64,000 nucleotides of DNA from an uncultured bacterium. Lineage in GTDB: Bacteria > Hydrothermota > E44-bin80. How positions within the stretch are numbered: the first letter of the stretch is position 1; each line of letters starts with the position of its first letter. The stretch lies in NCBI GenBank assembly GCA_964392665.1, contig CAYMQB010000003.1, positions 21,176-85,175 on the forward strand. The letters are read 5' to 3'. Shown here piece by piece: positions 1 to 64,000 of this stretch. The notes under the pieces are model-generated. The model was not told where the DNA came from. It made no database searches and saw only the letters and a list, made by a program, of their open reading frames with translations. The translations under genes were made by a program, and so were the position numbers.

Positions 1-264
1 TTCACCGAATTTTCCATATTCTTGAATGATTTGTTTATATTTTTTTACTCTGTAAAGAAGTTCTAAGAACCTTAATGCCGTGTTTACATCAGTCGGATTT
101 TTCAAGAGATAGCTTTCATAAAGGTCTATTTGTTTCTCCACAGGAATTTGTTTCCGCGGGACTAAAAAGGCGTCTGTTTTGCTGGGTAGCTTTTGAGAGT
201 TTACAGCCTCCGAACTTAGAAACAGGTAAAAAAATAATATTAATGTAAAATACTTGTTTAACAT
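1..264 (-). CDS. secreted TPR-like/helical-repeat protein, N-terminal fragment; gene runs past the window start
   Basis: ATG at 264..262 (minus), 2 nt after the stop of the Sua5-like gene. Translation is MLNKYFTLILFFYLFLSSEAVNSQKLPSKTDAFLVPRKQIPVEKQIDLYESYLLKNPTDVNTALRFLELLYRVKKYKQIIQEYGKFGE..., a hydrophobic signal-like N-terminus followed by helical repeat-like sequence. The frame stays open to position 1. Absent from the ORF track because it has no in-window stop. Confidence 0.4.
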   Translation of the reverse strand, partial: MLNKYFTLILFFYLFLSSEAVNSQKLPSKTDAFLVPRKQIPVEKQIDLYESYLLKNPTDVNTALRFLELLYRVKKYKQIIQEYGKFGE

Positions 265-266
265 TG

Positions 267-1379
267 TTAATTATGTTTTCTTATATCTATGTTGAATCGT
301 AATGCAATATCTTTTACGATTCTCTTAACATACCTTTGGATATCCCCTGCCACTTTTCTATAAGTATCGATGTTTTGGCCAATTGGATCAAGTATTTCAC
401 CATGTTTACCTGCGAATTCAGTGAGTAGAAAGGTCCTATCTTGTAAGTTTGGCTCCAGTTTTAGAATATGTCTTTTATGCAAATTCTCCATACATAGAAA
501 TAAGTCTGCATCTTTGAGGATTTTTTTAGTGATGCTTTTAGAGCGGTGATTTCGAATACTGTAGCCAAGTTCGGAGATTGCCAGGATTGCGTTTGGAGTT
601 GCAGGAAAGCCAGAATTTTGAATGGTTCCGCAGGAAGAAACAGAGACATTTTTCAAGCCTTTTTGTTTTATTAATGATTTGAGAATTCCTTCAGCCATTG
701 GGCTTCTGCAGCTGTTAGCTGTGCATACAAAAACGATGTTGTAGACGATTGAGCTGTGAAATCTGACTTTCGGTACGATGTATTTCTCGATTGTTTGGAT
801 ACTTAGAGCACCCTTTCTTCGTAATATTGGCGGATATCTGGAAATGTCAAGAACAGTCGAAGGCGTTCCTTCCGGAATATTGTCGTCGGTTAGTATTAGG
901 TCTACATCGAGTCCAATTTTTTTATGGGTTTCGGCAGGTATTCCACCGGAAACATTCACACTTGTTGTAGCTAAAGGCACGGAGCATTTCTTTATAAGTT
1001 TCTTCAAAAGTGGGTAATCGGGTACTCGAACGCTGATTGTGTTTTTCCTGCCCGTAAATTCGGGAAATGTCCCCGTTTTTGCCTTAAATATAAGAGTGAG
1101 AGGACCCGGGATAAGATGTTCGATAATTGTTTTTGATGATTTAGTTAGTTCTTTAACATAGTTTTTTATTTCGGATTTTTCGGAAAGGAACATCACGAGC
1201 GGCTTATCCCTTTTTCTCTGCTTAATCCTATAGATCTCTTTTATCGCAGCACTGTTGTTAATATCGCAACCAATCCCATAAACCGTGTCGGTTGGGAAAA
1301 TAATTATACCGCCTTTTCTCAATACACGAATTGCTTTCTTGATACTTGATTCATCTGCTTTCAGGATATTCGCTTTCAT
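267..1379 (-). CDS. L-threonylcarbamoyladenylate synthase (Sua5/YrdC/TsaC family) fused to a C-terminal low-molecular-weight protein tyrosine/arginine phosphatase domain
   Basis: N-terminal region GGIIIFPTDTVYGIGCD is a YrdC/Sua5-type motif. The C-terminal ~150 aa carry VFVCTANSCRSPMAEG, the C-X5-R P-loop of the LMW-PTP/ArsC-like family. It is a single uninterrupted 370-aa ORF. Confidence 0.75.
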   Translation of the reverse strand: MKANILKADESSIKKAIRVLRKGGIIIFPTDTVYGIGCDINNSAAIKEIYRIKQRKRDKPLVMFLSEKSEIKNYVKELTKSSKTIIEHLIPGPLTLIFKAKTGTFPEFTGRKNTISVRVPDYPLLKKLIKKCSVPLATTSVNVSGGIPAETHKKIGLDVDLILTDDNIPEGTPSTVLDISRYPPILRRKGALSIQTIEKYIVPKVRFHSSIVYNIVFVCTANSCRSPMAEGILKSLIKQKGLKNVSVSSCGTIQNSGFPATPNAILAISELGYSIRNHRSKSITKKILKDADLFLCMENLHKRHILKLEPNLQDRTFLLTEFAGKHGEILDPIGQNIDTYRKVAGDIQRYVKRIVKDIALRFNIDIRKHN

Positions 1380-1506
1380 ACTTTTTTATAGCATAATCGG
1401 AGTAAAAAAACAAGCATGAATTTCGCTAAAAGGAAATTGTCACGTATTGTGTCAGTTCAGTGCGTCGAAAGGTACAACTAGGGGTCTAATGCTTTACCTT
1501 TTTTAC

Positions 1507-1535
1507 TTGACAATAGAGTTAAGTTAATATAAAAT
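1507..1535 (+). promoter_or_regulatory. candidate sigma-70 promoter for dnaN (TTGACA-17-TAAAAT)
   Basis: TTGACA at 1507..1512, 17-nt spacer, TAAAAT at 1530..1535, in the AT-rich divergent intergenic region about 55 nt upstream of the dnaN SD/ATG. Confidence 0.35.
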
Positions 1536-1592
1536 GTTTTATATGTTAAGAAAAGAAATTAATATGATTGATTGGAATTTAAGGAGGAAAGA

Positions 1593-2690
1593 ATGTATTT
1601 TAAGGTGAATAAGGATGTTCTATTACAGAAGCTGCAATTGGTTGCGAGTATCCTTCCTCAAAGAGCGAGTTTACTGGTTTTGGGAAATATTAAAATAAAC
1701 GCAGAAAAAAAAGGCGTTAGCCTGAGTGCAACCGACCTGGACATCTCACTTGATAGTACAATGCAAGCTAATGTGGTTGAAGAGGGGGGTATTACCGTTC
1801 CTGGAAAAAGATTCCTTGAGACCGTTAGGGACCTACCTGCTTGTGATTTAGAGTTGAAAGTTATGGGTGATTTCGTTGAATTGAAATACTCGAAGGGTAT
1901 ATATAAAATGCCAGCAATTCCAAAAGAGGAATATCCTGAAATTCCTGAAATATCAGGTAAGAAATTTATTCCTATTCCATCTGGTCTTCTTAGAAATGCG
2001 GTACAGAAAACCTCGTTTGCTGCTTCGAAAGAACCTGGCAGAAGGGCGCTTTCCGGAATGCACTGGAATATAGAAAACAAAGAAGCCAATATGGTTGCTA
2101 CGGATGGTAGAAAACTTGCTTTCTACAGGTGTCCAATTGATAAGGATGTGAGTTTAAAAGTAAACATTCCCCCAAAAGCGTTAAAAACCCTTATAGGTTA
2201 TATCGACGATGATGAACAGGAAATCAATGTGAAATTCGATGACAAGAAGATAGGGTTCTATCTTAAAGATACGACTATCATTGCACGTCTTATAGAGGAG
2301 GTTTTCCCTGATTATAAACAGGTCATACCCAACAACAACAAGTTGATACTCAAGGCAAGCAGGTCAGAGATGATTAATGTCCTTAAAAGGGTTTCAATAT
2401 ACTCAGACAGCACAAGCCATCTTGTCAGTTTTGAAGTTGAACCGAAAAACCTGAAGGTTTATACGGAAACTGAGCTTGGTTCCGGTGAAGAAAATTTGAC
2501 CTGTGATTTTTCTGGCAAATCCGTTTCGGTCAATTTCAATGCTTCATATCTCTCTGAGATTTTGCGGAACCTTGATGATGACAATGTAGAATTCAGGATA
2601 GGAACATCTAAAACAGCTGTTATAGTAACACAGAAAAAGAAGGGTGACGAAGAGTTGACCTATCTTTTGATGCCAATAATTACATCCTAA
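1593..2690 (+). CDS. dnaN: DNA polymerase III beta sliding clamp
   Basis: 366 aa. The start is moved to ATG 1593 (MYFKVNKDVLLQKLQ), which is preceded by AAGGAGG at 1581..1587. Three-domain clamp-like sequence with the typical length. The ORF track's longer TTG start is judged less likely. Confidence 0.9.
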   Translation: MYFKVNKDVLLQKLQLVASILPQRASLLVLGNIKINAEKKGVSLSATDLDISLDSTMQANVVEEGGITVPGKRFLETVRDLPACDLELKVMGDFVELKYSKGIYKMPAIPKEEYPEIPEISGKKFIPIPSGLLRNAVQKTSFAASKEPGRRALSGMHWNIENKEANMVATDGRKLAFYRCPIDKDVSLKVNIPPKALKTLIGYIDDDEQEINVKFDDKKIGFYLKDTTIIARLIEEVFPDYKQVIPNNNKLILKASRSEMINVLKRVSIYSDSTSHLVSFEVEPKNLKVYTETELGSGEENLTCDFSGKSVSVNFNASYLSEILRNLDDDNVEFRIGTSKTAVIVTQKKKGDEELTYLLMPIITS

Positions 2691-2695
2691 TGCCA

Positions 2696-3487
2696 TTACT
2701 TGCCATATCTCTTCCTTGCTTGTTCTAGAATATCTTTCTCGTAGGGAGTTAATCCATTAAGCCCAACTTTTGACAGTTTTCTCAAAACTTCGTTCACTTT
2801 GTCTTCAAGTTCTGTGTCATCGACTTCAATGTCTGCTTCTTTCCCGTTTTTGTCGACAAAAACGAACTTCTTCCAGAATCTTTGTTTCCCCTTTAAGAAC
2901 TTCAGATATAAAAAACCTACGAGAATACCTCCAAGGTGAGCTAAATGAGCAATGTTATCCTGGGAGCCACGGAGTGCTGAGATGAATTCGATTGTTCCGA
3001 AGATGATTACGAGAAATTTTGCTTTTATGGGAAAGAAAAAATATAGATATATATACCTGTTGGGGAATGTAAGAGCAAAAGCAAGTAAAAGTCCGTAAAT
3101 AGCCCCCGATGCTCCTATTGTTGGAACAAGTGAATTGTGTCTGGCAAGCATATATACGAGTCCTGCTCCAATTCCAGTTATGAAATAGTACTTAAGAAAT
3201 TCGTTTTTCCCCCACCTTGATTCGAGTTCTGATCCAAACATCCAGAGCACAAACATATTGAAAAAAAGATGCCAGAAACCTCCGTGAAGGAACATGTATG
3301 TTATTGGCTGCCAGAAATAGTATTTTTTTATTGTAAGAGCAGGAACCAAACCCAAAATGTAGATTAATTTAGGAAATAAAAGCTGCCCAAAAAAAACCGC
3401 AATATTTGCAATTACAAGTATCCTTACAACGCCGGAAAAATGTGGTCTTAAAAAATGCGATTGAGTTCCAAACTTTTGATATCTCAT
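2696..3487 (-). CDS. rhomboid family intramembrane serine protease
   Basis: Polytopic protein carrying GASGAIYGLL (the GxSG catalytic serine motif) and AHLAHLGGILVG (the catalytic His on a downstream TM helix). The N-terminal ~70 aa form a soluble domain. Confidence 0.8.
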   Translation of the reverse strand: MRYQKFGTQSHFLRPHFSGVVRILVIANIAVFFGQLLFPKLIYILGLVPALTIKKYYFWQPITYMFLHGGFWHLFFNMFVLWMFGSELESRWGKNEFLKYYFITGIGAGLVYMLARHNSLVPTIGASGAIYGLLLAFALTFPNRYIYLYFFFPIKAKFLVIIFGTIEFISALRGSQDNIAHLAHLGGILVGFLYLKFLKGKQRFWKKFVFVDKNGKEADIEVDDTELEDKVNEVLRKLSKVGLNGLTPYEKDILEQARKRYGK

Positions 3488-3613
3488 AATAGATTTTGAT
3501 ATTTGTTAATTATCAAAAGCAACAATTCAATATATACAATAAACAGAGATTTTGCAAGGAAAAAACAAGCGATTCTGTGAGAATCTTAGAAAAGATATCC
3601 TAATGGAAAAAAC

Positions 3614-3642
3614 TTGACAACAGGCAATTTTATTATTATATT
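3614..3642 (+). promoter_or_regulatory. candidate sigma-70 promoter for the thiol-redox operon (TTGACA-17-TATATT)
   Basis: TTGACA at 3614..3619, 17-nt spacer, TATATT at 3637..3642. It is followed by a ~190-nt leader before the Trx-fold gene. Confidence 0.3.
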
Positions 3643-3835
3643 GTTTTCTGTTATTTGTACGATTATTACGAATGAAACCTGAAACTTAAAAACGGGAGGG
3701 AAAATCGGATTAATTAAGGATGAAGATGGGAAGTATTTAGCGGATTACTTCGGTAAGTTTAAGCAATCCGTTAATATATTCTTCTTTAATTCTAAGAAGA
3801 CAAATACGAAATACTGCATCTCGACAAAGGAAATT

Positions 3836-4348
3836 TTGAGCGAATTGACGGATATATCGGATAAGGTGAATCTTAAAGTGATAGATTTCGAAGAAGAAAA
3901 AGAAACCGTAAAGAAATATAATATTAAGTTTCCTCCAGCAACTGTTTTGCAATCTGATAGCGATCTGGGTCTAAGATATTACGGTATACCGGGAGGGTAT
4001 GAATTCAGTACTATCATAAATTCTATTGGCATGATTGGGAAAAATGGTGTTGAGCTGTCAGAAGAAACGCACAGGAAACTATCCCTTGTAAAGAAAAAAG
4101 TTGAAATACTGGTTTTTGTGACACCTCCGTGTCCTCACTGTCCTAAAGCTGCTGTAAGTGCTTATAAATTCGCTTTCGCGAATGAAAACATTGAAACGAG
4201 TATAATAGAAGCAAATGAATTTCCTGATATATCGAGAGAATTTAGCGTAATGGCTGTTCCGAAGATAGTAATAAATAAGGGATTTTCCTTTGAAGGGGCA
4301 TATCCCGACGAGATATTTGCGGATAATCTAATTAAGGGGATTGGTTAA
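3836..4348 (+). CDS. thioredoxin-fold protein disulfide oxidoreductase (glutaredoxin-like, CPHC active site)
   Basis: VTPPCPHCPKA CxxC motif in a thioredoxin fold. The TTG start is from the ORF track. The open frame continues upstream to 3719 without any start codon, and an ATG at 3726 lies in a neighbouring frame (see findings). The true N-terminus is uncertain. Confidence 0.6.
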   Translation: MSELTDISDKVNLKVIDFEEEKETVKKYNIKFPPATVLQSDSDLGLRYYGIPGGYEFSTIINSIGMIGKNGVELSEETHRKLSLVKKKVEILVFVTPPCPHCPKAAVSAYKFAFANENIETSIIEANEFPDISREFSVMAVPKIVINKGFSFEGAYPDEIFADNLIKGIG

Positions 4349-4363
4349 AGGAAAGCGAAAAAA

Positions 4364-5341
4364 ATGATGGACATACAATTTCCAAAGGACAATGCGGATT
4401 TAAAGGATAAAGATAAGGAATTTGATGTTATAATTTTGGGTGCAGGCCCCGCAGGTCTAACTTCCGCAATATACACTTCGAGATCACTACTAAAGACATT
4501 GATAATTGAAACGGGTGTTATTGGTGGAGAGGCGGCGTCGACGGAATTGATAGAAAATTATCCTGGATTTCCTGAAGGGGTATCTGGAATGGACCTTACC
4601 GATGGAATGAAAATGCAGTCCGAGAAATTTGGCGCAAAAATAATTATGACTTATACAAAGGAAGTGAATCTAAAAGGGAATAGGAAAGTTGTAAAGACAG
4701 ATGATGGTGTGTTTTCCGCAAAGGCAATAATAATTGCAACGGGTTCGTCACCCAGGAACTTGAACATACCGGGAGAAGAGGTGTTCAAGGGAAGAGGAGT
4801 TTCATACTGCGCTACATGCGATGCTCCGTTTTTCAAGGATAGAGACATAGGGGTTATTGGGGCTGGAAGTTCTGGGATTCAGGAAAGTTTATACCTTCTG
4901 AAATTCACGAAGTCGATAAAAATTGTAGAGTTTCTTCCCCATATGACTGCCGAGAAAATTCTGCAGGAGAGAATAAAGAAATATGAGAATGTGGAGTTTT
5001 TTCTAAACCATACACTGAAATCAATTAACGGGAAACAGATGGTTGAAAGCATTACAGTGGAGGATAGGAAAGTCGGGACGGACAGCGTCCTTCCGGTTTC
5101 AGGTGTATTTATTTATGTTGGGCTAAGACCTAATACGAAGATTTTTATGGGATCACTTAAACTTAATGAAAATGGGTTTATTATAGCAGATGAGAATTTG
5201 AGAACTTCTGAATCGGGTGTTTTTGCCGCAGGTGATGTAAGAGAGAAAACACTCAGACAGGTTGCAACCGCAGTTGGGGACGGAGCTGTTGCAGCCTTTT
5301 CAGCCAAAGAATATATCGAAGGCAAATCATCCACAGACTAA
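4364..5341 (+). CDS. trxB: thioredoxin-disulfide reductase
   Basis: FAD motif ILGAGPAGL, redox-active CATC (SYCATCDAPFF), and an NADPH Rossmann motif GAGSSG. 325 aa, the typical low-molecular-weight TrxR size. Confidence 0.9.
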   Translation: MMDIQFPKDNADLKDKDKEFDVIILGAGPAGLTSAIYTSRSLLKTLIIETGVIGGEAASTELIENYPGFPEGVSGMDLTDGMKMQSEKFGAKIIMTYTKEVNLKGNRKVVKTDDGVFSAKAIIIATGSSPRNLNIPGEEVFKGRGVSYCATCDAPFFKDRDIGVIGAGSSGIQESLYLLKFTKSIKIVEFLPHMTAEKILQERIKKYENVEFFLNHTLKSINGKQMVESITVEDRKVGTDSVLPVSGVFIYVGLRPNTKIFMGSLKLNENGFIIADENLRTSESGVFAAGDVREKTLRQVATAVGDGAVAAFSAKEYIEGKSSTD

Positions 5342-5394
5342 AGTTTTTGCAAAGACAAGTGTATTAGGTGAAGGAGAAAAATGGAGGTTTTTGA

Positions 5395-5646
5395 ATGGAC
5401 ATGCAAAGGAAACACAAAGTTATAGTTTTTTCGACACAAAACTGTCCATGGTGCAGACGAGTGAAACAATATTTAAGGCAGAATCGAATTGTGTTTAAGG
5501 ATGTTGATGTCTCAAAAAACAGGAGTGCGGCAGCGGATATGGTTAGAAGAACGAGACAAAGCGGTGTTCCCGTTGTTCTTATTGATAATAGACCTATCGT
5601 AGGTTTCAATAAGCCAATGATTGATAGACTTCTGGGTATAAAGTGA
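5395..5646 (+). CDS. glutaredoxin-like protein (NrdH/Grx family)
   Basis: 83 aa. VIVFSTQNCPWCRRVKQYL has a CPWC active site in a Grx/NrdH-type fold. Confidence 0.7.
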   Translation: MDMQRKHKVIVFSTQNCPWCRRVKQYLRQNRIVFKDVDVSKNRSAAADMVRRTRQSGVPVVLIDNRPIVGFNKPMIDRLLGIK

Positions 5647-5671
5647 ATATTTGAAAGTGGAAGGAGGTGTT

Positions 5672-6229
5672 GTGAAAAAAATAGTCGCCTTTTTTGTTAT
5701 ATCGTTTCTCTTTGCGCTATTGATTTCGAACTGCTCGAATGATGCTCCCAAGGAAAAATCTGGGTCTGGTTCAGGAGAAAAAACTGAGGGAGCAGAACAA
5801 AAGTCTGCTAAGAGAGGTTCAGCGATCGATTTTACATTGAAAGGATTGGATGGTATTGAGAGAACTTTAAGCATGCAAAAGGGTAGTGTTGTTGTGGTTG
5901 ATTTCTGGGCTACCTGGTGTCCTCCTTGTAAAGTTGAGATACCGTATCTTAAGGATATATACGATATATACAAAGACCAGGGAGTTATTGTTTGGGGAGT
6001 AGGGCTTGATAATGATGAAAAGAAGCTAAGCAAATTTGCCGAGGATTTCAGTATTAATTATCCAGTGCTTCTTGGAAATAGGACTGTTGCTCAACAATAC
6101 GATGTTCAAGGTATTCCAACAACTTATTTGTTCGATAAGAATAACAGAATTGCTTTCAAACACGTTGGATTTGCTGCGGGGATGGAGAAAGATTTCGAAA
6201 AGGAAATCAAGCAATTGTTGAATGAATAG
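5672..6229 (+). CDS. TlpA/ResA-like periplasmic thiol-disulfide oxidoreductase, probable lipoprotein
   Basis: WATWCPPCKVE is a thioredoxin-like WCxxC motif. The N-terminal signal sequence ends with a Cys (LLISNCS). The start is moved to the in-frame GTG at 5672, which is preceded by AAGGAGG at 5661..5667. The ORF-track TTG at 5651 is less likely. Confidence 0.75.
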   Translation: MKKIVAFFVISFLFALLISNCSNDAPKEKSGSGSGEKTEGAEQKSAKRGSAIDFTLKGLDGIERTLSMQKGSVVVVDFWATWCPPCKVEIPYLKDIYDIYKDQGVIVWGVGLDNDEKKLSKFAEDFSINYPVLLGNRTVAQQYDVQGIPTTYLFDKNNRIAFKHVGFAAGMEKDFEKEIKQLLNE

Positions 6230-6237
6230 TTAAGTTT

Positions 6238-6888
6238 GTGACTAAGATAAAAAAGTTTGTTTTTTCTGTATCGCTATTTGTGCTTTTCAGTAGTGCCCTT
6301 GGAGCAAGCGCATTTGTTGAATTGACTTCAGGATACAACATAGCCTATGGAAAGTGGCGCAACGGATTTGGAAACGGATTAGTTTTCGGTGGTTTGACAG
6401 GATTTTCCTTTTCCGAGTATTTGAATCCAGCTGTGGGTGGATTTATCGTTTTCCCAAAAACCGGAAAGGTTCCGGAACAAGAATACAAAAATACTTATGA
6501 AACAGACTATGTTTCTCTATTTACAGTTACCGGTTTTTTCTATATAGAAAATAGAATGGAGTTTGCATTATCTGAATCGGTAAAATTGTCGGTCGGTTTC
6601 GGTTTAGGTATTCTTAATCAAAGAGATTATGTCTCCATCGTTTACAATAATTTCGAGAGTAGCGATAATTTTTCCGGGTTTGGATTCTATTTTGGTTGGG
6701 GAATCAAAAGAAGGTGGAGATTTTCCGTTTTCGACTACGTTAATCCGTTTGTGAACTTTTATTATTCACCAAATAGGGTTTACTACCATGTAGTAGATCC
6801 GAATTTCAAAGGACGCGATCTATATATTGCAGATGAGAAAATTGGAATTATAATAGGCATATCACTTATCAGTTTTGGTAAAGAGTGA
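6238..6888 (+). CDS. hypothetical secreted/outer-membrane protein (Gly/aromatic-rich, beta-rich)
   Basis: GTG start with a signal peptide (FVFSVSLFVLFSSALGASAF). Alternating aromatic/Gly composition suggests a beta-barrel. No recognisable catalytic motif. Confidence 0.45.
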   Translation: MTKIKKFVFSVSLFVLFSSALGASAFVELTSGYNIAYGKWRNGFGNGLVFGGLTGFSFSEYLNPAVGGFIVFPKTGKVPEQEYKNTYETDYVSLFTVTGFFYIENRMEFALSESVKLSVGFGLGILNQRDYVSIVYNNFESSDNFSGFGFYFGWGIKRRWRFSVFDYVNPFVNFYYSPNRVYYHVVDPNFKGRDLYIADEKIGIIIGISLISFGKE

Positions 6889-7035
6889 TAAATACTTACC
6901 TTATTTCTCCCCATAATGGGGAAGACTAAAAGAAAAGTTAATGAGGGTAAAGACATTTTGTATGAGATTAATTCATTTGTGACAATGGAATATTCGTAAT
7001 TCCAGTGGTCCTTTATAACGGGGAAAAAGGAAGTT

Positions 7036-7557
7036 ATGTGCGTAGTATCAATAACTTTCGATCTTAGGAGAATTATTACTAAGACATTCTTATTGATTGT
7101 AGCTGCTTTTTTTGTGCTCATTACTGGTTGCAGTTCGGCAAGATTTGCCTCTCAAGGTTCATCTGTTAATATCACATCAGGGGAGAAGGAGCTAAGAAAA
7201 AGTTTAGTCATTAAGGCGCTGCAGTACAGAGGTGTAAAATATGTCTACGGTGGAGAATCGCCTCATGGTTTTGATTGTTCTGGGTTTGTGCAGTTTATAT
7301 ATAAGAAATTCGGGATAGACCTGCAGAGGACGGTAAAACTAATGGAGACCCAGGGCAAGTGGGTAAAACGGAAGAAGCTTATTGCAGGAGATATTGTAAT
7401 ATTTCATAATCCAAGACATGTAGGAATCTACGCCAGTAAGGGGAAATTCGTTCATGCATCATCTTCACGAGGTGTTGTCCTCGATAGATTGGACAAGGAA
7501 TACTATAGAAAAAGGTTTGTTGGTGGAAAAAATATTATTTCAGGTCTTCAGCTTTGA
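7036..7557 (+). CDS. NlpC/P60 family lipoprotein (C40 cell-wall peptidase)
   Basis: Lipobox LITGCSS. Catalytic Cys region DCSGFVQFIYKKFG and His region HVGIYASKG match the NlpC/P60 fold. An SD (AAGGAAG) precedes the ATG. Confidence 0.85.
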   Translation: MCVVSITFDLRRIITKTFLLIVAAFFVLITGCSSARFASQGSSVNITSGEKELRKSLVIKALQYRGVKYVYGGESPHGFDCSGFVQFIYKKFGIDLQRTVKLMETQGKWVKRKKLIAGDIVIFHNPRHVGIYASKGKFVHASSSRGVVLDRLDKEYYRKRFVGGKNIISGLQL

Positions 7558-8426
7558 CTGTTCTTATTTGCCCTTGGATGAGCTTTCATATAAACTTTTT
7601 TTAATCTGTTTACAGTAATGTGTGTATAAATTTGTGTTGTTGAAAGCGAAGAATGTCCAAGAAGCTCCTGTACCGATCTGATGTTAGCACCCCTTTCCAA
7701 AAGATGGGTTGCAAACGAATGTCTGAGTGTGTGTGGACTTGATTTCGCAAGATGTGCAACTTTGTTTATTAAACTGTTAACGATTCTCTGGAGACTCCTT
7801 GTAGAGAGTCGCCTTCCGTTTTTGTTAAGAAACAGAGCCTGCGTGCGATAGTTTTTTAGAAGTTTGGATCTAACATTCAGATAGTCACCCAAACTGCGCA
7901 ATGTTAGTTCACCTAACGGTAATATTCTTTCTTTTTTGCCTTTTCCCAGTATCCTGACATTGTTTCTTAGAGTACTTATACAGTCAAGATTCAGATTACA
8001 TAGTTCACTTGCACGAATTCCCGTACCATATAGGAGTTCGAGAATTGCCTTGTTTCTAATTTCTATTGGTTTGTCAGATACAGGTAAATTCATCAAACAT
8101 TCTGCATCCTTTTGTGTAAGGAATGATGGTATCCTTTTTTCCTTTTTGGGTGTTTTTACGAGTTGGGCGGGATTATGCTTGATGTAGCCATATTTTTTTA
8201 GGAATTTGAATAAGGATTTAACGGAAGCTAATTTTCTTTCTGCAGAAGATTTCTTAAAACCACCCCTTAATAATGAACCTATAAAGTTTCTAATGTGAAT
8301 GAAGTCAACCTCTGCAATATTTGTTAAGCTACACTGCTCTTCGAGATAGTCTACGAACTGGGAAAGATCGTTCTGGTAAGCTTTTAGAGTATAATTGGAA
8401 AAATGTTTCTGATTCTTAAGATACAA
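7548..8426 (-). CDS. tyrosine site-specific recombinase, XerC/XerD-like
   Basis: C-terminal HTLRHSFATHLLERGANIRSVQELLGHSSLSTTQIYTH has the integrase R..H..R..Y active-site pattern. The N-terminal core-binding domain reads TLKAYQNDLSQFVDYL. TTG start at 8426 with no SD. Confidence 0.8.
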   Translation of the reverse strand: MYLKNQKHFSNYTLKAYQNDLSQFVDYLEEQCSLTNIAEVDFIHIRNFIGSLLRGGFKKSSAERKLASVKSLFKFLKKYGYIKHNPAQLVKTPKKEKRIPSFLTQKDAECLMNLPVSDKPIEIRNKAILELLYGTGIRASELCNLNLDCISTLRNNVRILGKGKKERILPLGELTLRSLGDYLNVRSKLLKNYRTQALFLNKNGRRLSTRSLQRIVNSLINKVAHLAKSSPHTLRHSFATHLLERGANIRSVQELLGHSSLSTTQIYTHITVNRLKKVYMKAHPRANKNSQS

Positions 8427-8444
8427 AAAAAATTCATGGAGCAG

Positions 8445-8473
8445 AGGGACGGAGGATGTAAACTTGTAAACTT
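8445..8473. repeat. left 29-bp terminal inverted repeat of the IS-like unit (contains tandem GTAAACTT x2)
   Basis: Exact reverse complement of 9451..9479. Followed by a T9 run at 8472..8480. Confidence 0.8.
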
Positions 8474-8482
8474 TTTTTTTGA

Positions 8483-9424
8483 TCAGATCTCTCCTTTTAT
8501 TGTTTCTAATAATTGTTTTGGTATGTCGTACTGTCGAGATCGTCGATATCTATGTGCAATAGAAGCATATCTAACACCAAGAAATGTTGATATTTCTTTA
8601 TAGGTTAATCCAGCTTCATCCTTTAAGAATTTTATTAGTATGTCTGCCTTTTTTGTAGTATTATAAGAACGGTTGCTTAAGAAATTCTCAAGATGTGAAA
8701 TATTGTGGTATTTCTTATATGTTTTCAATATAAACTTTGCTGACTTGAACGCAGATACCATATTTTCTTCTTTTTTCCTCATACGAGGATGTTTGTTTGT
8801 ATTTTTCTTTCTTCTATTAAATTTTTGCTCAATTACTTTTTTGAAAGAAGGATTACCAATGTAGTAACAGAATCTGTCTTTTTTGGGTTCAATCATAATT
8901 GCTTTACTTTCCATAATTGACTTGGCAAATTGTCTCTTATTACGCGACATTTTCTTCACCAAGGAAGCGTCTATGAAACTGCTATCCGAAGTGAAATAGC
9001 TATTAATGCTGGACCATTTATAATCGAAGGGATTATCAACAATTCCAGCGCTGTAAGGATTTACTAAAGTATATTCAATCACTCTATAGAGGTAAGTTTC
9101 GTTCTCAACGAGAATGGATTTGAATCTATCTTGGAAAAGATATCCTTTCCCTCCATTTTTTTTGCGAAAGAAATTTGCATAACTTCCGTTCAAAACTCTC
9201 ATAAAATCACTCATTCTTCCTGAAGTATTACATAGAACCAGATGGTAGTGATTTGACATAAGACAATGAGCAAAAATGTTTAAGTGGAAGACGGGGGTAT
9301 TCTGTTCCAATAAGTCTGTGAATTTCTGCCTGTCGCGATCATCAAGGAAAATATCAGCCTTATTTAGTCCACGACTCATTATGTGGTGATATGCTCCTCT
9401 ATATGTAAACCTTGCGGTTCTCAT
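8483..9424 (-). CDS. REP-associated tyrosine transposase (RAYT, IS200/IS605 Y1 HUH family) N-terminal domain fused to a C-terminal DnaA domain-IV-like helix-turn-helix
   Basis: HUH motif HCLMSNHYHLVL. RAYT-type catalytic region YLFQDRFKSILVENETYLYRVIEYTLVNPYSAGIV. The C-terminal LTYKEISTFLGVRYASIAHRYRRSRQ resembles the DnaA C-terminal HTH. 313 aa, about twice the size of a standard IS200 TnpA. Confidence 0.65.
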   Translation of the reverse strand: MRTARFTYRGAYHHIMSRGLNKADIFLDDRDRQKFTDLLEQNTPVFHLNIFAHCLMSNHYHLVLCNTSGRMSDFMRVLNGSYANFFRKKNGGKGYLFQDRFKSILVENETYLYRVIEYTLVNPYSAGIVDNPFDYKWSSINSYFTSDSSFIDASLVKKMSRNKRQFAKSIMESKAIMIEPKKDRFCYYIGNPSFKKVIEQKFNRRKKNTNKHPRMRKKEENMVSAFKSAKFILKTYKKYHNISHLENFLSNRSYNTTKKADILIKFLKDEAGLTYKEISTFLGVRYASIAHRYRRSRQYDIPKQLLETIKGEI

Positions 9425-9450
9425 TTTTTATTAGAGTTTCTTATTTGGCG

Positions 9451-9479
9451 AAGTTTACAAGTTTACATCCTCCGTCCCT
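9451..9479. repeat. right 29-bp terminal inverted repeat of the IS-like unit
   Basis: AAGTTTACAAGTTTACATCCTCCGTCCCT is the exact reverse complement of 8445..8473. Confidence 0.8.
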
Positions 9480-9491
9480 ATATGTTGAAGC

Positions 9492-10889
9492 CTATAGGTT
9501 GAAGTAGAGTTTGTATTCTGTCGGGTTTACGGTCTCTTCTACTTGTCTTATTTCCTCTCTCTTAACTTGGAGCCATTGGTCAATCAAAGTATCATTGAAT
9601 ACCTGTCCGTGTTTAAGAAATCCTCTGTCTTTATCCAGAGATTGAAGTGCTTCCTCCAGGGTTTCCGGGATTTTTTCCAGATTTTTGATTTTTTTACTGT
9701 AAAGATTGGTGTTCGAAGGTTTACCCGGATGCGTTTTATTTTTTATTCCATCCATCCCGGCAAGAAGTAATGAAGAGATAAGCAAATATGGATTTGCGGT
9801 TGCATCTGAGATTCTGAACTCAATGCGGGTATCAGAACTACTATTCTCATACCCCGGTATTCTTATCGCAGCGCTCCGGTTCGCAAGTGAATAGCCGAAG
9901 TAGATTGGTGCTTCATAACCAGGGATGAGTCTTCTAAATGAATTAGTGGAACCGCAGGCAAAACCTGTTATTGCTCTCCCATGTTTCATTATACCGCCGA
10001 TAAAATGCATTGCTATCATACTTAAGTTCTCTGTTCCTCCCCTGTCAAAAAAGAGCGATTTTTTATTTTTTTCGAGATAAAGATGTACATGCATTCCATT
10101 CCCTGAGGTGAAGTTTAGTGGTTTAGGTAGGAAGATTGCAACTTTTTCACGCCCGAAGCAAGTATTTCTTATTATGTATTTGGCTTTCAAAATGCTATCT
10201 GCGGTAGCGAGAAAGGGATTTGATAGAATTTCGATCTCTTGCTGCGATGGGCCTCCTGATTCATGGTGATGATAGTTGACGGGAACACCAGCATTCTCGA
10301 GGTTTGCTGAAATTTCGGATCTCAGTTCATAAAACCTGTCAAAAGGTTCTTCTATGTGATAACCATTACCTTTATCTATACCTGTCATAGAGTTGTTATC
10401 ACTGCTTAGGGTTTCAGCTGAAGTGGTTTTAAAATAGGAAGTATTTATACTTAAATCAAGTGTTACTTTATCGAAGATGTGGAATTCGAGTTCCGGTTTT
10501 GTTTGAAGATTGTCCGCTAGGCCACTGTTCTTGAGATATTTTGTTGCCTTTTTCGCTACAGCTCTTGGACATAGAACATGAGGTTTCTTTTTTTTGCATT
10601 CGAACACGTCGCAAATGAAGGCCAGAATTTTATTTCCTTTCACTGTGTCGACAAAAGAGGTTCTCAGGTCTGGGATTATCACTGCATCTGAGTTTTCTAC
10701 ATTGCCAAATCCCTTTAAACTTGAGGTGTCGATACCTTCGCCTTGGTCGAACGTTTTTTTACTGATTCTCTTTGCTGGAATACTCAGATGATGCCATCTT
10801 CCTTCGAGGTCAGAATATTTGAGTTCTACTTCTTCAATTTTATTATTCTTAATAAATCTGGCTACACTTTCGTAATTTTTTAACATCAA
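9492..10889 (-). CDS. glutamine synthetase family protein (divergent GS paralog)
   Basis: 465 aa. Carries the GS catalytic-domain motif KPLNFTSGNGMHVHLYL (NGSGMHxH-like). More divergent than the upstream glnA. Confidence 0.7.
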   Translation of the reverse strand: MMLKNYESVARFIKNNKIEEVELKYSDLEGRWHHLSIPAKRISKKTFDQGEGIDTSSLKGFGNVENSDAVIIPDLRTSFVDTVKGNKILAFICDVFECKKKKPHVLCPRAVAKKATKYLKNSGLADNLQTKPELEFHIFDKVTLDLSINTSYFKTTSAETLSSDNNSMTGIDKGNGYHIEEPFDRFYELRSEISANLENAGVPVNYHHHESGGPSQQEIEILSNPFLATADSILKAKYIIRNTCFGREKVAIFLPKPLNFTSGNGMHVHLYLEKNKKSLFFDRGGTENLSMIAMHFIGGIMKHGRAITGFACGSTNSFRRLIPGYEAPIYFGYSLANRSAAIRIPGYENSSSDTRIEFRISDATANPYLLISSLLLAGMDGIKNKTHPGKPSNTNLYSKKIKNLEKIPETLEEALQSLDKDRGFLKHGQVFNDTLIDQWLQVKREEIRQVEETVNPTEYKLYFNL

Positions 10890-10894
10890 TCCTC

Positions 10895-12205
10895 CTACAG
10901 AATTGGTAGGTCATGTTTAAGTTCATATGATGTTATATGACTTCTGTATTGTTCCCAGATTCTTTTTTTGTTTTCTATCAAAGTATTAAATATGTGGTTT
11001 CCGAGTGCTTCCCTAACCATTTCACTTTTTTCTGTTTCTTTTATTGCTTCGTTAAGACTTCCAGGAAGAAGCTGGATTTTCTTGTTTTTTATTTCCTGTT
11101 TGTTCAAGGTATAAATATTCTCTTCATTTGGTGGGGGTAGTTCAAAAGCATTTTCTATGCCGGAAAGTCCTGCTCTAAGCATTACTGAGAATGCAAGATA
11201 TGGGTTTGCTGCAGGATCAGGGCTTCTGTATTCGACCCTAGTTGATTTCTCTTTACCCGGTTTATACTGCGGTATTCTTATTAGTGTGGAACGATTTCTG
11301 CATGCCCATGTTACATAAACGGGTGCTTCGAATCCCGGCACGATTCTCTTGTATGAATTAACCCATTGATTTGTAACCAAAGTTATTTCTTTTGAGAATC
11401 GAAGAAGACCTGAGATGAATCTCTTTGCATTATGCGAAAGGTAGTATGGCTCTTTGTCTGAAAAAAATTCATTTTTATCGTCACTAAAAAGTGATTGATG
11501 TGTATGCATTCCACTACCGTTTGCACCAAAAATCGGTTTTGGCATAAAACTAGCAAAATAACCATTTTGTTGCGCTATTTCCTTTACAATATACTTAAAT
11601 GAAATAACATTGTCAGCCATTCTCAATGCTTCATCGTATCGAAGGTCAATTTCGTGCTGGCTTGGTGCTACCTCATGGTGAGAATACTCAACGGGAATAC
11701 CCATTTCCTGCAATGCAATTATAGTTTTTCTTCGGAGTTCATCTCCAATATCTGGCGGAGTAAGGTCGAAGTATCCACCGCGGTCTAAGACTTCAGTTTT
11801 TTGTGAAGAAATGAAGTAGAAAAATTCCATCTCGGGACCTACATAAAAACTGAAACCCATGTCCTTTGCTTTCTCAAGGTTTCGCTTAAGGACATATCTT
11901 GGGTCGCCTTCATAAGGAGTTCCATCGGGATTCTGTATATCACAAAAAACCCTTGCAACCCTGTTTTTCCTATCTCCCCACGGAAAAATCTGCAGTGTCG
12001 TAAGGTCAGGTTTTGCCACCATATCACTTTCATGAATTCTTGTAAATCCCTGGATGGATGAACCGTCGAATCCCTTACCATTTGCTATTGCGTCTTTTAG
12101 TTCATCGATAGTAATGGAGAAGGATTTTGCATTTCCAACGATGTCTGTAAACCACATTTCAACGAATCTTACATTTTTATTTTTCAGTTTTTCAATTATT
12201 TCCAT
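10895..12205 (-). CDS. glnA: glutamine synthetase type I
   Basis: KPIFGANGSGMHTHQSLF ATP-binding motif, DGTPYEGDPR, and a VEYSHHEVAPSQHEID region. The start is set at ATG 12205 (MEIIEKLKNKNVRFVEMWFTD), preceded by AAGGA. The ORF-track N-terminal extension overlaps the rpoN 3' end. Confidence 0.85.
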   Translation of the reverse strand: MEIIEKLKNKNVRFVEMWFTDIVGNAKSFSITIDELKDAIANGKGFDGSSIQGFTRIHESDMVAKPDLTTLQIFPWGDRKNRVARVFCDIQNPDGTPYEGDPRYVLKRNLEKAKDMGFSFYVGPEMEFFYFISSQKTEVLDRGGYFDLTPPDIGDELRRKTIIALQEMGIPVEYSHHEVAPSQHEIDLRYDEALRMADNVISFKYIVKEIAQQNGYFASFMPKPIFGANGSGMHTHQSLFSDDKNEFFSDKEPYYLSHNAKRFISGLLRFSKEITLVTNQWVNSYKRIVPGFEAPVYVTWACRNRSTLIRIPQYKPGKEKSTRVEYRSPDPAANPYLAFSVMLRAGLSGIENAFELPPPNEENIYTLNKQEIKNKKIQLLPGSLNEAIKETEKSEMVREALGNHIFNTLIENKKRIWEQYRSHITSYELKHDLPIL

Positions 12206-12206
12206 C

Positions 12207-13598
12207 CTATCCTTCTTTTCTAAGTCTCGCTGGTAAAATCCCAAGTTGCTTTCTATACTTGGCGATGGTTCTTCTTGCAATTTTGATGCCATCTGTTTCA
12301 AGTTTTTCAGCGATTTCCTTATCCTTAAATGGATGTTTTTTTTCTTCGTTTTCCACCATCGTTCTTATTTTTTCCCTCACACTCCTTACTGAAATATCCC
12401 CATTGTTCGAAGTCGTAACGCTTCCACTAAAGAAAAATTTAAGCTCAAGAAGACCTCTCGATGTGTCTATGTATTTACCTTGTACAATTCTGCTAATGGT
12501 TGATTCATGCAGTCCTATTGCTTCCGATACCCTTTGCATTGTTAGAGGGACCAGTTTTGAGACGCCTTCCTCAAAAAATGCTTTTTGCTTTTCTACGATG
12601 TAATTAGTCACTTTGAGAATTGAATGTCTCCTTTCTTCAAGACCTTTCATCAGATTAACAGCAGAATTCAATCTCTGTTTAATAAATTCTTTCTCCTCCT
12701 TGAGAAGATTATTCTTTTGTTCAAGAATTTCTCTGTAGTACGAATTTATCCTAAGGCTTGGTAAAGTCGCCTCATTGATTATTACCTCGTAACCATCGTC
12801 TAAATCTTTCAGTATCAAGTCAGGTATGATGTATCGAATTCCTTTATCTCCAAATCCACGGAGTGGCTTTGGGTTAAGCGATGAGATTACAACGACCGCT
12901 TCCCTGATCTTAATTTCGGAGACTCCAATTTTTCTTTTTATCTTGTCGAATTTTTGTTCTCCAATTTCTTTCAAGAAATTTTGGACAATGTTGACTTCCA
13001 CGGAAGTTTCCGTATATCCATTCTGGTACAGTTGAATTGTCAAACACTCTTCGATATTTCGTGAAGCGATGCCAGATGGATCAAAGGTTTGCACCAATTT
13101 TAATGCTTCCAGGACATTTGATTCGGATGTATTCAAAGCTTCCATTATTTCTTGAACGTCGGTGTCAAGGAATCCACTTTCATCAAGAGAATCGATGATG
13201 TATTCTCCTATTGTACTTATCTCATCGGACATTACGTTAAGATGTAGCTGTCCAAGTAGATGGTCTCTAATTGAAGGTTTGACTACAGCAACTTTTTCAG
13301 GTATGGCGCTGTTTATATACTGCTTGGGTTTATATGAATAATCATAGTCTCCTTGAAAGAAATCTGTCCAATCAATTTCTTTGAATTCTTTTTTTGTTTC
13401 CTGTTCCTGTTGAGGTTGAGAGTTTTCTTCCTCCGTTGATTCCTGCTGTTCCTCAAGCAGGGGATTCATTTCGAGTTCATTTCTTACTGTCTGTTCGAGT
13501 TCCAAGTAAGGCATCTGGAGAAGTTTAAGAAGCTGATATAATTGTGGTGTTAAGACCTGTTTCAAGGCAACTTTCAGTTCAGGTCTAATTGCGTTCAT
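12207..13598 (-). CDS. rpoN: RNA polymerase sigma-54 factor
   Basis: C-terminal RpoN box ARRTIAKYRKQLGILPARLRK and HTH region ESTISRIVQGKYIDT. Acidic/Gln-rich N-terminal region. 463 aa. Confidence 0.9.
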   Translation of the reverse strand: MNAIRPELKVALKQVLTPQLYQLLKLLQMPYLELEQTVRNELEMNPLLEEQQESTEEENSQPQQEQETKKEFKEIDWTDFFQGDYDYSYKPKQYINSAIPEKVAVVKPSIRDHLLGQLHLNVMSDEISTIGEYIIDSLDESGFLDTDVQEIMEALNTSESNVLEALKLVQTFDPSGIASRNIEECLTIQLYQNGYTETSVEVNIVQNFLKEIGEQKFDKIKRKIGVSEIKIREAVVVISSLNPKPLRGFGDKGIRYIIPDLILKDLDDGYEVIINEATLPSLRINSYYREILEQKNNLLKEEKEFIKQRLNSAVNLMKGLEERRHSILKVTNYIVEKQKAFFEEGVSKLVPLTMQRVSEAIGLHESTISRIVQGKYIDTSRGLLELKFFFSGSVTTSNNGDISVRSVREKIRTMVENEEKKHPFKDKEIAEKLETDGIKIARRTIAKYRKQLGILPARLRKEG

Positions 13599-14320
13599 AG
13601 TGTGAATTGTTCTCCCAAGTAAACTTTCCTTGCTTCCTCGTTTTTTGTCAACTCTTCGGGCGTTCCTTGGAAAAGTATTTTGCCTTCATACATTATGTAG
13701 GCTCTATCAGTGATTTCGAGAGTTTCGCGAACGTTGTGGTCGGTTATCAGAACTCCAATACCCCTGTTTTTTAGTTGGTGAACAACATTTTGAATATCCT
13801 GTCTTACAATCGGATCAATTCCCGTAAATGGTTCATCAAGCAAGATGAAGGCGGGATCCGTGACTAGAGCTCTCGCAACCTCTGCTCTCCTTCTTTCTCC
13901 ACCTGAAAGGGTATATGCTTTCTGCTTTGAGAGTTTATCAATTTTCAGTTCTTTTAGCAATTTGGTTAACTTGTCTTTTCTTTCTTTTTTTGTTAAAGGG
14001 AGCATTTCAAGTATTGCCAGGATGTTTTCTTCAACCGTCAATTTTCGAAATATGGATGCTTCCTGTGGGAGATAGGAAATCCCCAGACGTGCCCTTCTAA
14101 ACATCGGGAGAAGTGTGATTTTTTGGTCGTTGAAGAAAATATTACCTTGTTCCGGTTGAATAACTCCAACAATCATGTAGAATGTCGTAGTTTTTCCGGC
14201 ACCGTTTGGTCCCAGCAGTCCAACAACTTCGCCCTGATGGACAGCAAAGGTAATTTCGTTCACAACTGTTTTTCCTCTATAGCTTTTTACAAGTTTTTCT
14301 GTTCTTAAGGTATTATTCAC
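13595..14320 (-). CDS. lptB: LPS export ABC transporter ATP-binding protein
   Basis: Walker A GPNGAGKTT, ABC signature LSGGERRR, Walker B ILLDEP. 241 aa. Sits in the conserved lptCAB-rpoN arrangement. Confidence 0.85.
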   Translation of the reverse strand: MNNTLRTEKLVKSYRGKTVVNEITFAVHQGEVVGLLGPNGAGKTTTFYMIVGVIQPEQGNIFFNDQKITLLPMFRRARLGISYLPQEASIFRKLTVEENILAILEMLPLTKKERKDKLTKLLKELKIDKLSKQKAYTLSGGERRRAEVARALVTDPAFILLDEPFTGIDPIVRQDIQNVVHQLKNRGIGVLITDHNVRETLEITDRAYIMYEGKILFQGTPEELTKNEEARKVYLGEQFTL

Positions 14321-15281
14321 TCTTTTTCTCTTTACTTAGCACTTTTCTATAAACACCAGATGCATTGCCTTTTACAACAAGCCTTTCGACTTCTCCCTGG
14401 GTAAAGTATATGGTTATGGAATCTCCTGATACAGTATTGGAACCTCCCTCGGGAAGATTGTATTCTCCCTTAGCGTTTTTTGTTGCAGTTGTTTTGACTA
14501 TTTTTCTTTTTTTAAGAAAGACTTCTATTAACTCACCGCAAAGAGTGGATTTGTTCTGTTGTTCGATTGACGGTTTTTCTTTAAGATAAATCATATCAGA
14601 ATTTTGAAAGTATTCAAGATAACCCGCTTTTGCCGTGATGCTATCTTCGACGACCTTAACATTTCCCGTGCAGGACATAAAATTGTCTTTTCTCCTAATT
14701 TTGAGTGTGTCGCCTGATATTGTTATGTACTTTTCTTTTTCCTTGAGTTTCAGCATAGGATTTTCCGTCAAGAAACCCTGTTGCGTTAGGAAGTCGTATT
14801 CACCATATTCACCAGAAACTTCAGTATTCTGTTCTTCGTCTATCAAAACCACATTTCCGCAGGCTTTCGAGGATTTTGTTTCTTTGAAGTAGACAAGAGA
14901 ATCTGCTTTTAGGAGTTGTTTATTGTCGAGAACTCTCACACTATCATTTGCAACCGCTTTTTTCTCTTGCTTGAAATATTTTGCCTTGTTCGAAGTGATA
15001 ATTGTTCCCTCGTCGAGTATCTTAACATTTCCAATAATTTCTGCTGTTTCGTCTTTTTCGTAAGCATAACCCTCTTCGCCTGTTATTATCGTTTTACCGT
15101 GAACGATTTTTAAGTTTCCTATAAGGTGACTTACGCTTCCTTTATCATCAGCCTGTTCATCAAGAGCTACTTTGGTTGCAGTAATCACATAAGGTTCTGT
15201 GTCGCTACGTGTAAACAACTCATCAGGATCTCTTACGAAAATGATCGAGTTAATTATCTGCAGAAGTATTATAATATTCAT
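14313..15281 (-). CDS. LptA/OstA-N family periplasmic LPS transport protein (elongated, repeated OstA-like units)
   Basis: Signal sequence, then repetitive beta-rich OstA_N-like sequence. Lies between the lptC-like gene and lptB. 322 aa, larger than E. coli LptA. Confidence 0.55.
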   Translation of the reverse strand: MNIIILLQIINSIIFVRDPDELFTRSDTEPYVITATKVALDEQADDKGSVSHLIGNLKIVHGKTIITGEEGYAYEKDETAEIIGNVKILDEGTIITSNKAKYFKQEKKAVANDSVRVLDNKQLLKADSLVYFKETKSSKACGNVVLIDEEQNTEVSGEYGEYDFLTQQGFLTENPMLKLKEKEKYITISGDTLKIRRKDNFMSCTGNVKVVEDSITAKAGYLEYFQNSDMIYLKEKPSIEQQNKSTLCGELIEVFLKKRKIVKTTATKNAKGEYNLPEGGSNTVSGDSITIYFTQGEVERLVVKGNASGVYRKVLSKEKKSE

Positions 15282-15283
15282 AG

Positions 15284-15862
15284 TTATTTGCTATTTTGAC
15301 TTTCTTCGTTTTCCTTAACATCTTTAGAAACGGCATTAAAATCCCTTTTTATTTCTATATGCTCAAGGTTTGCGTCGCTTTCCATTCCTTTGCCTGTTAT
15401 AACAGAGTTTTTCTTGGTTATTTCTACTTCGTCGTCGGTAATTATTTTTTTTCTCTTGTTATTCCATCGTAGGTTGTCGGTTTTTAGTTTAGTACTGTCG
15501 CGGGAGGTCACTTCGACATTATTAATTGCCTTCATATCACCGCTCGGTGAAAATACAACGCCGCTGTCAGCCGTTAGGGTCGAATTGTATTTTCCTTCTG
15601 CATCATAGAAATCGACACTTAGAACATAAAGCTTTATAGAATCACCGAAATTATTTGCTTTCTCTGCTCTTAGAACCCAATTCCGGTTGTTTCCTCTGCT
15701 GTCTACAAGAACGAATTTTTCTGCGTCTTCTTTGCTTGTAGTAGTTATTTTCTTGTTACTCGTGTTTTCTTTTGTTCTATTGCAAGAAAGAAAGGAAAGA
15801 GTAATAAAGATGATTAATATTAACTTCACAATTAGCTCCACCTTTTGTGAAACCATACCCAT
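15284..15862 (-). CDS. LptC-like membrane-anchored LPS transport protein
   Basis: A single N-terminal TM/lipo-anchor followed by a beta-jellyroll-like periplasmic domain, positioned immediately upstream of the lptA-like gene. Sequence similarity to LptC is weak. Confidence 0.45.
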   Translation of the reverse strand: MGMVSQKVELIVKLILIIFITLSFLSCNRTKENTSNKKITTTSKEDAEKFVLVDSRGNNRNWVLRAEKANNFGDSIKLYVLSVDFYDAEGKYNSTLTADSGVVFSPSGDMKAINNVEVTSRDSTKLKTDNLRWNNKRKKIITDDEVEITKKNSVITGKGMESDANLEHIEIKRDFNAVSKDVKENEESQNSK

Positions 15863-16866
15863 TCGGTAGGATGCTTTGTTATGAACTGCTCAATCGCTTT
15901 CGAGCACCTTCTTGTGTTTTCAAGTAAGTCTTCCTTTGTATTCCTTGTTTTTTTTAGTATTACTTCCTCTCCAACTTCTATCAGGTGCTTGTTGTTTTTT
16001 TGTCTGTAAATAGCGACAGGAAGAACAGGTGAAGAGGTTTTCATTGCGAGGTAGGCGGGTCCAACAGGTGTTCTTGCTTTTTTACCCATGAAGTTCACGG
16101 AAACACTGTTTTTTTTTGTACTCTGGTCCATCAGAATACCTACTGTTTCACCCAACAGAAGTCTTTTTAGCGCAACAACCGGCGCACGTTCCTTATCGAT
16201 GATTCGGACATTAAAATTTTCTCTAATACGGTTTATTACTGAATTTACCCTCTCATCGTAAACCTGTCTCGTTATGATATTTACAGAGTACCCTTTTTGA
16301 GAAAAGTATGCAGGTATGAGTTCCCAACAACCGAGATGTGCTGTAATTACAACTAAACCTTTACCTCTTTCCAGAAGTCTTTGTATATTTTTTCCATTTT
16401 TCAAATTCACAATTCTATCAAGCCCGGCGTTTTTATATCTTGACAGTCGGAGTGCATCGGCAAGGTTTTTCCCGATATTCCTGAAATTTTTTATAGCCAT
16501 ACTTCTTCTCCCGCCATTATCTTCGATGTTAGGATAAATCAGGGCAATATTTCCCTCCGCTACCTGTCTTGCCTGTCTCGCGAGTTTGAAAACAATTATG
16601 CCAAGGATATTTCCCAAAAAGAGTGCAAAACATCTTGGAAGAATCCTAAAAAAAGACACGATAAATTTTATGATGTACAGTATATACAAATGCCTAAGCT
16701 TTTTCATAGAACTAAAATAACACAGCATATTGGACTTGTCAAGATATTTAAGACTTGGTTTTTTCAGAACTTTATAGGGTTTATTTTGTCCTTTATTATG
16801 AAGGAGGTGAAAGAGATGAAAAAAGGAGTCGATGTTGCCGATCTGAAGAAAAGTGTGGAAGTACAT
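15832..16866 (-). CDS. lipid A biosynthesis (Kdo)2-lipid IVA acyltransferase, LpxL/HtrB family
   Basis: VVITAHLGCWELIPAYF is the HX4E motif of the LpxL/LpxM lysophospholipid acyltransferase family. N-terminal membrane anchor. The real start is probably the internal MKKLRHLYILY around 16707; the ORF-track start is an upstream extension. Confidence 0.75.
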   Translation of the reverse strand: MYFHTFLQIGNIDSFFHLFHLLHNKGQNKPYKVLKKPSLKYLDKSNMLCYFSSMKKLRHLYILYIIKFIVSFFRILPRCFALFLGNILGIIVFKLARQARQVAEGNIALIYPNIEDNGGRRSMAIKNFRNIGKNLADALRLSRYKNAGLDRIVNLKNGKNIQRLLERGKGLVVITAHLGCWELIPAYFSQKGYSVNIITRQVYDERVNSVINRIRENFNVRIIDKERAPVVALKRLLLGETVGILMDQSTKKNSVSVNFMGKKARTPVGPAYLAMKTSSPVLPVAIYRQKNNKHLIEVGEEVILKKTRNTKEDLLENTRRCSKAIEQFITKHPTEWVWFHKRWS

Positions 16867-17436
16867 TTCAAGCTCAGTCTTATTTCAAGTGTTGCCCTGT
16901 TCATTTTGCTTTTTCAACTTTTCCCTCGATATAACCCTCATCCTTACAAGATGATAGATAGAATTGGCACAATGTCCGTGCTTCCAAGTCAGCCTATAGT
17001 AAAACCTGTTATTCCGAAAGAACTACCCAAAAAAAGTATTCCTGTGGAGGCGGAGAATCCCGAAGACATACAGAATGCTATTATGCCCTCGGATAGTGCT
17101 CTATTCAAACGTTTTGGTGAGAAAGACCCTAATGAAATACCCGACCCAGGTACTTTTATTGCATTTGAGACCGGTCCAAAACTCATTTCTGCACCTGCTC
17201 CCGAATATCCAAATATTGCAAAGGCAGCAGGTATTGAGGGTAGAGTGTTACTCCAGATCTTTGTTGGCAAGAACGGAAAGTCCAAGAAAGTTCTTGTTCT
17301 GAAATCCGAGGTTACCGAAGACTGCGATAAGGCAGCAGTTGAAGCTGGTTGGAATTTCAAGTTTGAACCAGCTATGCAAAGGGACAGACCGATTGGAGTT
17401 TGGGTGTCTATGCCTGTTGTATTCAAGCTTAGATAG
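16798..17436 (+). CDS. TonB family energy transducer (C-terminal domain protein)
   Basis: N-terminal TM, a Pro-rich spacer (PIVKPVIPKELPKKSIP) and a C-terminal TonB_C-like domain (GRVLLQIFVGKNGK...). The start is chosen at MKEVKEMKK; the ORF-track start lies further upstream. Confidence 0.65.
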   Translation: MKEVKEMKKGVDVADLKKSVEVHFKLSLISSVALFILLFQLFPRYNPHPYKMIDRIGTMSVLPSQPIVKPVIPKELPKKSIPVEAENPEDIQNAIMPSDSALFKRFGEKDPNEIPDPGTFIAFETGPKLISAPAPEYPNIAKAAGIEGRVLLQIFVGKNGKSKKVLVLKSEVTEDCDKAAVEAGWNFKFEPAMQRDRPIGVWVSMPVVFKLR

Positions 17437-17470
17437 AACGATTAAAATTCATCTTGTAAGTCTTTTCTAT

Positions 17471-17505
17471 CAAATCCCTCTTAATACCCCTTTCCCAAAG
17501 AGGGA
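17471..17505. terminator. 10-bp perfect stem-loop between the convergent tonB-like and pilD genes (no U tract)
   Basis: AATCCCTCTT-15 nt-AAGAGGGATT. No flanking T-run on either strand, so it may be a bidirectional terminator or simply an RNA hairpin. Confidence 0.25.
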
Positions 17506-17577
17506 TTAAGCCAGTAAAATAGGAAAATGCTTTGCAAATAATTGTATTTTACGGGGTTTTAAGGATGTGTAATATTT

Positions 17578-18345
17578 TTAGCAGAACAGGGAAAGATATT
17601 TGGATATAAGGGGGTTACCCCAGAAATAGGATAAAATTGCAGCTACGGAAATGAATGGACCGAAGGGAATGACTGAATTCTTCCTTTTCTTTTTTACAAG
17701 TATAGCCAATCCCACTATGCTTCCCAAAAAACTTGCAACGATAAGGGTTAAGATTACATTCTTCCAACCAATGAATGCCCCCACCATCATAAAGAGCATT
17801 ACATCACCCATTCCCATTGCTTCTTTCTTAAAAATCCATTTACCTGCAATAGAAATGAATAGCAATATCAAACCACCAGCTACTATTCCTATTAGAGAAT
17901 CATACCAGTTAATATCGGGGACAAAAAAAGAAAAGACAAGACCTGAGATAATACCGAAAATGGTTATCTTATCACTTATTACCTGATGCTTGAGGTCGAT
18001 AACGAAAACAGGTAGGAGGAGATATAAAAATAGGAATGTTACAGGGAATTTAAGGCTAAAACCATAAAGGAAGAAGCTTAAAGCGAGGATAATGCCAGAT
18101 ATGAACTCTATCAGGGGATACTGAAATGATATTCTCTTTTTGCAGTATCTACATTTTCCTTTTAGTATTAAGAAACTCAAAATGGGGATGTTGTCATAGA
18201 ATGCGATTTTGTGGTTGCAGTGAAGGCAGTGTGATGAAGGAAAAATGACGGACTCGCCTTTTGGCAACCTGTAGATTATAACATTGAGAAAACTGCCAAT
18301 CATGAGACCAAAGAAAAAAAGGAACAGTAATAGTATTATGAACAT
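17578..18345 (-). CDS. pilD: prepilin peptidase (A24 family)
   Basis: N-terminal Cys-rich CxxC...CxxC region (SSHCLHCNHKI...CRYCKKRI). A polytopic membrane domain carries the catalytic Asp residues. 255 aa. Confidence 0.85.
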   Translation of the reverse strand: MFIILLLFLFFFGLMIGSFLNVIIYRLPKGESVIFPSSHCLHCNHKIAFYDNIPILSFLILKGKCRYCKKRISFQYPLIEFISGIILALSFFLYGFSLKFPVTFLFLYLLLPVFVIDLKHQVISDKITIFGIISGLVFSFFVPDINWYDSLIGIVAGGLILLFISIAGKWIFKKEAMGMGDVMLFMMVGAFIGWKNVILTLIVASFLGSIVGLAILVKKKRKNSVIPFGPFISVAAILSYFWGNPLISKYLSLFC

Positions 18346-18402
18346 AATTTATTTGTATTAAGTTGAGGAAACATAAATATTTTGTTAAGCCCGTTGTAAA
18401 TT

Positions 18403-18533
18403 GTCATTGCGAGTAAACATTCATTCTTGAGAGGATTATCGGAGCTTGTCCTGAGTATAAACGAAGGAAAGGAGGTGGGGGGGGGTGTGTAACCACTATG
18501 AGATTGCCACAGGACTTCGTCCTTCGCAATGAC
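18403..18533. repeat. MITE/REP-like element copy C (TIR GTCATTGCGAG / TTCGCAATGAC), containing a G9 homopolymer
   Basis: Shares its terminal inverted repeats and the 3' module (ATGAGATTGCCAC) with copy B at 55090..55246. G9 run at 18477..18485. Intergenic between the pilin gene and pilD. Confidence 0.6.
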
Positions 18534-18600
18534 AGATAAGATAAGCTGATGGCAGCAATAACAGGCTTTACTGAGTACTTGCGGAGGAACATAATTTTAT

Positions 18601-19143
18601 CTATTGACCAGATGATAAAATCATATTGATCGGGAAGTCCTTTCCGTAACCCGATATTTTGTACTTTGCTGCAGGAACATGACTACCGAGAGGGATTACA
18701 TTGCCATTTGCATCATAACCACAGTAATAAGAGCAGCCAGAAGGTGGAATAGCAGGGGGAGGATTATCTCCGATAGCGTCCACGGTCTTTCTGAAAGGGT
18801 TCATAAATCCCAAATGGGGGCAGATAAGTGCATTCTGGGGAAAAGGGGGAAAACGAGCACCAGCTGCAATTGAGGCGTCATTATTAGAAACATAGCCTTG
18901 GGCAGTAAGTACATCGCTTACCTTTGTATCTATGTCCCCCGCGTAGAATGATTCAGCCATTGTCGAGAAATCTTCCGCAATAACATTGATAGTGTGCATG
19001 TTCTCCTTCAGGGATGCTTCCCTTGCTCTATCACTCATACTGATGAAGTTTGGGATAGCTATTGCTGCTAAAACGCCTATTATGACAACGACAATCATCA
19101 ACTCAAGGAGTGTAAATCCCGGTTTGCTTTTTTCCCTATTCAT
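18601..19143 (-). CDS. type IV pilin (prepilin-type N-terminal cleavage/methylation domain)
   Basis: KPGFTLLELMIVVVIIGVLAAIAIPNF class III signal: a G|FTLLE cleavage site followed by a hydrophobic alpha1 helix. A C-terminal Cys pair suggests a D-region disulfide. Confidence 0.75.
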   Translation of the reverse strand: MNREKSKPGFTLLELMIVVVIIGVLAAIAIPNFISMSDRAREASLKENMHTINVIAEDFSTMAESFYAGDIDTKVSDVLTAQGYVSNNDASIAAGARFPPFPQNALICPHLGFMNPFRKTVDAIGDNPPPAIPPSGCSYYCGYDANGNVIPLGSHVPAAKYKISGYGKDFPINMILSSGQ

Positions 19144-20036
19144 TTTACCGTCCCCTGTTCACTTTTTGATTCCATCATTCTCTTAAGAATTGGTGACTGT
19201 ACTTTATCAAGATAAGTGCACCAGATGCGGTCCCTTTGTGTGTCAATGTAAAAATATTCGTCTTTCCAGGGAGGTTTTGGTTTTTTCCTGAGAAAACTGC
19301 TGTTAATCATTTCCTGCATAGATTTAGGGAACTCTCCTTTCTTTTGCATATATTCGTTAAGAGCAACCTGTAGTGAATCCATTTGAATGAGCATTGTTAT
19401 TTCGTTTAAATATCTAAATGCGGTTTCTTTTTCAACTGGATTGTTAGAAAGGCGATACAGCTCTTTCCAAAGGTTTAATGCCTTAAGCTTGGCTCCCAAT
19501 TTCTGAAATGTGAACCCTGCAAATCGCCTAGACATATCAGGTGCCCCAGGTTTTTTAGAGGAACGTAGAAAAAATAGAACGGATATCTTGTCGTTATTTC
19601 TAAAAAAGTAGTATATGAAAGCCCTAACAAATGGGATTTCCCAACTTTCAGGGTTGTAAAACTCTCCTTTATGGAGAAGTTTGTCGGTGTTTTCTGATTC
19701 TCCTGCCGAACTTTCCAAAAGGAAACCTCCGAATGTATAGCTATGTATGAATTTCTTATCCAGTGTTGTCAGGATATCAAGAATATGATAAAGATACTTG
19801 AACTTACGGTCAGTCATTTGATGTTCACCGAAATATTGAACTGCACGCAACCAGATAATATCCGCAAACAACTCATTGTAACCAATGGAAGCCTGCTCGA
19901 CAAATTTTCCTGACGGAAAATATAGAAGTTCTTTCAGCAGAGAATATTGCTCCTTATTTTCGTCTATTCGATTTTGGATGAAAAAAATGACAAGGAATCC
20001 AAAAATAATCAATGTGGGGAAAAGCCATTTTCGCAT
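19140..20036 (-). CDS. hypothetical membrane-anchored protein co-transcribed with the pilin and ABC genes (possible PilG-like accessory)
   Basis: N-terminal TM (LFPTLIIFGFLVIFFI) with a soluble domain of no recognisable family. Its stop overlaps the pilin start (ATGA) and its start abuts the permease stop. Confidence 0.4.
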   Translation of the reverse strand: MRKWLFPTLIIFGFLVIFFIQNRIDENKEQYSLLKELLYFPSGKFVEQASIGYNELFADIIWLRAVQYFGEHQMTDRKFKYLYHILDILTTLDKKFIHSYTFGGFLLESSAGESENTDKLLHKGEFYNPESWEIPFVRAFIYYFFRNNDKISVLFFLRSSKKPGAPDMSRRFAGFTFQKLGAKLKALNLWKELYRLSNNPVEKETAFRYLNEITMLIQMDSLQVALNEYMQKKGEFPKSMQEMINSSFLRKKPKPPWKDEYFYIDTQRDRIWCTYLDKVQSPILKRMMESKSEQGTVK

Positions 20037-20818
20037 TATAAATCCTTTCGACGGAAAATCTCGGATGATGACACCAATAGAATTATTGTGTAAATAAATG
20101 CATAAGCAATTGTAAAAAGAATATGGTTGTGCGACACCAATTCAGAATGAACAACCATGCCTCTAACATTAAAATTGCTCAGGTTTGGAATAACATAATA
20201 GACCAGTTGAAGGGAAAAATGAGCAAAAGGGTTTGCAGTTTTACTTGCAAGCAGTTGGATGTCAGGTGCTAAACGACCTACGACGAAGAGAAGAAATGTG
20301 AATAAGGAGGAAAATATTGGAGATGTAAAAGTGGAAAAAAAGATACAGAATGCTGTTATTATGACTATCTCGAGATAGGAGAGAAAAACCGAAATAAGAA
20401 TAGAAGCAGGATGGAGTCCTGTAAGCACGAAAAGTATCACATAAAACCAAACGACGAGAATAAAGATAACGGTTGTAAAGGTTAACAGGAGACCGAGGAA
20501 TTTGCCAATAATGAAGGTTTCTCTTCGCACGGGTTTGGAGATGATGAAATAGATGGTTTTTCTTTCCAGCTCATTAAAGACCGATTGAGAGCCTATAAGA
20601 ATGGCAAGAAGTATGCCAAAAATGGAAATGCTTCCCAGTCCAAAATCCATAATGATTTTGGATTCTTCCCCTAAGGAAAGAGGAACAAGTACTCCACTTG
20701 CAGCCAGAAGAAGTAAAGAAAAGCCGATAACAATCAACAATAGTTTTTTTCTTACAGCTTCTTTGAACGTATTGAGAATGATGGTTCTAAGTTTCATTTT
20801 TTTCAATCTCACTGACAA
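20036..20818 (-). CDS. ABC-2 type transporter permease
   Basis: Six predicted TM segments. ABC-2 family architecture, translationally coupled to the upstream ATPase gene. Confidence 0.7.
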   Translation of the reverse strand: MSVRLKKMKLRTIILNTFKEAVRKKLLLIVIGFSLLLLAASGVLVPLSLGEESKIIMDFGLGSISIFGILLAILIGSQSVFNELERKTIYFIISKPVRRETFIIGKFLGLLLTFTTVIFILVVWFYVILFVLTGLHPASILISVFLSYLEIVIITAFCIFFSTFTSPIFSSLFTFLLFVVGRLAPDIQLLASKTANPFAHFSLQLVYYVIPNLSNFNVRGMVVHSELVSHNHILFTIAYAFIYTIILLVSSSEIFRRKDL

Positions 20819-21701
20819 AAAAATCTTCGAGAGAAACTGTTTCGGGAATTATTGATATGATGTGAGCTCCATCTTTTAGCAGGGATGCTACTACTTTTTG
20901 CAATTTTTCACCGTTGACCGTAATGTTCCAGTAACCCTCAGCCGTGAGTTTTGCATCAGGAAGAGAAGGAGTTTTTCTGTGTTCGGAGGGCTTAAATGAA
21001 AGGCTTATGCTCCTTTGTCTTTCGGAAAGAAGGATGTTTAATTCTCCGATTCGTAGCAACTTACCTTTGTGCAATATACCAACCCTGTCACATATTCTCT
21101 CTACATCTGCAAGTATGTGTGTAGAGAAGAACACGGTTTTACCTTCTTCCTTAAGCGAAAGTATGATTTCCTTAAATTCCTTTCTTCCTATTGGGTCAAG
21201 ACCTGAAAGCGGTTCATCGAGTATCAATAATTCGGGATTGTTTACAAGAGCCTGTGCAATACCGAGTCTTTGAATCATTCCTTTGGAATAATCGGATATC
21301 CTGATATTTCCTGATTCTCCCAATCCCACTTTTTGAAGTAAGGCATTTATTCTCTTCGTTTTTTTTTCTGCAGGCATTCCGAAAAGTGCGGAAGCAAAAT
21401 CCAGAAGCTCAAAACCTGAAAGATGATTATAGAAAGACGGGTTTTCAGACAGGAAACCCATGCTCTGTTTTGCCGAGAAAGAATGCATTGTCTGTCCCAG
21501 AATCCATATCTGTCCGGATGTGGGATATAGCAGACCTGCGAGCATTTTTAACAGTGTTGTTTTGCCTGCACCGTTTGGACCCAGAAATCCAAAGATTTCG
21601 CCTTGCTCTACACTCATGGTGACATTGTCAATTGCCTTTGTGCTATTGCCAAAGAATTTTGGATAAATTTTTGTCAATTTCTCTATTTTGATTGGTCTCA
21701 T
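20787..21701 (-). CDS. ABC transporter ATP-binding protein
   Basis: Walker A GPNGAGKTT, signature YSKGMIQRL, Walker B LILDEP. The C-terminal ~80 aa form an extra domain. Confidence 0.85.
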   Translation of the reverse strand: MRPIKIEKLTKIYPKFFGNSTKAIDNVTMSVEQGEIFGFLGPNGAGKTTLLKMLAGLLYPTSGQIWILGQTMHSFSAKQSMGFLSENPSFYNHLSGFELLDFASALFGMPAEKKTKRINALLQKVGLGESGNIRISDYSKGMIQRLGIAQALVNNPELLILDEPLSGLDPIGRKEFKEIILSLKEEGKTVFFSTHILADVERICDRVGILHKGKLLRIGELNILLSERQRSISLSFKPSEHRKTPSLPDAKLTAEGYWNITVNGEKLQKVVASLLKDGAHIISIIPETVSLEDFFVSEIEKNET

Positions 21702-21712
21702 AATTTACGAGC

Positions 21713-21746
21713 AAAAAAAAGGCAGCAGATTAAGGAACCTGCTGCC
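21713..21746 (-). terminator. intrinsic terminator after pilin gene 2, only 11 nt upstream of the ABC ATPase start codon
   Basis: On the minus strand: GGCAGCAGG-loop-CTGCTGCC stem followed by T8 (forward A8 at 21713..21720). GC-rich 8-bp stem. Confidence 0.6.
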
Positions 21747-21780
21747 TTTACCTTTTCTATTAATCGAGCATAAGCTTATT

Positions 21781-22356
21781 CTAATTTCCTGACCGTAAAT
21801 CAAGCGTTAACATATCCTTGTAGCCATCACCGTAAATAACATAACCTATCATTGCAACGGAACCTGCGGTTCCCATTGGACCCCAGTAAACTGTTCCCTG
21901 TCCGTCTGCACCAGCAGCAGGGTTAGCAACATGTGCAGGTTTTAATGGTCCTGGTGATACAACCGCGCCGAGTTCATCAAGACAGTTAGCGGTTGGCCAG
22001 AACGGGTTGCCGTATGTAGTGTTTCCAGGTAGAAGAGCATCTGCCGTGGTTGAAACATTCGCCCTCGTTCCAGGGCAGACATCAGCTATCAGAGCCGGAT
22101 TGGTAGATGCAATACCTATAGCAGTAAGAACAGCTCCGACTGTGGTCGTCCCTGTTTCCGGGTAGCTTCCTTCTGCCTGTGTTGAGAAATCCTCTGCGGT
22201 AAGCTGCAAAGTATGCATATTTGCCTTTGTTGACGCTTCCTTTGCCCTCTGTCTCATCGACATAAAGTTAGGGATAGCGATAGCTGCCAGGATACCTATG
22301 ATTACCACAACGATCATCAGTTCGATCAATGTAAATCCTTTTTTCATTTTTTTCAC
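21781..22356 (-). CDS. type IV pilin paralog (prepilin-type N-terminal cleavage/methylation domain)
   Basis: KKGFTLIELMIVVVIIGILAAIAIPNF. The N-terminal 60 aa are nearly identical to the pilin at 18601..19143. C-terminal Cys pair. Strong SD (AAGGAGG). Confidence 0.75.
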   Translation of the reverse strand: MKKMKKGFTLIELMIVVVIIGILAAIAIPNFMSMRQRAKEASTKANMHTLQLTAEDFSTQAEGSYPETGTTTVGAVLTAIGIASTNPALIADVCPGTRANVSTTADALLPGNTTYGNPFWPTANCLDELGAVVSPGPLKPAHVANPAAGADGQGTVYWGPMGTAGSVAMIGYVIYGDGYKDMLTLDLRSGN

Positions 22357-22395
22357 CTCCTTCTCTTTTTATTTTTCATTCTACTACTATTGTAG

Positions 22396-22411
22396 TGCAT
22401 AAACTATGCCA
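22396..22411 (-). promoter_or_regulatory. candidate sigma-54 (-24/-12) promoter for pilin gene 2
   Basis: The minus strand reads TGGCATAGTTTATGCA, i.e. GG-N10-GC with 5/6 matches to TGGCAC and 4/5 to TTGCA. About 55 nt upstream of the pilin ATG. rpoN is encoded in this window. Confidence 0.45.
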
Positions 22412-22480
22412 GAGATGCGGAATTTTTAAGTACATATAAATAAGTATTTACTTACTTTTTCGCGACAACCACCTTGCATA

Positions 22481-22503
22481 ATTACTTCGCACTTTGCGAA
22501 GTA
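22481..22503. promoter_or_regulatory. perfect 10-3-10 palindrome TTACTTCGCA-CTT-TGCGAAGTAA, candidate enhancer-binding-protein site upstream of the sigma-54 pilin promoter
   Basis: Perfect inverted repeat about 70-105 bp upstream of the -24 element. A second short palindrome TCGCACAATGCGA lies at 22505..22517. Confidence 0.3.
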
Positions 22504-22587
22504 ATTCGCACAATGCGAGAATACATCGCTTACTGTGTAATTTTATACCAGTTTTTGTGGTTTCTGTCAAGAAGTTTTTTTGTATTT

Positions 22588-22781
22588 GTCATTCCGAACC
22601 TTGTGCTGAATTAATTTCAGTATTATTTCGGAATCTAAAAAAACCGGGATGTTGAAATGATCCTGAAATAAATTCAGGATGACATTATTCAGCAATAATC
22701 GTTAATCGCATGATTTTTGTGCGACATCTTCAAGAATGAGATTCTTCCTGAGTTAAAAACTATTGCTTTACTCAGAATGAC
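22588..22781. repeat. MITE/REP-like element copy D (variant TIR GTCATTCCGAA / CTCAGAATGAC)
   Basis: Its terminal inverted repeats are related to the GTCATTGCGAG family. Internal nested palindromes (CCTGAAATAAATTCAGG). Sits in the 485-bp intergenic region between pilin gene 2 and the GT9 gene. Confidence 0.45.
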
Positions 22782-22841
22782 AATGAGTTTGACGAAGGTT
22801 TTTTCCCTTGACTTCCAGTAGATTGTATAATAAATTTAGTT

Positions 22842-23843
22842 ATGAAGTTCCTCATTGTAAGAACGGACAGGATTGGTGATGTCGTTCTTGCACTCCCTAT
22901 TGCGCAGGTTTTGAAGGAGCGGTTTCCAAATTGCAGGATAGAGTTTATGGTTAGCGATACCAGTGCAAACCTAATTTATGATCAACCTTATGTAGATGGG
23001 GTTATTATATATAGCGGTAACGGTATTAAAGAAACTTCAAAGATGCTCAGGGGAAAGCAGTTCGATATTGCCGTTCTTGTTCATCCCACATTTTCCATTT
23101 CTGTTTCCATTTTTATTGCGCATATTCCCGAGAGGGTTGGTACGGGCTACAGGTGGTACAGCTTGCTTTTTAACAAACGTATCTACGAACACAGACGAGG
23201 AAGTGAAAAACACGAAGTTGAATACAATCTTGGGCTGCTAAAAGCAATTGGTGTTAATAGAACATCAAAGAAGCCAGAGCTATTCGTAAAAGAGACAGAG
23301 AAGAGGAAGGCGGTTGATTTTCTTAAATCTTATGGAATAGATATAGACAGTTTCATAGTAGTTCATCCTGGTTCGGGTGGTTCGACCTTGAGTTTTCCTG
23401 AGAAGAATTTTAAGCAACTTATAAAACTCATCAGGGAGCGATTGGGATATGATATCGTTGTCACAGGTGGAAAGATGGAAAAAAAGAAAGCAGAAAGGAT
23501 TATGGAAGGTTGTGACTCGCGAGTAATAAGTATTGTTGGGGAAACGGATTTAAGAGAACTGGCAGCAATTATTTCTCTTGCTCGGATGTTCGTAAGTGTT
23601 GGTACGGGTCCTATGCATATCGCATCAGCTGTAAACACAAGGATTATTGCATTCTTTCCTCCTTCATGCGTGACCAGAAAAACGAGATGGGCTCCGTTTT
23701 CGAGTGCCCTCATATTCGAACCTCCTGTGCCTTACTGCAGCAGGTGTATTGGCGAAAAATGTAAATACTATAACTGTCTTTCCTTAATTTCACCGGAAGA
23801 AGTAGTGGAGAGAATAAAGGACTGGAAAGCAGAAGAGAGATGA
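22842..23843 (+). CDS. glycosyltransferase family 9 (LPS heptosyltransferase-like)
   Basis: MKFLIVRTDRIGDVVLALP is the GT9 N-terminal motif. Also VHPGSGGS and a C-terminal GTGPMHIASA Rossmann-like region. Confidence 0.8.
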   Translation: MKFLIVRTDRIGDVVLALPIAQVLKERFPNCRIEFMVSDTSANLIYDQPYVDGVIIYSGNGIKETSKMLRGKQFDIAVLVHPTFSISVSIFIAHIPERVGTGYRWYSLLFNKRIYEHRRGSEKHEVEYNLGLLKAIGVNRTSKKPELFVKETEKRKAVDFLKSYGIDIDSFIVVHPGSGGSTLSFPEKNFKQLIKLIRERLGYDIVVTGGKMEKKKAERIMEGCDSRVISIVGETDLRELAAIISLARMFVSVGTGPMHIASAVNTRIIAFFPPSCVTRKTRWAPFSSALIFEPPVPYCSRCIGEKCKYYNCLSLISPEEVVERIKDWKAEER

Positions 23844-23983
23844 GAGAAGAGAGAAACGGGGAGACGGAGTATCGGTGAAACGGTGAAACACAGCAGACAG
23901 AAGACCTGACAACTAACATCTGAAAGAGGAAATTGCAAAAATAACAAAACAATAGAAAACAGAAAAAAGGAGGTAGGGCAAGA

Positions 23984-24667
23984 ATGAAAAAATACCTTTT
24001 CCTTGTATTGCTTTTTTCCTCGGTTATTCTATCTGCTTCACCGAGAATAATATTCGAAAATAAAAAGTTTGATTTTGGGAAAATTCTTGAAGGAGATTCA
24101 GCGGTGTGTCTGTTTCATTTCAGGAATATGGGTGACAGCATACTGCACATAAAAGACATTAGACCTACTTGCGGATGCACAATAGTCGAATCAGTGAAAA
24201 GGACCTATAAACCACATGAAAAGGGGATAATAAAAGCGACATTCCATTCCAGCGGTAGAAGGGGAGAGATAAAGAAGTTCATTCGTGTGTTAACGAATGA
24301 TTCGGAAAGGAGAATTGTAAGGTTGGAAATTACCGGGAGCGTCACAAAGACCTGGAGCTTGGAACCGGGAAAGGTTGATTTTCGAGAGATAAAACGAGAT
24401 GGTATAGTAGAGGAAAGTGTCCTAATAAGCACTGAACTGCTGGATACAATAAGTGTTGATTCGGTCAAGGCAGAACCATGCGAGTTGAGTGCAAGGGTTG
24501 TATCCCAAAAAGGGAATAAGGTTAAACTGAAAATCTCATACGACAGCTCTTCTCTAAAATGGAAGTTTATTGGAATTGTGAGATTCTACTCGAATATACC
24601 ACATGGATATAAAATAATAATACCGGTATATGCAACGATAAAACAGGAAAAACCAGAAGAAAATTGA
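23984..24667 (+). CDS. DUF1573 domain secreted protein
   Basis: Signal peptide, then DIRPTCGCTIVES, the conserved CGCT motif of the DUF1573 family. Confidence 0.65.
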   Translation: MKKYLFLVLLFSSVILSASPRIIFENKKFDFGKILEGDSAVCLFHFRNMGDSILHIKDIRPTCGCTIVESVKRTYKPHEKGIIKATFHSSGRRGEIKKFIRVLTNDSERRIVRLEITGSVTKTWSLEPGKVDFREIKRDGIVEESVLISTELLDTISVDSVKAEPCELSARVVSQKGNKVKLKISYDSSSLKWKFIGIVRFYSNIPHGYKIIIPVYATIKQEKPEEN

Positions 24668-24714
24668 TAAACATGAAATTACGAAATTGGAAGTTGTGAA
24701 ATTAACAGCCCAGG

Positions 24715-25056
24715 ATGGTTGATTCATACCGGTTTGGTAAGATTGTAATCAACGGTAAAACTTATAGGATGGATTGTATTGTTACACACAATACTGTCAT
24801 AACTGAGTGGTGGAGAAAAAAAGGTCATGAGCTATCCGTTGAGGACATCAGAGAGGTAATCGAAAAGGAAAGACCCGAGTTTGTCGTTGTTGGAAAAGGG
24901 AAATACGGTCTTATGAAAATTCTGAAGGAGACGGATGACTTCCTAAACGAACTTGGAATCAAAATGCGTTCTGGAAAAACGGATGAAGCAGCAAGAGTTT
25001 ACAATGAAATTTGTACCAAGAAAAGGACAGTCGGTTTCTTTCATCTCACTTGTTAG
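24715..25056 (+). CDS. Mth938-like (DUF498) domain protein
   Basis: 113 aa. GKIVINGKTYRMDCIVTHNTV...EFVVVGKGKYG pattern typical of the MTH938/NDUFAF3-like fold. Weak call. Confidence 0.45.
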   Translation: MVDSYRFGKIVINGKTYRMDCIVTHNTVITEWWRKKGHELSVEDIREVIEKERPEFVVVGKGKYGLMKILKETDDFLNELGIKMRSGKTDEAARVYNEICTKKRTVGFFHLTC

Positions 25057-28000
25057 AGCTATGTTTTTCCCTACGGTGCTCTATCATAGTATAGAGTGTG
25101 GGAATAAAGACAAGCGTTAGGAATGTTGCTACTATAAGTCCCCCGATGACTGCGCGAGCCATCGGTGCCCTTAGTTCATTTCCAGAACCCAGACCGAGTG
25201 CCATAGGTATCAGACCGAAACTCGTCGTGAAAGCAGTCATAAGAATAGGTCGCATCCTTATTCTGCCTGCCTGTATCACCGCTTCCTTAAGCGGCATATT
25301 CTGTTTTCTCCGCAGCTGGTTCGCATAATCTATGTAAACGATAGCATTATTTACCACAATACCCCCCAAAAGCAAGATTCCGATCAAACTCTGCGTGTTG
25401 ATGGTCGTTCCCGTAAAGAAGAGCATCCAGAGGACACCTATCAGCGCGAGAGGAACCGTGAACATTATAATAAACGGTTCCTTGAATGATTCGAACTGTC
25501 CTACCATAATCATATAAACCAGAATGAGCGCAACAAAGATTACAAAACGCATATCGGTAAAGGATTGCTGCATTTCCTCAAACCCTCCGCTCAATTCAAG
25601 TTCGAAATCGGCAGGTATTACTGTTTTATCAAGCACCTTCTGAACATCCTTAGCAACACTTCCCTGGTCCCTACCTTCGATATTGGCGTTAATTTTTACC
25701 ACACGGAAATTGTCTTCATGCTCTATGACTACAGGACCAATCGCGACAGTGTCTCTTACGAAGTTCTGTAATGGGACTTCCCCCATAGGTGTCGTAATAG
25801 TCATAGACCTGATTTTCGATAAGCTATTACGGAACTCTTTGTCAGCCATAATGCGAATATCATACTCTTTACCTTGTTCCCGGTACTGGGTTGCAACAAC
25901 CCCTTCTATACGCTGACGAAGTACTGATCCGATGGCATAAGGTGTGAGACCAAATTGTGCTGCCTTCTGTCGGTCAATTATGAGACGATACTCAGGTTTC
26001 CCTTCCCCAAGTGAGGATTCGAGATCCACCAGTCCTTTCACGTATTTCAGTTTCTTCATAAGCTCTCTGGAGATTCCTCTTGCCTTATCTATATCGTATC
26101 CGATAATTTTTACCACAATGGGACTGCCACCGAAGAACTCCTCCATCCCTCCGCCACTGAAGTAAACCTTAAGTCCGGGAATTCCAACGACCTTCGGCCT
26201 CAAGTCTCGCATAATATCCCTATCCGAGCGCTTACGCTTTTCACTGCTGACAAGTTCCGTATACAGCTGTGCTGCGTGTGGTCCGCTCGTACCCATAAAG
26301 AGTGACATAATCCCGCTTCCCGCACCTATCGATGTCGCGAGGATATCTATTTCAGGGACCTCATTCACAACGATCTCTTCCAATTGCCGTACTGCTTTGT
26401 TGGTAGTCTCGAGATTTGTGCCGATGGGCATCTCTGCCCTTATCTGTATTTCTCCCTGGTCAGTCACCGGGCTCATCTCTGCACCGATGAAGGGAAAGAG
26501 AAAAAGGCTTAGTATGAAAATCGCAAGTGTACCGAAAAAGATAGCTGCACGATGATTCAGTGCCCACCCTATGAGTCCGGTATAGCGTTCCTCGATTCTT
26601 TCATAGAAACCCCTGAAGTTTTTCCCTACAGCTCTTCTTTGCCCATCGTACTTCCTTATGTGCAGGAACTTTGAGGTCAACATTGGGACAATCGTCAGGG
26701 CAACGAGCAGTGATGCGAGGAGGGCAAACGTTACAGTGAGAGCAAGTTCCTTGAAGAAGAACGAGGCGAAACCGGAAACCAGCAGAAGCGGTAAGAAGAC
26801 TGCAACGGTAGTGAAAGTTGATGCGGTAATGGCGGTACCTACCTCTTGAGCACCAATACTTGCGGCGCTTTCACCACTCTCCCCTTTTTCCCGGTGCCGG
26901 AATATCGCTTCGAATACCACAATTGCCGAATCGAGCACCATCCCTATTGCCACCGTTAATCCTCCAAGAGATATTATATTGAGACTCATATTAAACAGAT
27001 ACATAAGTAAAAGAGCAAAGAAGACCGTTATGGGTATAGCAACAGCTACGTACAAGGTATAGCGTATATTTCCCATGAAGAGAAAAAGAATAATAATAGC
27101 AAGAACGCCTCCGATTATAAGTGTAGTAAAGGTACTCTTCACAGAGTCAATGATGAAGTTCGCCGAGTTGAATACAATGTCAATTTCCACACCAGGCGGC
27201 AAGCTTTCCTGTATCTCGTCGAGTTTAGCGATTACACCGTTACAAACCTGTACCGTATTGGCATCCGTTCTTTTCTGGACAAATCCCCAGATAGATTTGA
27301 TGCCGTTTGTGCGCGAAATATTTTTCTGCTCGGGTATGCGAGCTTCGACATCGGCAATATGTGAAAGAAGGATTGGAATACCGGTGTTGCTATAACCAAC
27401 CACAGTATTCCGGATGTCTTCAAGGTCATCATACTGTCCTATTGTCTTAAGGATAAATACCTTTTTCCCTTCTTCTATATTCCCGAGCGGGTAGTTCACA
27501 TTCTGTGCTTGCAGCATACCCATAACCTGTTCAGGTATAATACCAGTTCCCCGCATACGGATGGGATCCAGCTTAATCTGTATCTCTTTCTTTGCTTCAC
27601 TCACATTGAATGATCCCGCCACTCCACTAACACGCTGCAGTCTATCGCTGATATCATCATTGATCTCGTTCATTTCCATTTCGTCTATTTCACCGAGGAG
27701 ATTGTACATAACAACCGGTTGCTGGGAGACATCGAACTTGAAAATTAATGGATTTTCGGCAGCGTCTGGTAAATAGGGCATAACAATACCTAATTTGTCC
27801 CTAACATCGTTCGCAGCAGCATCGACATCGGTGCCCCATTCGAGTTCAAGCATAATCATAGAGCTATTCTCCGAGGTTGTCGAGGTTATCCTTTTGAGAT
27901 TATTCACCGAGCCCAGTGCCCGTTCAAGCCCTTCGGTAATCTCTGATTCTATCTCCTCTGGTCCGGCACCAGGGTAGACCGTAGAAACAGCCATCATAGG

Positions 28001-28126
28001 AAGACTTATGTTTGGCAAGAAATTCAATGGCAATTTGGTCAACGAAATTGCGCCAAACAAAACCATTGCAAGAAAAACCATAGAAATCGCCAAAGGACGG
28101 CTTATTGATACATCAGTAATCTTCAT
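25046..28126 (-). CDS. RND efflux transporter permease (AcrB/HAE1 family)
   Basis: 1026 aa with 12-TM architecture and two large periplasmic loops. The N-terminus (LAISMVFLAMVLFGAISLTKLPLNFLP) is typical of AcrB. Confidence 0.9.
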   Translation of the reverse strand: MKITDVSISRPLAISMVFLAMVLFGAISLTKLPLNFLPNISLPMMAVSTVYPGAGPEEIESEITEGLERALGSVNNLKRITSTTSENSSMIMLELEWGTDVDAAANDVRDKLGIVMPYLPDAAENPLIFKFDVSQQPVVMYNLLGEIDEMEMNEINDDISDRLQRVSGVAGSFNVSEAKKEIQIKLDPIRMRGTGIIPEQVMGMLQAQNVNYPLGNIEEGKKVFILKTIGQYDDLEDIRNTVVGYSNTGIPILLSHIADVEARIPEQKNISRTNGIKSIWGFVQKRTDANTVQVCNGVIAKLDEIQESLPPGVEIDIVFNSANFIIDSVKSTFTTLIIGGVLAIIILFLFMGNIRYTLYVAVAIPITVFFALLLMYLFNMSLNIISLGGLTVAIGMVLDSAIVVFEAIFRHREKGESGESAASIGAQEVGTAITASTFTTVAVFLPLLLVSGFASFFFKELALTVTFALLASLLVALTIVPMLTSKFLHIRKYDGQRRAVGKNFRGFYERIEERYTGLIGWALNHRAAIFFGTLAIFILSLFLFPFIGAEMSPVTDQGEIQIRAEMPIGTNLETTNKAVRQLEEIVVNEVPEIDILATSIGAGSGIMSLFMGTSGPHAAQLYTELVSSEKRKRSDRDIMRDLRPKVVGIPGLKVYFSGGGMEEFFGGSPIVVKIIGYDIDKARGISRELMKKLKYVKGLVDLESSLGEGKPEYRLIIDRQKAAQFGLTPYAIGSVLRQRIEGVVATQYREQGKEYDIRIMADKEFRNSLSKIRSMTITTPMGEVPLQNFVRDTVAIGPVVIEHEDNFRVVKINANIEGRDQGSVAKDVQKVLDKTVIPADFELELSGGFEEMQQSFTDMRFVIFVALILVYMIMVGQFESFKEPFIIMFTVPLALIGVLWMLFFTGTTINTQSLIGILLLGGIVVNNAIVYIDYANQLRRKQNMPLKEAVIQAGRIRMRPILMTAFTTSFGLIPMALGLGSGNELRAPMARAVIGGLIVATFLTLVFIPTLYTMIEHRREKHSSNK

Positions 28127-28161
28127 AATTTACTCCAATTATTTATTTCCAAATATCATTG

Positions 28162-29052
28162 CTATTCTTCCAATTTTCTCACAATGGGGTTAACCTTTTC
28201 GCCTCCAGCAAGACGCTCCTGTCCTACCACGATTAGCTTCTCATCCTGCTCCAGACCACTTGTTATCTCAATATACTCATCACCAATAATACCCATTTCA
28301 ACTGTACGTTTATTTGCTACGCTGTCTTCAACCACGAATACGAATCCTTCCCGGTATGCATCCTTTGGTACAACAATTACATCAGTTTTTTCTCCCAAAC
28401 TAACACTAACTCTTGCGGTCATTCCAGGTTTTAACAACTTTCTGGAATTATTCACTTCACCCTTTATACTCACCGTTCTTGTTCCGGGGTCGATAACAGG
28501 ACTTATTTCTGATATCTTGGCAAGGAATGTTTTATCGGGCAAACCATCGACTTTAACCGAAACAGAGTTGTTTTTTTCGATACACCCTATATTTGTTTCT
28601 GCGATATTGAACGATACCTTAACCGTTGAATAATCCAGCACCCTTGCCACGGGCATCTGCGGACTAACTATCGAACCCAGATCAACCATTATGGACGCTA
28701 CACTTCCGGAAATGGGAGATGTGATGAAACCCTCTTCGTATTCGAAACCGATTGTTTCATTTCTTATACCCATTAACCTGCTGTTCTTGTATACGGTACT
28801 TCCCTCCTTAACCAGGATGCGGGTTATACGCCCCATCGTTTCGGGAAAAACCTGTGCTATCTTCTTTGCTGAAATGGAACCTAGAACCTCGCAGGTATTA
28901 GACACATTGCCCTTTGCAACGAGCATTACCTCGACAGGAAGCGAGGGTTTTTCCACCTCTTCTGTTCTGTTTCGTCGTGTAGACTGTATTCGCAAAAAGA
29001 CCAGAATAAGCAATACAATAATTATAACCGCGATAATAAAAGCCTTACGCAT
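28162..29052 (-). CDS. RND efflux periplasmic adaptor (membrane fusion protein, HlyD family)
   Basis: N-terminal TM anchor followed by lipoyl/beta-barrel-like repeats. Sits between the TolC-like and RND genes. Confidence 0.85.
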   Translation of the reverse strand: MRKAFIIAVIIIVLLILVFLRIQSTRRNRTEEVEKPSLPVEVMLVAKGNVSNTCEVLGSISAKKIAQVFPETMGRITRILVKEGSTVYKNSRLMGIRNETIGFEYEEGFITSPISGSVASIMVDLGSIVSPQMPVARVLDYSTVKVSFNIAETNIGCIEKNNSVSVKVDGLPDKTFLAKISEISPVIDPGTRTVSIKGEVNNSRKLLKPGMTARVSVSLGEKTDVIVVPKDAYREGFVFVVEDSVANKRTVEMGIIGDEYIEITSGLEQDEKLIVVGQERLAGGEKVNPIVRKLEE

Positions 29053-30327
29053 CTATTCCTCCTCTTTTCCAATCGCTTTCAGCAACGATACCCGTGCCGA
29101 GTGGTAGTTTCTCAATGCAGACAGATATCCCATTTTCGCCTGCATCTGGGCAAGTTGTGTATCGAGGTACTCAAGATTGGTTACCAGACCGCTGCTGTAT
29201 CTTTTTTCTATGATTGAGAAAGCTTTTTGTGCCTGGTCGACATTCTCCCGGGCTGCAGATATGCCTTCCTGGGCAGCATTTACATTAAGGAATGCTTGTT
29301 TCACTTCAAACTGAATTGCCTTTTTGAGATTCTCTTCTGCCAGCTCGGCTTCTCTCAAAGCAAGCAGCGCTTCCTCATATCTGTTCCGCGTCTTAAAGCC
29401 ACTGAATATGTTAAACTGGACTCCAATATTGAATGTTAGATTTGAGCCCCAGTCGTCCCCGCCTAAACTGAAAGGTTTTTTTCGCTCATAGGTTGCTCCT
29501 CCAACTATTGCCGGAAGGATAATTTTGCGTGCAATGCTACGACCCTTTTCGGCGATTCTTTGTATATTCTTCATATTTACGATTTCGACTCTGTAGCTCA
29601 TTGCATGTTCAAGCAATTCATCGACATCGAATGTTTCGTGTTTTTCCTCGATTGTTCCCTCCATGATGAGTTCCTTCTCAAGTTCCATTCCGAGTAGCAG
29701 CTTGAAACCTTCTTTGGCAAGATTGAGCGCATTCTCGGTTATGATAACCTGCTGTTTCATATTTGCAATCTGAGACCGCGAACGAAGCAGTTCATACTGA
29801 GGGAGAAGTCCGGCTTTGTATCTTTTTGTCACTGAAATTTCATGTTTTTTGAGCTGATTGAGGCTCTCGAACGAAAGTTCTGTCATTTTTTCGAGGATAA
29901 GTAATCCGCAGAAAGCATCTGTTACTGCGTAGCGAACTTCTTGTTGTTTTCTCTTTATCTTTAGTTCTGCCATTTCTCGCAAAATGTCAGCGATTTTGTA
30001 AGCATCATATAATTTGCCCCATGCAAATAATACCTGGTTTAAGGACACAGATACACTGTAGTTTTTATGCTGTCCCATCGGAATTTGTGTTCCACCAAAA
30101 TCAAGAACCGGAACATCACTTAGATAGGCAAAGTAACTGCTCATTGATAACGATGGATAGTATTCTGCAATTGCATCGTTTACCCTTATGTCGGCTTTTT
30201 TCGCATCTATTTGTAATTGCTCTATCTCCGGGTTATGCTTCAATCCGTAGTTAATTGATTTGTTAAGAGTTAGTTGAACGGTGTCAACCGGAGTAATCCC
30301 AAAGAGGAGCATTAGTAGAAAGAACAT
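29053..30327 (-). CDS. TolC family outer-membrane efflux protein
   Basis: Signal peptide, two coiled-coil/beta repeat halves, and a C-terminus typical of the OEP family. Its stop abuts the MFP start. Confidence 0.8.
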   Translation of the reverse strand: MFFLLMLLFGITPVDTVQLTLNKSINYGLKHNPEIEQLQIDAKKADIRVNDAIAEYYPSLSMSSYFAYLSDVPVLDFGGTQIPMGQHKNYSVSVSLNQVLFAWGKLYDAYKIADILREMAELKIKRKQQEVRYAVTDAFCGLLILEKMTELSFESLNQLKKHEISVTKRYKAGLLPQYELLRSRSQIANMKQQVIITENALNLAKEGFKLLLGMELEKELIMEGTIEEKHETFDVDELLEHAMSYRVEIVNMKNIQRIAEKGRSIARKIILPAIVGGATYERKKPFSLGGDDWGSNLTFNIGVQFNIFSGFKTRNRYEEALLALREAELAEENLKKAIQFEVKQAFLNVNAAQEGISAARENVDQAQKAFSIIEKRYSSGLVTNLEYLDTQLAQMQAKMGYLSALRNYHSARVSLLKAIGKEEE

Positions 30328-30350
30328 TTAACCTCCTAAATAAGTCAATA

Positions 30351-30938
30351 TTATTTTAGAACGAATACTAAACCGAGCCCATTTTCCCATATCTTTTCAT
30401 CCTTATCAGAAAAGCCATATCTGTAAATGTCAGAACTCGCTATATAGTTGTAGCGAGACGAGAAGGCAAGGGCAAAAAATCTGTTTATTCTGGATTGAAC
30501 GGTGAATCCACCCACAAAGCCAAAATCCTTTTCGTTCATCTTCGTATCGCCTGGCAGAGTTATTACCTTATTATTGCGTAATCCTTTCCATAGATATATT
30601 CCGAATCCCGTTTCCATTGATATTTCGAGCCATTGGGATTCAATAAAAGGTAAAAGGTCAAAAGTGGAAACAAGTGTCACAGGAGTATATTTATAGGAAG
30701 TTAAGTTATCTTTATTGTCGGTAAATGCAATTTGCGAACCTCGGAGCTTTATTCCAATATGGGGGATAAGATTGGTTATCTCGATTTCGGCAGCCGGGTT
30801 GAATTTTTGAATAGGATTTTCATCATCCAAGTACAAAAGGTCAGAGGAATAATGGATGCCAAATGAGAAACCAGTACCCGATACGGAATTGGACAAAAAA
30901 AACAAGAGGAATACAGCGGACAAGAGATTACGAATCAT
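30351..30938 (-). CDS. hypothetical outer-membrane beta-barrel protein, first gene of RND operon 1
   Basis: Signal peptide (LLSAVFLLFFLSNSVSG) followed by an alternating hydrophobic pattern. 195 aa. No family recognised. Confidence 0.4.
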   Translation of the reverse strand: MIRNLLSAVFLLFFLSNSVSGTGFSFGIHYSSDLLYLDDENPIQKFNPAAEIEITNLIPHIGIKLRGSQIAFTDNKDNLTSYKYTPVTLVSTFDLLPFIESQWLEISMETGFGIYLWKGLRNNKVITLPGDTKMNEKDFGFVGGFTVQSRINRFFALAFSSRYNYIASSDIYRYGFSDKDEKIWENGLGLVFVLK

Positions 30939-31082
30939 TAAACCTCCATTTTTTTAAAATGTTTCCAGAAACTTTAATGTAAAGCACATATTGAGTCACT
31001 TACTGCCTAAGCGCAAACTCCAGGAATGTTTCCAATACTGCCCCGCTTTTCTTAACGGATGGAACATTAAAAGTAACTATGC

Positions 31083-31111
31083 ACTATAATACAGAAATCG
31101 ACTTTTTGCAA
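31083..31111 (-). promoter_or_regulatory. candidate sigma-70 promoter (TTGCAA-17-TATAGT) for the OMP-tolC-mfp-rnd operon 1
   Basis: Minus strand: TTGCAA at 31106..31111, 17-nt spacer, TATAGT at 31083..31088. Leader of about 140 nt. Confidence 0.35.
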
Positions 31112-31147
31112 GGTTTTTTTAAAAAAAGCTTATTTTTCATATTTTAC

Positions 31148-31176
31148 TTGACAAATAGAATAATTCATAGTATATT
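31148..31176 (+). promoter_or_regulatory. candidate sigma-70 promoter (TTGACA-17-TATATT) for the tolC-mfp-rnd-marR operon 2
   Basis: TTGACA at 31148..31153, 17-nt spacer, TATATT at 31171..31176. Confidence 0.4.
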
Positions 31177-31193
31177 ATTTCAATATTGAAATA
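31176..31193. promoter_or_regulatory. perfect 18-bp palindrome TATTTCAATATTGAAATA overlapping the -10/TSS; candidate MarR operator
   Basis: The 9+9 inverted repeat is exact. It begins at the last base of the -10 hexamer. A MarR-family gene is the last gene of the same operon. Confidence 0.4.
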
Positions 31194-31242
31194 ATAAGAA
31201 GTGTAGTAATAATAATGAAAGAGAACTGGAAAAGGAGGAATA

Positions 31243-32637
31243 ATGAGAATTGGAGTAGCAATGTTAATCAGTATATTCTCTCTTCCGTTATTGCTAAAAG
31301 GTGAAGAAGCGATTGTAAAGTCCGACACAGTTTCCTTCACCCTTGAAGTGGCTTTGGAATGGGCTGTCAAGCATAACGAGGGCATTCTTGCAGAAAGGTC
31401 GAAAGTAAAAGAAGCGGAAAATGGGATAGGTGTTGCAAGAGCAGGTTTTTTCCCGAAGATAAATGGTCAATTAAGTTACACAAGGCTTGCAGAGATGGCT
31501 TCCATTTCAATGGAAGCGCCCGTATACGGAACTATGCAGGTTCCTGTATTCAATCCTTTTGGAGATACAATAGGTTTCACTTTTGTTCCGGGTGTAGTTG
31601 GTGCCGACACAATCGAATTTTCGATGGGTAGTGATGAAAATTATCTTGTGAGAGCCTCTCTAAGGCAACCTATCTTTACATTTGGGAAGTTACTGGATGC
31701 GTACAACATAGCAAAACTCAATTTTGAAGCTGCCGAACAGGATTGCAGGAAGAGCGAAAACGACCTGATATTGGGTGTCAAGAAAGCTTTTTATGGGATT
31801 TTAATATTAAAGGAGTTGGTTGAAGTGAGCGATGAATCATATAAACAAACGAAGAGACACATTGAAGCGGTGAAAAAACGATATGAAGTTGGGTTGTCTT
31901 CGGATTTTGACCTCTTGCGGGCAGAGGTGCAGCTGAAGAATATGGAGCCAAATCTTGCGAAAGCAAGAAATGGGTATAACCTTGCCCAAAAAGGATTCAA
32001 AACAATGATTGGTTTGCCACAGGATTCACATATTGCTGTTGTAGGGAAACTAACATATGAGCCTATTGAAGTAAATCTCGAAACTTTAGTTCTTGAAGCC
32101 AAGGTTCATAGACCCGAACTTCTTGCACTATCCTTAAGGAAAAAAATAACAGAAAAAGCTCAGTCCATTGCCAGCAAGGCTAATCTGCCAAATTTGGCTC
32201 TGATTGCAAATTATGATTATAAGAAACCTGTTTATTTTAGCAATGAATGGGGAAAAGATTGGAGTGTCACAGTTGCACTGCAAATGCCCATTTTTACAGG
32301 GTTTGAGAATACGGAGAGGAAGTACCAGGCAAGGGAAAAAACGAGGCAGGTAAATCATTATCTCAAACTACTTGGAGAAAACATCGAATTGGACGTGAGA
32401 AGTGCATGTTTGAAATTGAGAGAGGCAGGAAAACTCGTTGAATCGCAAGAAGAAAATGTGAAACAGGCTATGAAGGCTGAGCAAATCGTTGAGAGGAGAT
32501 TTGAGCAGGGACTTGCCACCAATCTTGAAGTCATGGATACGGAACTTGCTCTTCTCGCTGCAAAAACGAATTATTTGAGAGCATTGTCTGACTACTTGAT
32601 ATCAAAGGCTGAGCTTTATAGAGCAGTTGGAAAATAA
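31243..32637 (+). CDS. TolC family outer-membrane efflux protein
   Basis: Signal peptide and OEP-family two-repeat architecture. SD AAAAGGAGG. Confidence 0.8.
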   Translation: MRIGVAMLISIFSLPLLLKGEEAIVKSDTVSFTLEVALEWAVKHNEGILAERSKVKEAENGIGVARAGFFPKINGQLSYTRLAEMASISMEAPVYGTMQVPVFNPFGDTIGFTFVPGVVGADTIEFSMGSDENYLVRASLRQPIFTFGKLLDAYNIAKLNFEAAEQDCRKSENDLILGVKKAFYGILILKELVEVSDESYKQTKRHIEAVKKRYEVGLSSDFDLLRAEVQLKNMEPNLAKARNGYNLAQKGFKTMIGLPQDSHIAVVGKLTYEPIEVNLETLVLEAKVHRPELLALSLRKKITEKAQSIASKANLPNLALIANYDYKKPVYFSNEWGKDWSVTVALQMPIFTGFENTERKYQAREKTRQVNHYLKLLGENIELDVRSACLKLREAGKLVESQEENVKQAMKAEQIVERRFEQGLATNLEVMDTELALLAAKTNYLRALSDYLISKAELYRAVGK

Positions 32638-32658
32638 ACCAAAGGAACAGGAGCGAAA

Positions 32659-33576
32659 ATGAAAAAGGGGATTTTCTGGACTATTATAATAGTCATTATT
32701 GGTTTAGTCGTTTGGCGGGTAGTGCAGCACGAAGTATTGAAAGGCAGAAAACAAGTGGAAGTGAGTGTACAAACCGATGTAGTTGTAGAGAAAGCAACAA
32801 GGGATGTCATTACTGACGAGATGTCATACGCCGGGAATATTGTGGGAATTGAACAGGTAAATGTTTATCCGATGGAAGAAACTGGCAGGCTCATAAGGTA
32901 TCTTGTTAAAGAAGGCGATAAGGTTAGCAAGGGAAGAGTTATTGCAATTGTTGACAGGTCCATAAAAGGGCTCAACTATAAACCTGCGCAGATTAGTGTA
33001 CCTATTTCAGGAATTGTTGGAATACTATTTCTTGATAAAGGCGCTATGGTGGCACCACAGATACCTCTTGCAATGATTGCGAATATTGATAGGGTGAAAG
33101 TAGAGATTCAAATATCGGAAGTGGAGCTGAGGATAATAAAGGAAGGTCAGAATGCGAGGGTTAGGGTCGATTTTTATCCAGAGAATACCTTTTCGGGAAT
33201 TATTACAGAAATAACTCCCGTGGTCAATCCATTGAGCAGAACAGCGAAGGGAGAGATTGTTATCGACAATCCAGAACATTTGCTTAAACCGGGAATGCTT
33301 GCAAGAGTTCGATTGATTGTTGCGAAGCACAGGGATGTGATAGTAGTCCCTGAAAAGGCTGTACTCGTAAGAAATGACAGAGAGATTGTTTTTACGAAGA
33401 GGGGTGATATAGCAAAGAAGAAGGATGTAAAGACTGGAATAAAGAACAATGATATGATAGAAGTTGTAGAGGGATTAAATGATGGTGAAGAGGTGATTGT
33501 GAGTGGAAACTATGGTTTGCGTGATGGTGCAAAGATTCGTGTCAAAAAGAACAATAGACTGGGGGGACAGCAATGA
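32659..33576 (+). CDS. RND efflux periplasmic adaptor (membrane fusion protein)
   Basis: N-terminal TM and HlyD-like domains. Its stop overlaps the RND start. Confidence 0.85.
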   Translation: MKKGIFWTIIIVIIGLVVWRVVQHEVLKGRKQVEVSVQTDVVVEKATRDVITDEMSYAGNIVGIEQVNVYPMEETGRLIRYLVKEGDKVSKGRVIAIVDRSIKGLNYKPAQISVPISGIVGILFLDKGAMVAPQIPLAMIANIDRVKVEIQISEVELRIIKEGQNARVRVDFYPENTFSGIITEITPVVNPLSRTAKGEIVIDNPEHLLKPGMLARVRLIVAKHRDVIVVPEKAVLVRNDREIVFTKRGDIAKKKDVKTGIKNNDMIEVVEGLNDGEEVIVSGNYGLRDGAKIRVKKNNRLGGQQ

Positions 33577-36500
33577 ACTTGCCGCAATTTTCTGTCAAGA
33601 GGTCCGTCACAGTTTTGATGCTTATTTTGATTATTGCTATTTTTGGTATGATTTCGTTTACCCGTTTGGGTGTGGAACTTATGCCGGATATTACATTTCC
33701 CACCGTATCCATAATTACAAAAGATACAGGTGTAGCACCGGAAGACATAGAAACTATGATAACAAAACCCATCGAAGGTGTTGTTTCGACAGTTAAGAAT
33801 GTGAAGAAAGTCTCTTCGATTTCGAAAGAGGGAATTTCAGTTGTAATGGTTGAACTTGAATGGGGTTCCAATATCGATTTCATAACACAGGACATAAGGG
33901 AGGCTATCGATATTGTGAAGGACTATCTTCCCGAAGATGCTTCCAAACCAATGATTGTGAAAACTGACCCTTCTATGATGCCTATCATTGAGTTATCTGT
34001 AACTGGAAATAAAGACCCCATTGAACTCAGAAACATTGCTAAAGATATTAAAGATAGGCTGGAACAAGTTCGTGGAATTGCAAATGTTACGCTTATGGGG
34101 GGTGCAGAAAGAGAAATCCAGGTAAAAGTTGACAGAGAAAGAATGAAATTCTACAATATTTCTCTCAACCAGATTATTCAAATTCTTGCCTTCGAGAATC
34201 TCAACCTGCCAGGAGGAAACATTCAGGAAGGATACAATGATTTTCTTGTCAGGACTTTAGGTGAGTTCGGAGGTGTAGATGAGATTGGCAATATTGTAAT
34301 TGGAGCAAGGGATAATATACCGATACACTTGAAGGACGTTGCTCTAATTAAAGATGAAATGAAAGATATGCGCTCTTTTGGAAGAACGAATAAGAGGAGG
34401 TCGGTTATTCTTCTATGTAGTAAGTCGTCAGGTGTCAATACAGTCAGGGCAGCGAACAACCTGAAAAGCGAGGTTGAGAGACTCGAGGGAATTCTTCCAG
34501 AAGACATAGAAATTGGTAATGTGTTTGATCAGGGGAAAACTACTACAGATGTTGTTTCTTCAACTGTTAATAGTGCCCTGTGGGGTTCTTTGTTGGCAAT
34601 ACTCTCCCTTCTGCTTTTTTTCCGCAACTGGAGACCGACGCTGGTGATTGCATTTTCCATACCCCTTTCCATTCTTGCCACATTTATTGCAATGCACATT
34701 GCTGGATTCACATTCAATATTATGACGATTGGCGGATTTGCCCTTGGCGTGGGAATGCTTCTTTCCAATGCTATTATTGTGATTGAAAATATTTTTAGGC
34801 ATCTTGAAGAAGGAGAAGGACGCGAGAAGGCATCCATCTCAGGAACAACGGAAGTACTCAAAGCAATACTCGGTTCCACTCTGACAACCGTTGTTGTATT
34901 TCTCCCTCTTATATATGCAAGTGGGATAGCAGGACAACTTTCCAGAGGGCTTGCTCTTACTATAGCTTTTTCTCTTCTTGCTTCGTTGCTGGTTGCTTTT
35001 ACAATAGTACCTATGCTCGCATCGAGAATATTCGTCAAGAGAAAAAAGAAAAAAGAGTATGAGGCACATTTTGGCGAAAGATTTTTCGAAGGATTTAATA
35101 GAGGATATAAGAGTGTTTTAACATATACTTTGGAGCACAGAAAGAGAATTGGACTTATTACTCTTGTTGTTTTTGTTGTTTCGTTGTTTTTGTTGCTTTT
35201 TGTTGGGAAGGAGTTCATTCCGGGAATGGATTCTTCGATGTTTAGTGTAAATATAGCGATGCCTGTTGGCACATCACTCGATGAGACCGAGCAGGTTATG
35301 AAACAGCTTGAAGACATAGTACTTTCCCAACCTGAGGTAAAGCTTGTTTCCTCATTTGGGGGCGAATCTGAAATGGGTCAGGCATCCTTTTTTATGGGGG
35401 GAACAGAATCTGTAAACGAGGGGCAACTGATGGTGAGACTTAAGGATAAACGGAGACGTTCGGAGGTAGAAATAAAAGATGCTATAAGAAAAAAAATTCC
35501 ACATATTGAAGGAGCAAAAATAGAATTTCCCGATATGTCTCAAAGTATTATGGGTTCAGGGGAAGCGCCAATTGAGATAAAGATTTTTGGTCCAGACCTA
35601 TCTGTTCTCGACACGCTTTCTGCGAAAATCGTAAAAGCAATTGAGAATACAAATGGTATCAAAGATATAGATAGAAGTTTAGGGAAAGGAAAACCAGAAA
35701 TAGTTATTCGTGTGGATAGACAGGCAGCGTCAAGAGTTGGACTTACAGCGGGGCAGATAGCAACTCAGGTCGAAGTAGCTTTGAAAGGAAAGGTCGCAAC
35801 CAAGTATAAAGAAAAGGGCGAGGAATATGATTTAAGGGTTCAATTAAGAGCAACTGATCGAAAAACGCGTTCCGATATTGGAAATATTGGTATCCTAACC
35901 TCTCTTGGCACAACTATTTCCGTCAAGAATGTTGCGAAGATTATAGAATCAAAAGGGTCCGTGAAACTCTTAAGGGAAAATCAGAAGAGAAAGGTTACGG
36001 TTTCGGCTGCTTTCATGGGAAGAGATCTGGGTAGTATAATGGCGGATATTAAACAACAGGTTTCAGGAATCAGCAAAGCCGATGATTACTTTATTGATTA
36101 TGGTGGGGAGGCGGAGAGTATGCAGGAAACTTTTAAATCACTTGGAATAACACTACTTCTGGCGATTCTTGTTGTTTATATGATTATGGCAGCAGTCTTT
36201 GAATCGCTAACTCATCCATTTGTCGTGATGTTTACCCTTCCTTTTGCAGCTGTTGGAGTTATTCTAATTCTACTCATCACGAATATATCGCTTTCACTCA
36301 CTTCGCTCCTGGGGGTGATAATTCTGGTTGGTGTTATAGTAAATGCAGGTATAGTTTTGGTGGATTACATAAACCAACTGCGGAAAGGTGGGATGAAAAG
36401 GGATGAAGCAATTATACAGGGTGGTATGATTAAACTGAGGACGGTTATATTGATAAATTTAACTACTGTACTTGGACTTCTTCCAATGGCATTGACAAGA

Positions 36501-36650
36501 GCAAGAATGGGTGCTATAATGGCACCGATGGCAACTTCGGTTGTAGGTGGGCTTGTTGTTGGAACAATACTAACACTTATTGTAGTTCCTTTAGTCTATT
36601 CGATTTTTGATGATGTGGTGCAAAAACTCGCGTCCAGGTTAAAACGATAA
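33573..36650 (+). CDS. RND efflux transporter permease (AcrB/HAE1 family)
   Basis: 1025 aa. Collinear with, and about 35-40% identical by eye to, the RND permease at 25046..28126. Confidence 0.9.
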   Translation: MNLPQFSVKRSVTVLMLILIIAIFGMISFTRLGVELMPDITFPTVSIITKDTGVAPEDIETMITKPIEGVVSTVKNVKKVSSISKEGISVVMVELEWGSNIDFITQDIREAIDIVKDYLPEDASKPMIVKTDPSMMPIIELSVTGNKDPIELRNIAKDIKDRLEQVRGIANVTLMGGAEREIQVKVDRERMKFYNISLNQIIQILAFENLNLPGGNIQEGYNDFLVRTLGEFGGVDEIGNIVIGARDNIPIHLKDVALIKDEMKDMRSFGRTNKRRSVILLCSKSSGVNTVRAANNLKSEVERLEGILPEDIEIGNVFDQGKTTTDVVSSTVNSALWGSLLAILSLLLFFRNWRPTLVIAFSIPLSILATFIAMHIAGFTFNIMTIGGFALGVGMLLSNAIIVIENIFRHLEEGEGREKASISGTTEVLKAILGSTLTTVVVFLPLIYASGIAGQLSRGLALTIAFSLLASLLVAFTIVPMLASRIFVKRKKKKEYEAHFGERFFEGFNRGYKSVLTYTLEHRKRIGLITLVVFVVSLFLLLFVGKEFIPGMDSSMFSVNIAMPVGTSLDETEQVMKQLEDIVLSQPEVKLVSSFGGESEMGQASFFMGGTESVNEGQLMVRLKDKRRRSEVEIKDAIRKKIPHIEGAKIEFPDMSQSIMGSGEAPIEIKIFGPDLSVLDTLSAKIVKAIENTNGIKDIDRSLGKGKPEIVIRVDRQAASRVGLTAGQIATQVEVALKGKVATKYKEKGEEYDLRVQLRATDRKTRSDIGNIGILTSLGTTISVKNVAKIIESKGSVKLLRENQKRKVTVSAAFMGRDLGSIMADIKQQVSGISKADDYFIDYGGEAESMQETFKSLGITLLLAILVVYMIMAAVFESLTHPFVVMFTLPFAAVGVILILLITNISLSLTSLLGVIILVGVIVNAGIVLVDYINQLRKGGMKRDEAIIQGGMIKLRTVILINLTTVLGLLPMALTRARMGAIMAPMATSVVGGLVVGTILTLIVVPLVYSIFDDVVQKLASRLKR

Positions 36651-36661
36651 AGGAGGATTTT

Positions 36662-37141
36662 ATGGTGTCTAAGGATAAGACAAAAGAATACATGAGTAGA
36701 GTTGAGGCGTGTGTTCCTGAAATGCTGAGATGTATTCATATTTCAGTTCCACGAGAGGTTCTGGGATTGAAACTGACAATTTCACAATCTGTAACTTTAA
36801 GCAGTCTTGGATATAAAAGATCCTGTAAAATGAGCGAGCTTGCACAGAGCATTAGTATGAATATGAGCACGCTAACACCCGTAGTTGATTCTCTGATTCA
36901 AAAACGACTTGTTCTTAGAAGAAGAAGTAAAGATGACAGACGCGTTGTTCTGGTACAACTTACAGAGAAAGGTAAAAAAGCAGTTAGCGGAATCAACAGG
37001 TATAAGAGGAAACAGATTAAAGATATCATCGAATATTTTCCAGAGAAAGATAGGGAACAAGTGCTTCTTGGTTTTGAAAATATGGTCAAAGCATTCACTG
37101 ATATATGCAATAAGAAAAGTAAGAACGGGAAAGATAAATAA
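36662..37141 (+). CDS. MarR family transcriptional regulator
   Basis: 159 aa. Winged-HTH region LTISQSVTLSSLGYKRSCKMSELAQSISMNMSTLTPVVDSLIQKRLVLRRRSKDDRRVV. Confidence 0.8.
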   Translation: MVSKDKTKEYMSRVEACVPEMLRCIHISVPREVLGLKLTISQSVTLSSLGYKRSCKMSELAQSISMNMSTLTPVVDSLIQKRLVLRRRSKDDRRVVLVQLTEKGKKAVSGINRYKRKQIKDIIEYFPEKDREQVLLGFENMVKAFTDICNKKSKNGKDK

Positions 37142-37211
37142 GTGGAAAATTTAGAATAATTATTAATGCTTATCTGCTTAACTCCCATTTTGATATTTAG
37201 CCTGAAAGTCT

Positions 37212-37376
37212 GTCATTGCGAGGAGCGAAGCGACGTGGCAAAATCATCTTTAAGTAATGAAAATTGAAATAGTCAACAGCGAGATTGCTTCGCATTTGTG
37301 GAGCAAGCCCCGTGTAATAGGAAAGTTTTTGTGCATAATGGTATTACACAGGGCAAGAAGAAACGCTCGCAATGAC
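37212..37376. repeat. MITE/REP-like element copy A (TIR GTCATTGCGAG ... CTCGCAATGAC)
   Basis: Its reverse complement aligns nearly base-for-base over about 95 bp with copy B at 55090..55246, including CCCTGTGTAATACCATTATGCACAAAA. 11-bp terminal inverted repeats. Intergenic between the marR-like and phaR-like genes. Confidence 0.65.
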
Positions 37377-37426
37377 GTTCTTGTGATATTGCGAGTTAAG
37401 CAGATACGCATATAATTATTTTTTGC

Positions 37427-37455
37427 TTGACAATTCTCATTTTTTACCATACTAT
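37427..37455 (+). promoter_or_regulatory. candidate sigma-70 promoter (TTGACA-17-TACTAT) for the phaR-like gene
   Basis: TTGACA at 37427..37432, TACTAT at 37450..37455. An SD AAGGAGA precedes the GTG start. Confidence 0.35.
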
Positions 37456-37469
37456 TCCGCAGTGCGGAA
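37455..37469. promoter_or_regulatory. perfect 7-1-7 palindrome TTCCGCAGTGCGGAA at the TSS; candidate operator (autoregulation by the PhaR-like protein)
   Basis: The palindrome starts at the last base of the -10 hexamer and ends 12 nt before the SD. Confidence 0.3.
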
Positions 37470-37481
37470 TAAGGAGAATAT

Positions 37482-38051
37482 GTGAGAGTGATAAAGAAAT
37501 ACGCAGCAAGAAAAATGTATGATGTGAAGGACTCCAGATTTGTGAATCTTACAACGTTGAGGGATATGATACTTGCGGGTAACGAGATACGGGTAATAGA
37601 CAACCAAACAGGGAGCGAGATTACTTCAACAGTATTGGCACAGATTGTTTTGGAGCAGCAAAAAAAGCAAGAGCAACAGACATATATTTCAGTTCCTGGA
37701 TTGTTCCGAGAACTGATGAAAAGGGGAAAGAATTCCATTCTTGACTTTTTAGAGAGACCGTTATCAGGTTCGTTGGAATTGCTTTTTCTTAGCGAAGAGA
37801 GAATGAAAGAAAGTTTTCGTAAGTTAGTAAAATCAGGCCAGGTAAGCAAGCAACAGAAAGACGAAGTGGTTAAGGGATTACTCATAAAAGTCAAAGAGAG
37901 CAGGAGGATGTTGGAATCTTTTATCAAAAATACGATTGTTCATATGGATTTTCCGACAGGGACAGAATTCGGAAAGTTAAAAAGGGAAGTGGATGAATTG
38001 AAAAAACAGCTTTCTTCAATATCAGCTAATAAAAATGCAGAGAACCGTTGA
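37482..38051 (+). CDS. PhaR-like transcriptional regulator (PHB/PHA accumulation regulator DNA-binding domain family)
   Basis: The N-terminus VIKKYAARKMYDVKDSRFVNLTTLRDMILAGNEIRV matches the conserved PhaR IKKYxNRRLYDT...L motif. The C-terminus is a coiled coil. Confidence 0.6.
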   Translation: MRVIKKYAARKMYDVKDSRFVNLTTLRDMILAGNEIRVIDNQTGSEITSTVLAQIVLEQQKKQEQQTYISVPGLFRELMKRGKNSILDFLERPLSGSLELLFLSEERMKESFRKLVKSGQVSKQQKDEVVKGLLIKVKESRRMLESFIKNTIVHMDFPTGTEFGKLKREVDELKKQLSSISANKNAENR

Positions 38052-38103
38052 AGTTGTGCATAATAGTCAACGAATATGAGTTCACAAGTTATGGAGAATT
38101 AAT

Positions 38104-38727
38104 GTGCTTTATTCTTTTTTACATGTAGTTCTTAAGGCACTAGCAGTCTTTTACTTTAGGCTACAAACGGATGGTATCGAGAATATACCAAAGAGTGGTG
38201 GAGTTATCTTAGCGCCGAATCACCCAAGTGACCTGGATTCAATAATTCTTGGTACCGCAATCAACAGGCAACTTCACACAATGGGTAAGGAAGAATTGTT
38301 CAGAAGAAAGTTCGCTGCTTTTATTCTTAAAAAGATAAATGCCTTTCCTGTGAAAAGGGAGAAGTTCGACAGGGCTTCACTCAGGTGTGCATTGAAGATA
38401 CTCAAGGATGGAAATGTAATTGATATGTATCCTGAAGGAACTGTAAGTAAAGATGGAACTTTGCAGGAACCTAAATTGGGAACAGCCTTTATTGCATTGC
38501 AATCAAAAACACCTGTTATACCGGTAGCGATAATCGGTAGTTATAGTGTGATGTCAAAAGGAATGAGATTTCCAAGACCGCGCAAAGTGGTTGTGAAATT
38601 TGGTGAACCTATTTTTTTTGATGAATATTACGATAAGCCGCACAAGAAAGAAATATTGAAGATACTGAGTACACGGATAATGGGCGAAATCAAATATCTG
38701 CAGGAATCTGAGGGAGAAGCAAAATAG
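38104..38727 (+). CDS. plsC: 1-acyl-sn-glycerol-3-phosphate acyltransferase
   Basis: LAPNHPSDLDSIIL carries the HX4D acyltransferase motif, followed by the FPVKR and PEGT blocks. 207 aa. Confidence 0.8.
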   Translation: MLYSFLHVVLKALAVFYFRLQTDGIENIPKSGGVILAPNHPSDLDSIILGTAINRQLHTMGKEELFRRKFAAFILKKINAFPVKREKFDRASLRCALKILKDGNVIDMYPEGTVSKDGTLQEPKLGTAFIALQSKTPVIPVAIIGSYSVMSKGMRFPRPRKVVVKFGEPIFFDEYYDKPHKKEILKILSTRIMGEIKYLQESEGEAK

Positions 38728-38752
38728 TCTATAAGGGATGACTCAGGTAAGA

Positions 38753-41700
38753 TTATTCACGAAGCCTTGCGTGGTATTTTCGATAGAAGTATGAAGCGAT
38801 GAGGAAGATTGCACCAATGCCAAGAAGTGCAAGCATCTTATAGAGTTTTCCCGAGAAGCTCAGGTCAATAAGAAAAACCTTAAATAATGTTATACAAAAG
38901 AGACTCAAAGCGGAAATACGAAGTGGGAGAATCCTCTTAATAATTCCGACAAGAAGCAAACCAAAACCGTAAATAACCCAGAGAAGTGATATGGCAAAGG
39001 CTGCTTTCTGTTCACCTAAATCCCAGACCCTGTAAAACGATAATGTCGCCTGCGAGTGTAACTGGATAAAAAGAAGGATAAGGAAAAGTGTCCATAAATA
39101 TGGAGTAGCCTTTTTCTCGAATTTAGTAACTGAATCCCTTTTAATGGAATACTGAACAGCTGCATATGCCAGTGCGCTCAGCAAAATGGCCGTGGATACG
39201 AATTTAAGATTAAAAAGAAATGAGAAGCCGTATGTAAATCTGTAGAGAATTGTCGAATTCTCCATAATCAACTTAAGGAAAGTAAGACTAATAAATACTA
39301 AACCTGTAATACGGATAGCTGTTTTGTTCTTCTGAACACCCAGAATGAGCAGAGTAATTGAAAAGAAAGTCCAGAGTATGGTTGTGAAGATGAAACTCTC
39401 AAATCGCAAAGACTGTGTTGCCAAGCGGTTGAAATAGGTGATAATTTCAATATTGAGTCCCAGAAAGAGAAAAGAAAAAAAGGTTGTCCAGAGTGCTGGA
39501 ACAGCTAAGTTTTGTCTTTTATCCTCACCAAGGCTTTTCTTCGAATAAACCAAGGCTCCCACTGCAATAACTCCAAGTAGTAAAGAAAGTGATAGAAATT
39601 TTAGGTTCAATATGAACGGTAAACCATAAGTAAACCGTTGAAGCAGAGGTGTATCGATGAGGAAGAGTTTGAATGCCGTCATACCTATAAGGATGTAAGC
39701 TGCAATGCGATGGTTTGATATTTTCTTATGAATGCCAGTAATAAGAAACCAACACGAGAAACCTGTCCATAGCATGGTTGTGATAACAAGACGCATCATC
39801 TTTAGCGCTGGTTGATTAAGTGTTGAGAAGAAAGAAAAAATCTCGAAGTTTAACGAAAGGAAAAGCATAATAGCGAAAGTTGAGGCGAGAATCGATTCCC
39901 CTTTCTGTTTAAAGCCTACGCTCTTTTTGCGTTTATTCTTATAATACATTGCACCTATCATTACACTGATGATGAAAACTGCGGTAGATAGAAACTTCAC
40001 ATTAAAAAGGAAGGGATAACCGTATCTATAGTAATTGTAAAGAACAGGAGTATCAATTAGCAACATCTTCGCTGCCGTTGCGAACATTAAGCATAAACCC
40101 GCTATTCTGAGTGGTTTTGTTCTTGTCATAATGCCTTGAATTAGAAACCACAAGAAGAATACCGACCAGAGCATTGTGCTATATGCGAAAAACATATTCC
40201 CTGCTATTCCTCTAAGGTTGAGGAAATAGTGAATAAGATCAAGATTTGTTATCCAGAAAAGTGTTATTAGAAACATTAAAAACAGAGGGACTTTGTATTT
40301 TTTTTCATTGAAAGATAAATTCTTGAAGCGTCCGAGAATGATAGCACCGAAGGCGAAGGAAAGAGAAACAAACAATTGAGCAAAAAATCTTGAATTTAGG
40401 TACAGGAAATAATGGGCATTTGTGTTATGTAAAATAGCCGTATCGACCGTAAATAATCTAATTGCAGCGATTAAGAATACTATCAATCCTCCGTAAAGAA
40501 GAGGTTTCCTGTCTATGAGTGCTCCAATAAATAGGAAGATGGCTGCTTCAAGAGCCCATGCAGTAGTGATCCAGTAACTATTCACAAGCATTGGGACAGG
40601 AAGAGTGAGAAGCCCAATTGCAGTTCCCATTAACCCCCCATAGAGTAAAGTATCTTTTGCATTTAGTTTCCTTATTGCTCTTGAGAGAATAAAATGGTAG
40701 ATTGCCATAAATAGAGGGACGGCAGGTATAAAACTTGCAATACCTCTCTCTCTTAGCATTGTATAGCCGATGAGCAAGAACATTATGGGGTTCAAAATAA
40801 CGAGAATTAAGTCTTCCGGGTAAGACCTTTTTTTCAAGAGAAAACTTTGCGGTGTGCTCATAAAGGAAAAAAGCACAAAATAAGCCACTGCGAAACCTGA
40901 TGCAAGGGAGAAATCAGCGTATGTATACTTCCAGATATACCATCCTCCGAAGTATCCTATTGTGCAGATAAAGGAAAGAAAGGTAATCAATCGCCACCTC
41001 TTTATTGATGCCACATAGAGAACGCCCAGGTCAACAATAAGCAAGTAAGAAAACAGTGGAGGTTCGTAGTATATCGTCGGGTTTGGAAGAGCGAAAAAGA
41101 GCGGTGTTGCGAAGGCGCCGAGTATGCTGAGAAATGCAATGGGAAGACCGTTATGGTATGCGGCAAGGGACATTCCACCAATGGTTGTGCAGAAAAATAA
41201 AATGAAAGCGGGTAGTGGAGGCAAGATATTGTAGAAATGATAAGCTGTAAATATGGTTAAATAGAAAATTATCAAGGCAAGTCCTAATAATCCCTGTGAT
41301 AGGGGTCCGAATTTCTTTTTATGGAGGAATTCGCCAAACCAGATGATAAGTAATCCTGCAAGAAAGCCGAGTACGGTTCTCGCTGTCTCACCAAGCCAAC
41401 CTTGTTCAAAGGCATACTTCAAGAATATGCCAAATCCGGCTGCAAATACGACTACACCAACCCATACGAGCCATCTTTCCCCGACCATTTGTTCGAAACG
41501 CAACCATGCTGCTTGACTTTTTACGGCTTTTTTGAGGACTGGTTCAATCATAGATTCAGGTTGAACTGGAAGTTCCTTCTTTACTGCTGGTGGCTCTTTC
41601 GGAGGAGTTGTTTTTTTCTTTGTTTTTACCTCTTTTTTTGTTTTCGGTGGTTGTTTCTTTAAGGTTGGTTTTTCCTCGATATTTTCCGATTGAAATTCCT

Positions 41701-41764
41701 TTTTGAGTTTGCTCAGTTCCTCTTCGAGTTTTCTTATTCTTACTTCAATTGAGTTTCTGTCCAT
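38753..41764 (-). CDS. large polytopic membrane protein (DUF2339-like): N-terminal coiled coil, Lys/Pro-rich linker, about 28 TM helices
   Basis: 1003 aa. The N-terminus is IEVRIRKLEEELSKLKKEF followed by a KKQPPKTKKEVKTKKKTTPPKEPP linker. The remainder is repeated hydrophobic hairpins. Confidence 0.55.
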   Translation of the reverse strand: MDRNSIEVRIRKLEEELSKLKKEFQSENIEEKPTLKKQPPKTKKEVKTKKKTTPPKEPPAVKKELPVQPESMIEPVLKKAVKSQAAWLRFEQMVGERWLVWVGVVVFAAGFGIFLKYAFEQGWLGETARTVLGFLAGLLIIWFGEFLHKKKFGPLSQGLLGLALIIFYLTIFTAYHFYNILPPLPAFILFFCTTIGGMSLAAYHNGLPIAFLSILGAFATPLFFALPNPTIYYEPPLFSYLLIVDLGVLYVASIKRWRLITFLSFICTIGYFGGWYIWKYTYADFSLASGFAVAYFVLFSFMSTPQSFLLKKRSYPEDLILVILNPIMFLLIGYTMLRERGIASFIPAVPLFMAIYHFILSRAIRKLNAKDTLLYGGLMGTAIGLLTLPVPMLVNSYWITTAWALEAAIFLFIGALIDRKPLLYGGLIVFLIAAIRLFTVDTAILHNTNAHYFLYLNSRFFAQLFVSLSFAFGAIILGRFKNLSFNEKKYKVPLFLMFLITLFWITNLDLIHYFLNLRGIAGNMFFAYSTMLWSVFFLWFLIQGIMTRTKPLRIAGLCLMFATAAKMLLIDTPVLYNYYRYGYPFLFNVKFLSTAVFIISVMIGAMYYKNKRKKSVGFKQKGESILASTFAIMLFLSLNFEIFSFFSTLNQPALKMMRLVITTMLWTGFSCWFLITGIHKKISNHRIAAYILIGMTAFKLFLIDTPLLQRFTYGLPFILNLKFLSLSLLLGVIAVGALVYSKKSLGEDKRQNLAVPALWTTFFSFLFLGLNIEIITYFNRLATQSLRFESFIFTTILWTFFSITLLILGVQKNKTAIRITGLVFISLTFLKLIMENSTILYRFTYGFSFLFNLKFVSTAILLSALAYAAVQYSIKRDSVTKFEKKATPYLWTLFLILLFIQLHSQATLSFYRVWDLGEQKAAFAISLLWVIYGFGLLLVGIIKRILPLRISALSLFCITLFKVFLIDLSFSGKLYKMLALLGIGAIFLIASYFYRKYHARLRE

Positions 41765-41806
41765 TATGTCTCCATTTTTCCCTTAATTGTTCTTCCATTT
41801 ATTATG

Positions 41807-41902
41807 GGGGTCAGGTCTCAACATTTGACATAACCTCTTGGTTTATTCCAAAATTATATATCTTATCAATTCTTCCTATGTCAAATGTTGAGACCTGACC
41901 CC
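41807..41902. repeat. 26-bp perfect inverted repeat (GGGGTCAGGTCTCAACATTTGACATA) with a 44-bp spacer; the right arm encodes the last 8 codons of the hydrogenase maturation protease
   Basis: The left arm at 41807..41832 is the exact reverse complement of the right arm at 41877..41902. Confidence 0.8.
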
Positions 41903-42355
41903 TAATTCCCTTTCTATTATCTCCACTGCGTTGCTTTTTATCGAGCATTCGACTTCAGGAGTCATTCTCTCCGAAAATTTAAATACCTCCTTTATTTCAA
42001 TTCCATATATGGAAATACTTTCGGGAATCTTAAGACCCATTTTTTTACCCAATTCTATTGCCGTTGCAAAATTTATAGAATGTATGGATGTAAGATGGAC
42101 GGTCTCATTAAGTTCTTTTAGCGATATGTTATGAAGTTCACCAGGTTTTCCACCCTTCTCTACAGCATCAACTATTACCAATTTGTCGTAACCAGCAATA
42201 ATATCAAGGATACGAATCCCTGCCACATTTTCTGTAACAAAATCAACACCCTTTTTTTTGCCGACAATGGACGCTATTTCTTCAACCACTTTGATGCCTG
42301 CTGCATCATCTGTTAGGATAGGACTGCCCAGACCCAAAAAAAGCAATTTTATCAT
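41876..42355 (-). CDS. hydrogenase maturation protease (HycI/HyaD family)
   Basis: N-terminus ILFLGLGSPILTDDAAGIKV is the Ni-binding/protease motif, with Asp/His ligands downstream. Start set at MIKLLF, ATG 42355. Confidence 0.8.
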   Translation of the reverse strand: MIKLLFLGLGSPILTDDAAGIKVVEEIASIVGKKKGVDFVTENVAGIRILDIIAGYDKLVIVDAVEKGGKPGELHNISLKELNETVHLTSIHSINFATAIELGKKMGLKIPESISIYGIEIKEVFKFSERMTPEVECSIKSNAVEIIERELGVRSQHLT

Positions 42356-42430
42356 TTTCAATTAAGAAATTTCAGCGCAGGTATGCAAACGGAGATTTCG
42401 ATTAATCTGCGATTCTGTGCGGTCAGAAAG

Positions 42431-43102
42431 CTATTGCTTACCTGTGTTTCTCAACATTTGGTTTATCAACCACTCGGACCACATATCAAATCCTTGCCCA
42501 CTTAAAGAAGAAATTTTGAAAACGGAAAGGGATGTATTTATGTTGTCTGCATTCTGCAAAAGTATTTCCAAGTCCACCCCTAATATATCTAAAAGGTCCA
42601 TCTTATTTACAAGCATTACATGGGATTTGCGGAACATCAATGGATATTTCACAGGTTTATCATCGCCTTCCGGTAAACTTAAGACAACCACATTTTTGTT
42701 AGCCCCAGTATCAAACTCTGCCGGACATACAAGGTTACCTACATTCTCTATAAAGAGCAAGTCGATCTCCTTAAGGTCCAAAGACAGTGTTGCATCCTTA
42801 ACCCATCCGGCTTCGAGATGACAGTCACCACCAAATGGACCTGTATTAATCTGAACAACGGGGACATTCAGTTTTGAAATTCTCTCCGAATCTTTTGTAG
42901 AATAGATGTCGCCTTCGACAACCCCAATTCTATATTGGCTATTTAACATCGTTATGGTTTTCTCGATAATCGAAGTCTTACCGGAACCAGGTGAGCCCAT
43001 AAGGTTAACCGCGAACACCTTGTTTTTAGAAAATAAATCCCTGGTTGCTTCGGCAGCTACATCGTTTGCAGAGAGCACCTTTTTTAATACATTTATCTTC
43101 AT
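42431..43102 (-). CDS. hypB: hydrogenase nickel incorporation GTPase
   Basis: P-loop GSPGSGKTS, then CH..G and ENVGNLVCP motifs. No His-rich stretch. Confidence 0.9.
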   Translation of the reverse strand: MKINVLKKVLSANDVAAEATRDLFSKNKVFAVNLMGSPGSGKTSIIEKTITMLNSQYRIGVVEGDIYSTKDSERISKLNVPVVQINTGPFGGDCHLEAGWVKDATLSLDLKEIDLLFIENVGNLVCPAEFDTGANKNVVVLSLPEGDDKPVKYPLMFRKSHVMLVNKMDLLDILGVDLEILLQNADNINTSLSVFKISSLSGQGFDMWSEWLINQMLRNTGKQ

Positions 43103-43447
43103 CTAATCCTCCTCTATCTCTATGGATTTTATGAAAAGTTCTGTGCCAGATAGAATTTTCAATTCTCGGGAGCCACATCGAGGGCAAACAAAAAGCGGAT
43201 AGTCAATATCGAAGCCAGAACCGCACGAGTTGCATTTCGCCTTCACGGAAATTTCTTGTATCTTAAGCTCAGCGCCTTCGACTGGCGATCCTTGTCCTAC
43301 GAACTGAAAACAGAATTGCAGTGATTCGGGGACCACTGCTGTTAGCTTACCTATTTCAAGGTTAATACAGGAAACTTTACCTGTTCTCCCTTCCAAGGAT
43401 TCTTCAACAACTTTTTTGATATTTTCGGCGATACTTAGTTCGTGCAT
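43103..43447 (-). CDS. hypA: hydrogenase nickel insertion protein
   Basis: N-terminal MHELSIA and a zinc-site CxxC...CxxC (CNSCGS...CPRCGS). 114 aa. Confidence 0.9.
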   Translation of the reverse strand: MHELSIAENIKKVVEESLEGRTGKVSCINLEIGKLTAVVPESLQFCFQFVGQGSPVEGAELKIQEISVKAKCNSCGSGFDIDYPLFVCPRCGSRELKILSGTELFIKSIEIEED

Positions 43448-43455
43448 CTTTTAAC

Positions 43456-44457
43456 TCAACATATTCTAGGTAACTGTTCTCCTTCCAGCATATCGATAAT
43501 TCTTGTCCCACCAGAAAGTGTTTTTATATATACTTTTCCGGTATGTCGAGAGGTAACCTCGCCAATAATCTCGCTATCTTTTCCAAGTATATGTTTCCGC
43601 ATACTCTCCAAAATCCGGGCAGCATCTTCACTTGCTGCTACAGTAACTACCTTTCCTTCATTTGACAGATAAAGGGGATCAAAGCCCAGAAGTTCGCAGG
43701 TCCCTTTTACAGTGTTTTTTATAGGAATTTTTTGCTGTTCCAGCATTATACCAAAAGGTTTTTCTTCTACAATTTCATTTAGTGTTGTAGCAAGGCCACC
43801 CCTTGTTGGATCCCGCATAAACTTTATTCCTTCAGAGCAATCGAGAATTTCTTCTATAAAAAAATTAAGGGTTGCGCAGTCACTTTTTATTGCAGATTTC
43901 AGTCCGAGGTCTGACCTCGCTGAAAGCACGGCGATACCGTGTTCTCCCAATCCTCCATTTATGATGATCTTATCTCCAACAGCAATGTTTTCGCAACGGA
44001 GCGGTTCGGCTTCAATGACACCAACGCCGGAAGTATTAATGAATAAACCGTCACAATTACCACTTTCTACTACTTTGGTATCACCTGTAACTATCTGGAT
44101 ACCTGCAGCCGTGGCTGTGCGCTTCATAGAAGCAATAACCTTTTCTAAAATTTCATAATCGAGTCCTTCTTCAATCACCAGTGCACAGGAAATCCAGAGG
44201 GGTCTGGCACCCATTACCGCAATGTCATTCACAGTTCCACAGACGGCAAGTTTACCTATATCGCCACCAGGAAAAAACAGAGGTTTTACAACGTAAGTAT
44301 CAGTAGTAAAGGCAATCTTTTGACCATCTATATCAATAATGGCGGAATCATCAAGTGTAGAGAGCAGTGGATTATTGAATGACTTTAAAAAGAGGTCTTT
44401 TATAAGATTATGCATCGATTTTCCACCACTGCCATGAGAAAGATTTATATGTTTCAT
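43456..44457 (-). CDS. hypE: hydrogenase maturation carbamoyl dehydratase
   Basis: AIR-synthase-related fold with a C-terminal PRIC motif. Start set at MKHINLSHGSGGKSM (ATG 44457), 1 nt after the hypD stop. The ORF-track extension overlaps hypD. Confidence 0.85.
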   Translation of the reverse strand: MKHINLSHGSGGKSMHNLIKDLFLKSFNNPLLSTLDDSAIIDIDGQKIAFTTDTYVVKPLFFPGGDIGKLAVCGTVNDIAVMGARPLWISCALVIEEGLDYEILEKVIASMKRTATAAGIQIVTGDTKVVESGNCDGLFINTSGVGVIEAEPLRCENIAVGDKIIINGGLGEHGIAVLSARSDLGLKSAIKSDCATLNFFIEEILDCSEGIKFMRDPTRGGLATTLNEIVEEKPFGIMLEQQKIPIKNTVKGTCELLGFDPLYLSNEGKVVTVAASEDAARILESMRKHILGKDSEIIGEVTSRHTGKVYIKTLSGGTRIIDMLEGEQLPRIC

Positions 44458-44458
44458 C

Positions 44459-45556
44459 CTATATGCGGTATTCCGTATATCTGTGGTATGCAGAGCAAGT
44501 GCCTTCGGAGGAGACCATACAGGGTCCAACGGGATTTTCTGGTGTGCAAACAGTCTCGTAGAGGGGACAATCAGGCGGTTCACTCACACCCTTAAGAATC
44601 TTGCCACAAATACAATCCGGATGTTCTCTGGTCTCTTCTATCTGTAACACAATATTTTTTTCGACATCGAAAATTTCATAGCGATTTCTTATTTCAAGCC
44701 CACTGCGCTGGATAATTCCTAAGCCTCTCCATTCTGCATCAGACGGTTCAAAAATTTCTGCAAGGAGTTGTTTTGCTGCAGGATTTCCCTCTTTTCTCAC
44801 CGTCCTTGTGTATTGGTTTTCTACAGTTGGATTTCCATTTTTTATCTGTTTTAGCAGCATCAGTGTTGCCTGAAGTATGTCAACAGGCTCGAAACCGGTT
44901 ACAACACAACCTATTCCATAATTCTCAGGGATAAATTCGTATATACCTGTTCCTGTAATTGTAGATACATGTCCGGGAAGAAAAAAGCCATCTATCGTTA
45001 TTTCTTCACTATCCACAAGTGTTTTTAATGCGGGCGGCATCACTTTGTGCATACTTAACACATAATAATTTCTCAATCCATTATCCTTTGCATCCTTGAT
45101 AGAGGCTGCAATTGTAGGTACCGTTGTCTCGAAACCAATACCAAGAAAAATTATCTTCTTATCAGGATTTGCCTTAGCTATTTCCAATGCATCCGTTGGA
45201 GAATAAACAACCCTTATATCACTACCATTGACTTTCTCCGCAAGAAGAGAAGATGATGAACCGGGAACCCTTATCATATCACCGAAAGTAGTAATAATGG
45301 TATTCTCTGTTCTGCAACAGGCAATAGCCTTATCGATATCAGCATTGGAAGTCACACAAACGGGGCATCCGGGACCGGATAGGAATTTAATGTTTCTTGG
45401 CAGAAGTGTCTTCAATCCATATCGAGCTATTGCCATTGTATGCGTGCCACATACTTCCATCAAGGTAATTTCACGTTCCTCATCGAGGATATTGCGAATT
45501 TTCATTGCAAGCTTTTCGCAAAATTTCTTATCCCGAAATTCATCTATATATTTCAT
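44459..45556 (-). CDS. hypD: hydrogenase maturation factor
   Basis: CGTH, GPGCPVCV and FxPxHVS motifs. 365 aa. Confidence 0.9.
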   Translation of the reverse strand: MKYIDEFRDKKFCEKLAMKIRNILDEEREITLMEVCGTHTMAIARYGLKTLLPRNIKFLSGPGCPVCVTSNADIDKAIACCRTENTIITTFGDMIRVPGSSSSLLAEKVNGSDIRVVYSPTDALEIAKANPDKKIIFLGIGFETTVPTIAASIKDAKDNGLRNYYVLSMHKVMPPALKTLVDSEEITIDGFFLPGHVSTITGTGIYEFIPENYGIGCVVTGFEPVDILQATLMLLKQIKNGNPTVENQYTRTVRKEGNPAAKQLLAEIFEPSDAEWRGLGIIQRSGLEIRNRYEIFDVEKNIVLQIEETREHPDCICGKILKGVSEPPDCPLYETVCTPENPVGPCMVSSEGTCSAYHRYTEYRI

Positions 45557-45632
45557 AATAGAAAGGAAAATCTTCAGTCAATCCTCTATGTAAGACGAGC
45601 ATTTGTTGCATACTTAATCGGTTAAACGGTTT

Positions 45633-45863
45633 CTACCGAGTTTTTGGAGTGTCATTTAACATTTCGCTGAGTAGAGAAAGCGTTTCATGTGCTGCCTTTT
45701 CATCGAGTTTCTGTATGGCAAAACCCGCATGGAGAATGACGTAATCGCTTTCTTGCACGTCTTCAATAAACCTTAGGTCCACCTCCCGCTTTACGCCACC
45801 AATCTCTCCTATTCCCCGAGTTCCCTTTTTCTCTATTATTTTAACTGGTATACCTAAGCACAT
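45633..45863 (-). CDS. hypC: hydrogenase assembly chaperone
   Basis: N-terminal MCLGIP. 76 aa. Confidence 0.85.
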   Translation of the reverse strand: MCLGIPVKIIEKKGTRGIGEIGGVKREVDLRFIEDVQESDYVILHAGFAIQKLDEKAAHETLSLLSEMLNDTPKTR

Positions 45864-45870
45864 AATAAAT

Positions 45871-48183
45871 TTAAGATTCTAAGGATTTGTGAGTTATAGA
45901 ACTAACTCTATAACCTGCGATGACTGCCTGACCCAAAGCAATACCTCCATCGTTTGTTGGCACCCGGTGTTGGGTAAAAGTATTAAACCCCTTTTTGTCA
46001 AGCCCTTTTATTGCTTTTCTCAATAAGAACATATTCTGGAATACACCTCCGGTCAGCACCACGCTATTCAGACCAGTTGTTTTTCTTATCCTATCACAGA
46101 TATCGACAATTATTCCAGCAATTGCGGTGTGAAACCTTAAAGAAATAATACTGGCTGGCAAACGGTGAATGATATCTTCTACTATTCCACTAATAATGCA
46201 TGCTGGTTCTATAATGAATATTCCATTTATCTCTTTGACTGTATATCCATAACTATGTCCCGTGTCCTCTGTTGTACCTGGTGATTCGATTGCCATCTCC
46301 AACTCGATGGCAGCTTGTCCCTGGTAGTTAATGCGGTCACAAATGCCCAGAAGTGATGAAACGGCATCGAATAGCCTTCCAACACTTGAAGTAAGAGGGG
46401 AATTGATGTTGAGACAGATAATTTTTGTCACCAACTCCAAACTCTTTTTATTCAATTTAGTTAAACATGCTATCTTAATTTTGTCAAAATCTTTTCCGTA
46501 AGTCTGATATAGGTAAGAGATCGCCATTCTCCAGGGTTCGTCTATTGCTTTAGTCCCGCCGGGCATAGGAATGTTTTGAAAATGAGCCATGCGCTGGAAG
46601 TTATTGAAATCTGCGGTGAAAAATTCACCACCCCATAGATTACCATCTGTTCCGTAACCCAGTCCATCAAAAGCGATGCCTATCACCTTTTCATCTATAC
46701 AATTATCCACCATACAGGAAACAATATGTGCATGATGATGTTGTATAGGAACGCCGATCAAATTATGATTGTTTTTAAGCAGCTGCTTTGCGTACTTTGT
46801 GGAAAGGTACTCGGGATGTAAATCATAAGCAATTATCTGTGGTTCTATAGAGAACAGTTTTTTGAAATGCTCTATACCCTCTTCGAATGCTTCAAGGGTC
46901 TCTAAATTCTCCAGGTCACCAATATAATGACTCATAAAAGCGTAATTGTCCCTTGTTAAACAGAAAGTGCTACTTAGCTGTGCCCCGCAGGAAAGAATCT
47001 GTTTCTTATAAGGGAATTCAACTGGCTCAGGTACGTAGCCTCGCGACCTTCTAACAAGCATTTCTGAACCATTGAAAATCCTTGTGACGGAATCGTCACA
47101 TCTCGTGTGAATCTTACGATTATGAACAAGAAAATAATCGGCAACATCTCCAAGTTGCTCCAATGCCTTACAATTGCTATAAACTATAGGTTCGTTGCTG
47201 AAATTGCCCGATGTCATCACAAGAGCGGAGAGGGAGGAAAACAAAAGATGGTGAATAGGTGTGTAAGGAAGCATCATGCCCAGATATTTCTGCTGGGGAG
47301 CGACTGCGGCAGCAATGAGATTTGGTTCTATTTTTTCTAAAAGCACTATGGGTTTTCTATTGGAAATAAGCAATTTTTGCTCAAGTTCATTAACCTTACA
47401 AAATGTTTTGATGCTTTGAATATCCTTTGCCATCAAGGCAAATGGTTTTTCTTCTCTCCGTTTCCCTCTCCTCAACTTTGCAACAACTTCCTGGTTCCTT
47501 GCATCGCAAGCAAGATGAAATCCTCCCAAACCTTTAATGGCAACAATTTTACCCATCCTTAGAAATTCACAAGTACGAATGATAGAGCTTTTTGTTGCTA
47601 TTTCCTTACCCGATTTGTCCAGTAAGGCTAGATGGGGTCCGCATTCAGAGCAACAGTTTGGCTGGGCATGAAATCTTCTGTTGAAGGGATTATCATACTC
47701 GTTCTGGCATTCGCGACACATAGGGAATTTTGCCATTGTCGTTTTTCCCCTATCGTAAGGGATGTTTTCAATAATCGTGAATCTTGGTCCGCAGTTGGTG
47801 CAGTTGAGAAAGGGATAACCATATTTGCGGTTTTCTGGGTCGAATAACTCATCCAAGCAGTCATCACAGGTAGCGATATCCGGGGATATGAGAACGAATT
47901 TCTCTTTTTTGGAGGCACTAGGCTTAATTGCAAATTTCTTGTAGCCTGTGACAGGGAGTTCTCTAACGAGTATTTGCTCTATTATCGAAAGAGGAGGCAC
48001 CTGGTTTTTAATATCTAATAGAAATTCATCTATGAATACCTTACTGCCTTCTACTTCTACCATCACACCTTCCGTATCATTCAAGACAAAACCGTTTAAA
48101 CCATATCTATTTGCCAGCGAATAGATGAAAGGTCGGAATCCAACTCCCTGAACAATCCCTTTTATTCTTATTTGCTTTCTTTT
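45871..48183 (-). CDS. hypF: [NiFe] hydrogenase maturation carbamoyltransferase
   Basis: Acylphosphatase VQGVGFRPF, two Zn-finger pairs (CDDCLDE...CTNCGPRF and CRECQNE...CSECGP), then YrdC-like and Kae1/carbamoyltransferase domains. Start chosen at MKRKQIRIKG (48183). The ORF-track ATG at 48243 is also possible. Confidence 0.85.
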   Translation of the reverse strand, partial: KRKQIRIKGIVQGVGFRPFIYSLANRYGLNGFVLNDTEGVMVEVEGSKVFIDEFLLDIKNQVPPLSIIEQILVRELPVTGYKKFAIKPSASKKEKFVLISPDIATCDDCLDELFDPENRKYGYPFLNCTNCGPRFTIIENIPYDRGKTTMAKFPMCRECQNEYDNPFNRRFHAQPNCCSECGPHLALLDKSGKEIATKSSIIRTCEFLRMGKIVAIKGLGGFHLACDARNQEVVAKLRRGKRREEKPFALMAKDIQSIKTFCKVNELEQKLLISNRKPIVLLEKIEPNLIAAAVAPQQKYLGMMLPYTPIHHLLFSSLSALVMTSGNFSNEPIVYSNCKALEQLGDVADYFLVHNRKIHTRCDDSVTRIFNGSEMLVRRSRGYVPEPVEFPYKKQILSCGAQLSSTFCLTRDNYAFMSHYIGDLENLETLEAFEEGIEHFKKLFSIEPQIIAYDLHPEYLSTKYAKQLLKNNHNLIGVPIQHHHAHIVSCMVDNCIDEKVIGIAFDGLGYGTDGNLWGGEFFTADFNNFQRMAHFQNIPMPGGTKAIDEPWRMAISYLYQTYGKDFDKIKIACLTKLNKKSLELVTKIICLNINSPLTSSVGRLFDAVSSLLGICDRINYQGQAAIELEMAIESPGTTEDTGHSYGYTVKEINGIFIIEPACIISGIVEDIIHRLPASIISLRFHTAIAGIIVDICDRIRKTTGLNSVVLTGGVFQNMFLLRKAIKGLDKKGFNTFTQHRVPTNDGGIALGQAVIAGYRVSSITHKSLES

Positions 48184-48199
48184 CATTTTAATCGTTGTC

Positions 48200-48228
48200 A
48201 TTATAGTATAATACAGGAGAATTTGCAA
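48200..48228 (-). promoter_or_regulatory. candidate sigma-70 promoter TTGCAA-17-TATAAT immediately upstream of hypF (or inside its N-terminal extension)
   Basis: Minus strand: TTGCAA at 48223..48228, 17-nt spacer, TATAAT at 48200..48205. It leaves only a ~10-nt leader to ATG 48183, and the hypF start is ambiguous. Confidence 0.25.
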
Positions 48229-48301
48229 GTCATTTTTCGCCATCAGGCATTGAGATAATTCTTATACTGGTTGGTGCTTGATGTTCTCTTTTTTTCTTCG
48301 A

Positions 48302-48628
48302 TTATGCTGTTGTTTTTCTGGCTTTTGCTACAGCTACTATTATACCCCAGACTGCAAAAGTAACTGCAGTAATTGTAATTCCTAATGCTATGTCTTTGAC
48401 GGGATTCTTGCCTATTAAGAATAGTTCTCCATTCCAGAGATGGTCTATTAGACCGAAAATAGCAGCACCAAAGAGTAAAAGTTTAAGCCAGGTAATATCG
48501 GGTCTGTTAGGTTTTCTTATGAAAGATACTATTATGGCGGTTATGGTGGGGATTGTGTAACACAAACCAAACCCTAGAAAAGTTGCTGTAAACAAAGTAT
48601 TAATAGGTACATTGGTTATTACGAACAT
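48302..48628 (-). CDS. small hypothetical membrane protein (3 TM) between the hdr/mvh operon and hyp genes
   Basis: 108 aa with three hydrophobic helices and no recognisable motif. Confidence 0.4.
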   Translation of the reverse strand: MFVITNVPINTLFTATFLGFGLCYTIPTITAIIVSFIRKPNRPDITWLKLLLFGAAIFGLIDHLWNGELFLIGKNPVKDIALGITITAVTFAVWGIIVAVAKARKTTA

Positions 48629-48683
48629 TTATATTACCTCCTTTAAGAAAGATTTGATTTTTTAATTGAGTCATACTATTGAT

Positions 48684-49550
48684 TTAAGTTGCCAATAGCG
48701 CTTTTGGTTTAATAGTGTTCATATTAAACCCCAATTCCTTTGGTGCGAAACCTAAAGCAAGCCCAAGTATTTGAGAGTAATACAGAACCGGTATATTATA
48801 TTCCTGTTGGAATATTCTCTCCATCTTTTTCTGGTTTTGCTCATACATAACATCACAGAACGGACAGAGTAAGATTATAGCATCGGCACCCTCCTTTTTT
48901 ACGTAGTTAAGTTTCTTATTTGCAATTGCCAAGGATGTTTCTTCGTCTATACCCAAAATACCACCGCCACAGCAAGATAGATTCTCCTCATAATTAATGG
49001 ACTTCGCCCCTGTTACATTAATTAATTCACAAAGGCTCTTTGGATTTTCCGGTTCATCGAATTTATTAAAGGACTCCGAGGGTTTGAGATAGTGACATCC
49101 GTAGTGAGCAGCAAACCTAAAACCTTTAAGTTTTTTCTTTATCTTCTTTTTTATTGTGTTTACACCAATATCTTCGTATAGAATCCTGGCAAAGTGCTTA
49201 ACATCTATTGTTCCTTTGAACTCAACACCAAAATCGTTTAGTTTCTTGTTTATTTCCAGCCTTAATACCTCATCCTGTTTAAGCCTATGGTTGGTTTCGG
49301 TAAGAATACCTGTGCAGGCTGCACACATTGTCATCATATCTAATCCCTGAGCTTCTGCAATCGCTATATTGAAAGCAGAAAATAGAAAGGCTGCATTGCT
49401 GTCCACAGCTTTTAAGGGAAAGCCGCAGCAGAGATATCTGTCATTATAGTATAGTTTTATCCCCAAAGTTTCACATACTTTTCTTGCAGAGATTTCGTAA
49501 TTCTGTCCTCTAACCGGCAAAGTGCATCCAAGAAATAGTGAGTACTTCAT
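48684..49550 (-). CDS. heterodisulfide reductase subunit B-like (two CCG domains)
   Basis: Two Cys-rich CCG repeats (RYLCCGFPLKA and NLSCCGGGILG) plus CPFC. 288 aa. Confidence 0.8.
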   Translation of the reverse strand: MKYSLFLGCTLPVRGQNYEISARKVCETLGIKLYYNDRYLCCGFPLKAVDSNAAFLFSAFNIAIAEAQGLDMMTMCAACTGILTETNHRLKQDEVLRLEINKKLNDFGVEFKGTIDVKHFARILYEDIGVNTIKKKIKKKLKGFRFAAHYGCHYLKPSESFNKFDEPENPKSLCELINVTGAKSINYEENLSCCGGGILGIDEETSLAIANKKLNYVKKEGADAIILLCPFCDVMYEQNQKKMERIFQQEYNIPVLYYSQILGLALGFAPKELGFNMNTIKPKALLAT

Positions 49551-49559
49551 TTCTTCTCC

Positions 49560-50054
49560 TTATTGATTTTTTATGTAATTATAGATGTTTGCCAAGCCGA
49601 GCAATTTCCTTGTAGCTAGAACATTCTGAGATATCGGAGGTAGACCTCGCTGTTCCCTTTTTTTGTTCGTAAAATCTTCTATCTCATAGAGTCCACCGTA
49701 GTTGTGAAGTGCAGCAATCTGAGCTTCGTAGGATGGGTGCATGTATCCTTGTTTCACCGCAATATTCTTCAAGACAGCCATGAGGTCGGTTAAACATACA
49801 CCTTGAGGGCAGCGCTCCTGACAGGCATAACAACCTGTACATAGCCAGAGAAAAGAACTGGATAGAACTTCCTCTTTCATTCCCAAAACAGTCATCCTAA
49901 TAATTCTTCTTGGATTGAAATGTTCATTAACTTCCCTTATGGGACAGGATGCGGTGCAGGTTCCACAGGCAAAACAGTTTGTAAGGTGTTCTCCTCCAGG
50001 TTCTTTCATCACTTCATACTTGAATTGTGAATCAAGCTCTTCTACCTTTATCAT
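49560..50054 (-). CDS. heterodisulfide reductase subunit C-like 2x[4Fe-4S] ferredoxin
   Basis: CFACGTCTASCP and CTGCYACQERCP motifs. 164 aa. Confidence 0.75.
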   Translation of the reverse strand: MIKVEELDSQFKYEVMKEPGGEHLTNCFACGTCTASCPIREVNEHFNPRRIIRMTVLGMKEEVLSSSFLWLCTGCYACQERCPQGVCLTDLMAVLKNIAVKQGYMHPSYEAQIAALHNYGGLYEIEDFTNKKREQRGLPPISQNVLATRKLLGLANIYNYIKNQ

Positions 50055-50066
50055 CTTTCACCTCCA

Positions 50067-51530
50067 TCAAATATTCCTAGTTACCGTTTTATGAATTTTA
50101 CCAAGTGAATCATAAATTCTGACTTGCAAAGGCATATGACCTGGCAGGGAGTGGGTGGCACAGGCAAAACATGGGTCGTAAGCTCTGAAAGCCATTTCCA
50201 CCATATTCAGCAATCCATCGGAAACATTACCTTTCTTGATCAGTCCTTTTGCTGCCTTTTCTATGGACATACATATAGCGGCTGCATTATTAACGGTAGC
50301 TACTATCAAGTTACATTCGGTTATTTTACCTCTTTTATCCGTTTTGTAATGGTGGAAAAGTGTACCTCTGGGTGCTTCAACAACACCTACTCCTTCCTTT
50401 GGCTCAATGGTAGGGAAATTTCTTATGTGAGGATCGGTGATTTCCGTATCTTCTGCAAGTTCCTTCATTCTCTCTGCAGCATATAAAGCCTCGACCAGTC
50501 TTGCCCAGTGATATGCGAGCGTATTATGGGCTGGTTTACCAAGCGTATCAAATAGTTTTTCATACTCTTCTTGAGCCAGGGGAGTTGCCATTCCAGTAGC
50601 AGCATTTAACCTTGCAAGTGGGGCAACTCTGAAGACACCACTCTTCTTACCATCGACAAAGCCTTTCCATCCAACATTTTTTAGATACGGAAACTTCATA
50701 TAACTCCACGGTTCTACATGTTCTTCGATATGGTCCAGGTAGTCCCGCGGTTTAAATTTCGCAAACTTCTTGCCAGAAGGGTCTACCACTCTTATGTCAC
50801 CATCATAAAAATTGACCCTGTTCTTATCATCAACAAGTCCCATATAATAGGTTTTGTGTTTGTATATATCACCAACAATGAGATTTAAGTATTCTTCATT
50901 TTTAAGGACTATATCTTCGAATGCCTTGAGTGCGAATTGTGCAAATTCAACGGTCTCTTCAGCAGTTTTAAGAATTTCCTTTCTCTCTTTTTCACTCACA
51001 CCTCTTGATATGCCGCCCGGTAAACCACAAACTGGATGTATAACCCTTCCACCAAGCAGTGTTATAATATCCCTGCACTTTTTTCGTATTCTAATTACTT
51101 TTTTGCCTGTCCGTAAACCCACCGTTGCGATAACTCCAAGGATATTTCTCAGTTCAGGGGATGCCTGTGGTCCGACTATGAAGTCTGGACCACCCAAAAA
51201 GAAAAAGTGGAGAATGTGGTCTTCGAACATAAAAGCAGAATAGATTAGCTCTCTTATTTTCTTAGCTGCAGTGGGAGGTACTACCTTATATAGGTCATCC
51301 AATGTTTTGGTTGAAGCCATATGATGTGCAGTAGGGCATACACCACATATTTTGGGTGTTATTCTTGGCATCTCTTCTGCAAGACGTCCGGTAGAAAATT
51401 TCTCGAAACCTCTCAGCTCGGGAACCTGAAAGAAAGCTTTTTCCACATCTCCAAAGTTATCCAAGAATATCTCAATTTTACCATGTCCCTCGAGTCTTGT
51501 TACTGGTTCTATTGTGACTTTCTTTCCCAT
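50067..51530 (-). CDS. [NiFe] hydrogenase large subunit, Mvh/F420-non-reducing type
   Basis: N-terminal RLEGHGKIE and RICGVC (L1 motif). C-terminal DPCFACATHSLPGH (L2 motif). Start set at MGKKVTIEP (51530), 1 nt after the small-subunit stop. Confidence 0.85.
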   Translation of the reverse strand: MGKKVTIEPVTRLEGHGKIEIFLDNFGDVEKAFFQVPELRGFEKFSTGRLAEEMPRITPKICGVCPTAHHMASTKTLDDLYKVVPPTAAKKIRELIYSAFMFEDHILHFFFLGGPDFIVGPQASPELRNILGVIATVGLRTGKKVIRIRKKCRDIITLLGGRVIHPVCGLPGGISRGVSEKERKEILKTAEETVEFAQFALKAFEDIVLKNEEYLNLIVGDIYKHKTYYMGLVDDKNRVNFYDGDIRVVDPSGKKFAKFKPRDYLDHIEEHVEPWSYMKFPYLKNVGWKGFVDGKKSGVFRVAPLARLNAATGMATPLAQEEYEKLFDTLGKPAHNTLAYHWARLVEALYAAERMKELAEDTEITDPHIRNFPTIEPKEGVGVVEAPRGTLFHHYKTDKRGKITECNLIVATVNNAAAICMSIEKAAKGLIKKGNVSDGLLNMVEMAFRAYDPCFACATHSLPGHMPLQVRIYDSLGKIHKTVTRNI

Positions 51531-51531
51531 C

Positions 51532-52500
51532 CTAAACCTCCTTCCTTTTTCGGTGTAACAGGGAAGACGGTAAACTATACATATAGGATTGACCAGCAAC
51601 ATCCTCCAGGCTGTCAAACAAGGTTTTTTCCTCTTGTTCTGTCCTTGCTTCAGCCAGAGAAGCTATAGCGGAGAGAATTTTATCTCCCTGGTCTACCGTT
51701 CCTTTAATAGGACCGAAACATCCCCTGCATGGCATATTTGCATTTATACACCTTTCACCACATCCGGATCTTGTTGCAGGACCGAGACAAAAAATACCTT
51801 GTTCAAGAAAACATTTACGAGGATCTGGTTGAACCATATGTATCCTCTGGAATTTTTTGATAGAGAGTTTCTGTGGTTTGTTCTCACCTCTTGGGCAAGT
51901 ATCACACAAGGATTTGTCTGGTGCAAAGACCGAGCACTTTTCAGGTAACTTATTCTCAAGGATCGACGTTAATGCACCCATAATAAGATCCGGTGGAGGT
52001 GCACAACCAGGCAAGTAATAGTCAACATCCACAACCTGATCCAGGGTTTTCACCGTGTCATAGAATTCTGGCAAGGTAAGTTCATAACCATCAACATTGA
52101 CATTGGTTTTTGGAATAACTCCTTCCGGGTTTTGGACTGAAGGAAGCGATTTGTAGACAGTATTGAATATCTGTTCAGCATCCCAGAAGTTTGCAAGACC
52201 AGGAATGCCGCCTAAATGTGCACAGCTTCCAAAGGCAACGACGAGTTTGGATTTTCTTCTGAGAAGTTTCGTTATATTCTCTTGTTCCTGTGTCCTGATG
52301 GCTCCGTTTATGAAACTTACAGCAATTTCCCCGTCTTTCATAGTCTCAATATGCTTATATTTGAAATCCAATGCAACTGGCCAGAGAACAATATCAACTG
52401 CCTCTACGACTTTCAAGATATCCAGACCCAGATCCACGACGGCTTCTTCACAGCCGCCACAGGATGCATTCCAGTAAAAAGCCACTTTTGGTTTTCTCAT
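51532..52500 (-). CDS. [NiFe] hydrogenase small subunit, Mvh type
   Basis: N-terminal CGGCEEAV proximal-cluster motif and distal Cys clusters (CxxC...C...C). No Tat signal, so a cytoplasmic Mvh-type enzyme. Confidence 0.85.
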   Translation of the reverse strand: MRKPKVAFYWNASCGGCEEAVVDLGLDILKVVEAVDIVLWPVALDFKYKHIETMKDGEIAVSFINGAIRTQEQENITKLLRRKSKLVVAFGSCAHLGGIPGLANFWDAEQIFNTVYKSLPSVQNPEGVIPKTNVNVDGYELTLPEFYDTVKTLDQVVDVDYYLPGCAPPPDLIMGALTSILENKLPEKCSVFAPDKSLCDTCPRGENKPQKLSIKKFQRIHMVQPDPRKCFLEQGIFCLGPATRSGCGERCINANMPCRGCFGPIKGTVDQGDKILSAIASLAEARTEQEEKTLFDSLEDVAGQSYMYSLPSSLLHRKRKEV

Positions 52501-54134
52501 TCTCGTTCTCCTCCTCTCATCTCTTCAAGAATACTTTTTATTCTGCCTGATTCTTTCTTCCCGAGCCATTCTATCCTTATCTTCTCCTTAGGTATGCCGA
52601 ACTGCTCGATTAAATTGGCTGTTACAGAAAGCCGCTTTCTCAATATGAAGTTGCCTTTATTATAGTGACAAGCATCCGGATAACACCCCGATATAAGAAT
52701 ATTCCTTGCGTGTTTCTGAAAGGTTTTTAGAATGAAACCAACACTAATCCTACCCGTGCAGGGAACTTTTATTACTTTCACATTTTTATATCCATTCCCT
52801 GCCCATTTTTCATAAGCGCCGTATGCACTCCATTTGCACAGAAAGGCAACCGTATCATCCTTTTTTACCTTCTCATCTATCTGGTGAAAGAGATCAGAAT
52901 CTGTGTAACCTTCCAGTGTATTTGCACCTGTTGGACAGGTAGCGGTACATATTCCGCAGCCCATGCACAGCGAGGGGATTACTTTTATCTTATCTTCTTC
53001 TTGCACTATTGCACAATAAGGACAGACATATAGACAAAGTTTGCAGTGGGTTTCGGAGCATATATCGGAATTTATTTCGGCAACGGGAGTTCTTATCGAG
53101 ATATCTTTTAGGGTATTAATGGCGGAAAGAGCAGTACTCCTCGCTTCAATTAGTGTCTCTGCTACATTTTTGGAATATGCCGCACAGCCGCAAACAAATA
53201 TCCCTTTTGGATTAGAGTCCACAGAAAGTAAGGAGTTTAAGTATGTTGTAGGGAATTTCCCTTTGTCCCCAGTATCCAATGGAATTCTCAACATCGAAAG
53301 TACTTTTTCATCACCCACATAACCATGACTCAATATGACGTAGTCTGCTCTAATTTTCAAGAGGTCTCCAAGAATTTCATCCTCTACCTTAACATACAAA
53401 TTCTTATTTAGTTCTTCTATGGCAGAAGGTCTTCCCCTTATGAAATTGACATTGTATATATCCTTAAGTGTGTTGAAAAAGCTTTCGAGATTCCCATAAC
53501 TGCGCATATCTATATAAGATACATAAACCTCGGTATAAGGATTTTTGTCTTTTATCAGTTTTGCTTCCTTAAGACCTATGAAACAGCAAACCCTGGAACA
53601 GTGAGGCAGATAATTTTTATCTCTTGAACCCGCGCAGTTAATTATCACCACGCTCTTTAAATCCACTGGATTTATCTCACCAGATGATACTTTTTCCTCG
53701 AACTCGATTGGTTTTAGTACCTTTTTGTATCTACCATAACCGTAAGCTTCAACTTTCTCTATCTCGTAATCCTTCAATCCCGTTGCCACGACAATGGCTC
53801 CGACTAAAATCTTTTTCTTCTTCCCTTTCTGCTTCAACTCAACCTGATAGTTTCCTATATCCCCATTTGCCGCAATCATCTCTGTTTCAGTGAATATTTC
53901 TATGTTTTTCTGTTTTTCAATCTCTTCTATTAAAGGTTGCAATGTATGGGCATCTGGCATTCCTTCCGGATATAACTGATTGAGTCTACAAACCATTCCG
54001 CCGAGGGCTGGTTCCTTTTCTATAAGATAGACATGGTAATCTGCATAGGCGACATTCCTTGCTACTTCTAAACCTGCCACTCCACCACCAATCACAAGTA
54101 ATCTTTTACTCTGTGGTTCAAACTCGATACTCAT
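52497..54134 (-). CDS. HdrA-like FAD/[4Fe-4S] flavoprotein with a fused C-terminal MvhD-like domain
   Basis: FAD motif VIGGGVAGLE, ferredoxin motifs CKLCLYVCPYC and CMGCGICTATCP. The C-terminal ~110 aa (CTGRISVGF...ISGCYPDACHYNKGNF) are homologous to the stand-alone MvhD proteins at 57770 and 59224. Confidence 0.8.
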   Translation of the reverse strand: MSIEFEPQSKRLLVIGGGVAGLEVARNVAYADYHVYLIEKEPALGGMVCRLNQLYPEGMPDAHTLQPLIEEIEKQKNIEIFTETEMIAANGDIGNYQVELKQKGKKKKILVGAIVVATGLKDYEIEKVEAYGYGRYKKVLKPIEFEEKVSSGEINPVDLKSVVIINCAGSRDKNYLPHCSRVCCFIGLKEAKLIKDKNPYTEVYVSYIDMRSYGNLESFFNTLKDIYNVNFIRGRPSAIEELNKNLYVKVEDEILGDLLKIRADYVILSHGYVGDEKVLSMLRIPLDTGDKGKFPTTYLNSLLSVDSNPKGIFVCGCAAYSKNVAETLIEARSTALSAINTLKDISIRTPVAEINSDICSETHCKLCLYVCPYCAIVQEEDKIKVIPSLCMGCGICTATCPTGANTLEGYTDSDLFHQIDEKVKKDDTVAFLCKWSAYGAYEKWAGNGYKNVKVIKVPCTGRISVGFILKTFQKHARNILISGCYPDACHYNKGNFILRKRLSVTANLIEQFGIPKEKIRIEWLGKKESGRIKSILEEMRGGERE

Positions 54135-54167
54135 ATAGCCCCCTTCGTTATATTCTATTTCCTACTA

Positions 54168-54196
54168 AATATATAGGAGATTAGTCGATTTGTCAA
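54168..54196 (-). promoter_or_regulatory. candidate sigma-70 promoter (TTGACA-17-TATATT) for the hdrA-mvhGA-hdrCB operon
   Basis: Minus strand: TTGACA at 54191..54196, TATATT at 54168..54173. SD AAGGGGG 5 nt before the hdrA ATG. Confidence 0.35.
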
Positions 54197-54202
54197 GTTT
54201 TT

Positions 54203-54220
54203 TTGTGAAAAAAATCACAA
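54203..54220. promoter_or_regulatory. Rex (NADH-sensing repressor) operator-like palindrome TTGTGAAAAAAATCACAA
   Basis: 18-bp inverted repeat matching the Rex consensus TTGTGAA-N4-TTCACAA at 13/14 half-site positions. 6 bp upstream of the predicted -35. Confidence 0.45.
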
Positions 54221-54307
54221 AGTGGTTAATTTTTTTATGGGGAAATACGTTTATTAGTTTTTTATATTATACTATTCAGAAATTATTGAGGTACTTTTTT
54301 AGTTCCT

Positions 54308-54480
54308 TTAAAGAAATATTTCTTGTTTCACGGGATTCGGTCCGAGTTTCTTCACCTCTTCTGTAAATTCGTTTATAGCTTTACGAATCTTGGACCTTGG
54401 GATACAGAGACCCAAGGATGGATACTCTTAAGCCAGGGGAAATAAAGGATATACTATGTTCCGTTGAGAACTTTTTCGAA
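54308..54480 (-). pseudogene. decayed mvhD remnant (C-terminal ~55 codons, frameshifted)
   Basis: The minus-strand translation ...LKSIHPWVSVSQGPRFVK / AINEFTEEVKKLGPNPVKQEIFL* parallels the MvhD C-termini (SWISAGEGPGFAKVITEFTEKIKKLGPNPAKEEVFL). It needs a frameshift and has no start codon. Confidence 0.5.
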
Positions 54481-54508
54481 ATAGAGGAGTCTACTGAGGG
54501 GTGTTATG

Positions 54509-55042
54509 CTAATTCTTTAGTCTAAAACGTCGGTTCTGAAGTTTAGAAGTAGAAATGCTATTAAGGCTTTGCCTAATTATTGTATTCACTGTTTTGGGAA
54601 CTGCCTTTCTTACTTCAAGAGTGCATTGCTCGCTGAAAGTCGTATTGTCTTTAATTTCAATAGCATAAATGTCTATCTGTTCCGGGATACTTACACCACA
54701 CCTTTTTCCGATCTCGATTGCGGTTGCAAAATTTACATCGTGGGGTGAGGATATGTGTATTGTTGAACTAAAATCAGCGACCTTTACTTTATAAAGGGTA
54801 CCAGGATTTCCTTTCTTTGTTTTTATAGCATCAATGACGATTAGTTTTTCATATCCAACGATTAGATCTAATATAGCTAATCCCCCGATACTCGCTTCAA
54901 TCACATCTATATCCTCGTCCGGTTCCCATGCAAAACAGGAGGTATGGTCTTTTAATTTATCTTCTATACGGTGAGCAATCTCTATTCCTATTCCATCATC
55001 CGACAGAATGGGATTTCCCAGTCCTAAGATTAGAATCTTTGC
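54509..55042 (-). CDS. hydrogenase maturation protease (second copy)
   Basis: ILILGLGNPILSDDGIGIEI paralog of the protease at 41876. Start set at MAKILIL (55042). Confidence 0.8.
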   Translation of the reverse strand, partial: AKILILGLGNPILSDDGIGIEIAHRIEDKLKDHTSCFAWEPDEDIDVIEASIGGLAILDLIVGYEKLIVIDAIKTKKGNPGTLYKVKVADFSSTIHISSPHDVNFATAIEIGKRCGVSIPEQIDIYAIEIKDNTTFSEQCTLEVRKAVPKTVNTIIRQSLNSISTSKLQNRRFRLKN

Positions 55043-55089
55043 CATTTTTAGTAAATGTTTAATCAACTACATTACATTTCAAAGAAGGC

Positions 55090-55246
55090 TGTCATTGCGA
55101 GTTTCTCTTCTTGCCCTGTGTAATACCATTATGCACAAAACATTTTTCTATTACACGGGGCTTGTTCCACAAATGCGAAGCAATCCCATATTCACTTTCT
55201 GTCAATATGAGATTGCCACGCCTGCCACAGACAGGCTCGCAATGAC
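55090..55246. repeat. MITE/REP-like element copy B (TIR GTCATTGCGAG ... CTCGCAATGAC)
   Basis: See copy A. Intergenic between mvhA copy 2 and the protease gene. The ORF-track ORF 55008..55697 partly translates this repeat (LALCNTIMHK also appears in the antisense ORF 37250..37927). Confidence 0.65.
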
Positions 55247-55301
55247 GGGGTTTACTGACTATTTACCATCTGATACTCTCGTAATCTGCTTCTCTGATAG
55301 T

Positions 55302-56786
55302 CTATTTTATCTCCCGGCTAAGTCTCTTAACTACTCTACCGTCTGGAGCATGTATAATAATTTCCATAGGCATATGACCCGGAAGGGTATGGGTGGCACA
55401 CGCAAGGCAGGGGTCGTATGCACGAAAAGCCATTTCTACCATATTCAAGAGACCCTGGTTTACTTTCCAGTTCTTTATGAGTTTTTGAGCCGCTCTTTTA
55501 ACAGACATATGCATACCCGCATTATTATGCCCTGTCGCAACTATCAGATTCACTCTCTCTACCATACCTTCTTTGTCTACCCAGTAATGATGCATAAGTG
55601 TTCCTCTTGGTGCTTCACATATGCCGACACCTTCACCAGGTGTCTTGGTGGGTATATTTCTTACCTTCTTGTTTGTTATTTCCTTGTCTTTTATTAGCTC
55701 TACCATCCGCTCACTTGCATAGAGATTTTCAATAATTCGAGCCCAGTGCATAGCCAGGGTATTATGCGCCGGTTTTCCTCCCAGGATTTCATACATCTTT
55801 TCATAGGCTTCCTGTGCTGCAGGTGTTGCCATCCCATCTGCTACATTTAATCTTGCTAACGGTGCTACACGATATATGCCACTATCTTTGCCATCCACAA
55901 ATCCCTTCCATCCGATTTTCTTCAAGAAGGGGAATTTTAGGTATGACCACGGTTCAACATGTTCCCCAATGTAATCTAAATAATTGTCCTCGTTAAACCT
56001 GCAATATTCCTTACCATCCGGGTCAACTACCTTTACTTCCCCATCATAGAAATTAACCTTATCATTTTTATCAACAAGTCCCATATAATAAGTCTTATGA
56101 TAATATATATCGCCTGTTATTAGATCAACATAATCCTTATTCTTCAAGATAAGGTCATCAACTACAAGTTTTAGCGTATATTTGCCAAATTCCACTAATT
56201 CCCCTGACATCTGTTCGATTTCCTTGCGTTCCTCTTCGGTAATGGGGTGAGATAGACCTCCCGGTAATCCGGTTACAGGGTGAATGGTCTTTCCACCTAT
56301 TATCTCTTGAACCCTCTGGGCATTGTATCTATTTTTAATTACTACTTTGCCAACATCCATCCCAACTTTACCAATAACACCGAATAAGTTCCTCTGTGCT
56401 GGAGGAGCATCGGGACCCATCAGAAAATCAGGAGCTCCACCGAGAGCATATATATGGGCAAGATGAGAATGGACCATATGTGCACAGTAACCCAATTCTC
56501 GCAATTTTTTTGCTGCTGAAGGGGGTTCTACCTTAAACACAGCATCCAAACATTTTGATGATGCAATATGGTGGGCCCAGGGACATACTCCACAAAGCCT
56601 TGTGGTAAGCCTTGTCATCTCTTCAACCGGTCTTCCCTGACAGAATCTCTCAAATCCTCTAAGCTCGACTACCTGAAAATAGGCATCTTCAACATTACCT
56701 TCATCATTAAGAAAAATTTCTATTTTTCCATGGCCTTCTAATCTGGTAATGGGCTCAATCGTTATCCTCTTTTTCTTCTCTGACAT
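55302..56786 (-). CDS. [NiFe] hydrogenase large subunit, Mvh type (second copy)
   Basis: RLEGHGKIE, RLCGVCPWAHH and DPCLACATHTLPGH motifs. Start set at MSEKKKRITIEP (ATG 56786, SD GGAG). The ORF-track 84-aa N-terminal extension overlaps the small-subunit gene. Confidence 0.85.
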   Translation of the reverse strand: MSEKKKRITIEPITRLEGHGKIEIFLNDEGNVEDAYFQVVELRGFERFCQGRPVEEMTRLTTRLCGVCPWAHHIASSKCLDAVFKVEPPSAAKKLRELGYCAHMVHSHLAHIYALGGAPDFLMGPDAPPAQRNLFGVIGKVGMDVGKVVIKNRYNAQRVQEIIGGKTIHPVTGLPGGLSHPITEEERKEIEQMSGELVEFGKYTLKLVVDDLILKNKDYVDLITGDIYYHKTYYMGLVDKNDKVNFYDGEVKVVDPDGKEYCRFNEDNYLDYIGEHVEPWSYLKFPFLKKIGWKGFVDGKDSGIYRVAPLARLNVADGMATPAAQEAYEKMYEILGGKPAHNTLAMHWARIIENLYASERMVELIKDKEITNKKVRNIPTKTPGEGVGICEAPRGTLMHHYWVDKEGMVERVNLIVATGHNNAGMHMSVKRAAQKLIKNWKVNQGLLNMVEMAFRAYDPCLACATHTLPGHMPMEIIIHAPDGRVVKRLSREIK

Positions 56787-56787
56787 C

Positions 56788-57777
56788 CTATTTTTTCTCC
56801 TTCTCAACCTTTCTAAGCAAAGACTTAGGCATCGAGAACCTGTAGAATGTACCCAGTGGGTCCTTAATCTGACCGACCAATTTTTCGATATCTTCCTCAG
56901 ACAACTGGGTCTCTTTATCAGAGATTGCCAAGATAGAGGTGATTGCTGAAAGGATGCTTCCACCTTGGTCAATGGCAGCAGCGGTTGCACCCAGGCATCC
57001 TCTGCATGGCATATTAGCTCTGATACATTTTGCATCACAACCTGCTCTGGTTGCCGGACCGAGACAGATAATCCCCTGTTCTAAGAGACACTTGTCCGGG
57101 TTTAATTCAATTTCATGTGGTCTATAGATTCTCTCAATGTTTATCTTTTTAGGCTTTTCTCTTGGGCACTCATCACAGAGAGCTTTCTCCGATGCTAATA
57201 CGGAACCCTTTGGTGGGAGTTTTCCGCTTATTATAGCATCAAGTGCCTGATTTATTTGTGTAACCAATGGTGGACATCCGGGGAGGTAATAGTCGACTGT
57301 AACTATGTCATCAAGTGAAAATACCTCATCGTAGAATCTCGGCAGGGTCAATTTGTGTCCTGTTTCATCCTTCCATTCCGGCAGGGGAACGACAAAATCC
57401 GGATTTACAGTACTCGGTGTATCCATATAAGATTCCTTAAAGATCTCATCCTTGTTAGTTACATTTGCAAGCCCTGGAATTCCTCCGTAACAGGAACAAC
57501 TACCAAAAGAGATTAAAATCTTGGATTTTTTCCTGAAAAGTTTTGCAATATGTTCATTTTCGCTGTCGCGGATAGCACCATGATGAAATGTAATGTCAAT
57601 ATATCCATCATCCCATTTCTCAACTTCCTTAAGTTTTGTATCCATAATTACAGCAGCGTAAACGATATCTGCTATTTTAATAACATCCAGGATTTTCTCG
57701 TTTATATCAACAATCTCGACATCGCAGCCAGAACAGGTTGCTCCTCTTGCTATTGCCAATTTTAACTTATCAGCCAT
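56788..57777 (-). CDS. [NiFe] hydrogenase small subunit, Mvh type (second copy)
   Basis: ARGATCSGCDVEIVD proximal-cluster motif. Start set at MADKLKLAIA (57777). Paralog of 51532..52500. Confidence 0.85.
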   Translation of the reverse strand: MADKLKLAIARGATCSGCDVEIVDINEKILDVIKIADIVYAAVIMDTKLKEVEKWDDGYIDITFHHGAIRDSENEHIAKLFRKKSKILISFGSCSCYGGIPGLANVTNKDEIFKESYMDTPSTVNPDFVVPLPEWKDETGHKLTLPRFYDEVFSLDDIVTVDYYLPGCPPLVTQINQALDAIISGKLPPKGSVLASEKALCDECPREKPKKINIERIYRPHEIELNPDKCLLEQGIICLGPATRAGCDAKCIRANMPCRGCLGATAAAIDQGGSILSAITSILAISDKETQLSEEDIEKLVGQIKDPLGTFYRFSMPKSLLRKVEKEKK

Positions 57778-58210
57778 TTTTACCCTTTCCCCTTTTTGTA
57801 GGTCCGAAAGGACTGGGACCAAGTTCTGTAATCTCATCTATAAAGTTGTTTACCACTTCCTGGAATCTGCCACCTTCTCCTGCAGATATCCATTCCAGAC
57901 GCAATCTTTTTCGGTCGAGTCCAAACTGCTGAAGCATAATGCGCAGTAAAGCCATTCTCCTTCTCGTTCGGTAGTTACCTCCAATATAATGGCAGTCCCC
58001 TGGATGACATGCCGCGACCAGAATACCATCCGCACCCTTCTTGATTGCCTCGAGAATAAACTCTGGATCCACCCTCGCCGAGCACATAGCCCGTATTACC
58101 CTGAAGTAGGGTTTGATCTGTAACCTGCTTACTCCGGCAAGGTCCGCCCCGGCATAAGAACACCAGTTACAGCAAAAAACAAGAATCTTAGGTTTGAAAT
58201 CCTTATTCAT
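57770..58210 (-). CDS. MvhD-like [2Fe-2S] protein (methyl-viologen-reducing hydrogenase delta subunit family)
   Basis: CCNWCSYAGADLAGVSRLQ ... RVMCSARVDP ... ACHPGDCHYIGGNY carries the MvhD Cys pattern. Start set at MNKDFKPKILVF (58210). Confidence 0.75.
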   Translation of the reverse strand: MNKDFKPKILVFCCNWCSYAGADLAGVSRLQIKPYFRVIRAMCSARVDPEFILEAIKKGADGILVAACHPGDCHYIGGNYRTRRRMALLRIMLQQFGLDRKRLRLEWISAGEGGRFQEVVNNFIDEITELGPSPFGPTKRGKGKNG

Positions 58211-58218
58211 TTTTATTC

Positions 58219-59037
58219 TCACATAAATAGCTTTATCAAAGTTACGATACCCAGTAAAATTACAATGATTCCAATTATTAAACTCAGCATATTCGTTTTC
58301 ATTCTTTTTACAGTAAAGACCGATAATGGTACCGATAAAACAGCTCCTATTATTAAATAAGGAGCCAGTTTCCAATCTATAACGGACTTTGTTAGAGAAT
58401 AGGCAATAACACCAACAAGACAGGTTGACCCTTCTGCCAGAGAAGTTATGCCTATGGCACTTTTACTGTTTATCCCCGAGAGTATTTGGCCACCGGTCAC
58501 TACGGGTCCATAACCTCCACCGCTCATTCCTTTATTAAAGGATGCAATTGTCCCGAGAGCGAAGATTTTTTTCCATGAAAAGATATATTTTCTTTTTAAG
58601 GTAGACAGTATCATCACACCAATGCCAAAAACCAGAAGCCCGATGTAGAGTTTCAACCAGAATGTCGGTATGGAGATAGCTAAAAAGACTGCCGCCAGGG
58701 TTCCGAAAATGCTGCAGGCTGCAAGTACAATAGCGGTCTTAAGATGAAAAGGCACTTCCTGTTTGAAGGTATTGATGTATCCAAGAGCGCTCAGTTTTCC
58801 AATTATTTGTCGAAACTCTGTTGTTCTGGGTTTAAGATTTACATTCCCTACCTTATGGTGTCCGAAAGCCGCTAACAGACCTGTAATTAGCTCTGAAAGC
58901 AGAATTGCTGGTACTACCTGTAGAGGGGAATAGCCCATCATCAGAAGAACCGGTGTTAAAATCGTACCATATCCCATACCAAGCGTTGAATCTATATATT
59001 CGCAGATAAATGCAATAACTACAATGGTGATTCCCAT
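58219..59037 (-). CDS. TauE/SafE (DUF81) family membrane transporter, embedded in the hydrogenase cluster
   Basis: Polytopic with a duplicated 4-TM unit and Gly-rich NKGMSGGGYGPVVTGG. Start set at MGITIVVIAF (59037), because an upstream small ORF ends at 59051. Confidence 0.65.
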   Translation of the reverse strand: MGITIVVIAFICEYIDSTLGMGYGTILTPVLLMMGYSPLQVVPAILLSELITGLLAAFGHHKVGNVNLKPRTTEFRQIIGKLSALGYINTFKQEVPFHLKTAIVLAACSIFGTLAAVFLAISIPTFWLKLYIGLLVFGIGVMILSTLKRKYIFSWKKIFALGTIASFNKGMSGGGYGPVVTGGQILSGINSKSAIGITSLAEGSTCLVGVIAYSLTKSVIDWKLAPYLIIGAVLSVPLSVFTVKRMKTNMLSLIIGIIVILLGIVTLIKLFM

Positions 59038-59050
59038 TTCGATGGTTAAG

Positions 59051-59212
59051 TTAAAAATCACTTGTGATTCCTTCCAATGCAGTATCAATTATTGTAAGCA
59101 TCTGTTTGGTTTTAAATCCTTTCTGCTCCATTGCTCTCGATGGACACGCGGCAATACAACCCCCGCATCTTTTACAAAATGCCTTTGTGAGTTTTGCCTT
59201 TTTTGTATCCAA
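59051..59212 (-). CDS. possible small single-motif [4Fe-4S] ferredoxin-like peptide (53 aa, TTG start); not in the ORF track
   Basis: The minus-strand ORF reads (L)DTKKAKLTKAFCKRCGGCIAACPSRAMEQKGFKTKQMLTIIDTALEGITSDF* and contains CxxCxxCxxxCP. It fills the 186-nt gap between mvhD and tauE. The SD is weak and the start codon non-canonical. Confidence 0.25.
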   Translation of the reverse strand: MDTKKAKLTKAFCKRCGGCIAACPSRAMEQKGFKTKQMLTIIDTALEGITSDF

Positions 59213-59223
59213 TCCTCGTATGT

Positions 59224-59649
59224 TTATAAGAAGACCTCTTCCTTAGCAGGATTTGGTCCAAGCTTCTTTATCTTTTCTGTAAATTCGGTAATTACTTTGG
59301 CGAATCCAGGACCTTCTCCTGCAGATATCCAGGACAATCTGAGACGATCGGATTCTAAACCTAAGTTTTCAAAAATGTTTTTCAATATAGCAAACTTTCG
59401 ACGAGCCTGATAATTTCCTTTCTGATAGTGACAATCTCCTGGATGACAACCCGCCACCAGCACACCATCCGCTCCTATTAGGAACACTCTTATAATAAAG
59501 AGCGGATTCACTCTACTGGAACACATAACTCTAATAGTTCTCAGAGAGGGTGGCATTTGTAATCTGCTTACCCCTGCGAGATCAGCGCCAGCATAGGAAC
59601 ACCAATTACAAAGAAAACCTACTATTTTTGGTGCAAATTTTTCATTCAT
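59224..59649 (-). CDS. MvhD-like [2Fe-2S] protein (paralog)
   Basis: LCNWCSYAGADLAGVSRLQ ... GCHPGDCHYQKGNY. Start set at MNEKFAPKIVGF (59649). Confidence 0.75.
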   Translation of the reverse strand: MNEKFAPKIVGFLCNWCSYAGADLAGVSRLQMPPSLRTIRVMCSSRVNPLFIIRVFLIGADGVLVAGCHPGDCHYQKGNYQARRKFAILKNIFENLGLESDRLRLSWISAGEGPGFAKVITEFTEKIKKLGPNPAKEEVFL

Positions 59650-59659
59650 ACTCGCTCCT

Positions 59660-60769
59660 TTAATCCTCGACTTCAACAAACTCATCTGTTTCGAAAGTAG
59701 TGACAGGAATTTGCTCTTCTACGTCCCTTCCCGGGAGATAATCAAACATTTTCTGAACAGAATCTCCAACTTTCAAAAAGATAGTTGAAATTGGTATATT
59801 AGCGGGACACACATCTGCACATAAGCCACATCCGACGCAGGAAATGCCAACATGGGTTAATCTACCAATCTGATAAGATATTGTATCAGGGGGAACTCTT
59901 AATCCTCCTCTTCGTTTAAGCTGCATTTCATAGACGGAAGGCTTATGTTCATAGGTCTTGGAATCAGAATAACACAAGTTGCAATAACAAATAGGGCATA
60001 CCTTACTGCATCCATGACAACCTATACATTTTCCAAAGGTCTCTATCAATCCCTTCAAACCAAACTTTTCAATTCCAATTTCATCAAAAAGTCTCTTCTT
60101 CTCATCTTTTCTTTTATTCCGCATAGAAACCACTTCTTCTGATTCAAGTTTTCCTTCCACAAACTCTCCATCAATTCCATCCACAAATTGTTGCCCTTTC
60201 TCGGTATTTAGAAAAATTTCGCATTGATTGTCAATGTCTTTCTTGCCTATTAAAGTAACAGTTATATCTGCAGTATAAGGTAAAAAATGCTCGCAACCCA
60301 TACAAGTAGGTCTCGTATCAGGAACTATTTCGCCTCTTTTAGTTGCATCCCAGTATTGGGAAAGTTTTTTGTCTATATCGCCATTTACAGCCATTTCAAG
60401 TGGATAGACTCCAGCACAGGTCGATGATACTAACAGTAAATTTTCCAGACTCCCTTGTTTTCGTTTCACAAGCTCTATAAATGCTCTTAACTCACAAGGT
60501 CTTACAACGGCCACAACAGGGTCAACAACAGAACCTCTTAGCGTAAGATTAGATAACAATTTACCCGCATTTGCAGGCATCAGAGGGAAAAGTGGCACAG
60601 CATCTTTAAGCATGTCTAAGCTGGTAATGAGGGAATATGCTACTGCACCGTTACCATTAATTTTTCTAAGTGTGAAAACTCCTTTAACCTTTCCGCTCTT
60701 CAAAAGGAACTTAAGAAGCTCTTTAACAGCTTCTTCCACACTTTTATTTGTTTTAAGAACTTTCGTCAT
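59660..60769 (-). CDS. FrhB/FdhB-family iron-sulfur flavoprotein-like subunit (copy B)
   Basis: The N-terminal domain is FrhB_FdhB_N-like (RPCELRAFIE, SSTCAGVYP). The C-terminus has CIGCHGCSKVCPICYC and CVGCGLCADVCP [4Fe-4S] motifs. Confidence 0.5.
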   Translation of the reverse strand: MTKVLKTNKSVEEAVKELLKFLLKSGKVKGVFTLRKINGNGAVAYSLITSLDMLKDAVPLFPLMPANAGKLLSNLTLRGSVVDPVVAVVRPCELRAFIELVKRKQGSLENLLLVSSTCAGVYPLEMAVNGDIDKKLSQYWDATKRGEIVPDTRPTCMGCEHFLPYTADITVTLIGKKDIDNQCEIFLNTEKGQQFVDGIDGEFVEGKLESEEVVSMRNKRKDEKKRLFDEIGIEKFGLKGLIETFGKCIGCHGCSKVCPICYCNLCYSDSKTYEHKPSVYEMQLKRRGGLRVPPDTISYQIGRLTHVGISCVGCGLCADVCPANIPISTIFLKVGDSVQKMFDYLPGRDVEEQIPVTTFETDEFVEVED

Positions 60770-60771
60770 TT

Positions 60772-61908
60772 TTATATTTCCACCTTATGTAATTCATCTT
60801 CTTCATAAGTTTTTAGAGGAAGTGACTCCTCTACACTTTTGCCTGGAACATAATTAAATAATTCTTGAGAGTTATCAGCCACAAAATTAAATATCTGTGA
60901 TACATCAATGGACATAGGACAAGCATCTTCACACGCGCCACATCCTACACAAGAAAGACTCATATGTGTCATTCTCCCAAGATGAAACAACAAGGTATCA
61001 GGAAGAAATCGCAGCGCTCCTTTGCTATCTGCCCTCATTAAGTAATCATCGGAAGGAAGTTTCATTATCTCTGATTCAAAGTAACACTGTCTGCAGTAAC
61101 ATATGGGACAAGCACTCCGACAATTATGACAATTTATACATTTACTGAAGGTATCAAGTAGATTGTCAATACCCATAACTTCAGATTTTAGTCTTTCCTG
61201 GACCTCTTTTCTCTTTTTCTTTCTGACCTCTATGATCTCTTTTGCTTTTTTCTCCCAATTGTCCACTGATTTTTCTGCTTCGATATCCATCTCGTTTAAG
61301 ATGCTTTTACCACTTTCATTGTTTGGAATAAGAAAAATGATTTTATCTTCTGTTCCCAGTATCCCTATATGCAAATTAGACTGACAAAACCCAATGTCTG
61401 TCCCTATAAATTTATCGCATACCTGACAAGCTGGACGTGTAGATTCATTTCCCCACTGTATGTCATTCTGAGCAGAGTGAAGAATCTTATTGAATTTATC
61501 CATAGCTTCCTTGGGTCTCCCAAGATAATCCTTTAATGGCAATACACCTGGACAGTCGATTGAGATAAGGAATATATTTTCTAAATTTACTTGCTCTAAT
61601 TTTGAAAGTTCAACTGCGGCTCTTACTTCACACGGTCTCATAATAGCAGCAATCTTTCTATTTGTTTTCCCCATTTTTGTTATACTACTTAATGCCTTAG
61701 CTCCCTGAACCGGCATAACAGGAGGGAGAGGATTTGCATCCTTAAGAAGGGATTTATTCTGAACCAAGACCCATGCAAATGAATCCCCTGCAGGGACCTT
61801 TATAGGTATAAGAACTGCATCGAAACACTTTTTGTCCAATCCTTTTTCCAAAAAATTAATGATCGTTTTTGCTATGTTTTCGGTCACATTTAGAATTGCA
61901 CCCTTCAT
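60772..61908 (-). CDS. FrhB/FdhB-family iron-sulfur flavoprotein-like subunit (copy A, tandem paralog)
   Basis: IMRPCEVRAAVE and ISIDCPGVLP in the N-terminal domain. CINCHNCRSACPICYC and CVGCGACEDACP in the C-terminus. Collinear with the paralog downstream. Confidence 0.5.
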   Translation of the reverse strand: MKGAILNVTENIAKTIINFLEKGLDKKCFDAVLIPIKVPAGDSFAWVLVQNKSLLKDANPLPPVMPVQGAKALSSITKMGKTNRKIAAIMRPCEVRAAVELSKLEQVNLENIFLISIDCPGVLPLKDYLGRPKEAMDKFNKILHSAQNDIQWGNESTRPACQVCDKFIGTDIGFCQSNLHIGILGTEDKIIFLIPNNESGKSILNEMDIEAEKSVDNWEKKAKEIIEVRKKKRKEVQERLKSEVMGIDNLLDTFSKCINCHNCRSACPICYCRQCYFESEIMKLPSDDYLMRADSKGALRFLPDTLLFHLGRMTHMSLSCVGCGACEDACPMSIDVSQIFNFVADNSQELFNYVPGKSVEESLPLKTYEEDELHKVEI

Positions 61909-63572
61909 CTCAGTGCCTCCACAACTTCTTGATGGAGCTGTGTAGTTGTGGAATGTTTAACTGATGCAGCTCCAGATGGACAACTTCCTACGCAGTTTCC
62001 ACATCCTCTACATAAGACTTCATTTACTACTGAAACCCTTTTCATCTCATCAAAGTAAATAGCCCCATAAGTGCAGACCTCAAGACAAGTTTGACATCCA
62101 ATGCAAAGAGCTTCCGAGATTTCAGAAGTTTTTATTTCAGGCTCTAATTTCTTGCCCGGAATAAGTGAAGAAAGTATTCTTCCTGCCACTGCCTGTGCTT
62201 GAACTATTGATTCTGGAATATTCTTTGGGCCCTGCGAGCAACCGGCAATAAATATTCCTTCCATGGATGTGCTAACAGGTGCAAGTTTTGGATGTTCTTC
62301 TTGGAAAAATCCTCCATCTCCTTGAGAAATCCTGAGCATTTCTGCAAGTTTAGCTGTATCACCACTTGGTTCAATCGCCGGTGCAAGAATGACCATATCA
62401 ACCGAAGAGGTCTTTTCCTCTCCTTCCTCAGTCTTATACTTTATTACCTTATCCATAACTTCCACTTCGTTAGAACGAATGAAATTAACTCCCTTAGCTT
62501 TAGTATCTTCATAGAATTTCTGGCGAGCCTTGCCCGGAATGGATAAATCCTGGTAAAATTCTGTTACATTAGCATCCGGGAGTTTAGATTTGATATAATT
62601 TGCAAACTTAAGGCAATACATACAGCATACCCCTGAACAATAACCTCTTTCTTCTCGCCCCACACAATGGATAATACCAATAGACTTTGGGGGTTTACCA
62701 TCTTTTCGAAGAATCTTTCCGTCTATATTCATTCTTTCAAATTCTAAAGCAGTATAGACATTGTCGTATTGTCCATATCCATATCGAGGAAGCTGCTTTA
62801 GATTAAGCATACTGAACCCTGTAGCTACTACGATTGCTCCAACTCTGAGTTCAAGTTCCTTATTTTCTCCTGTTTTTACTTTTACAACAAAATTACCAAG
62901 AAATCCCAACACTTCTTCAACTTCACTGTTAGTATAAAGTTTGATGTCTTCGCTTTGTTTCACCTCCTGAATCCTCTGAGATATAATATCAAGGCTTGAT
63001 TCCATTCGTGGAAGAAGTTTATCCAATTCTTTTACTTTTCCACCTAAAACATCAGTTTTCTCCACCAAGTGGATTTTTCTATCTCCACTGGCAAGTAATA
63101 AACTCGCCTCCATACCTGCAATACCTCCTCCTATTACGAGAACATCGGGATTTGTCTCTATTTCTTTCTTAACAAGAGCTTTGTGAAAAGGAATCCTCCT
63201 AAGAGCTGCTCTTATATATCTTATTGCCCTTTCAGTAGCGAGCTCCTTATCGGTTATAATCCAGGCACATTGCTCCCGTATGTTAGTCAGTTGAAAGAAG
63301 TACGGGTTAATACCTGCTTCCTCGCATACCTTCATGAATGTAACTTCGTGCTGCTTTGGCGAGCAAGCAGCAACCACGATACGCGTTAATCCATGCTTTT
63401 GTATACTCTCTTTAAGGAATTTCTTGCCATTTTCGGAACACAAAAGTTTGTGTCTCTCAACTACATCTACATCAGGCAGAGAAGAAATTGTTTTCATAAC
63501 CCTGTCAATATCTACATTATCTGCTATATTAGGTCCGCATTCACATACATATACACCTATTTTCTCTTCCAT
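61905..63572 (-). CDS. HdrA-like FAD/[4Fe-4S] flavoprotein with an extra N-terminal Cys-containing domain
   Basis: FAD motif VLVIGGGIAGMEAS. The C-terminal 2x[4Fe-4S] reads CIGCQTCLEVCTYG and CRGCGNCVGSCP. The N-terminal ~140 aa contain VYVCECGPNI...CSENG...AACSPKQH. Start set at MEEKIGVYV (63572). Confidence 0.8.
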   Translation of the reverse strand: MEEKIGVYVCECGPNIADNVDIDRVMKTISSLPDVDVVERHKLLCSENGKKFLKESIQKHGLTRIVVAACSPKQHEVTFMKVCEEAGINPYFFQLTNIREQCAWIITDKELATERAIRYIRAALRRIPFHKALVKKEIETNPDVLVIGGGIAGMEASLLLASGDRKIHLVEKTDVLGGKVKELDKLLPRMESSLDIISQRIQEVKQSEDIKLYTNSEVEEVLGFLGNFVVKVKTGENKELELRVGAIVVATGFSMLNLKQLPRYGYGQYDNVYTALEFERMNIDGKILRKDGKPPKSIGIIHCVGREERGYCSGVCCMYCLKFANYIKSKLPDANVTEFYQDLSIPGKARQKFYEDTKAKGVNFIRSNEVEVMDKVIKYKTEEGEEKTSSVDMVILAPAIEPSGDTAKLAEMLRISQGDGGFFQEEHPKLAPVSTSMEGIFIAGCSQGPKNIPESIVQAQAVAGRILSSLIPGKKLEPEIKTSEISEALCIGCQTCLEVCTYGAIYFDEMKRVSVVNEVLCRGCGNCVGSCPSGAASVKHSTTTQLHQEVVEALR

Positions 63573-63573
63573 T

Positions 63574-64000
63574 TTAACCACCCAGTGAAAGTATTTTCCC
63601 AACTGCTGCTTCCGATTGAGCCACTGAATCCTGAATATCTTTTGGATCCTGAGCACACCCTACAATAAATATTCCCTCTCTGGATGTCTCCACAGAGGCA
63701 ATTTCTGAATGCTTTTCAGCAAAGAACCCATGTTCGTCCTGAGAAATTCCAAGAATTTTAGCCAATTTCGATGCATCTTTTCTTGGTTCAAGTGCAGGTG
63801 AAAGAATTACCATATCTACTGGAAGACTACCTCCTTTATCATCAATTTTATACTTTACACTCATCCCTTTCTCTTCCTCTTTTACTGCAATATCATCAAA
63901 TCGAATTATATCTACTCCCATAGTTTTTGTTTGTTCATAGAACTTTTCATAGGATTTGCCTGGAATACAGAGGTCAGAACAAAATTCAGATATCTTAACA
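63574..64000 (-). CDS. HdrA-like flavoprotein, C-terminal part (gene continues beyond the window end)
   Basis: ...VDMVILSPALEPRKDASKLAKILGISQDEHGFFAEKH...GIFIVGCAQDPKDIQDSVAQSEAAVGKILSLGG* parallels the C-terminal region of 61905..63572. The frame stays open to position 64000. Confidence 0.7.
   Translation of the reverse strand, partial: VKISEFCSDLCIPGKSYEKFYEQTKTMGVDIIRFDDIAVKEEEKGMSVKYKIDDKGGSLPVDMVILSPALEPRKDASKLAKILGISQDEHGFFAEKHSEIASVETSREGIFIVGCAQDPKDIQDSVAQSEAAVGKILSLGG

Follow-up and report, generated by a model that had tools for sequence, protein, structure and literature searches.

The window, by which we mean the whole 64-kb stretch of DNA that was analysed, contains a reverse-strand ORF of 313 codons framed by two exact copies of a 29-mer in inverted orientation, and this unit fills the gap between a glnA-like gene and the gene of a tyrosine recombinase. 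The features of the locus are as follows.

8445..8473, + strand: 3' (downstream) arm of the terminal inverted repeat (TIR), an exact 29-nt inverted repeat whose + strand reads A-GGGACGGAG-GAT-GTAAACTT-GTAAACTT
8446..8454, + strand: conserved outer box GGGACGGAG of the 3' arm, a candidate cleavage or recognition site
8458..8473, + strand: two tandem 8-bp iterons, GTAAACTT GTAAACTT, of the 3' arm
8483..9424, - strand: gene of a TIR-associated tyrosine transposase (TIRYT), 313 aa, stop codon within the coordinates
8486..8743, - strand: six-helix C-terminal domain (aa 228-313), DnaA domain IV-like in fold and predicted to bind DNA, in which the putative recognition helix spans about S288-R295 and includes H291
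8753..8803, - strand: basic linker, predicted to be disordered (aa 208-224; pLDDT <50 at residues 208-224)
8810..9424, - strand: N-terminal Y1/HUH nuclease domain, about aa 1-205, as predicted from Pfam, conservation and the structural model
9071-9073, - strand: catalytic Tyr118, followed by N122-P123 and W137-S138-S139
9242-9250, - strand: HUH motif, H59-Y60-H61
9451..9479, - strand: 5' (upstream) TIR arm, the same 29-mer on the - strand, ending 26 nt before the ATG
9451..9466, - strand: two tandem 8-bp iterons of the 5' arm
9470..9478, - strand: conserved outer box GGGACGGAG of the 5' arm

The anatomy described in an earlier note on this DNA holds. The window contains exactly two copies of the 29-mer AGGGACGGAGGATGTAAACTTGTAAACTT, the perfect inverted repeats at 8445-8473 (+) and 9451-9479 (-), and no copy is expected by chance (100 shuffles, allowing up to 3 mismatches). 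Each arm carries GTAAACTT twice in tandem, as had been reported, and the ORF contains both HYHLVL and the catalytic block FQDRFKSILVENETYLYRVIEYTLVNP. The gaps were also given correctly, with the glnA-like ORF ending at 9492, 12 nt from the nearer arm, and the TTG start of the recombinase gene at 8426, 18 nt from the other, while dnaN, placed 6 kb away, was located at 1572-2690 (~5.8 kb off). The adjoining recombinase, which had been named xerD, is XerC by score, as it exceeds the NCBIfam XerC cutoff (336.7 vs 335.15) and falls below that for XerD (303.5 vs 329.6). The idea that an arm supplies the promoter of this gene found no support either, since a scan for promoter and terminator consensus sequences at the arms and in the gap before xerC returned nothing in or beside the arm and a total below shuffle expectation. 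The TIRYT gene sits inside a same-strand gene array with short gaps, and a GC-skew profile, consulted on whether the locus lies at an origin, tracked gene orientation and was uninformative.

Domains of the encoded protein

The protein is predicted to be a RAYT-like Y1 nuclease with intact catalytic residues, connected through the basic disordered linker to a domain of the DnaA domain IV type. Residues 11-118 match Pfam Y1_Tnp at 34.3 bits (cutoff 23), and the N-terminal domain was modelled at pLDDT 90, its best structural match in the PDB being E. coli TnpA-REP (4er8, TMt 0.72), followed by ISDra2 and IS608 TnpA. These two results uphold the RAYT-type Y1/HUH identity originally proposed. With the full-length protein as query, phmmer found no match in the PDB, and the NCBIfam REP_Tyr_transpos equivalog NF047646 scored 53.6 bits, under its cutoff of 80. 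All 46 homologues, the most distant at 25% identity, retain H59, H61, Y118, N122, P123 and W137, and dispensable catalysis would not predict this invariance of HUH and Tyr118. Next to the invariant W137, S138 and S139 show conservation of 90% or more in the same set; the short serine motif near the catalytic tyrosine that is a feature of subclass 2.1 is therefore present, as W137-S138-S139.

The C-terminal 86 residues are predicted to be DnaA domain IV-like, confidently by fold and with PF08299-positive remote homologues pointing the same way. The AF2 model of this domain has a pLDDT of 94, and Foldseek aligned it with DnaA domain IV in 8btg, 3pvp, 1j1v and 2hcb (TMq 0.67-0.75, probability 0.99-1.0, 85-90 columns), with E-values that are weak (0.04-0.2) despite TM-scores of about 0.7; sigma region 4 structures reached a TM-score of only about 0.4. 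The HTH aligns in register with that of DnaA, so that H291 corresponds to H439 of the E. coli protein. Pfam scanning of the window protein produced no match to Bac_DnaA_C (PF08299) at E <= 0.1, the sole signal in Pfam and NCBIfam scans of the C-terminus was a sub-threshold Sigma70_r4_2, and an HMM built from the C-termini of the subfamily retrieved only noise, and no DnaA chain, from the PDB sequences. Among the 46 aligned homologues, Pfam assigned PF08299 to 14, HTH_23 to 3 and HTH_28 to 2. The C-termini of the PF08299-positive relatives match DnaA chains (E 3e-16), and hhalign related the window C-terminus to them at E 5.5e-4. A single-sequence search with the C-terminus against 1.8 billion representatives returned 19 matches, too few for a useful estimate of family size. 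The DnaA-like tail put forward in the earlier note thus stands by its fold and by PF08299 in relatives, but not by a direct HMM match; of the two HMMER searches that the note had suggested, that for Y1_Tnp passed its cutoff and that for Bac_DnaA_C gave no match.

Inheritance of the locus

In a deep lineage of uncultured bacteria, with assemblies labelled WOR-3 or Cloacimonadota, the gene and its repeats have remained between rpoN/glnA and xerC. Five other orthologous loci, with 47-59% protein identity, keep the gene in this place, each with inverted repeats of its own, and the order shared by the six loci is lptCAB-rpoN-(glnA)-TIRYT-(DUF2330)-xerC-NlpC/P60; at four of the five other loci, DUF2330 separates the element from xerC. 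TIRYT has the orientation of rpoN and xerC in 6/6 syntenic loci, its pairwise identities group as those of RpoN, XerC and NlpC do, and each homologous protein was found in one genomic context only. These comparisons indicate that the element was inherited in place with its host lineage and is not a recent insertion.

The earlier note had seen a unit wedged between two genes, which implies an active autonomous insertion sequence with TIRs that recently entered between glnA and the recombinase gene. The perfect 29-bp arms and the tight fit of the unit in the intergenic gap would agree with this, as would locus L028, which has no TIRYT gene at this position. Nevertheless, this reading is largely refuted and we regard it as highly unlikely. 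The orthologues occupy the same locus in five other lineages and have diverged in parallel with RpoN and XerC, and every protein has a single context. L028, moreover, retains a solo repeat, the 3' arm, and its RpoN (about 74% identical to those of L001 and the L004 group and 65% to that of the window) groups with TIRYT-bearing lineages; the retained arm and this grouping argue for secondary loss and not for an empty target site. No second copy of the element is present in the window and close copies on mobile DNA were not found, as a scan of viral contigs for homologues gave zero matches and tblastn against plasmids and phages gave remote matches only (<=34% identity, mostly on megaplasmids). 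The empty-site comparison suggested in the note therefore yielded a locus without the gene, but one that reads as a loss. Between the two states the note had allowed, a domesticated or an active RAYT, 'domesticated' is the better fit. The note would have counted as a refutation relatives that carry the gene as a conserved housekeeping gene without inverted repeats. Half of this holds: relatives preserve the gene as they would a resident one, yet they preserve its repeats too.

Invertible switches classically combine inverted repeats with an adjacent tyrosine recombinase gene. We therefore considered whether the 1-kb segment between the arms is flipped by the adjacent recombinase, which in the window is the immediate neighbour of the repeats. 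This is extremely improbable: the recombinase passes a housekeeping XerC model, DUF2330 separates it from the element in most orthologous loci, the orientation of TIRYT never departs from that of rpoN and xerC in the syntenic set, and distant homologues keep inverted repeats with no recombinase nearby.

Flanking repeats and their copies

Flanking inverted repeats of 22-31 bp starting with GGG were present at 12/12 distinct homologue loci examined. The box GGGACGGAG is invariant in the six orthologous loci, and more distant relatives have GGG(G)ACGG(A/T)G. Change in the repeats is concerted, both between the two arms and among the four iterons. The arms are complementary at 97% of positions, and 8 of 30 positions have changed on both arms while none has changed on one only, values reached by 0/500 shuffles. 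The four iterons of a genome change together, to GTAAATTT in L004 and L048 and to GCAAATTT in L010, where a T-to-C change is found in 4/4 iterons. Iteron type also follows the residue aligned with DnaA H439, with H accompanying GTAAAYTT, N accompanying GCAAATTT and Q accompanying TTGAC(A/T)T, in a handful of lineages. In the DUF2330-bearing lineages (four orthologous loci and L028), the 3' arm overlaps the called start of the DUF2330 ORF, so coding constraint could explain part of the conservation of this arm.

The arms do not have the character of REP sequences. When each arm with its flanks was folded as single-stranded DNA, no hairpin was found and the arms folded no better than shuffled sequences (MFE -1 to -2.9 kcal/mol, z +0.2 to +2.2), and the idea of REP-type hairpins was rejected on this result. 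Direct reading of the sequence showed neither a GTAG tag in the arms nor a TTATCCACA-type DnaA box in the repeats; the lack of such a box is also remarked on in PMC6006769.

Double-sided change between complementary arms might also arise at the RNA level, if the arms paired in the transcript as a 29-bp duplex, for example as an RNase III stem that frees the TIRYT mRNA from a polycistronic RNA. The same-strand array with its very short intergenic gaps would suit such processing. However, none of the 30 positions shows a one-sided change of the G-U type, wobble pairs are not among the few mismatches, the tandem iterons within one arm co-change although pairing between arms would not need this, and identical solo copies occur with no partner within kilobases. 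An RNA duplex is on these grounds very improbable.

Such solo copies were found in relatives. The MAG DAOVSH01 has four on other contigs, identical to its own TIR and scattered in intergenic DNA, and 14 metagenome contigs bear the window-type 26-mer as solo copies. The copies have a sharp outer boundary at the GGGACGGAG box, and those within one genome are all identical, including positions 11-12, which differ between genomes. At 11 of 13 distinct solo sites the repeat is co-oriented with the adjacent upstream gene, a tally that is based on mechanical ORF calls. Searches of the window for a degenerate 29-mer, the 16-mer iteron pair and the GGGACGGAGG box recovered the two arms only, and no second ('type B') TIR was found there; as the analysis of this genome covered the window, dispersal is demonstrated only in relatives.

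The window also holds palindrome-ended MITEs, which are unrelated to the gene-flanking repeats. The earlier note had suggested the RAYT as a plausible driver of this four-copy family, a link that we rejected: the GTCATTGCGAG termini share nothing with the 29-bp arms, and GTCATTGCGAG-ended elements are poorly alignable and dissimilar to the TIR. It is the arms themselves that are dispersed in relatives.

The distribution of the solo copies bears on a further explanation, namely that TIRYT is an exapted transcription factor that would bind DNA only, without cleavage, the arms being its operators (for autoregulation or for control of DUF2330/xerC) and the solo copies those of a regulon. Several observations are compatible with this: solo copies are intergenic, near the ends or starts of genes and mostly co-oriented with them, the 3' arm lies over the DUF2330 start region, the gene is packed in a same-strand array, and iteron type and recognition-helix residue co-vary. 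We nonetheless judge it unlikely, because HUH, Tyr118 and NP have stayed invariant in all 46 homologues, because the identity of copies within a genome, at positions 11-12 too, favours copying or homogenization over independent drift of operators, and because the arms have no promoter consensus.

Proposed action and known relatives

The locus belongs to a described class, TIRYT or 'TIRtron', which corresponds to subclass 2.1 of Quentin et al. (2018). Di Nocera, De Gregorio and Rocco (2013; PMC3733652) describe RAYT-like genes that lie between TIRs; an outer GGGGWSAS motif is common to many but not all of these TIRs, and extra genomic copies of the TIR are reported for only some members. Quentin et al. 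(2018; PMC6006769) define the TnpA-REP-like subclass 2.1, with C-termini related to Bac_DnaA_C, HTH_23 or HTH_28. The present locus shares with this class a RAYT-like Y1 protein with HUH and catalytic Tyr that exceeds RAYTs in length, a C-terminal HTH related to Bac_DnaA_C, and long flanking TIRs with a G-rich outer motif in place of REP hairpins; TIRYTs usually have one gene copy per genome, and in some genomes their TIR copies are moderately dispersed. It differs in its host, an uncultured lineage (WOR-3 or Cloacimonadota labels) outside those surveys, and in its outer box, (A/G)GGGACGG(A/T)G, which agrees with GGGGWSAS at 6/8 positions. The outer motif itself is AGGGACGG in the window (the 6/8 fit), GGGGACGG in L004 and GGGGTCAG, an exact fit, in L017 and L052, which are PF08299-positive relatives. 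Tandem iterons, concerted change of the arms, deep conservation of the locus and overlap of the 3' arm with an ORF start are not reported in the portions of PMC3733652 and PMC6006769 that we could draw on.

We consider that the locus is probably a TIRtron in the sense of a single-copy, vertically inherited TIRYT gene (HUH/Y1, subclass 2.1) framed by inverted repeats that are presumably its targets. Judging from the anatomy, each 8-mer iteron would be bound in double-stranded form by one DnaA-like domain, and this binding would place the Y1 domain on the neighbouring conserved box, where it may nick one strand at GGGAC. Such nicking could copy or homogenize the repeat genome-wide, much as RAYTs supposedly handle REP/REPIN, with the TIRYT gene itself presumably no longer mobile. 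To our knowledge, every characterised Y1 transposase needs hairpins; with hairpin-free arms, the cleavage mechanism cannot simply be borrowed from those enzymes. Our literature search found no biochemical characterisation of any TIRYT.

A more speculative proposal, which we rate as doubtful, is that TIRYT is no relic but a host-integrated, iteron-guided nickase acting on ~30-bp sites across the genome (the arms and the solo copies, most of the latter lying immediately 3' of genes and in the same orientation), with protein and sites co-evolving and specificity set by a few recognition-helix residues such as the equivalent of DnaA H439. If true, TIRYT would be an HUH enzyme whose sequence specificity is reprogrammable in nature and which serves a chromosomal function, for example in fork-linked processing or in DUF2330/xerC control. 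TIRYTs were named in 2013 and their DnaA-like tail was noted in 2018; Y1 enzymes normally need hairpins, and the inverted repeats here have none. The locus and its orthologues provide a clean comparative series, with a fixed position, concerted change of box plus iterons and a helix residue that tracks the iteron, which makes the target of the DnaA-like domain a testable hypothesis. Calling such units recent insertions, or pairing them with nearby MITEs, would be wrong.

Among better known systems, E. coli RAYT/TnpA-REP (4er8) is the best structural match of the N-terminal domain, and RAYTs are likewise single-copy, vertically inherited, domesticated transposases flanked by short repeats that they are thought to disperse (PMC5581495). 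RAYT repeats, however, are 20-40-bp palindromes with a GTAG tag that are read as single-stranded hairpins, whereas TIRYT has an additional predicted double-stranded-DNA-binding domain; with no GTAG-tagged REP palindromes and a score under the NF047646 cutoff, assignment to RAYTs sensu stricto was rejected, even though single-copy vertical inheritance does fit. The TnpA proteins of IS200/IS605 (IS608, ISDra2) have the same Y1/HUH fold and Pfam family, but they are of about 130-150 aa and multi-copy, with subterminal hairpins, no TIRs and single-stranded circles, none of which was seen here; an IS200/IS605 insertion sequence was rejected on the lack of hairpins, the one context per protein and the conserved locus. 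DnaA domain IV on its DnaA box (1j1v, 3pvp) offers the same six-helix fold, with H291 at the position of H439, although TIRYT has no AAA+ module, no TTATCCACA-type box and no direct Pfam match. The HUH Rep proteins of geminiviruses, circoviruses and AAV bind tandem direct repeats as duplex beside a conserved nick site. They belong to different HUH families and no replication role, hairpin or origin is evident at our locus, but, as an analogy only, these initiators present the same layout of iterons beside a box.

Anatomy of the element and its flanking repeats

The window element consists of a gene for a TIR-associated tyrosine transposase (TIRYT), a RAYT-like Y1 protein, enclosed by terminal inverted repeats, and such a unit is called a TIRtron. 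The feature is genuine and clearly delimited, and its anatomy is as the earlier note had described it: an ORF, exact 29-bp inverted repeats and gaps of 12 and 18 nt to the neighbouring genes.

Features of the region (window coordinates)
1572-2690, plus strand: dnaN
8426: TTG start of a tyrosine recombinase gene, 18 nt past the end of the downstream arm
8445-8473, plus strand: downstream (3') arm, 29-mer AGGGACGGAGGATGTAAACTTGTAAACTT
9424 to 8483, minus strand: TIRYT ORF, 313 aa, containing HYHLVL and FQDRFKSILVENETYLYRVIEYTLVNP
9451-9479, minus strand: upstream (5') arm, same 29-mer
9492-10889, minus strand: type I glutamine synthetase gene (glnA), stop 12 nt ahead of the upstream arm
10895-12301, minus strand: second, tandem type I glnA paralogue; the pair lies directly downstream of rpoN
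16040: partial MITE-like element
18403-18533, 37212-37376 and 55091-55246: GTCATTGCGAG-ended MITE-like elements, 130-165 bp, with inverted termini

The arms are the sole two occurrences of the 29-mer in the 64 kb; no third copy was found with 3 mismatches allowed, and 0/100 shuffles matched. Each arm reads A, GGGACGGAG (the outer box), GAT and then GTAAACTT twice. As single-stranded DNA the window arms showed no local secondary structure, which rules them out as REP-type hairpins.

Flanking inverted repeats of 22-31 bp, just outside the ORF and starting with GGG, were present at all 12 distinct homologue loci compared (26-59% protein identity to the window TIRYT). For the window's clade and the relatives nearest to it (table rows L001 to L047), a conserved outer box is followed by a 7-8-bp word repeated twice; in L017, L052 and L053 the G-rich outer end is kept, the tandem-word layout being described for the other loci only. 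At L016, two left-arm copies accompany one right arm (3912-3938, 4004-4023 and 5046-5073), the second left arm sitting just inside the called ORF start.

Table. Arms of TIRYT homologue loci (L-numbers denote the genome or metagenome loci compared)
L001: AGGGACGGAGGCTGTAAACTTGTAAACTTTT
L004: TGGGGACGGAGTTTGTAAATTTGTAAAT
L048: GGGACGGAGTTTGTAAATTTGTAAATTTT
L050: AGGGACGGAGTTTGTAA(A/T)TTTGTAGATTT
L010: AGGGACGGAG(T/G)TTGCAAATTTGCAAATTTTC
L011: GGGTCGGTGCTTGACTTTTGACA
L016: GGGGACGGTGCTTGACATTTGACAT
L045: GGGGACGGTGCTTTACAATATGACA
L047: GGGACGGTGCTTGACAC(C/T)GTGACATTA
L017: AAGGGGTCA(A/G)GTCTC(T/C)GTTTGAC(T/C)TAT
L052: GGGGTCAGGTCTACGTTTGAC...
L053: GGGTCCGCATCTTAAAAGTTAA

A nuclease domain joined to a DnaA-like domain

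The N-terminal part of the window TIRYT matched Pfam Y1_Tnp above threshold (aa 11-118) and the NCBIfam RAYT equivalog under its cutoff (aa 3-138; 53.6 vs 80). Its HUH motif is H59-Y60-H61, within HYHLVL. Among 46 aligned homologues, with identities as low as 25%, H59, H61, Y118, N122, P123 and W137 never vary, and conservation reaches at least 90% at S138 and S139; the catalytic apparatus is thus under purifying selection. In the AlphaFold model (mean pLDDT 90), a disordered basic linker (aa 208-224) separates an N-terminal domain (~aa 1-205) from a helical domain at the C-terminus. The top PDB match of the N-terminal domain was 4er8 (TMt 0.72), the complex of E. coli TnpA-REP with a REP hairpin, followed by TnpA of ISDra2, IS200 and IS608.

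The C-terminal 86 aa gave no direct match to Bac_DnaA_C, and a profile of close-subfamily C-termini found no DnaA chain in the PDB. Modelled alone, however, this domain (pLDDT 94) had DnaA domain IV as its sole full-length structural matches (8btg, 3pvp, 1j1v and 2hcb; TMq 0.67-0.75, prob 0.99-1.0), while matches to sigma region 4 reached only ~0.4. PF08299 is present in 14 of the 46 aligned homologues, whose C-termini match DnaA chains (E 3e-16); the alignment of these C-termini with the window subfamily is in register (hhalign E 5.5e-4, probability 30%). The DnaA C-terminal-like HTH proposed from the sequence is therefore supported, by fold and by transitive homology. The TIRYT HTH alone also matches seven stretches in protein P0088 (719 aa) and nine in P0089 (740 aa), which appear to be tandem arrays of this unit.

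Residence at the locus

The gene order lptC-lptA-lptB-rpoN-(glnA)-TIRYT-(DUF2330)-xerC-NlpC/P60, followed by thioredoxin-system genes, is shared by the window and five loci from different lineages. Pairwise TIRYT identities group like those of the neighbouring proteins, but TIRYT diverges faster: between the window and the other orthologous loci it is 47-59% identical (RpoN 65-69%, XerC 63-68%), and within the L004/L010/L048/L050 group 64-73% (RpoN 80-87%, XerC 76-85%). Each homologous protein was found in a single genomic context, even where dozens of contigs carry it, and no close homologues were found in plasmid, phage and viral collections. The gene is resident, given this synteny and a divergence grouped like that of RpoN and XerC, and is not a new insertion: in its behaviour the window TIRYT gene is domesticated and passed on vertically. 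Syntenic relatives carry one glnA (L004, L010, L048, L050) or none (L001, L028), and the window two.

One MAG contig, L028, has rpoN, a solo repeat, DUF2330 and xerC without a TIRYT gene. In RpoN it shares ~74% identity with L001 and with the L004 group but 65% with the window, so that it groups with TIRYT-bearing lineages; by parsimony, L028 represents a secondary loss with the 3' arm retained. In L028 (1415-1440) and four DUF2330-bearing loci (for example, L004 5953-5983), the called start of the DUF2330 ORF contains the 3' arm, which encodes K(I/V)(Y/C)K(F/I)(T/A)(S/N/T)SVP; the called N-terminus in L028 and L004 reads MK.K(I/V)YKFT(S/N)SVP...

The adjacent recombinase, called xerD in the earlier note, scores above the NCBIfam XerC cutoff but below that for XerD. 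DUF2330 separates it from TIRYT in 4/5 other orthologous loci, and distant TIRYT homologues occupy unrelated contexts, so a functional tie to the recombinase or dnaN is not indicated and the TIRYT-xerC adjacency is lineage-specific synteny. Nor does the element seem to supply the recombinase promoter, as had been suggested, since a sigma-70-type consensus is present neither at the downstream arm nor in the 18 nt that separate it from xerC. At window positions 267-2690, dnaN occurs without an adjacent dnaA, and the gene divergent from and upstream of it is a fusion of Sua5/YciO with a low-molecular-weight phosphatase. The GC-skew profile of the window was uninformative on a replication origin.

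Concerted change of the arms, solo repeats and a possible mechanism

Across six orthologous loci, arm positions are 97% complementary; among 30 positions, eight show a change shared by both arms, no change is confined to a single arm, and isolated mismatches occur at three. These values were reached by 0/500 shuffles, and a shifted register abolished the signal. Tandem words inside one arm also change together.

Table. Tandem word (present twice per arm) by locus
Window, L001: GTAAACTT
L004, L048: GTAAATTT
L010: GCAAATTT

As GCAAATTT is doubled in the arm, the L010 change is present in all four copies. Such joint change is not demanded by inter-arm pairing alone, and fits two readings: the same protein domain recognising every word, or a master copied again and again. 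An RNA stem between the arms would account for their complementarity, but is disfavoured because no one-sided G-U-type change occurs at any arm position in the six loci and solo copies exist without a partner.

Among 185,579 species-representative genomes, a pattern scan located the TIRtron of MAG DAOVSH01, whose repeats and flanks are the same sequence as L001; four further solo copies, identical to its own TIRtron repeat, lie on other contigs. The metagenome scan retrieved 14 contigs, representing at least seven distinct sites, with a solo window-type 26-mer, GGGACGGAGGATGTAAACTTG(T/C)AAAC. No solo copy occurs within the window's 64 kb. Solo copies are intergenic or overlap ORFs by no more than their final or initial codons, have a sharp outer boundary at GGGAC, and share the orientation of the adjacent upstream gene at 11/13 distinct sites (a hand tally on mechanical ORF calls). 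At one DAOVSH01 site (L030 6411-6473), two repeat types, GGGGACGGTGCTTGACTT... and ...AAGTTTACAAGTTTACAGCCTCCGTCCC, stand tail-to-tail ~10 nt apart; this 63-bp unit resembles a miniature TIRtron with no gene, and the paired repeat types hint that the genome may contain a second kind of TIRYT. Many solo repeats of the window type, from metagenome and MAG contigs alike (L023 330-395, L033 2650-2706, L036 2195-2269, L038 5500-5569, L042 22-90 and L043 1-38), come directly after tandem (G)TAACGA(G) heptamers, and a third iteron-like word, TATTTGCACA, follows several; together these may form a longer composite repeat.

Tandem duplex-binding words beside a conserved box, and a protein combining a duplex binder with a single-strand nuclease, suggest a mechanism. 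The DnaA-like domain would bind the iterons, bringing the Y1 domain into position for a nick at GGGACGGAG or next to it, and nicking would copy or homogenise the ~30-bp repeat while the TIRYT gene itself stays stationary. A parallel proposal exists for RAYTs and REPINs (PMC5581495). Window H291 aligns with E. coli DnaA H439 through two chained alignments; the equivalent residue is H with GTAAAYTT, N with GCAAATTT (one lineage), and Q with TTGAC(A/T)T; two further word variants go with A or I. This co-variation, from a small sample with kinship ignored, is a lead for iteron binding by the DnaA-like domain. The MITE-like elements, which the RAYT had been proposed to drive, have no sequence in common with the arms, nor do they flank the gene; nothing observed ties them to this enzyme, and their interiors align poorly among themselves.

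RAYT-like genes with long terminal inverted repeats, not REPs, on either side were described by Di Nocera et al. 2013 (PMC3733652), who coined the names TIRYT for the proteins and TIRtrons for the units, and noted an outer GGGGWSAS motif in many TIRs and dispersed TIR families moderately abundant in some genomes. Most TIRYTs were assigned by Quentin et al. 2018 (PMC6006769) to subclass 2.1, whose members have a Bac_DnaA_C, HTH_23 or HTH_28-like domain at the C-terminus; the same authors remark that the TIR motif is unlike a DnaA box. No experimental study of a TIRYT turned up in our literature searches. What is added here is the layout of box and iterons, the joint change of the two arms, the solo repeat left at the locus in one relative, and a candidate residue for specificity; these offer useful leads for a first biochemical study and leave the kind of thing unchanged: the window element is a member, in an uncultured lineage, of the TIRYT/TIRtron class already described.

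Follow-up and report, generated by a model that had tools for sequence, protein, structure and literature searches.

Does the closely packed minus-strand gene string at the end of the window (the whole stretch of 64,000 nucleotides analysed) encode one hydrogenase complex, or have two gene units become joined here? Open reading frame calls combined with Pfam and NCBIfam matches give the order hdrA (partial)-hdrA-fdhB-like-fdhB-like-mvhD-small ORF-tauE-mvhD-mvhG-mvhA; every gene listed by the earlier note is present in its order, about where it had been placed and of the family named, the two HdrA paralogues included. By our reading of the sequence and gene calls, the junctions from hdrA1 to mvhA1 measure, in order, +1, -4, +2, +10, +11, -11 or +13, +8, -8 and +1 nt. 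None exceeds 13 nt, in line with the near-zero or overlapping junctions previously described, and the small ORF does lie within the 186 nt that separate mvhD from the tauE ATG. A conventional mvh-hdr cluster indeed adjoins this second Mvh hydrogenase on the same strand (48684..54134), composed of an hdrA-mvhD fusion (52497-54134), mvhG2 (51532-52500), mvhA2 (50067-51530), hdrC (49560-50054) and hdrB (48684-49550). The best promoter-like site of the minus strand lies just upstream of it (54196-54168), and a signal scan inside the hdrA1-to-mvhA1 string found no promoter- or terminator-like signals above chance.

Beyond the window end the string goes on, with mvhD, tusA, dsrE, hdrL (1499 aa), an HTH gene, an hdrB homologue and an hdrC fusion upstream on the same strand. 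The proposal that HdrBC is missing and replaced by FrhB-like proteins thus holds inside the window alone, since the string begins with homologues of HdrB and HdrC. We consider it probable that the region joins two units, an Mvh-HdrL-HdrBC system and a sulfur-carrier-linked HdrA/FdhB module, and does not encode one obligatory complex. The first, an Mvh-type [NiFe] hydrogenase operon, would comprise window positions 55302-59211 plus genes past the window end; the second would occupy 59212-64000 and run on to about 66013 in contig terms, with the order dsrE-tusA-mvhD-hdrA1-hdrA2-fdhB1-fdhB2-mvhD.

In a close relative (L084), whose flanking proteins are 84-91% identical to those of the window's own contig (L001), hdrL is directly followed by tauE-mvhD-mvhG-mvhA, with no block of two HdrA and two FdhB genes. 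The blastn match between these contigs falls into two pieces (L084 1825-7635 with L001 114-5895; L084 7497-9922 with L001 12699-15118), and so L001 5896-12698, which has no counterpart in L084, represents an extra block, 6.8 kb long and made up of the eight genes of the second unit. On either side of it stands one copy of a duplicated 139-bp segment of the hdrL 3' end (L084 7497-7635 matches L001 twice), and the junction was found in at least 24 independently assembled contigs. The small ORF (59051..59212, minus strand, 53 codons) shares 39 of 50 residues with the C-terminus of the L084 HdrL, their ends reading EGITSDF and EGVTGDF, respectively, while HdrL of L001 ends in AALES. As judged from these alignments, recombination is shown to have put the eight-gene cassette at the 3' end of hdrL, stranding its last 53 codons. 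The event may have run in either direction, as an insertion here or as a loss from L084 at a later time, the relic attesting to recombination alone. The idea that the small ORF is a ferredoxin-like subunit is accordingly rejected in favour of an orphaned gene end: it carries one CxxCxxCxxxCP motif, matches positions 597-642 of the HdrA2 model, and its TTG start abuts GAGGA, leaving it without a properly spaced ribosome-binding site.

The hydrogenase genes are all on the minus strand and clearly of the Mvh type. The large subunit gene mvhA1 (55302..56786, 494 aa; VhuA model E 3e-124) encodes the motifs RLCGVCPWAHH and DPCLACATH, matches PDB 5odc_F (E 1e-113) and 7t2r_D (E 4e-116), and is 60% identical to mvhA2 of the neighbouring cluster. 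It is preceded by the small subunit gene mvhG1 (56788..57777, 329 aa; Oxidored_q6 E 5e-23, VhuG model E 2e-66) and by the hydrogenase's own mvhD2 (57770..58210, 146 aa; FlpD E 4e-53), 91% identical to its L084 orthologue. A HycI-type maturation protease gene (54509..55045, 178 aa; TIGR00072 E 2e-28) lies 256 nt downstream of mvhA1, a position that it also occupies in L084, L085, L088 and L089. The TauE/SafE-family permease gene (58219..59061; Pfam TauE 100.9 bits, E 1e-28), whose product has 280 aa with a GTG start or 272 aa with the ATG at 59037, had been counted with the FdhB/HdrA genes; it belongs instead to the hdrL-mvh unit, sitting between hdrL and mvhD in L084 too (87% identical). In the closest relative the whole unit reads [receiver-GcvH-like-HdrC fusion]-hdrB-HTH-hdrL-tauE-mvhD-mvhG-mvhA-protease, and relatives of MvhA1 are found in [HdrA/HdrL-type]-mvhD-mvhG-mvhA-protease operons lacking FdhB-like genes.

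Compared with MvhADG-HdrABC of hydrogenotrophic methanogens (PDB 5ODC/5ODH), MvhA1, MvhG1 and MvhD2 are clear homologues, and HdrA-type flavoproteins, HdrB/HdrC homologues and a maturation protease are likewise encoded in or next to the string. In contrast, the host here is a diderm bacterium (RND efflux systems with outer-membrane factors), the HdrA partner joins two HdrA halves, the one with Cys197 first, in a single protein with an NfnB/GltD-type NAD(P)H module, receiver and GcvH-like domains are fused onto the HdrC homologue, and a permease gene lies between hdrL and mvhD. By analogy with the methanogen complex, H2 would be oxidised at MvhA, and MvhG and MvhD would relay the electrons to the HdrL flavin; one share would then go to a low-potential acceptor (ferredoxin and/or NAD(P)), the other to a thiol/disulfide site of HdrBC. 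To our knowledge, CoM-S-S-CoB is not expected in bacteria.

The cassette proteins, also encoded on the minus strand, provide additional clues. [quoted passage not shown] HdrA2 (61905..63572, 555 aa; HdrA2 model 517 bits) has an N-terminal FeS domain, an FAD domain and a C-terminal 2x[4Fe-4S] domain, with neither the inserted ferredoxin domain nor Cys194/Cys197 equivalents: its match to 8rvu_a (E 9e-124) comes in two blocks skipping residues ~244-320, and among 51 homologues no Cys ranks within the top three residues of any motif column. Since the two domain maps are complementary, the CxxC is kept in HdrA1 but absent from the common residues of HdrA2, and HdrL naturally fuses the two types in that order, HdrA1 and HdrA2 probably form a heterodimer. 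By our reading of the alignments, both retain equivalents of Glu356 and Lys409, residues named for bifurcating HdrA. The cassette ends with mvhD1 (59224..59649, 141 aa; FlpD E 2e-54).

The two genes formerly called FrhB-like require a more nuanced assignment. Their products are clear FdhB/ElpB homologues (PDB 9t1s_M E 8e-34; Foldseek 8rvu_E E 4e-15), and neither HdrB/C proteins nor plain ferredoxins, but Pfam support is weak, FrhB_FdhB_C scoring 21.9 bits (below the 23.3 cut-off) in one protein and 28.0 bits in the other and FrhB_FdhB_N matching neither. FdhB-like 1 (60772..61908, 378 aa; Pfam, PDB and Foldseek matches) combines an FrhB/FdhB-family fold with an HdrC-like ferredoxin part, and its Cys sets are predicted to fit four [4Fe-4S] clusters. 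The best Foldseek matches of its AlphaFold model (pLDDT 74, pTM 0.78) are ElpB 8rvu_E (E 4e-15, TM 0.64) and FdhB 7bkb_E. FdhB-like 2 (59660..60769, 369 aa; Pfam, 9t1s_M E 3e-32) is a paralogue, 35% identical to the first.

How the cassette is distributed bears directly on the single-complex question. In 80 genome loci collected with an FdhB-like profile, hdrA1-hdrA2 lies upstream in 61 (49 complete), a fused HdrL plus MvhD takes its place in 14, and fdhB2 follows fdhB1 in 75; an MvhD gene stands downstream of fdhB2 in 46 of 71 loci. The hosts are MAGs of many bacterial and archaeal lineages, mostly bacterial (Cloacimonadota, WOR-3, Aminicenantes, Fermentibacteria) with some archaeal (Thermoplasmata, Methanomassiliicoccales), and the fused variant HdrL-MvhD-FdhB-FdhB-MvhD occurs in Desulfobacteraceae MAGs (L068, L073). 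This is a widely conserved, apparently uncharacterised eight-gene redox cassette; the literature searched yielded neither a description of it nor a biochemical characterisation of the window's arrangement. Among 52 loci with enough downstream sequence, mvhA follows on the same strand in only six; in five of these (L014, L029, L038, L045, L056) the hydrogenase has its own HdrA/HdrL-type gene just upstream of mvhA, and in L036 mvhD alone.

The earlier note equated one operon with one complex, in which MvhAG-MvhD would feed the HdrA1/HdrA2 flavin and the FdhB-like pair, replacing HdrBC, would reduce NAD(P)+ or another hydride carrier; if so, the enzyme would be an H2:ferredoxin:NAD(P) bifurcating or confurcating hydrogenase. 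The six loci with a following mvh cluster, the tight and signal-free junctions, and the homology to a family performing hydride transfer in methanogens (PMC12350162) are in its favour, as is a more distant relative (L008) in which hdrL precedes dsrE and mvhG comes directly, ~50 nt, after the cassette's final mvhD. With L008, the hdrL-cassette-mvh layout is known from two lineages and may be under selection. Nevertheless, we find this reading rather unlikely: the same hydrogenase operon stands without the cassette in L084, the cassette recurs in dozens of genomes with no downstream hydrogenase in 46 of the 52 loci, HdrB and HdrC homologues are present upstream, and the FdhB-like proteins, with FrhB_FdhB_N undetectable, have no demonstrated nucleotide-binding site. 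Furthermore, the NAD(P)H module sits in HdrL and also in the fused cassette variant, none of whose 14 loci has TusA or DsrE, suggesting an either-or relation between NAD(P)H and TusA/DsrE. Given the tight junctions and the lack of internal signals, the two units may nonetheless be co-transcribed in this host and may be physically coupled. They may also share ferredoxin.

Within the two-unit reading, the most likely product of the cassette is a complex of its own that lacks HdrBC. From HdrA1 would come the Cys197 equivalent together with the inserted ferredoxin domain, through which electrons leave methanogen HdrA for ferredoxin; from HdrA2, the N- and C-terminal FeS domains, which in Fdh-Hdr and Elp-Hdr form the arm holding MvhD and FdhB. 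In the resulting asymmetric heterodimer, the two FdhB-like subunits, with four predicted [4Fe-4S] clusters each, would be linked via the two MvhD proteins. Of 40 split-type loci whose upstream sequence is long enough to tell, at least 36 encode TusA and 34 DsrE, the TusA Cys being invariant in 42/42 sequences and the DsrE Cys-Glu in 38/38. Because both are near-constant and their active-site cysteines invariant, the substrate of the high-potential branch would most likely be protein-bound sulfane sulfur, possibly undergoing persulfide reduction or reduction of a thiosulfonate derived from thiosulfate. Gene neighbourhood points to sulfur chemistry, and not pyridine nucleotides, for the module version bearing TusA/DsrE. 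The cassette has no recognisable sulfur-catalytic site, lacking an HdrB/CCG domain and a molybdopterin or sirohaem subunit. YeeE/YedE (9 loci), rhodanese (5) and ArsR-type regulators (13) also recur nearby, by our reading of the sequences.

In an alternative scenario the cassette is Elp-like and serves a soluble cofactor as electron-donor and bifurcation module, the cofactor being F420H2 in archaeal hosts and another deazaflavin, flavin or NAD(P)H in bacteria, with TusA/DsrE as accessories (e.g., in cluster or cofactor sulfur supply, or regulation) and not as substrates. Elp-Hdr (8RVU), Fdh-Hdr-Fmd (7BKB) and the M. maripaludis Hdr-Vhu-Fwd FdhB (9T1S) do supply the best fold and sequence matches of the FdhB-like proteins. 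ElpB and FdhB, whose role with MvhD has been described, dock on HdrA via MvhD (PMC12350162), ANME-1 HdrA-FdhB clusters without FdhA have been interpreted as F420-linked (PMC9012536), and Thermoplasmata and Methanomassiliicoccales are among the hosts. As in Elp-Hdr and Fdh-Hdr-Fmd, FdhB/ElpB-type and MvhD-type subunits are encoded beside HdrA and the cysteines fit four clusters; unlike them, the cassette has no FdhA/ElpA partner and no HdrBC, possesses two divergent FdhB paralogues, two MvhD and an HdrA split in two, shows no detectable FrhB_FdhB_N, and comes with TusA and DsrE. Most hosts, moreover, are bacterial. We know of no F420 in Cloacimonadota, WOR-3, Aminicenantes or Fermentibacteria. 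The conservation of TusA/DsrE, with their invariant catalytic Cys, exceeds expectation for an accessory role, and the recurrence of YeeE/YedE and rhodanese also speaks against this scenario, which we regard as improbable.

A third possibility is an oxidative, sHdr-like cassette that takes sulfane sulfur from TusA/DsrE and passes electrons to ferredoxin or H+, the adjoining Mvh evolving H2. The sHdr system requires HdrB1B2C1C2 and lipoylated LbpA, and is oxidative, in sulfur oxidisers. According to two reports, the sulfur-oxidising Hdr-like complex receives its sulfur from TusA and from transferases of the DsrE type (PMC11094781, PMC6067878). Like sHdr-LbpA with its TusA/DsrE3/rhodanese relay, the cassette pairs an Hdr-like flavo-FeS complex with TusA and DsrE-family carriers, with ArsR-type regulators and YeeE-type importers nearby, and a GcvH-like domain is fused to the upstream HdrC homologue. 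That domain, however, belongs to the hydrogenase unit and, in a manual alignment, lacks the lipoyl-lysine, while the cassette has FdhB-like and MvhD proteins in place of the HdrB1/B2/C1/C2 set and LbpA, keeps the Glu356/Lys409 equivalents of bifurcating HdrA, and resides in apparently fermentative anaerobes. In our judgement, thermodynamics would disfavour oxidising sulfane sulfur with ferredoxin or H+ as electron acceptor, and an oxidative cassette seems highly improbable.

Our preferred reading, a separate sulfur-linked HdrA/FdhB module, has partial precedents. In ANME archaea, tandem or fused HdrA paralogues (HdrA5/6, 12/13; HdrA-NfnB) were predicted to be heterodimeric, with fused and NfnB-inserted versions and HdrA clusters containing FdhB but no FdhA (Chadwick et al. 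2022; PMC9012536). The heterodimer logic is the same as ours; that work concerned only methane-oxidising archaea and proposed F420 or CoM/CoB chemistry, a word count of its text giving 0 occurrences of TusA, whereas the cassette spans many bacterial and archaeal lineages and is accompanied by sulfur carriers. In Desulfobacterium autotrophicum HRM2, HdrL (an HdrA/glutamate-synthase fusion) is followed by mvhD, and loci VII and VIII have fdhB without fdhA, in a description that is genomic only (PMC2702500). Compared by described gene content, that order matches the fused cassette variant, but neither a split HdrA pair nor TusA/DsrE is part of it. QmoAB(C) of sulfate reducers resembles the cassette in having two adjacent HdrA-derived flavoproteins with unequal domains, in sulfur metabolism. 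No QmoC or aprAB neighbourhood was seen around the cassette, however; its best family matches are HdrA models and not Qmo, its MvhD is encoded separately, and it includes FdhB-like subunits.

The minus strand of the window between 55302 and 64000 had been read, in an earlier note made from the sequence alone, as one electron-bifurcating complex of an Mvh hydrogenase, HdrA and FrhB-like subunits without HdrBC. Every gene listed there is indeed present on that strand, as judged by ORF, Pfam and NCBIfam analysis. The string opens with an HdrA-like gene of which the last 141 codons lie in the window (hdrA1, 63574-64000) and a second HdrA-like gene encoding 555 aa (hdrA2, 61905-63572), both recognised by ORF, Pfam and NCBIfam searches. 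Two paralogous FdhB-like genes follow (fdhB1, 60772-61908, 378 aa, ORF and Pfam; fdhB2, 59660-60769, 369 aa), each with a weak FrhB_FdhB_C match and a 2x[4Fe-4S] part. Next come an mvhD (mvhD1, 59224-59649, ORF and Pfam), a 53-codon ORF with a single CxxCxxCxxxCP motif (59051-59212) and a gene for a TauE-family permease (tauE, 58219-59061). The last three genes are a second mvhD (mvhD2, 57770-58210; FlpD E 4e-53), mvhG (mvhG1, 56788-57777; Oxidored_q6 E 5e-23, VhuG E 2e-66) and mvhA (mvhA1, 55302-56786; VhuA model E 3e-124). From hdrA1 to mvhA1 the successive junctions measure +1, -4, +2, +10, +11, -11 (or +13), +8, -8 and +1 nt, and a HycI-type maturation protease gene (TIGR00072 E 2e-28) lies 256 nt after mvhA1. 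A scan of 54000-64000, with counts compared to shuffled sequence, gave no excess of promoter-like sites (21 versus 26.7 in the shuffles), terminator-like counts that barely exceed the shuffles, and no convincing signal of either kind inside the gene string. The sole strong promoter-like site in the scan (11/12 matches) is upstream of the hdrA-mvhD fusion in the neighbouring cluster. An Rfam scan of the whole 64-kb window gave no family at or above its gathering score, and hence no tRNA, rRNA or riboswitch.

The sequence of this region recurs on no fewer than 24 longer contigs from metagenomes, on which the string can be followed past the window end; L001 is the organism's own locus on a longer contig. 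There, all on the same strand and with gaps of at most 71 nt, we find a fusion of 442 aa that joins a response-regulator receiver domain, a GcvH-like domain and an HdrC-type ferredoxin (receiver-GcvH-like-HdrC; HdrC TIGR03290 122 bits), an HdrB homologue after it (TIGR03288 288 bits; both in the part of the string at L001 1-996), a gene for a small HTH protein, hdrL (L001 1402-5901, 1499 aa), dsrE, tusA, a third mvhD and the full-length hdrA1 (421 aa). Thus, the reported absence of HdrBC is true only within 55302-64000, since homologues of both HdrB and HdrC are encoded upstream in the same string. HdrL combines two HdrA halves with an NAD(P)H module of the NfnB/GltD type: the first half is HdrA1-like, keeps Cys197 and carries the inserted module, and the second is HdrA2-like, with the N-terminal domain and without Cys197.

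MvhA1 has its closest homologue, 91% identical, on L084, a locus of a close relative. The gene order of L084 is [receiver-GcvH-HdrC]-hdrB-HTH-hdrL-tauE-mvhD-mvhG-mvhA-protease, with flanking proteins 84-91% identical between the two organisms. By blastn, L084 1825-7635 corresponds to L001 114-5895 and L084 7497-9922 to L001 12699-15118, while the 6.8 kb in between (L001 5896-12698; window 59211 to about 66013) are without counterpart in L084 and are flanked on both sides by 139 bp from the 3' end of hdrL. This alignment shows the 6.8-kb block to be an insertion relative to L084. We refer to its eight genes, dsrE-tusA-mvhD-hdrA1-hdrA2-fdhB1-fdhB2-mvhD, as the cassette. The 53-codon ORF agrees with the C-terminus of the L084 HdrL at 39/50 positions and shares its ending, EG(V/I)T(G/S)DF before the stop codon; the HdrL of the window organism, unlike that of L084, ends in AALES; and the TTG start of the ORF abuts a GAGGA with zero spacing. 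Together these features identify the ORF as the stranded 3' end of hdrL, and we therefore rejected it as the small ferredoxin subunit of the earlier note, a further reason being that it has a single Cys motif. On the L084 gene order TauE, MvhD2, MvhG1 and MvhA1 form a unit with HdrL and with the HdrB and HdrC homologues encoded upstream, and the placement of TauE within an HdrA/FdhB-like redox unit falls away, as tauE sits between hdrL and mvhD in L084. In effect, the insertion of the cassette together with the edge of the window explains most of what stood out in the earlier note (the missing HdrBC, the TauE in mid-string, the small ferredoxin and the duplicated MvhD).

HdrL itself is 80-94% identical to its L084 orthologue except in the last ~400 residues, where identity is down to 69-83%, a drop that may mark a recombination breakpoint but is suggestive rather than decisive. 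The HdrL of L008, from a more distant relative, was considered as a donor and rejected, being no closer a match to the window HdrL, so that no donor was identified. Additionally, L084 has its second mvh-hdr cluster, together with the hyp genes (12041-20059, opposite strand), in inverted orientation relative to the first hydrogenase operon, and FmdE-like and rhodanese genes lie among the hyp genes. This lineage thus has no fixed synteny of its two hydrogenase clusters.

The hydrogenase of the interrupted operon is, on its motifs and matches, an ordinary Mvh-type (group 3c-like) [NiFe] enzyme. MvhA1 has both Ni-Fe ligand motifs, RLCGVCPWAHH (RxCGxCxxxH) near the N-terminus and DPCLACATH (DPCxxCxxH) near the C-terminus; it matches the VhuA model at 415 bits, below the equivalog cut-off of 800, and the PDB chain 5odc_F (E 1e-113). 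Beside it lie the genes for MvhG, MvhD and a maturation protease. The order is hdrL-tauE-mvhD-mvhG-mvhA in L084 and [HdrA/HdrL-type]-mvhD-mvhG-mvhA in L085, L089 and L090; such [HdrA/HdrL-type]-mvhD-mvhG-mvhA-protease operons of MvhA1 relatives contain no FdhB-like genes. The polytopic membrane protein scores well above the Pfam gathering score for the TauE/SafE anion exporter family (100.9 versus 32.6 bits), and had no NCBIfam or PDB match. We suggest that this operon encodes an Mvh-HdrL-HdrBC-type enzyme, which would connect H2 with a low-potential carrier and/or NAD(P) and with some thiol or disulfide. The neighbouring mvh-hdr cluster was confirmed to contain an hdrA-mvhD fusion, mvhG, mvhA, hdrC and hdrB, the last two at 48684-50054, and its MvhA2 is 60% identical to MvhA1. 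A complete [NiFe] maturation set (hypF, hypC, hypD, hypE, hypA and hypB, with a second HycI-type protease; minus strand, 41876-48243) lies 3' of both hydrogenase clusters on the same strand. Between hdrB and hypF, 55 nt after the former, is a gene for a hydrophobic 108-aa protein without Pfam match (48302-48628, minus strand), and a gene for a DUF2339 membrane protein of 1003 aa (38753-41764, minus strand) adjoins the hyp/protease set.

To examine the cassette in other lineages, we searched species-level genomes with an FdhB-like profile and analysed the best 80 loci, all from MAGs, comparing their ORFs by blastp with the proteins of the window locus and clustering the unmatched ones. Hosts include Cloacimonadota, WOR-3, Dehalococcoidia, Anaerolineales, Aminicenantes, Armatimonadota, Fermentibacteria, Thermoplasmata and Methanomassiliicoccales; no cultured organism with the split cassette is among these 80 best loci. 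The gene fdhB2 follows fdhB1 in 75/80 loci, and hdrA1-hdrA2 lie directly upstream in 61/80 (49 of them complete), their place being taken by a fused HdrL and MvhD in another 14. All 40 split-type loci with enough upstream sequence have an MvhD before hdrA1, and at least 36 of them also encode TusA and at least 34 DsrE; neither occurs in any of the 14 fused-type loci. An MvhD follows fdhB2 in 46/71 loci. The two sulfur-transfer proteins of the window organism are clear family members (TusA PF01206 E 2e-19; DsrE/DrsE_2 E 5e-12), and their active residues are invariant across the loci, the CPxP Cys of TusA in 42/42 sequences and the Cys-Glu of DsrE in 38/38. Clustering of the unmatched ORFs from the 80 loci yielded no near-universal cassette gene beyond the eight. 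The commonest extra neighbours, named by sequence reading without HMM scoring, are ArsR-type regulators (13 loci), NfnA-like proteins (11), a pyridine-nucleotide-disulfide oxidoreductase (11) and sulfur importers of the YeeE/YedE type (9), and rhodaneses are recurrent as well. In most loci no HdrB or HdrC is found inside the eight-gene cassette; a molybdopterin-type FdhA/ElpA partner likewise did not turn up in the cassette in the 80 loci, a survey that detects only recurrent unmatched families. We conclude that the cassette is a conserved, widespread and apparently uncharacterised Hdr-type module.

The same survey bears on the proposal that one operon here means one complex, with the products of hdrA1 through mvhA1 directly coupled in this organism. 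The tight junctions throughout the string speak for such an integrated complex, as does the fact that no internal promoter or terminator signal stands out; furthermore, in L008 an hdrL precedes the cassette and an mvhG begins ~50 nt after its last mvhD. Yet L084 has the hydrogenase operon without the cassette, and a same-strand mvhA is found downstream of the cassette in 6/52 loci only, in five of them with an HdrA/HdrL-type gene of its own just upstream (the sixth, L036, has only mvhD). The comparison of gene order in L084 and the 80 loci, a check that the earlier note had called for, thus splits the string into two units, a conserved cassette that mostly occurs without a hydrogenase and an Mvh operon, and we regard one integrated complex as unlikely, though some direct coupling of the two may occur in this organism. 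In the cassette's closest relative, L004 (region 6016-8683; a MAG labelled Cloacimonadota E29_bin43; proteins 85-98% identical), no mvhG or mvhA follows mvhD1, and about 0.7-1.4 kb downstream are genes for a hydrogenase maturation protease and for a TauE-family protein, the latter 39% identical to that of the window. Seven loci (L006, L007, L015, L055, L062, L064 and L067) carry a second, more distant module 3' of the cassette, in which HdrL-MvhD come first, then FdhB-like genes (one or two, 24-37% identical) and lastly an HdrC-like gene, several of them with an NfnA-like gene also present.

The assignment of the two central ORFs to the FrhB/FdhB family holds, on their FdhB/ElpB matches and invariant Cys; they are neither HdrB/C nor plain ferredoxins. 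For FrhB_FdhB_C, FdhB2 scores above the cut-off of 23.3 bits (28.0) and FdhB1 below it (21.9), and Pfam finds no FrhB_FdhB_N in either at E <=0.01. Over most of their length, both match the FdhB subunit 9t1s_M (E 8e-34 over residues 24-359 of FdhB1; 3e-32 for FdhB2), 8rvu_E (ElpB of Elp-Hdr) and 7bkb_E (FdhB of Fdh-Hdr-Fmd). An AlphaFold model of FdhB1 (pLDDT 74, pTM 0.78) retrieves the same two proteins first in Foldseek (8rvu_E E 4e-15, TM 0.64; 7bkb_E E 7e-13), followed by FrhB-like modules in Fsr, Frh and HCAR and by the P. furiosus sulfhydrogenase beta subunit. Among 18 sequences including both paralogues, 15 Cys are invariant (C93, C119, C161, C164, C257, C260, C263, C267, C270, C272, C275, C320, C323, C326 and C330). 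This set fits four predicted [4Fe-4S] clusters, the number found in ElpB (PMC12350162).

The two HdrA paralogues are asymmetric. HdrA1 aligns with solved HdrA (E 1.5e-99) over residues ~143-556, covering the FAD domain and inserted ferredoxin domain; it has no N-terminal domain and keeps a CxxC with the equivalent of Cys197, a motif present in 50/50 HdrA1 sequences. HdrA2 (E 9e-124) has the N-terminal domain and lacks both the inserted ferredoxin domain and the equivalents of Cys194 and Cys197; in 51 HdrA2 sequences Cys is not among the three commonest residues at these columns. Glu356 and Lys409 (numbering of PMC12054007) have equivalents in both, within LEFERM and CCMxxLK, as read by eye from the alignment. 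That adjacent paralogues complement each other in their N-terminal FeS domain and in Cys197 is the basis on which Chadwick et al. proposed heterodimeric HdrA in ANME archaea (PMC9012536), and HdrA1 and HdrA2 show the same complementarity as the tandem HdrA5/6 and HdrA12/13 described there. This supports an HdrA1-HdrA2 heterodimer, as does HdrL, a natural fusion of HdrA1-like and HdrA2-like halves in the same order.

Known Hdr-type systems share parts of this arrangement. With HdrABC the cassette has in common an HdrA with the FAD/thioredoxin-reductase domain, but it lacks HdrC and the HdrB with two CCG domains. Like sHdr-LbpA it comes with sulfur transferases, TusA and a DsrE-family protein, that have their active-site Cys, but it does not have the sHdrAB1B2C1C2 set with a lipoylated LbpA, and the sole GcvH-like domain is that of the HdrC fusion in the Mvh operon. 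Membership of sHdr was rejected, since the cassette has no CCG-domain proteins and the GcvH-like domain has Gly at the lipoyl-lysine position (a manual alignment, and a weak test). In L084, a second receiver-GcvH-like gene directly precedes the three-part fusion and HdrB homologue (501-2707). QmoABC membership was also rejected, no QmoA or QmoB model being among the NCBIfam matches listed; the locus has no QmoC-like membrane subunit or apr genes. Solved structures from methanogens show FdhB/ElpB and MvhD docked on HdrA (PMC12350162), ANME genomes were noted to have complementary HdrA genes in tandem, fusions of HdrA with NfnB, and Hdr clusters that are FdhB-only (PMC9012536), and HdrL-MvhD-FdhB loci are known from Db. 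autotrophicum (PMC2702500). The eight-gene cassette, its wide bacterial distribution and its TusA/DsrE link were not found in the literature searched, and an earlier description is possible.

On these comparisons we put forward that the cassette proteins form an asymmetric complex of their own. HdrA2's N-terminal and C-terminal domains, an MvhD and one FdhB-like subunit would make an arm as in Elp-Hdr and Fdh-Hdr, HdrA1 would be the ferredoxin exit, and the second FdhB-like/MvhD pair would occupy the place of the absent HdrBC branch. Protein-bound sulfane sulfur is the likeliest substrate of the high-potential branch judging by gene neighbourhood, since TusA and DsrE accompany the split version nearly always and the version with the NAD(P)H module never. 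No sulfur-active catalytic site is recognisable in the cassette proteins. As a tentative possibility, the cassette might be an HdrBC-less flavin-based bifurcating enzyme whose acceptor is a TusA/DsrE persulfide or thiosulfonate, that is, a cytoplasmic, energy-coupling, sulfur-reducing module widespread in uncultivated anaerobic bacteria and archaea and plugged here into an H2-oxidising Mvh/HdrL operon.

To our knowledge, the biochemistry of HdrA-based flavin bifurcation has been worked out almost solely in methanogens, where the high-potential branch of HdrA ends in HdrBC and the CoM-CoB heterodisulfide. Set against that scheme, the cassette is without HdrBC and has an asymmetric HdrA pair, two FdhB/ElpB-like subunits and TusA/DsrE companions. 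If the reduction or oxidation of ferredoxin were indeed coupled to sulfane-sulfur chemistry, this would be a new acceptor class for flavin-based bifurcation. The lineages bearing the cassette, such as Cloacimonadota, WOR-3, Dehalococcoidia, Anaerolineales, Aminicenantes and Thermoplasmata, dominate anoxic sediments, and such an enzyme would help to account for electron disposal by fermenters in sulfidic sediments. For annotation, hydrogenase, Hdr and FdhB-like genes that are tightly packed on one strand do not necessarily encode one enzyme; here comparative genomics resolved such a string into two units and exposed the ferredoxin-like ORF as a pseudo-gene.

Regarding the host, the nearest named relatives of its proteins belong to MAGs labelled WOR-3 or Cloacimonadota. 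The window also encodes two divergent RND efflux systems (25046-30938, minus strand; 31243-37141, plus strand), each composed of an outer-membrane factor, an HlyD-type adaptor and an AcrB-type pump; the second is followed by a MarR-family regulator. Their outer-membrane factors show the host to be a diderm bacterium. The G+C content is 0.46 at 26-28 kb and ~0.39 elsewhere in the window.
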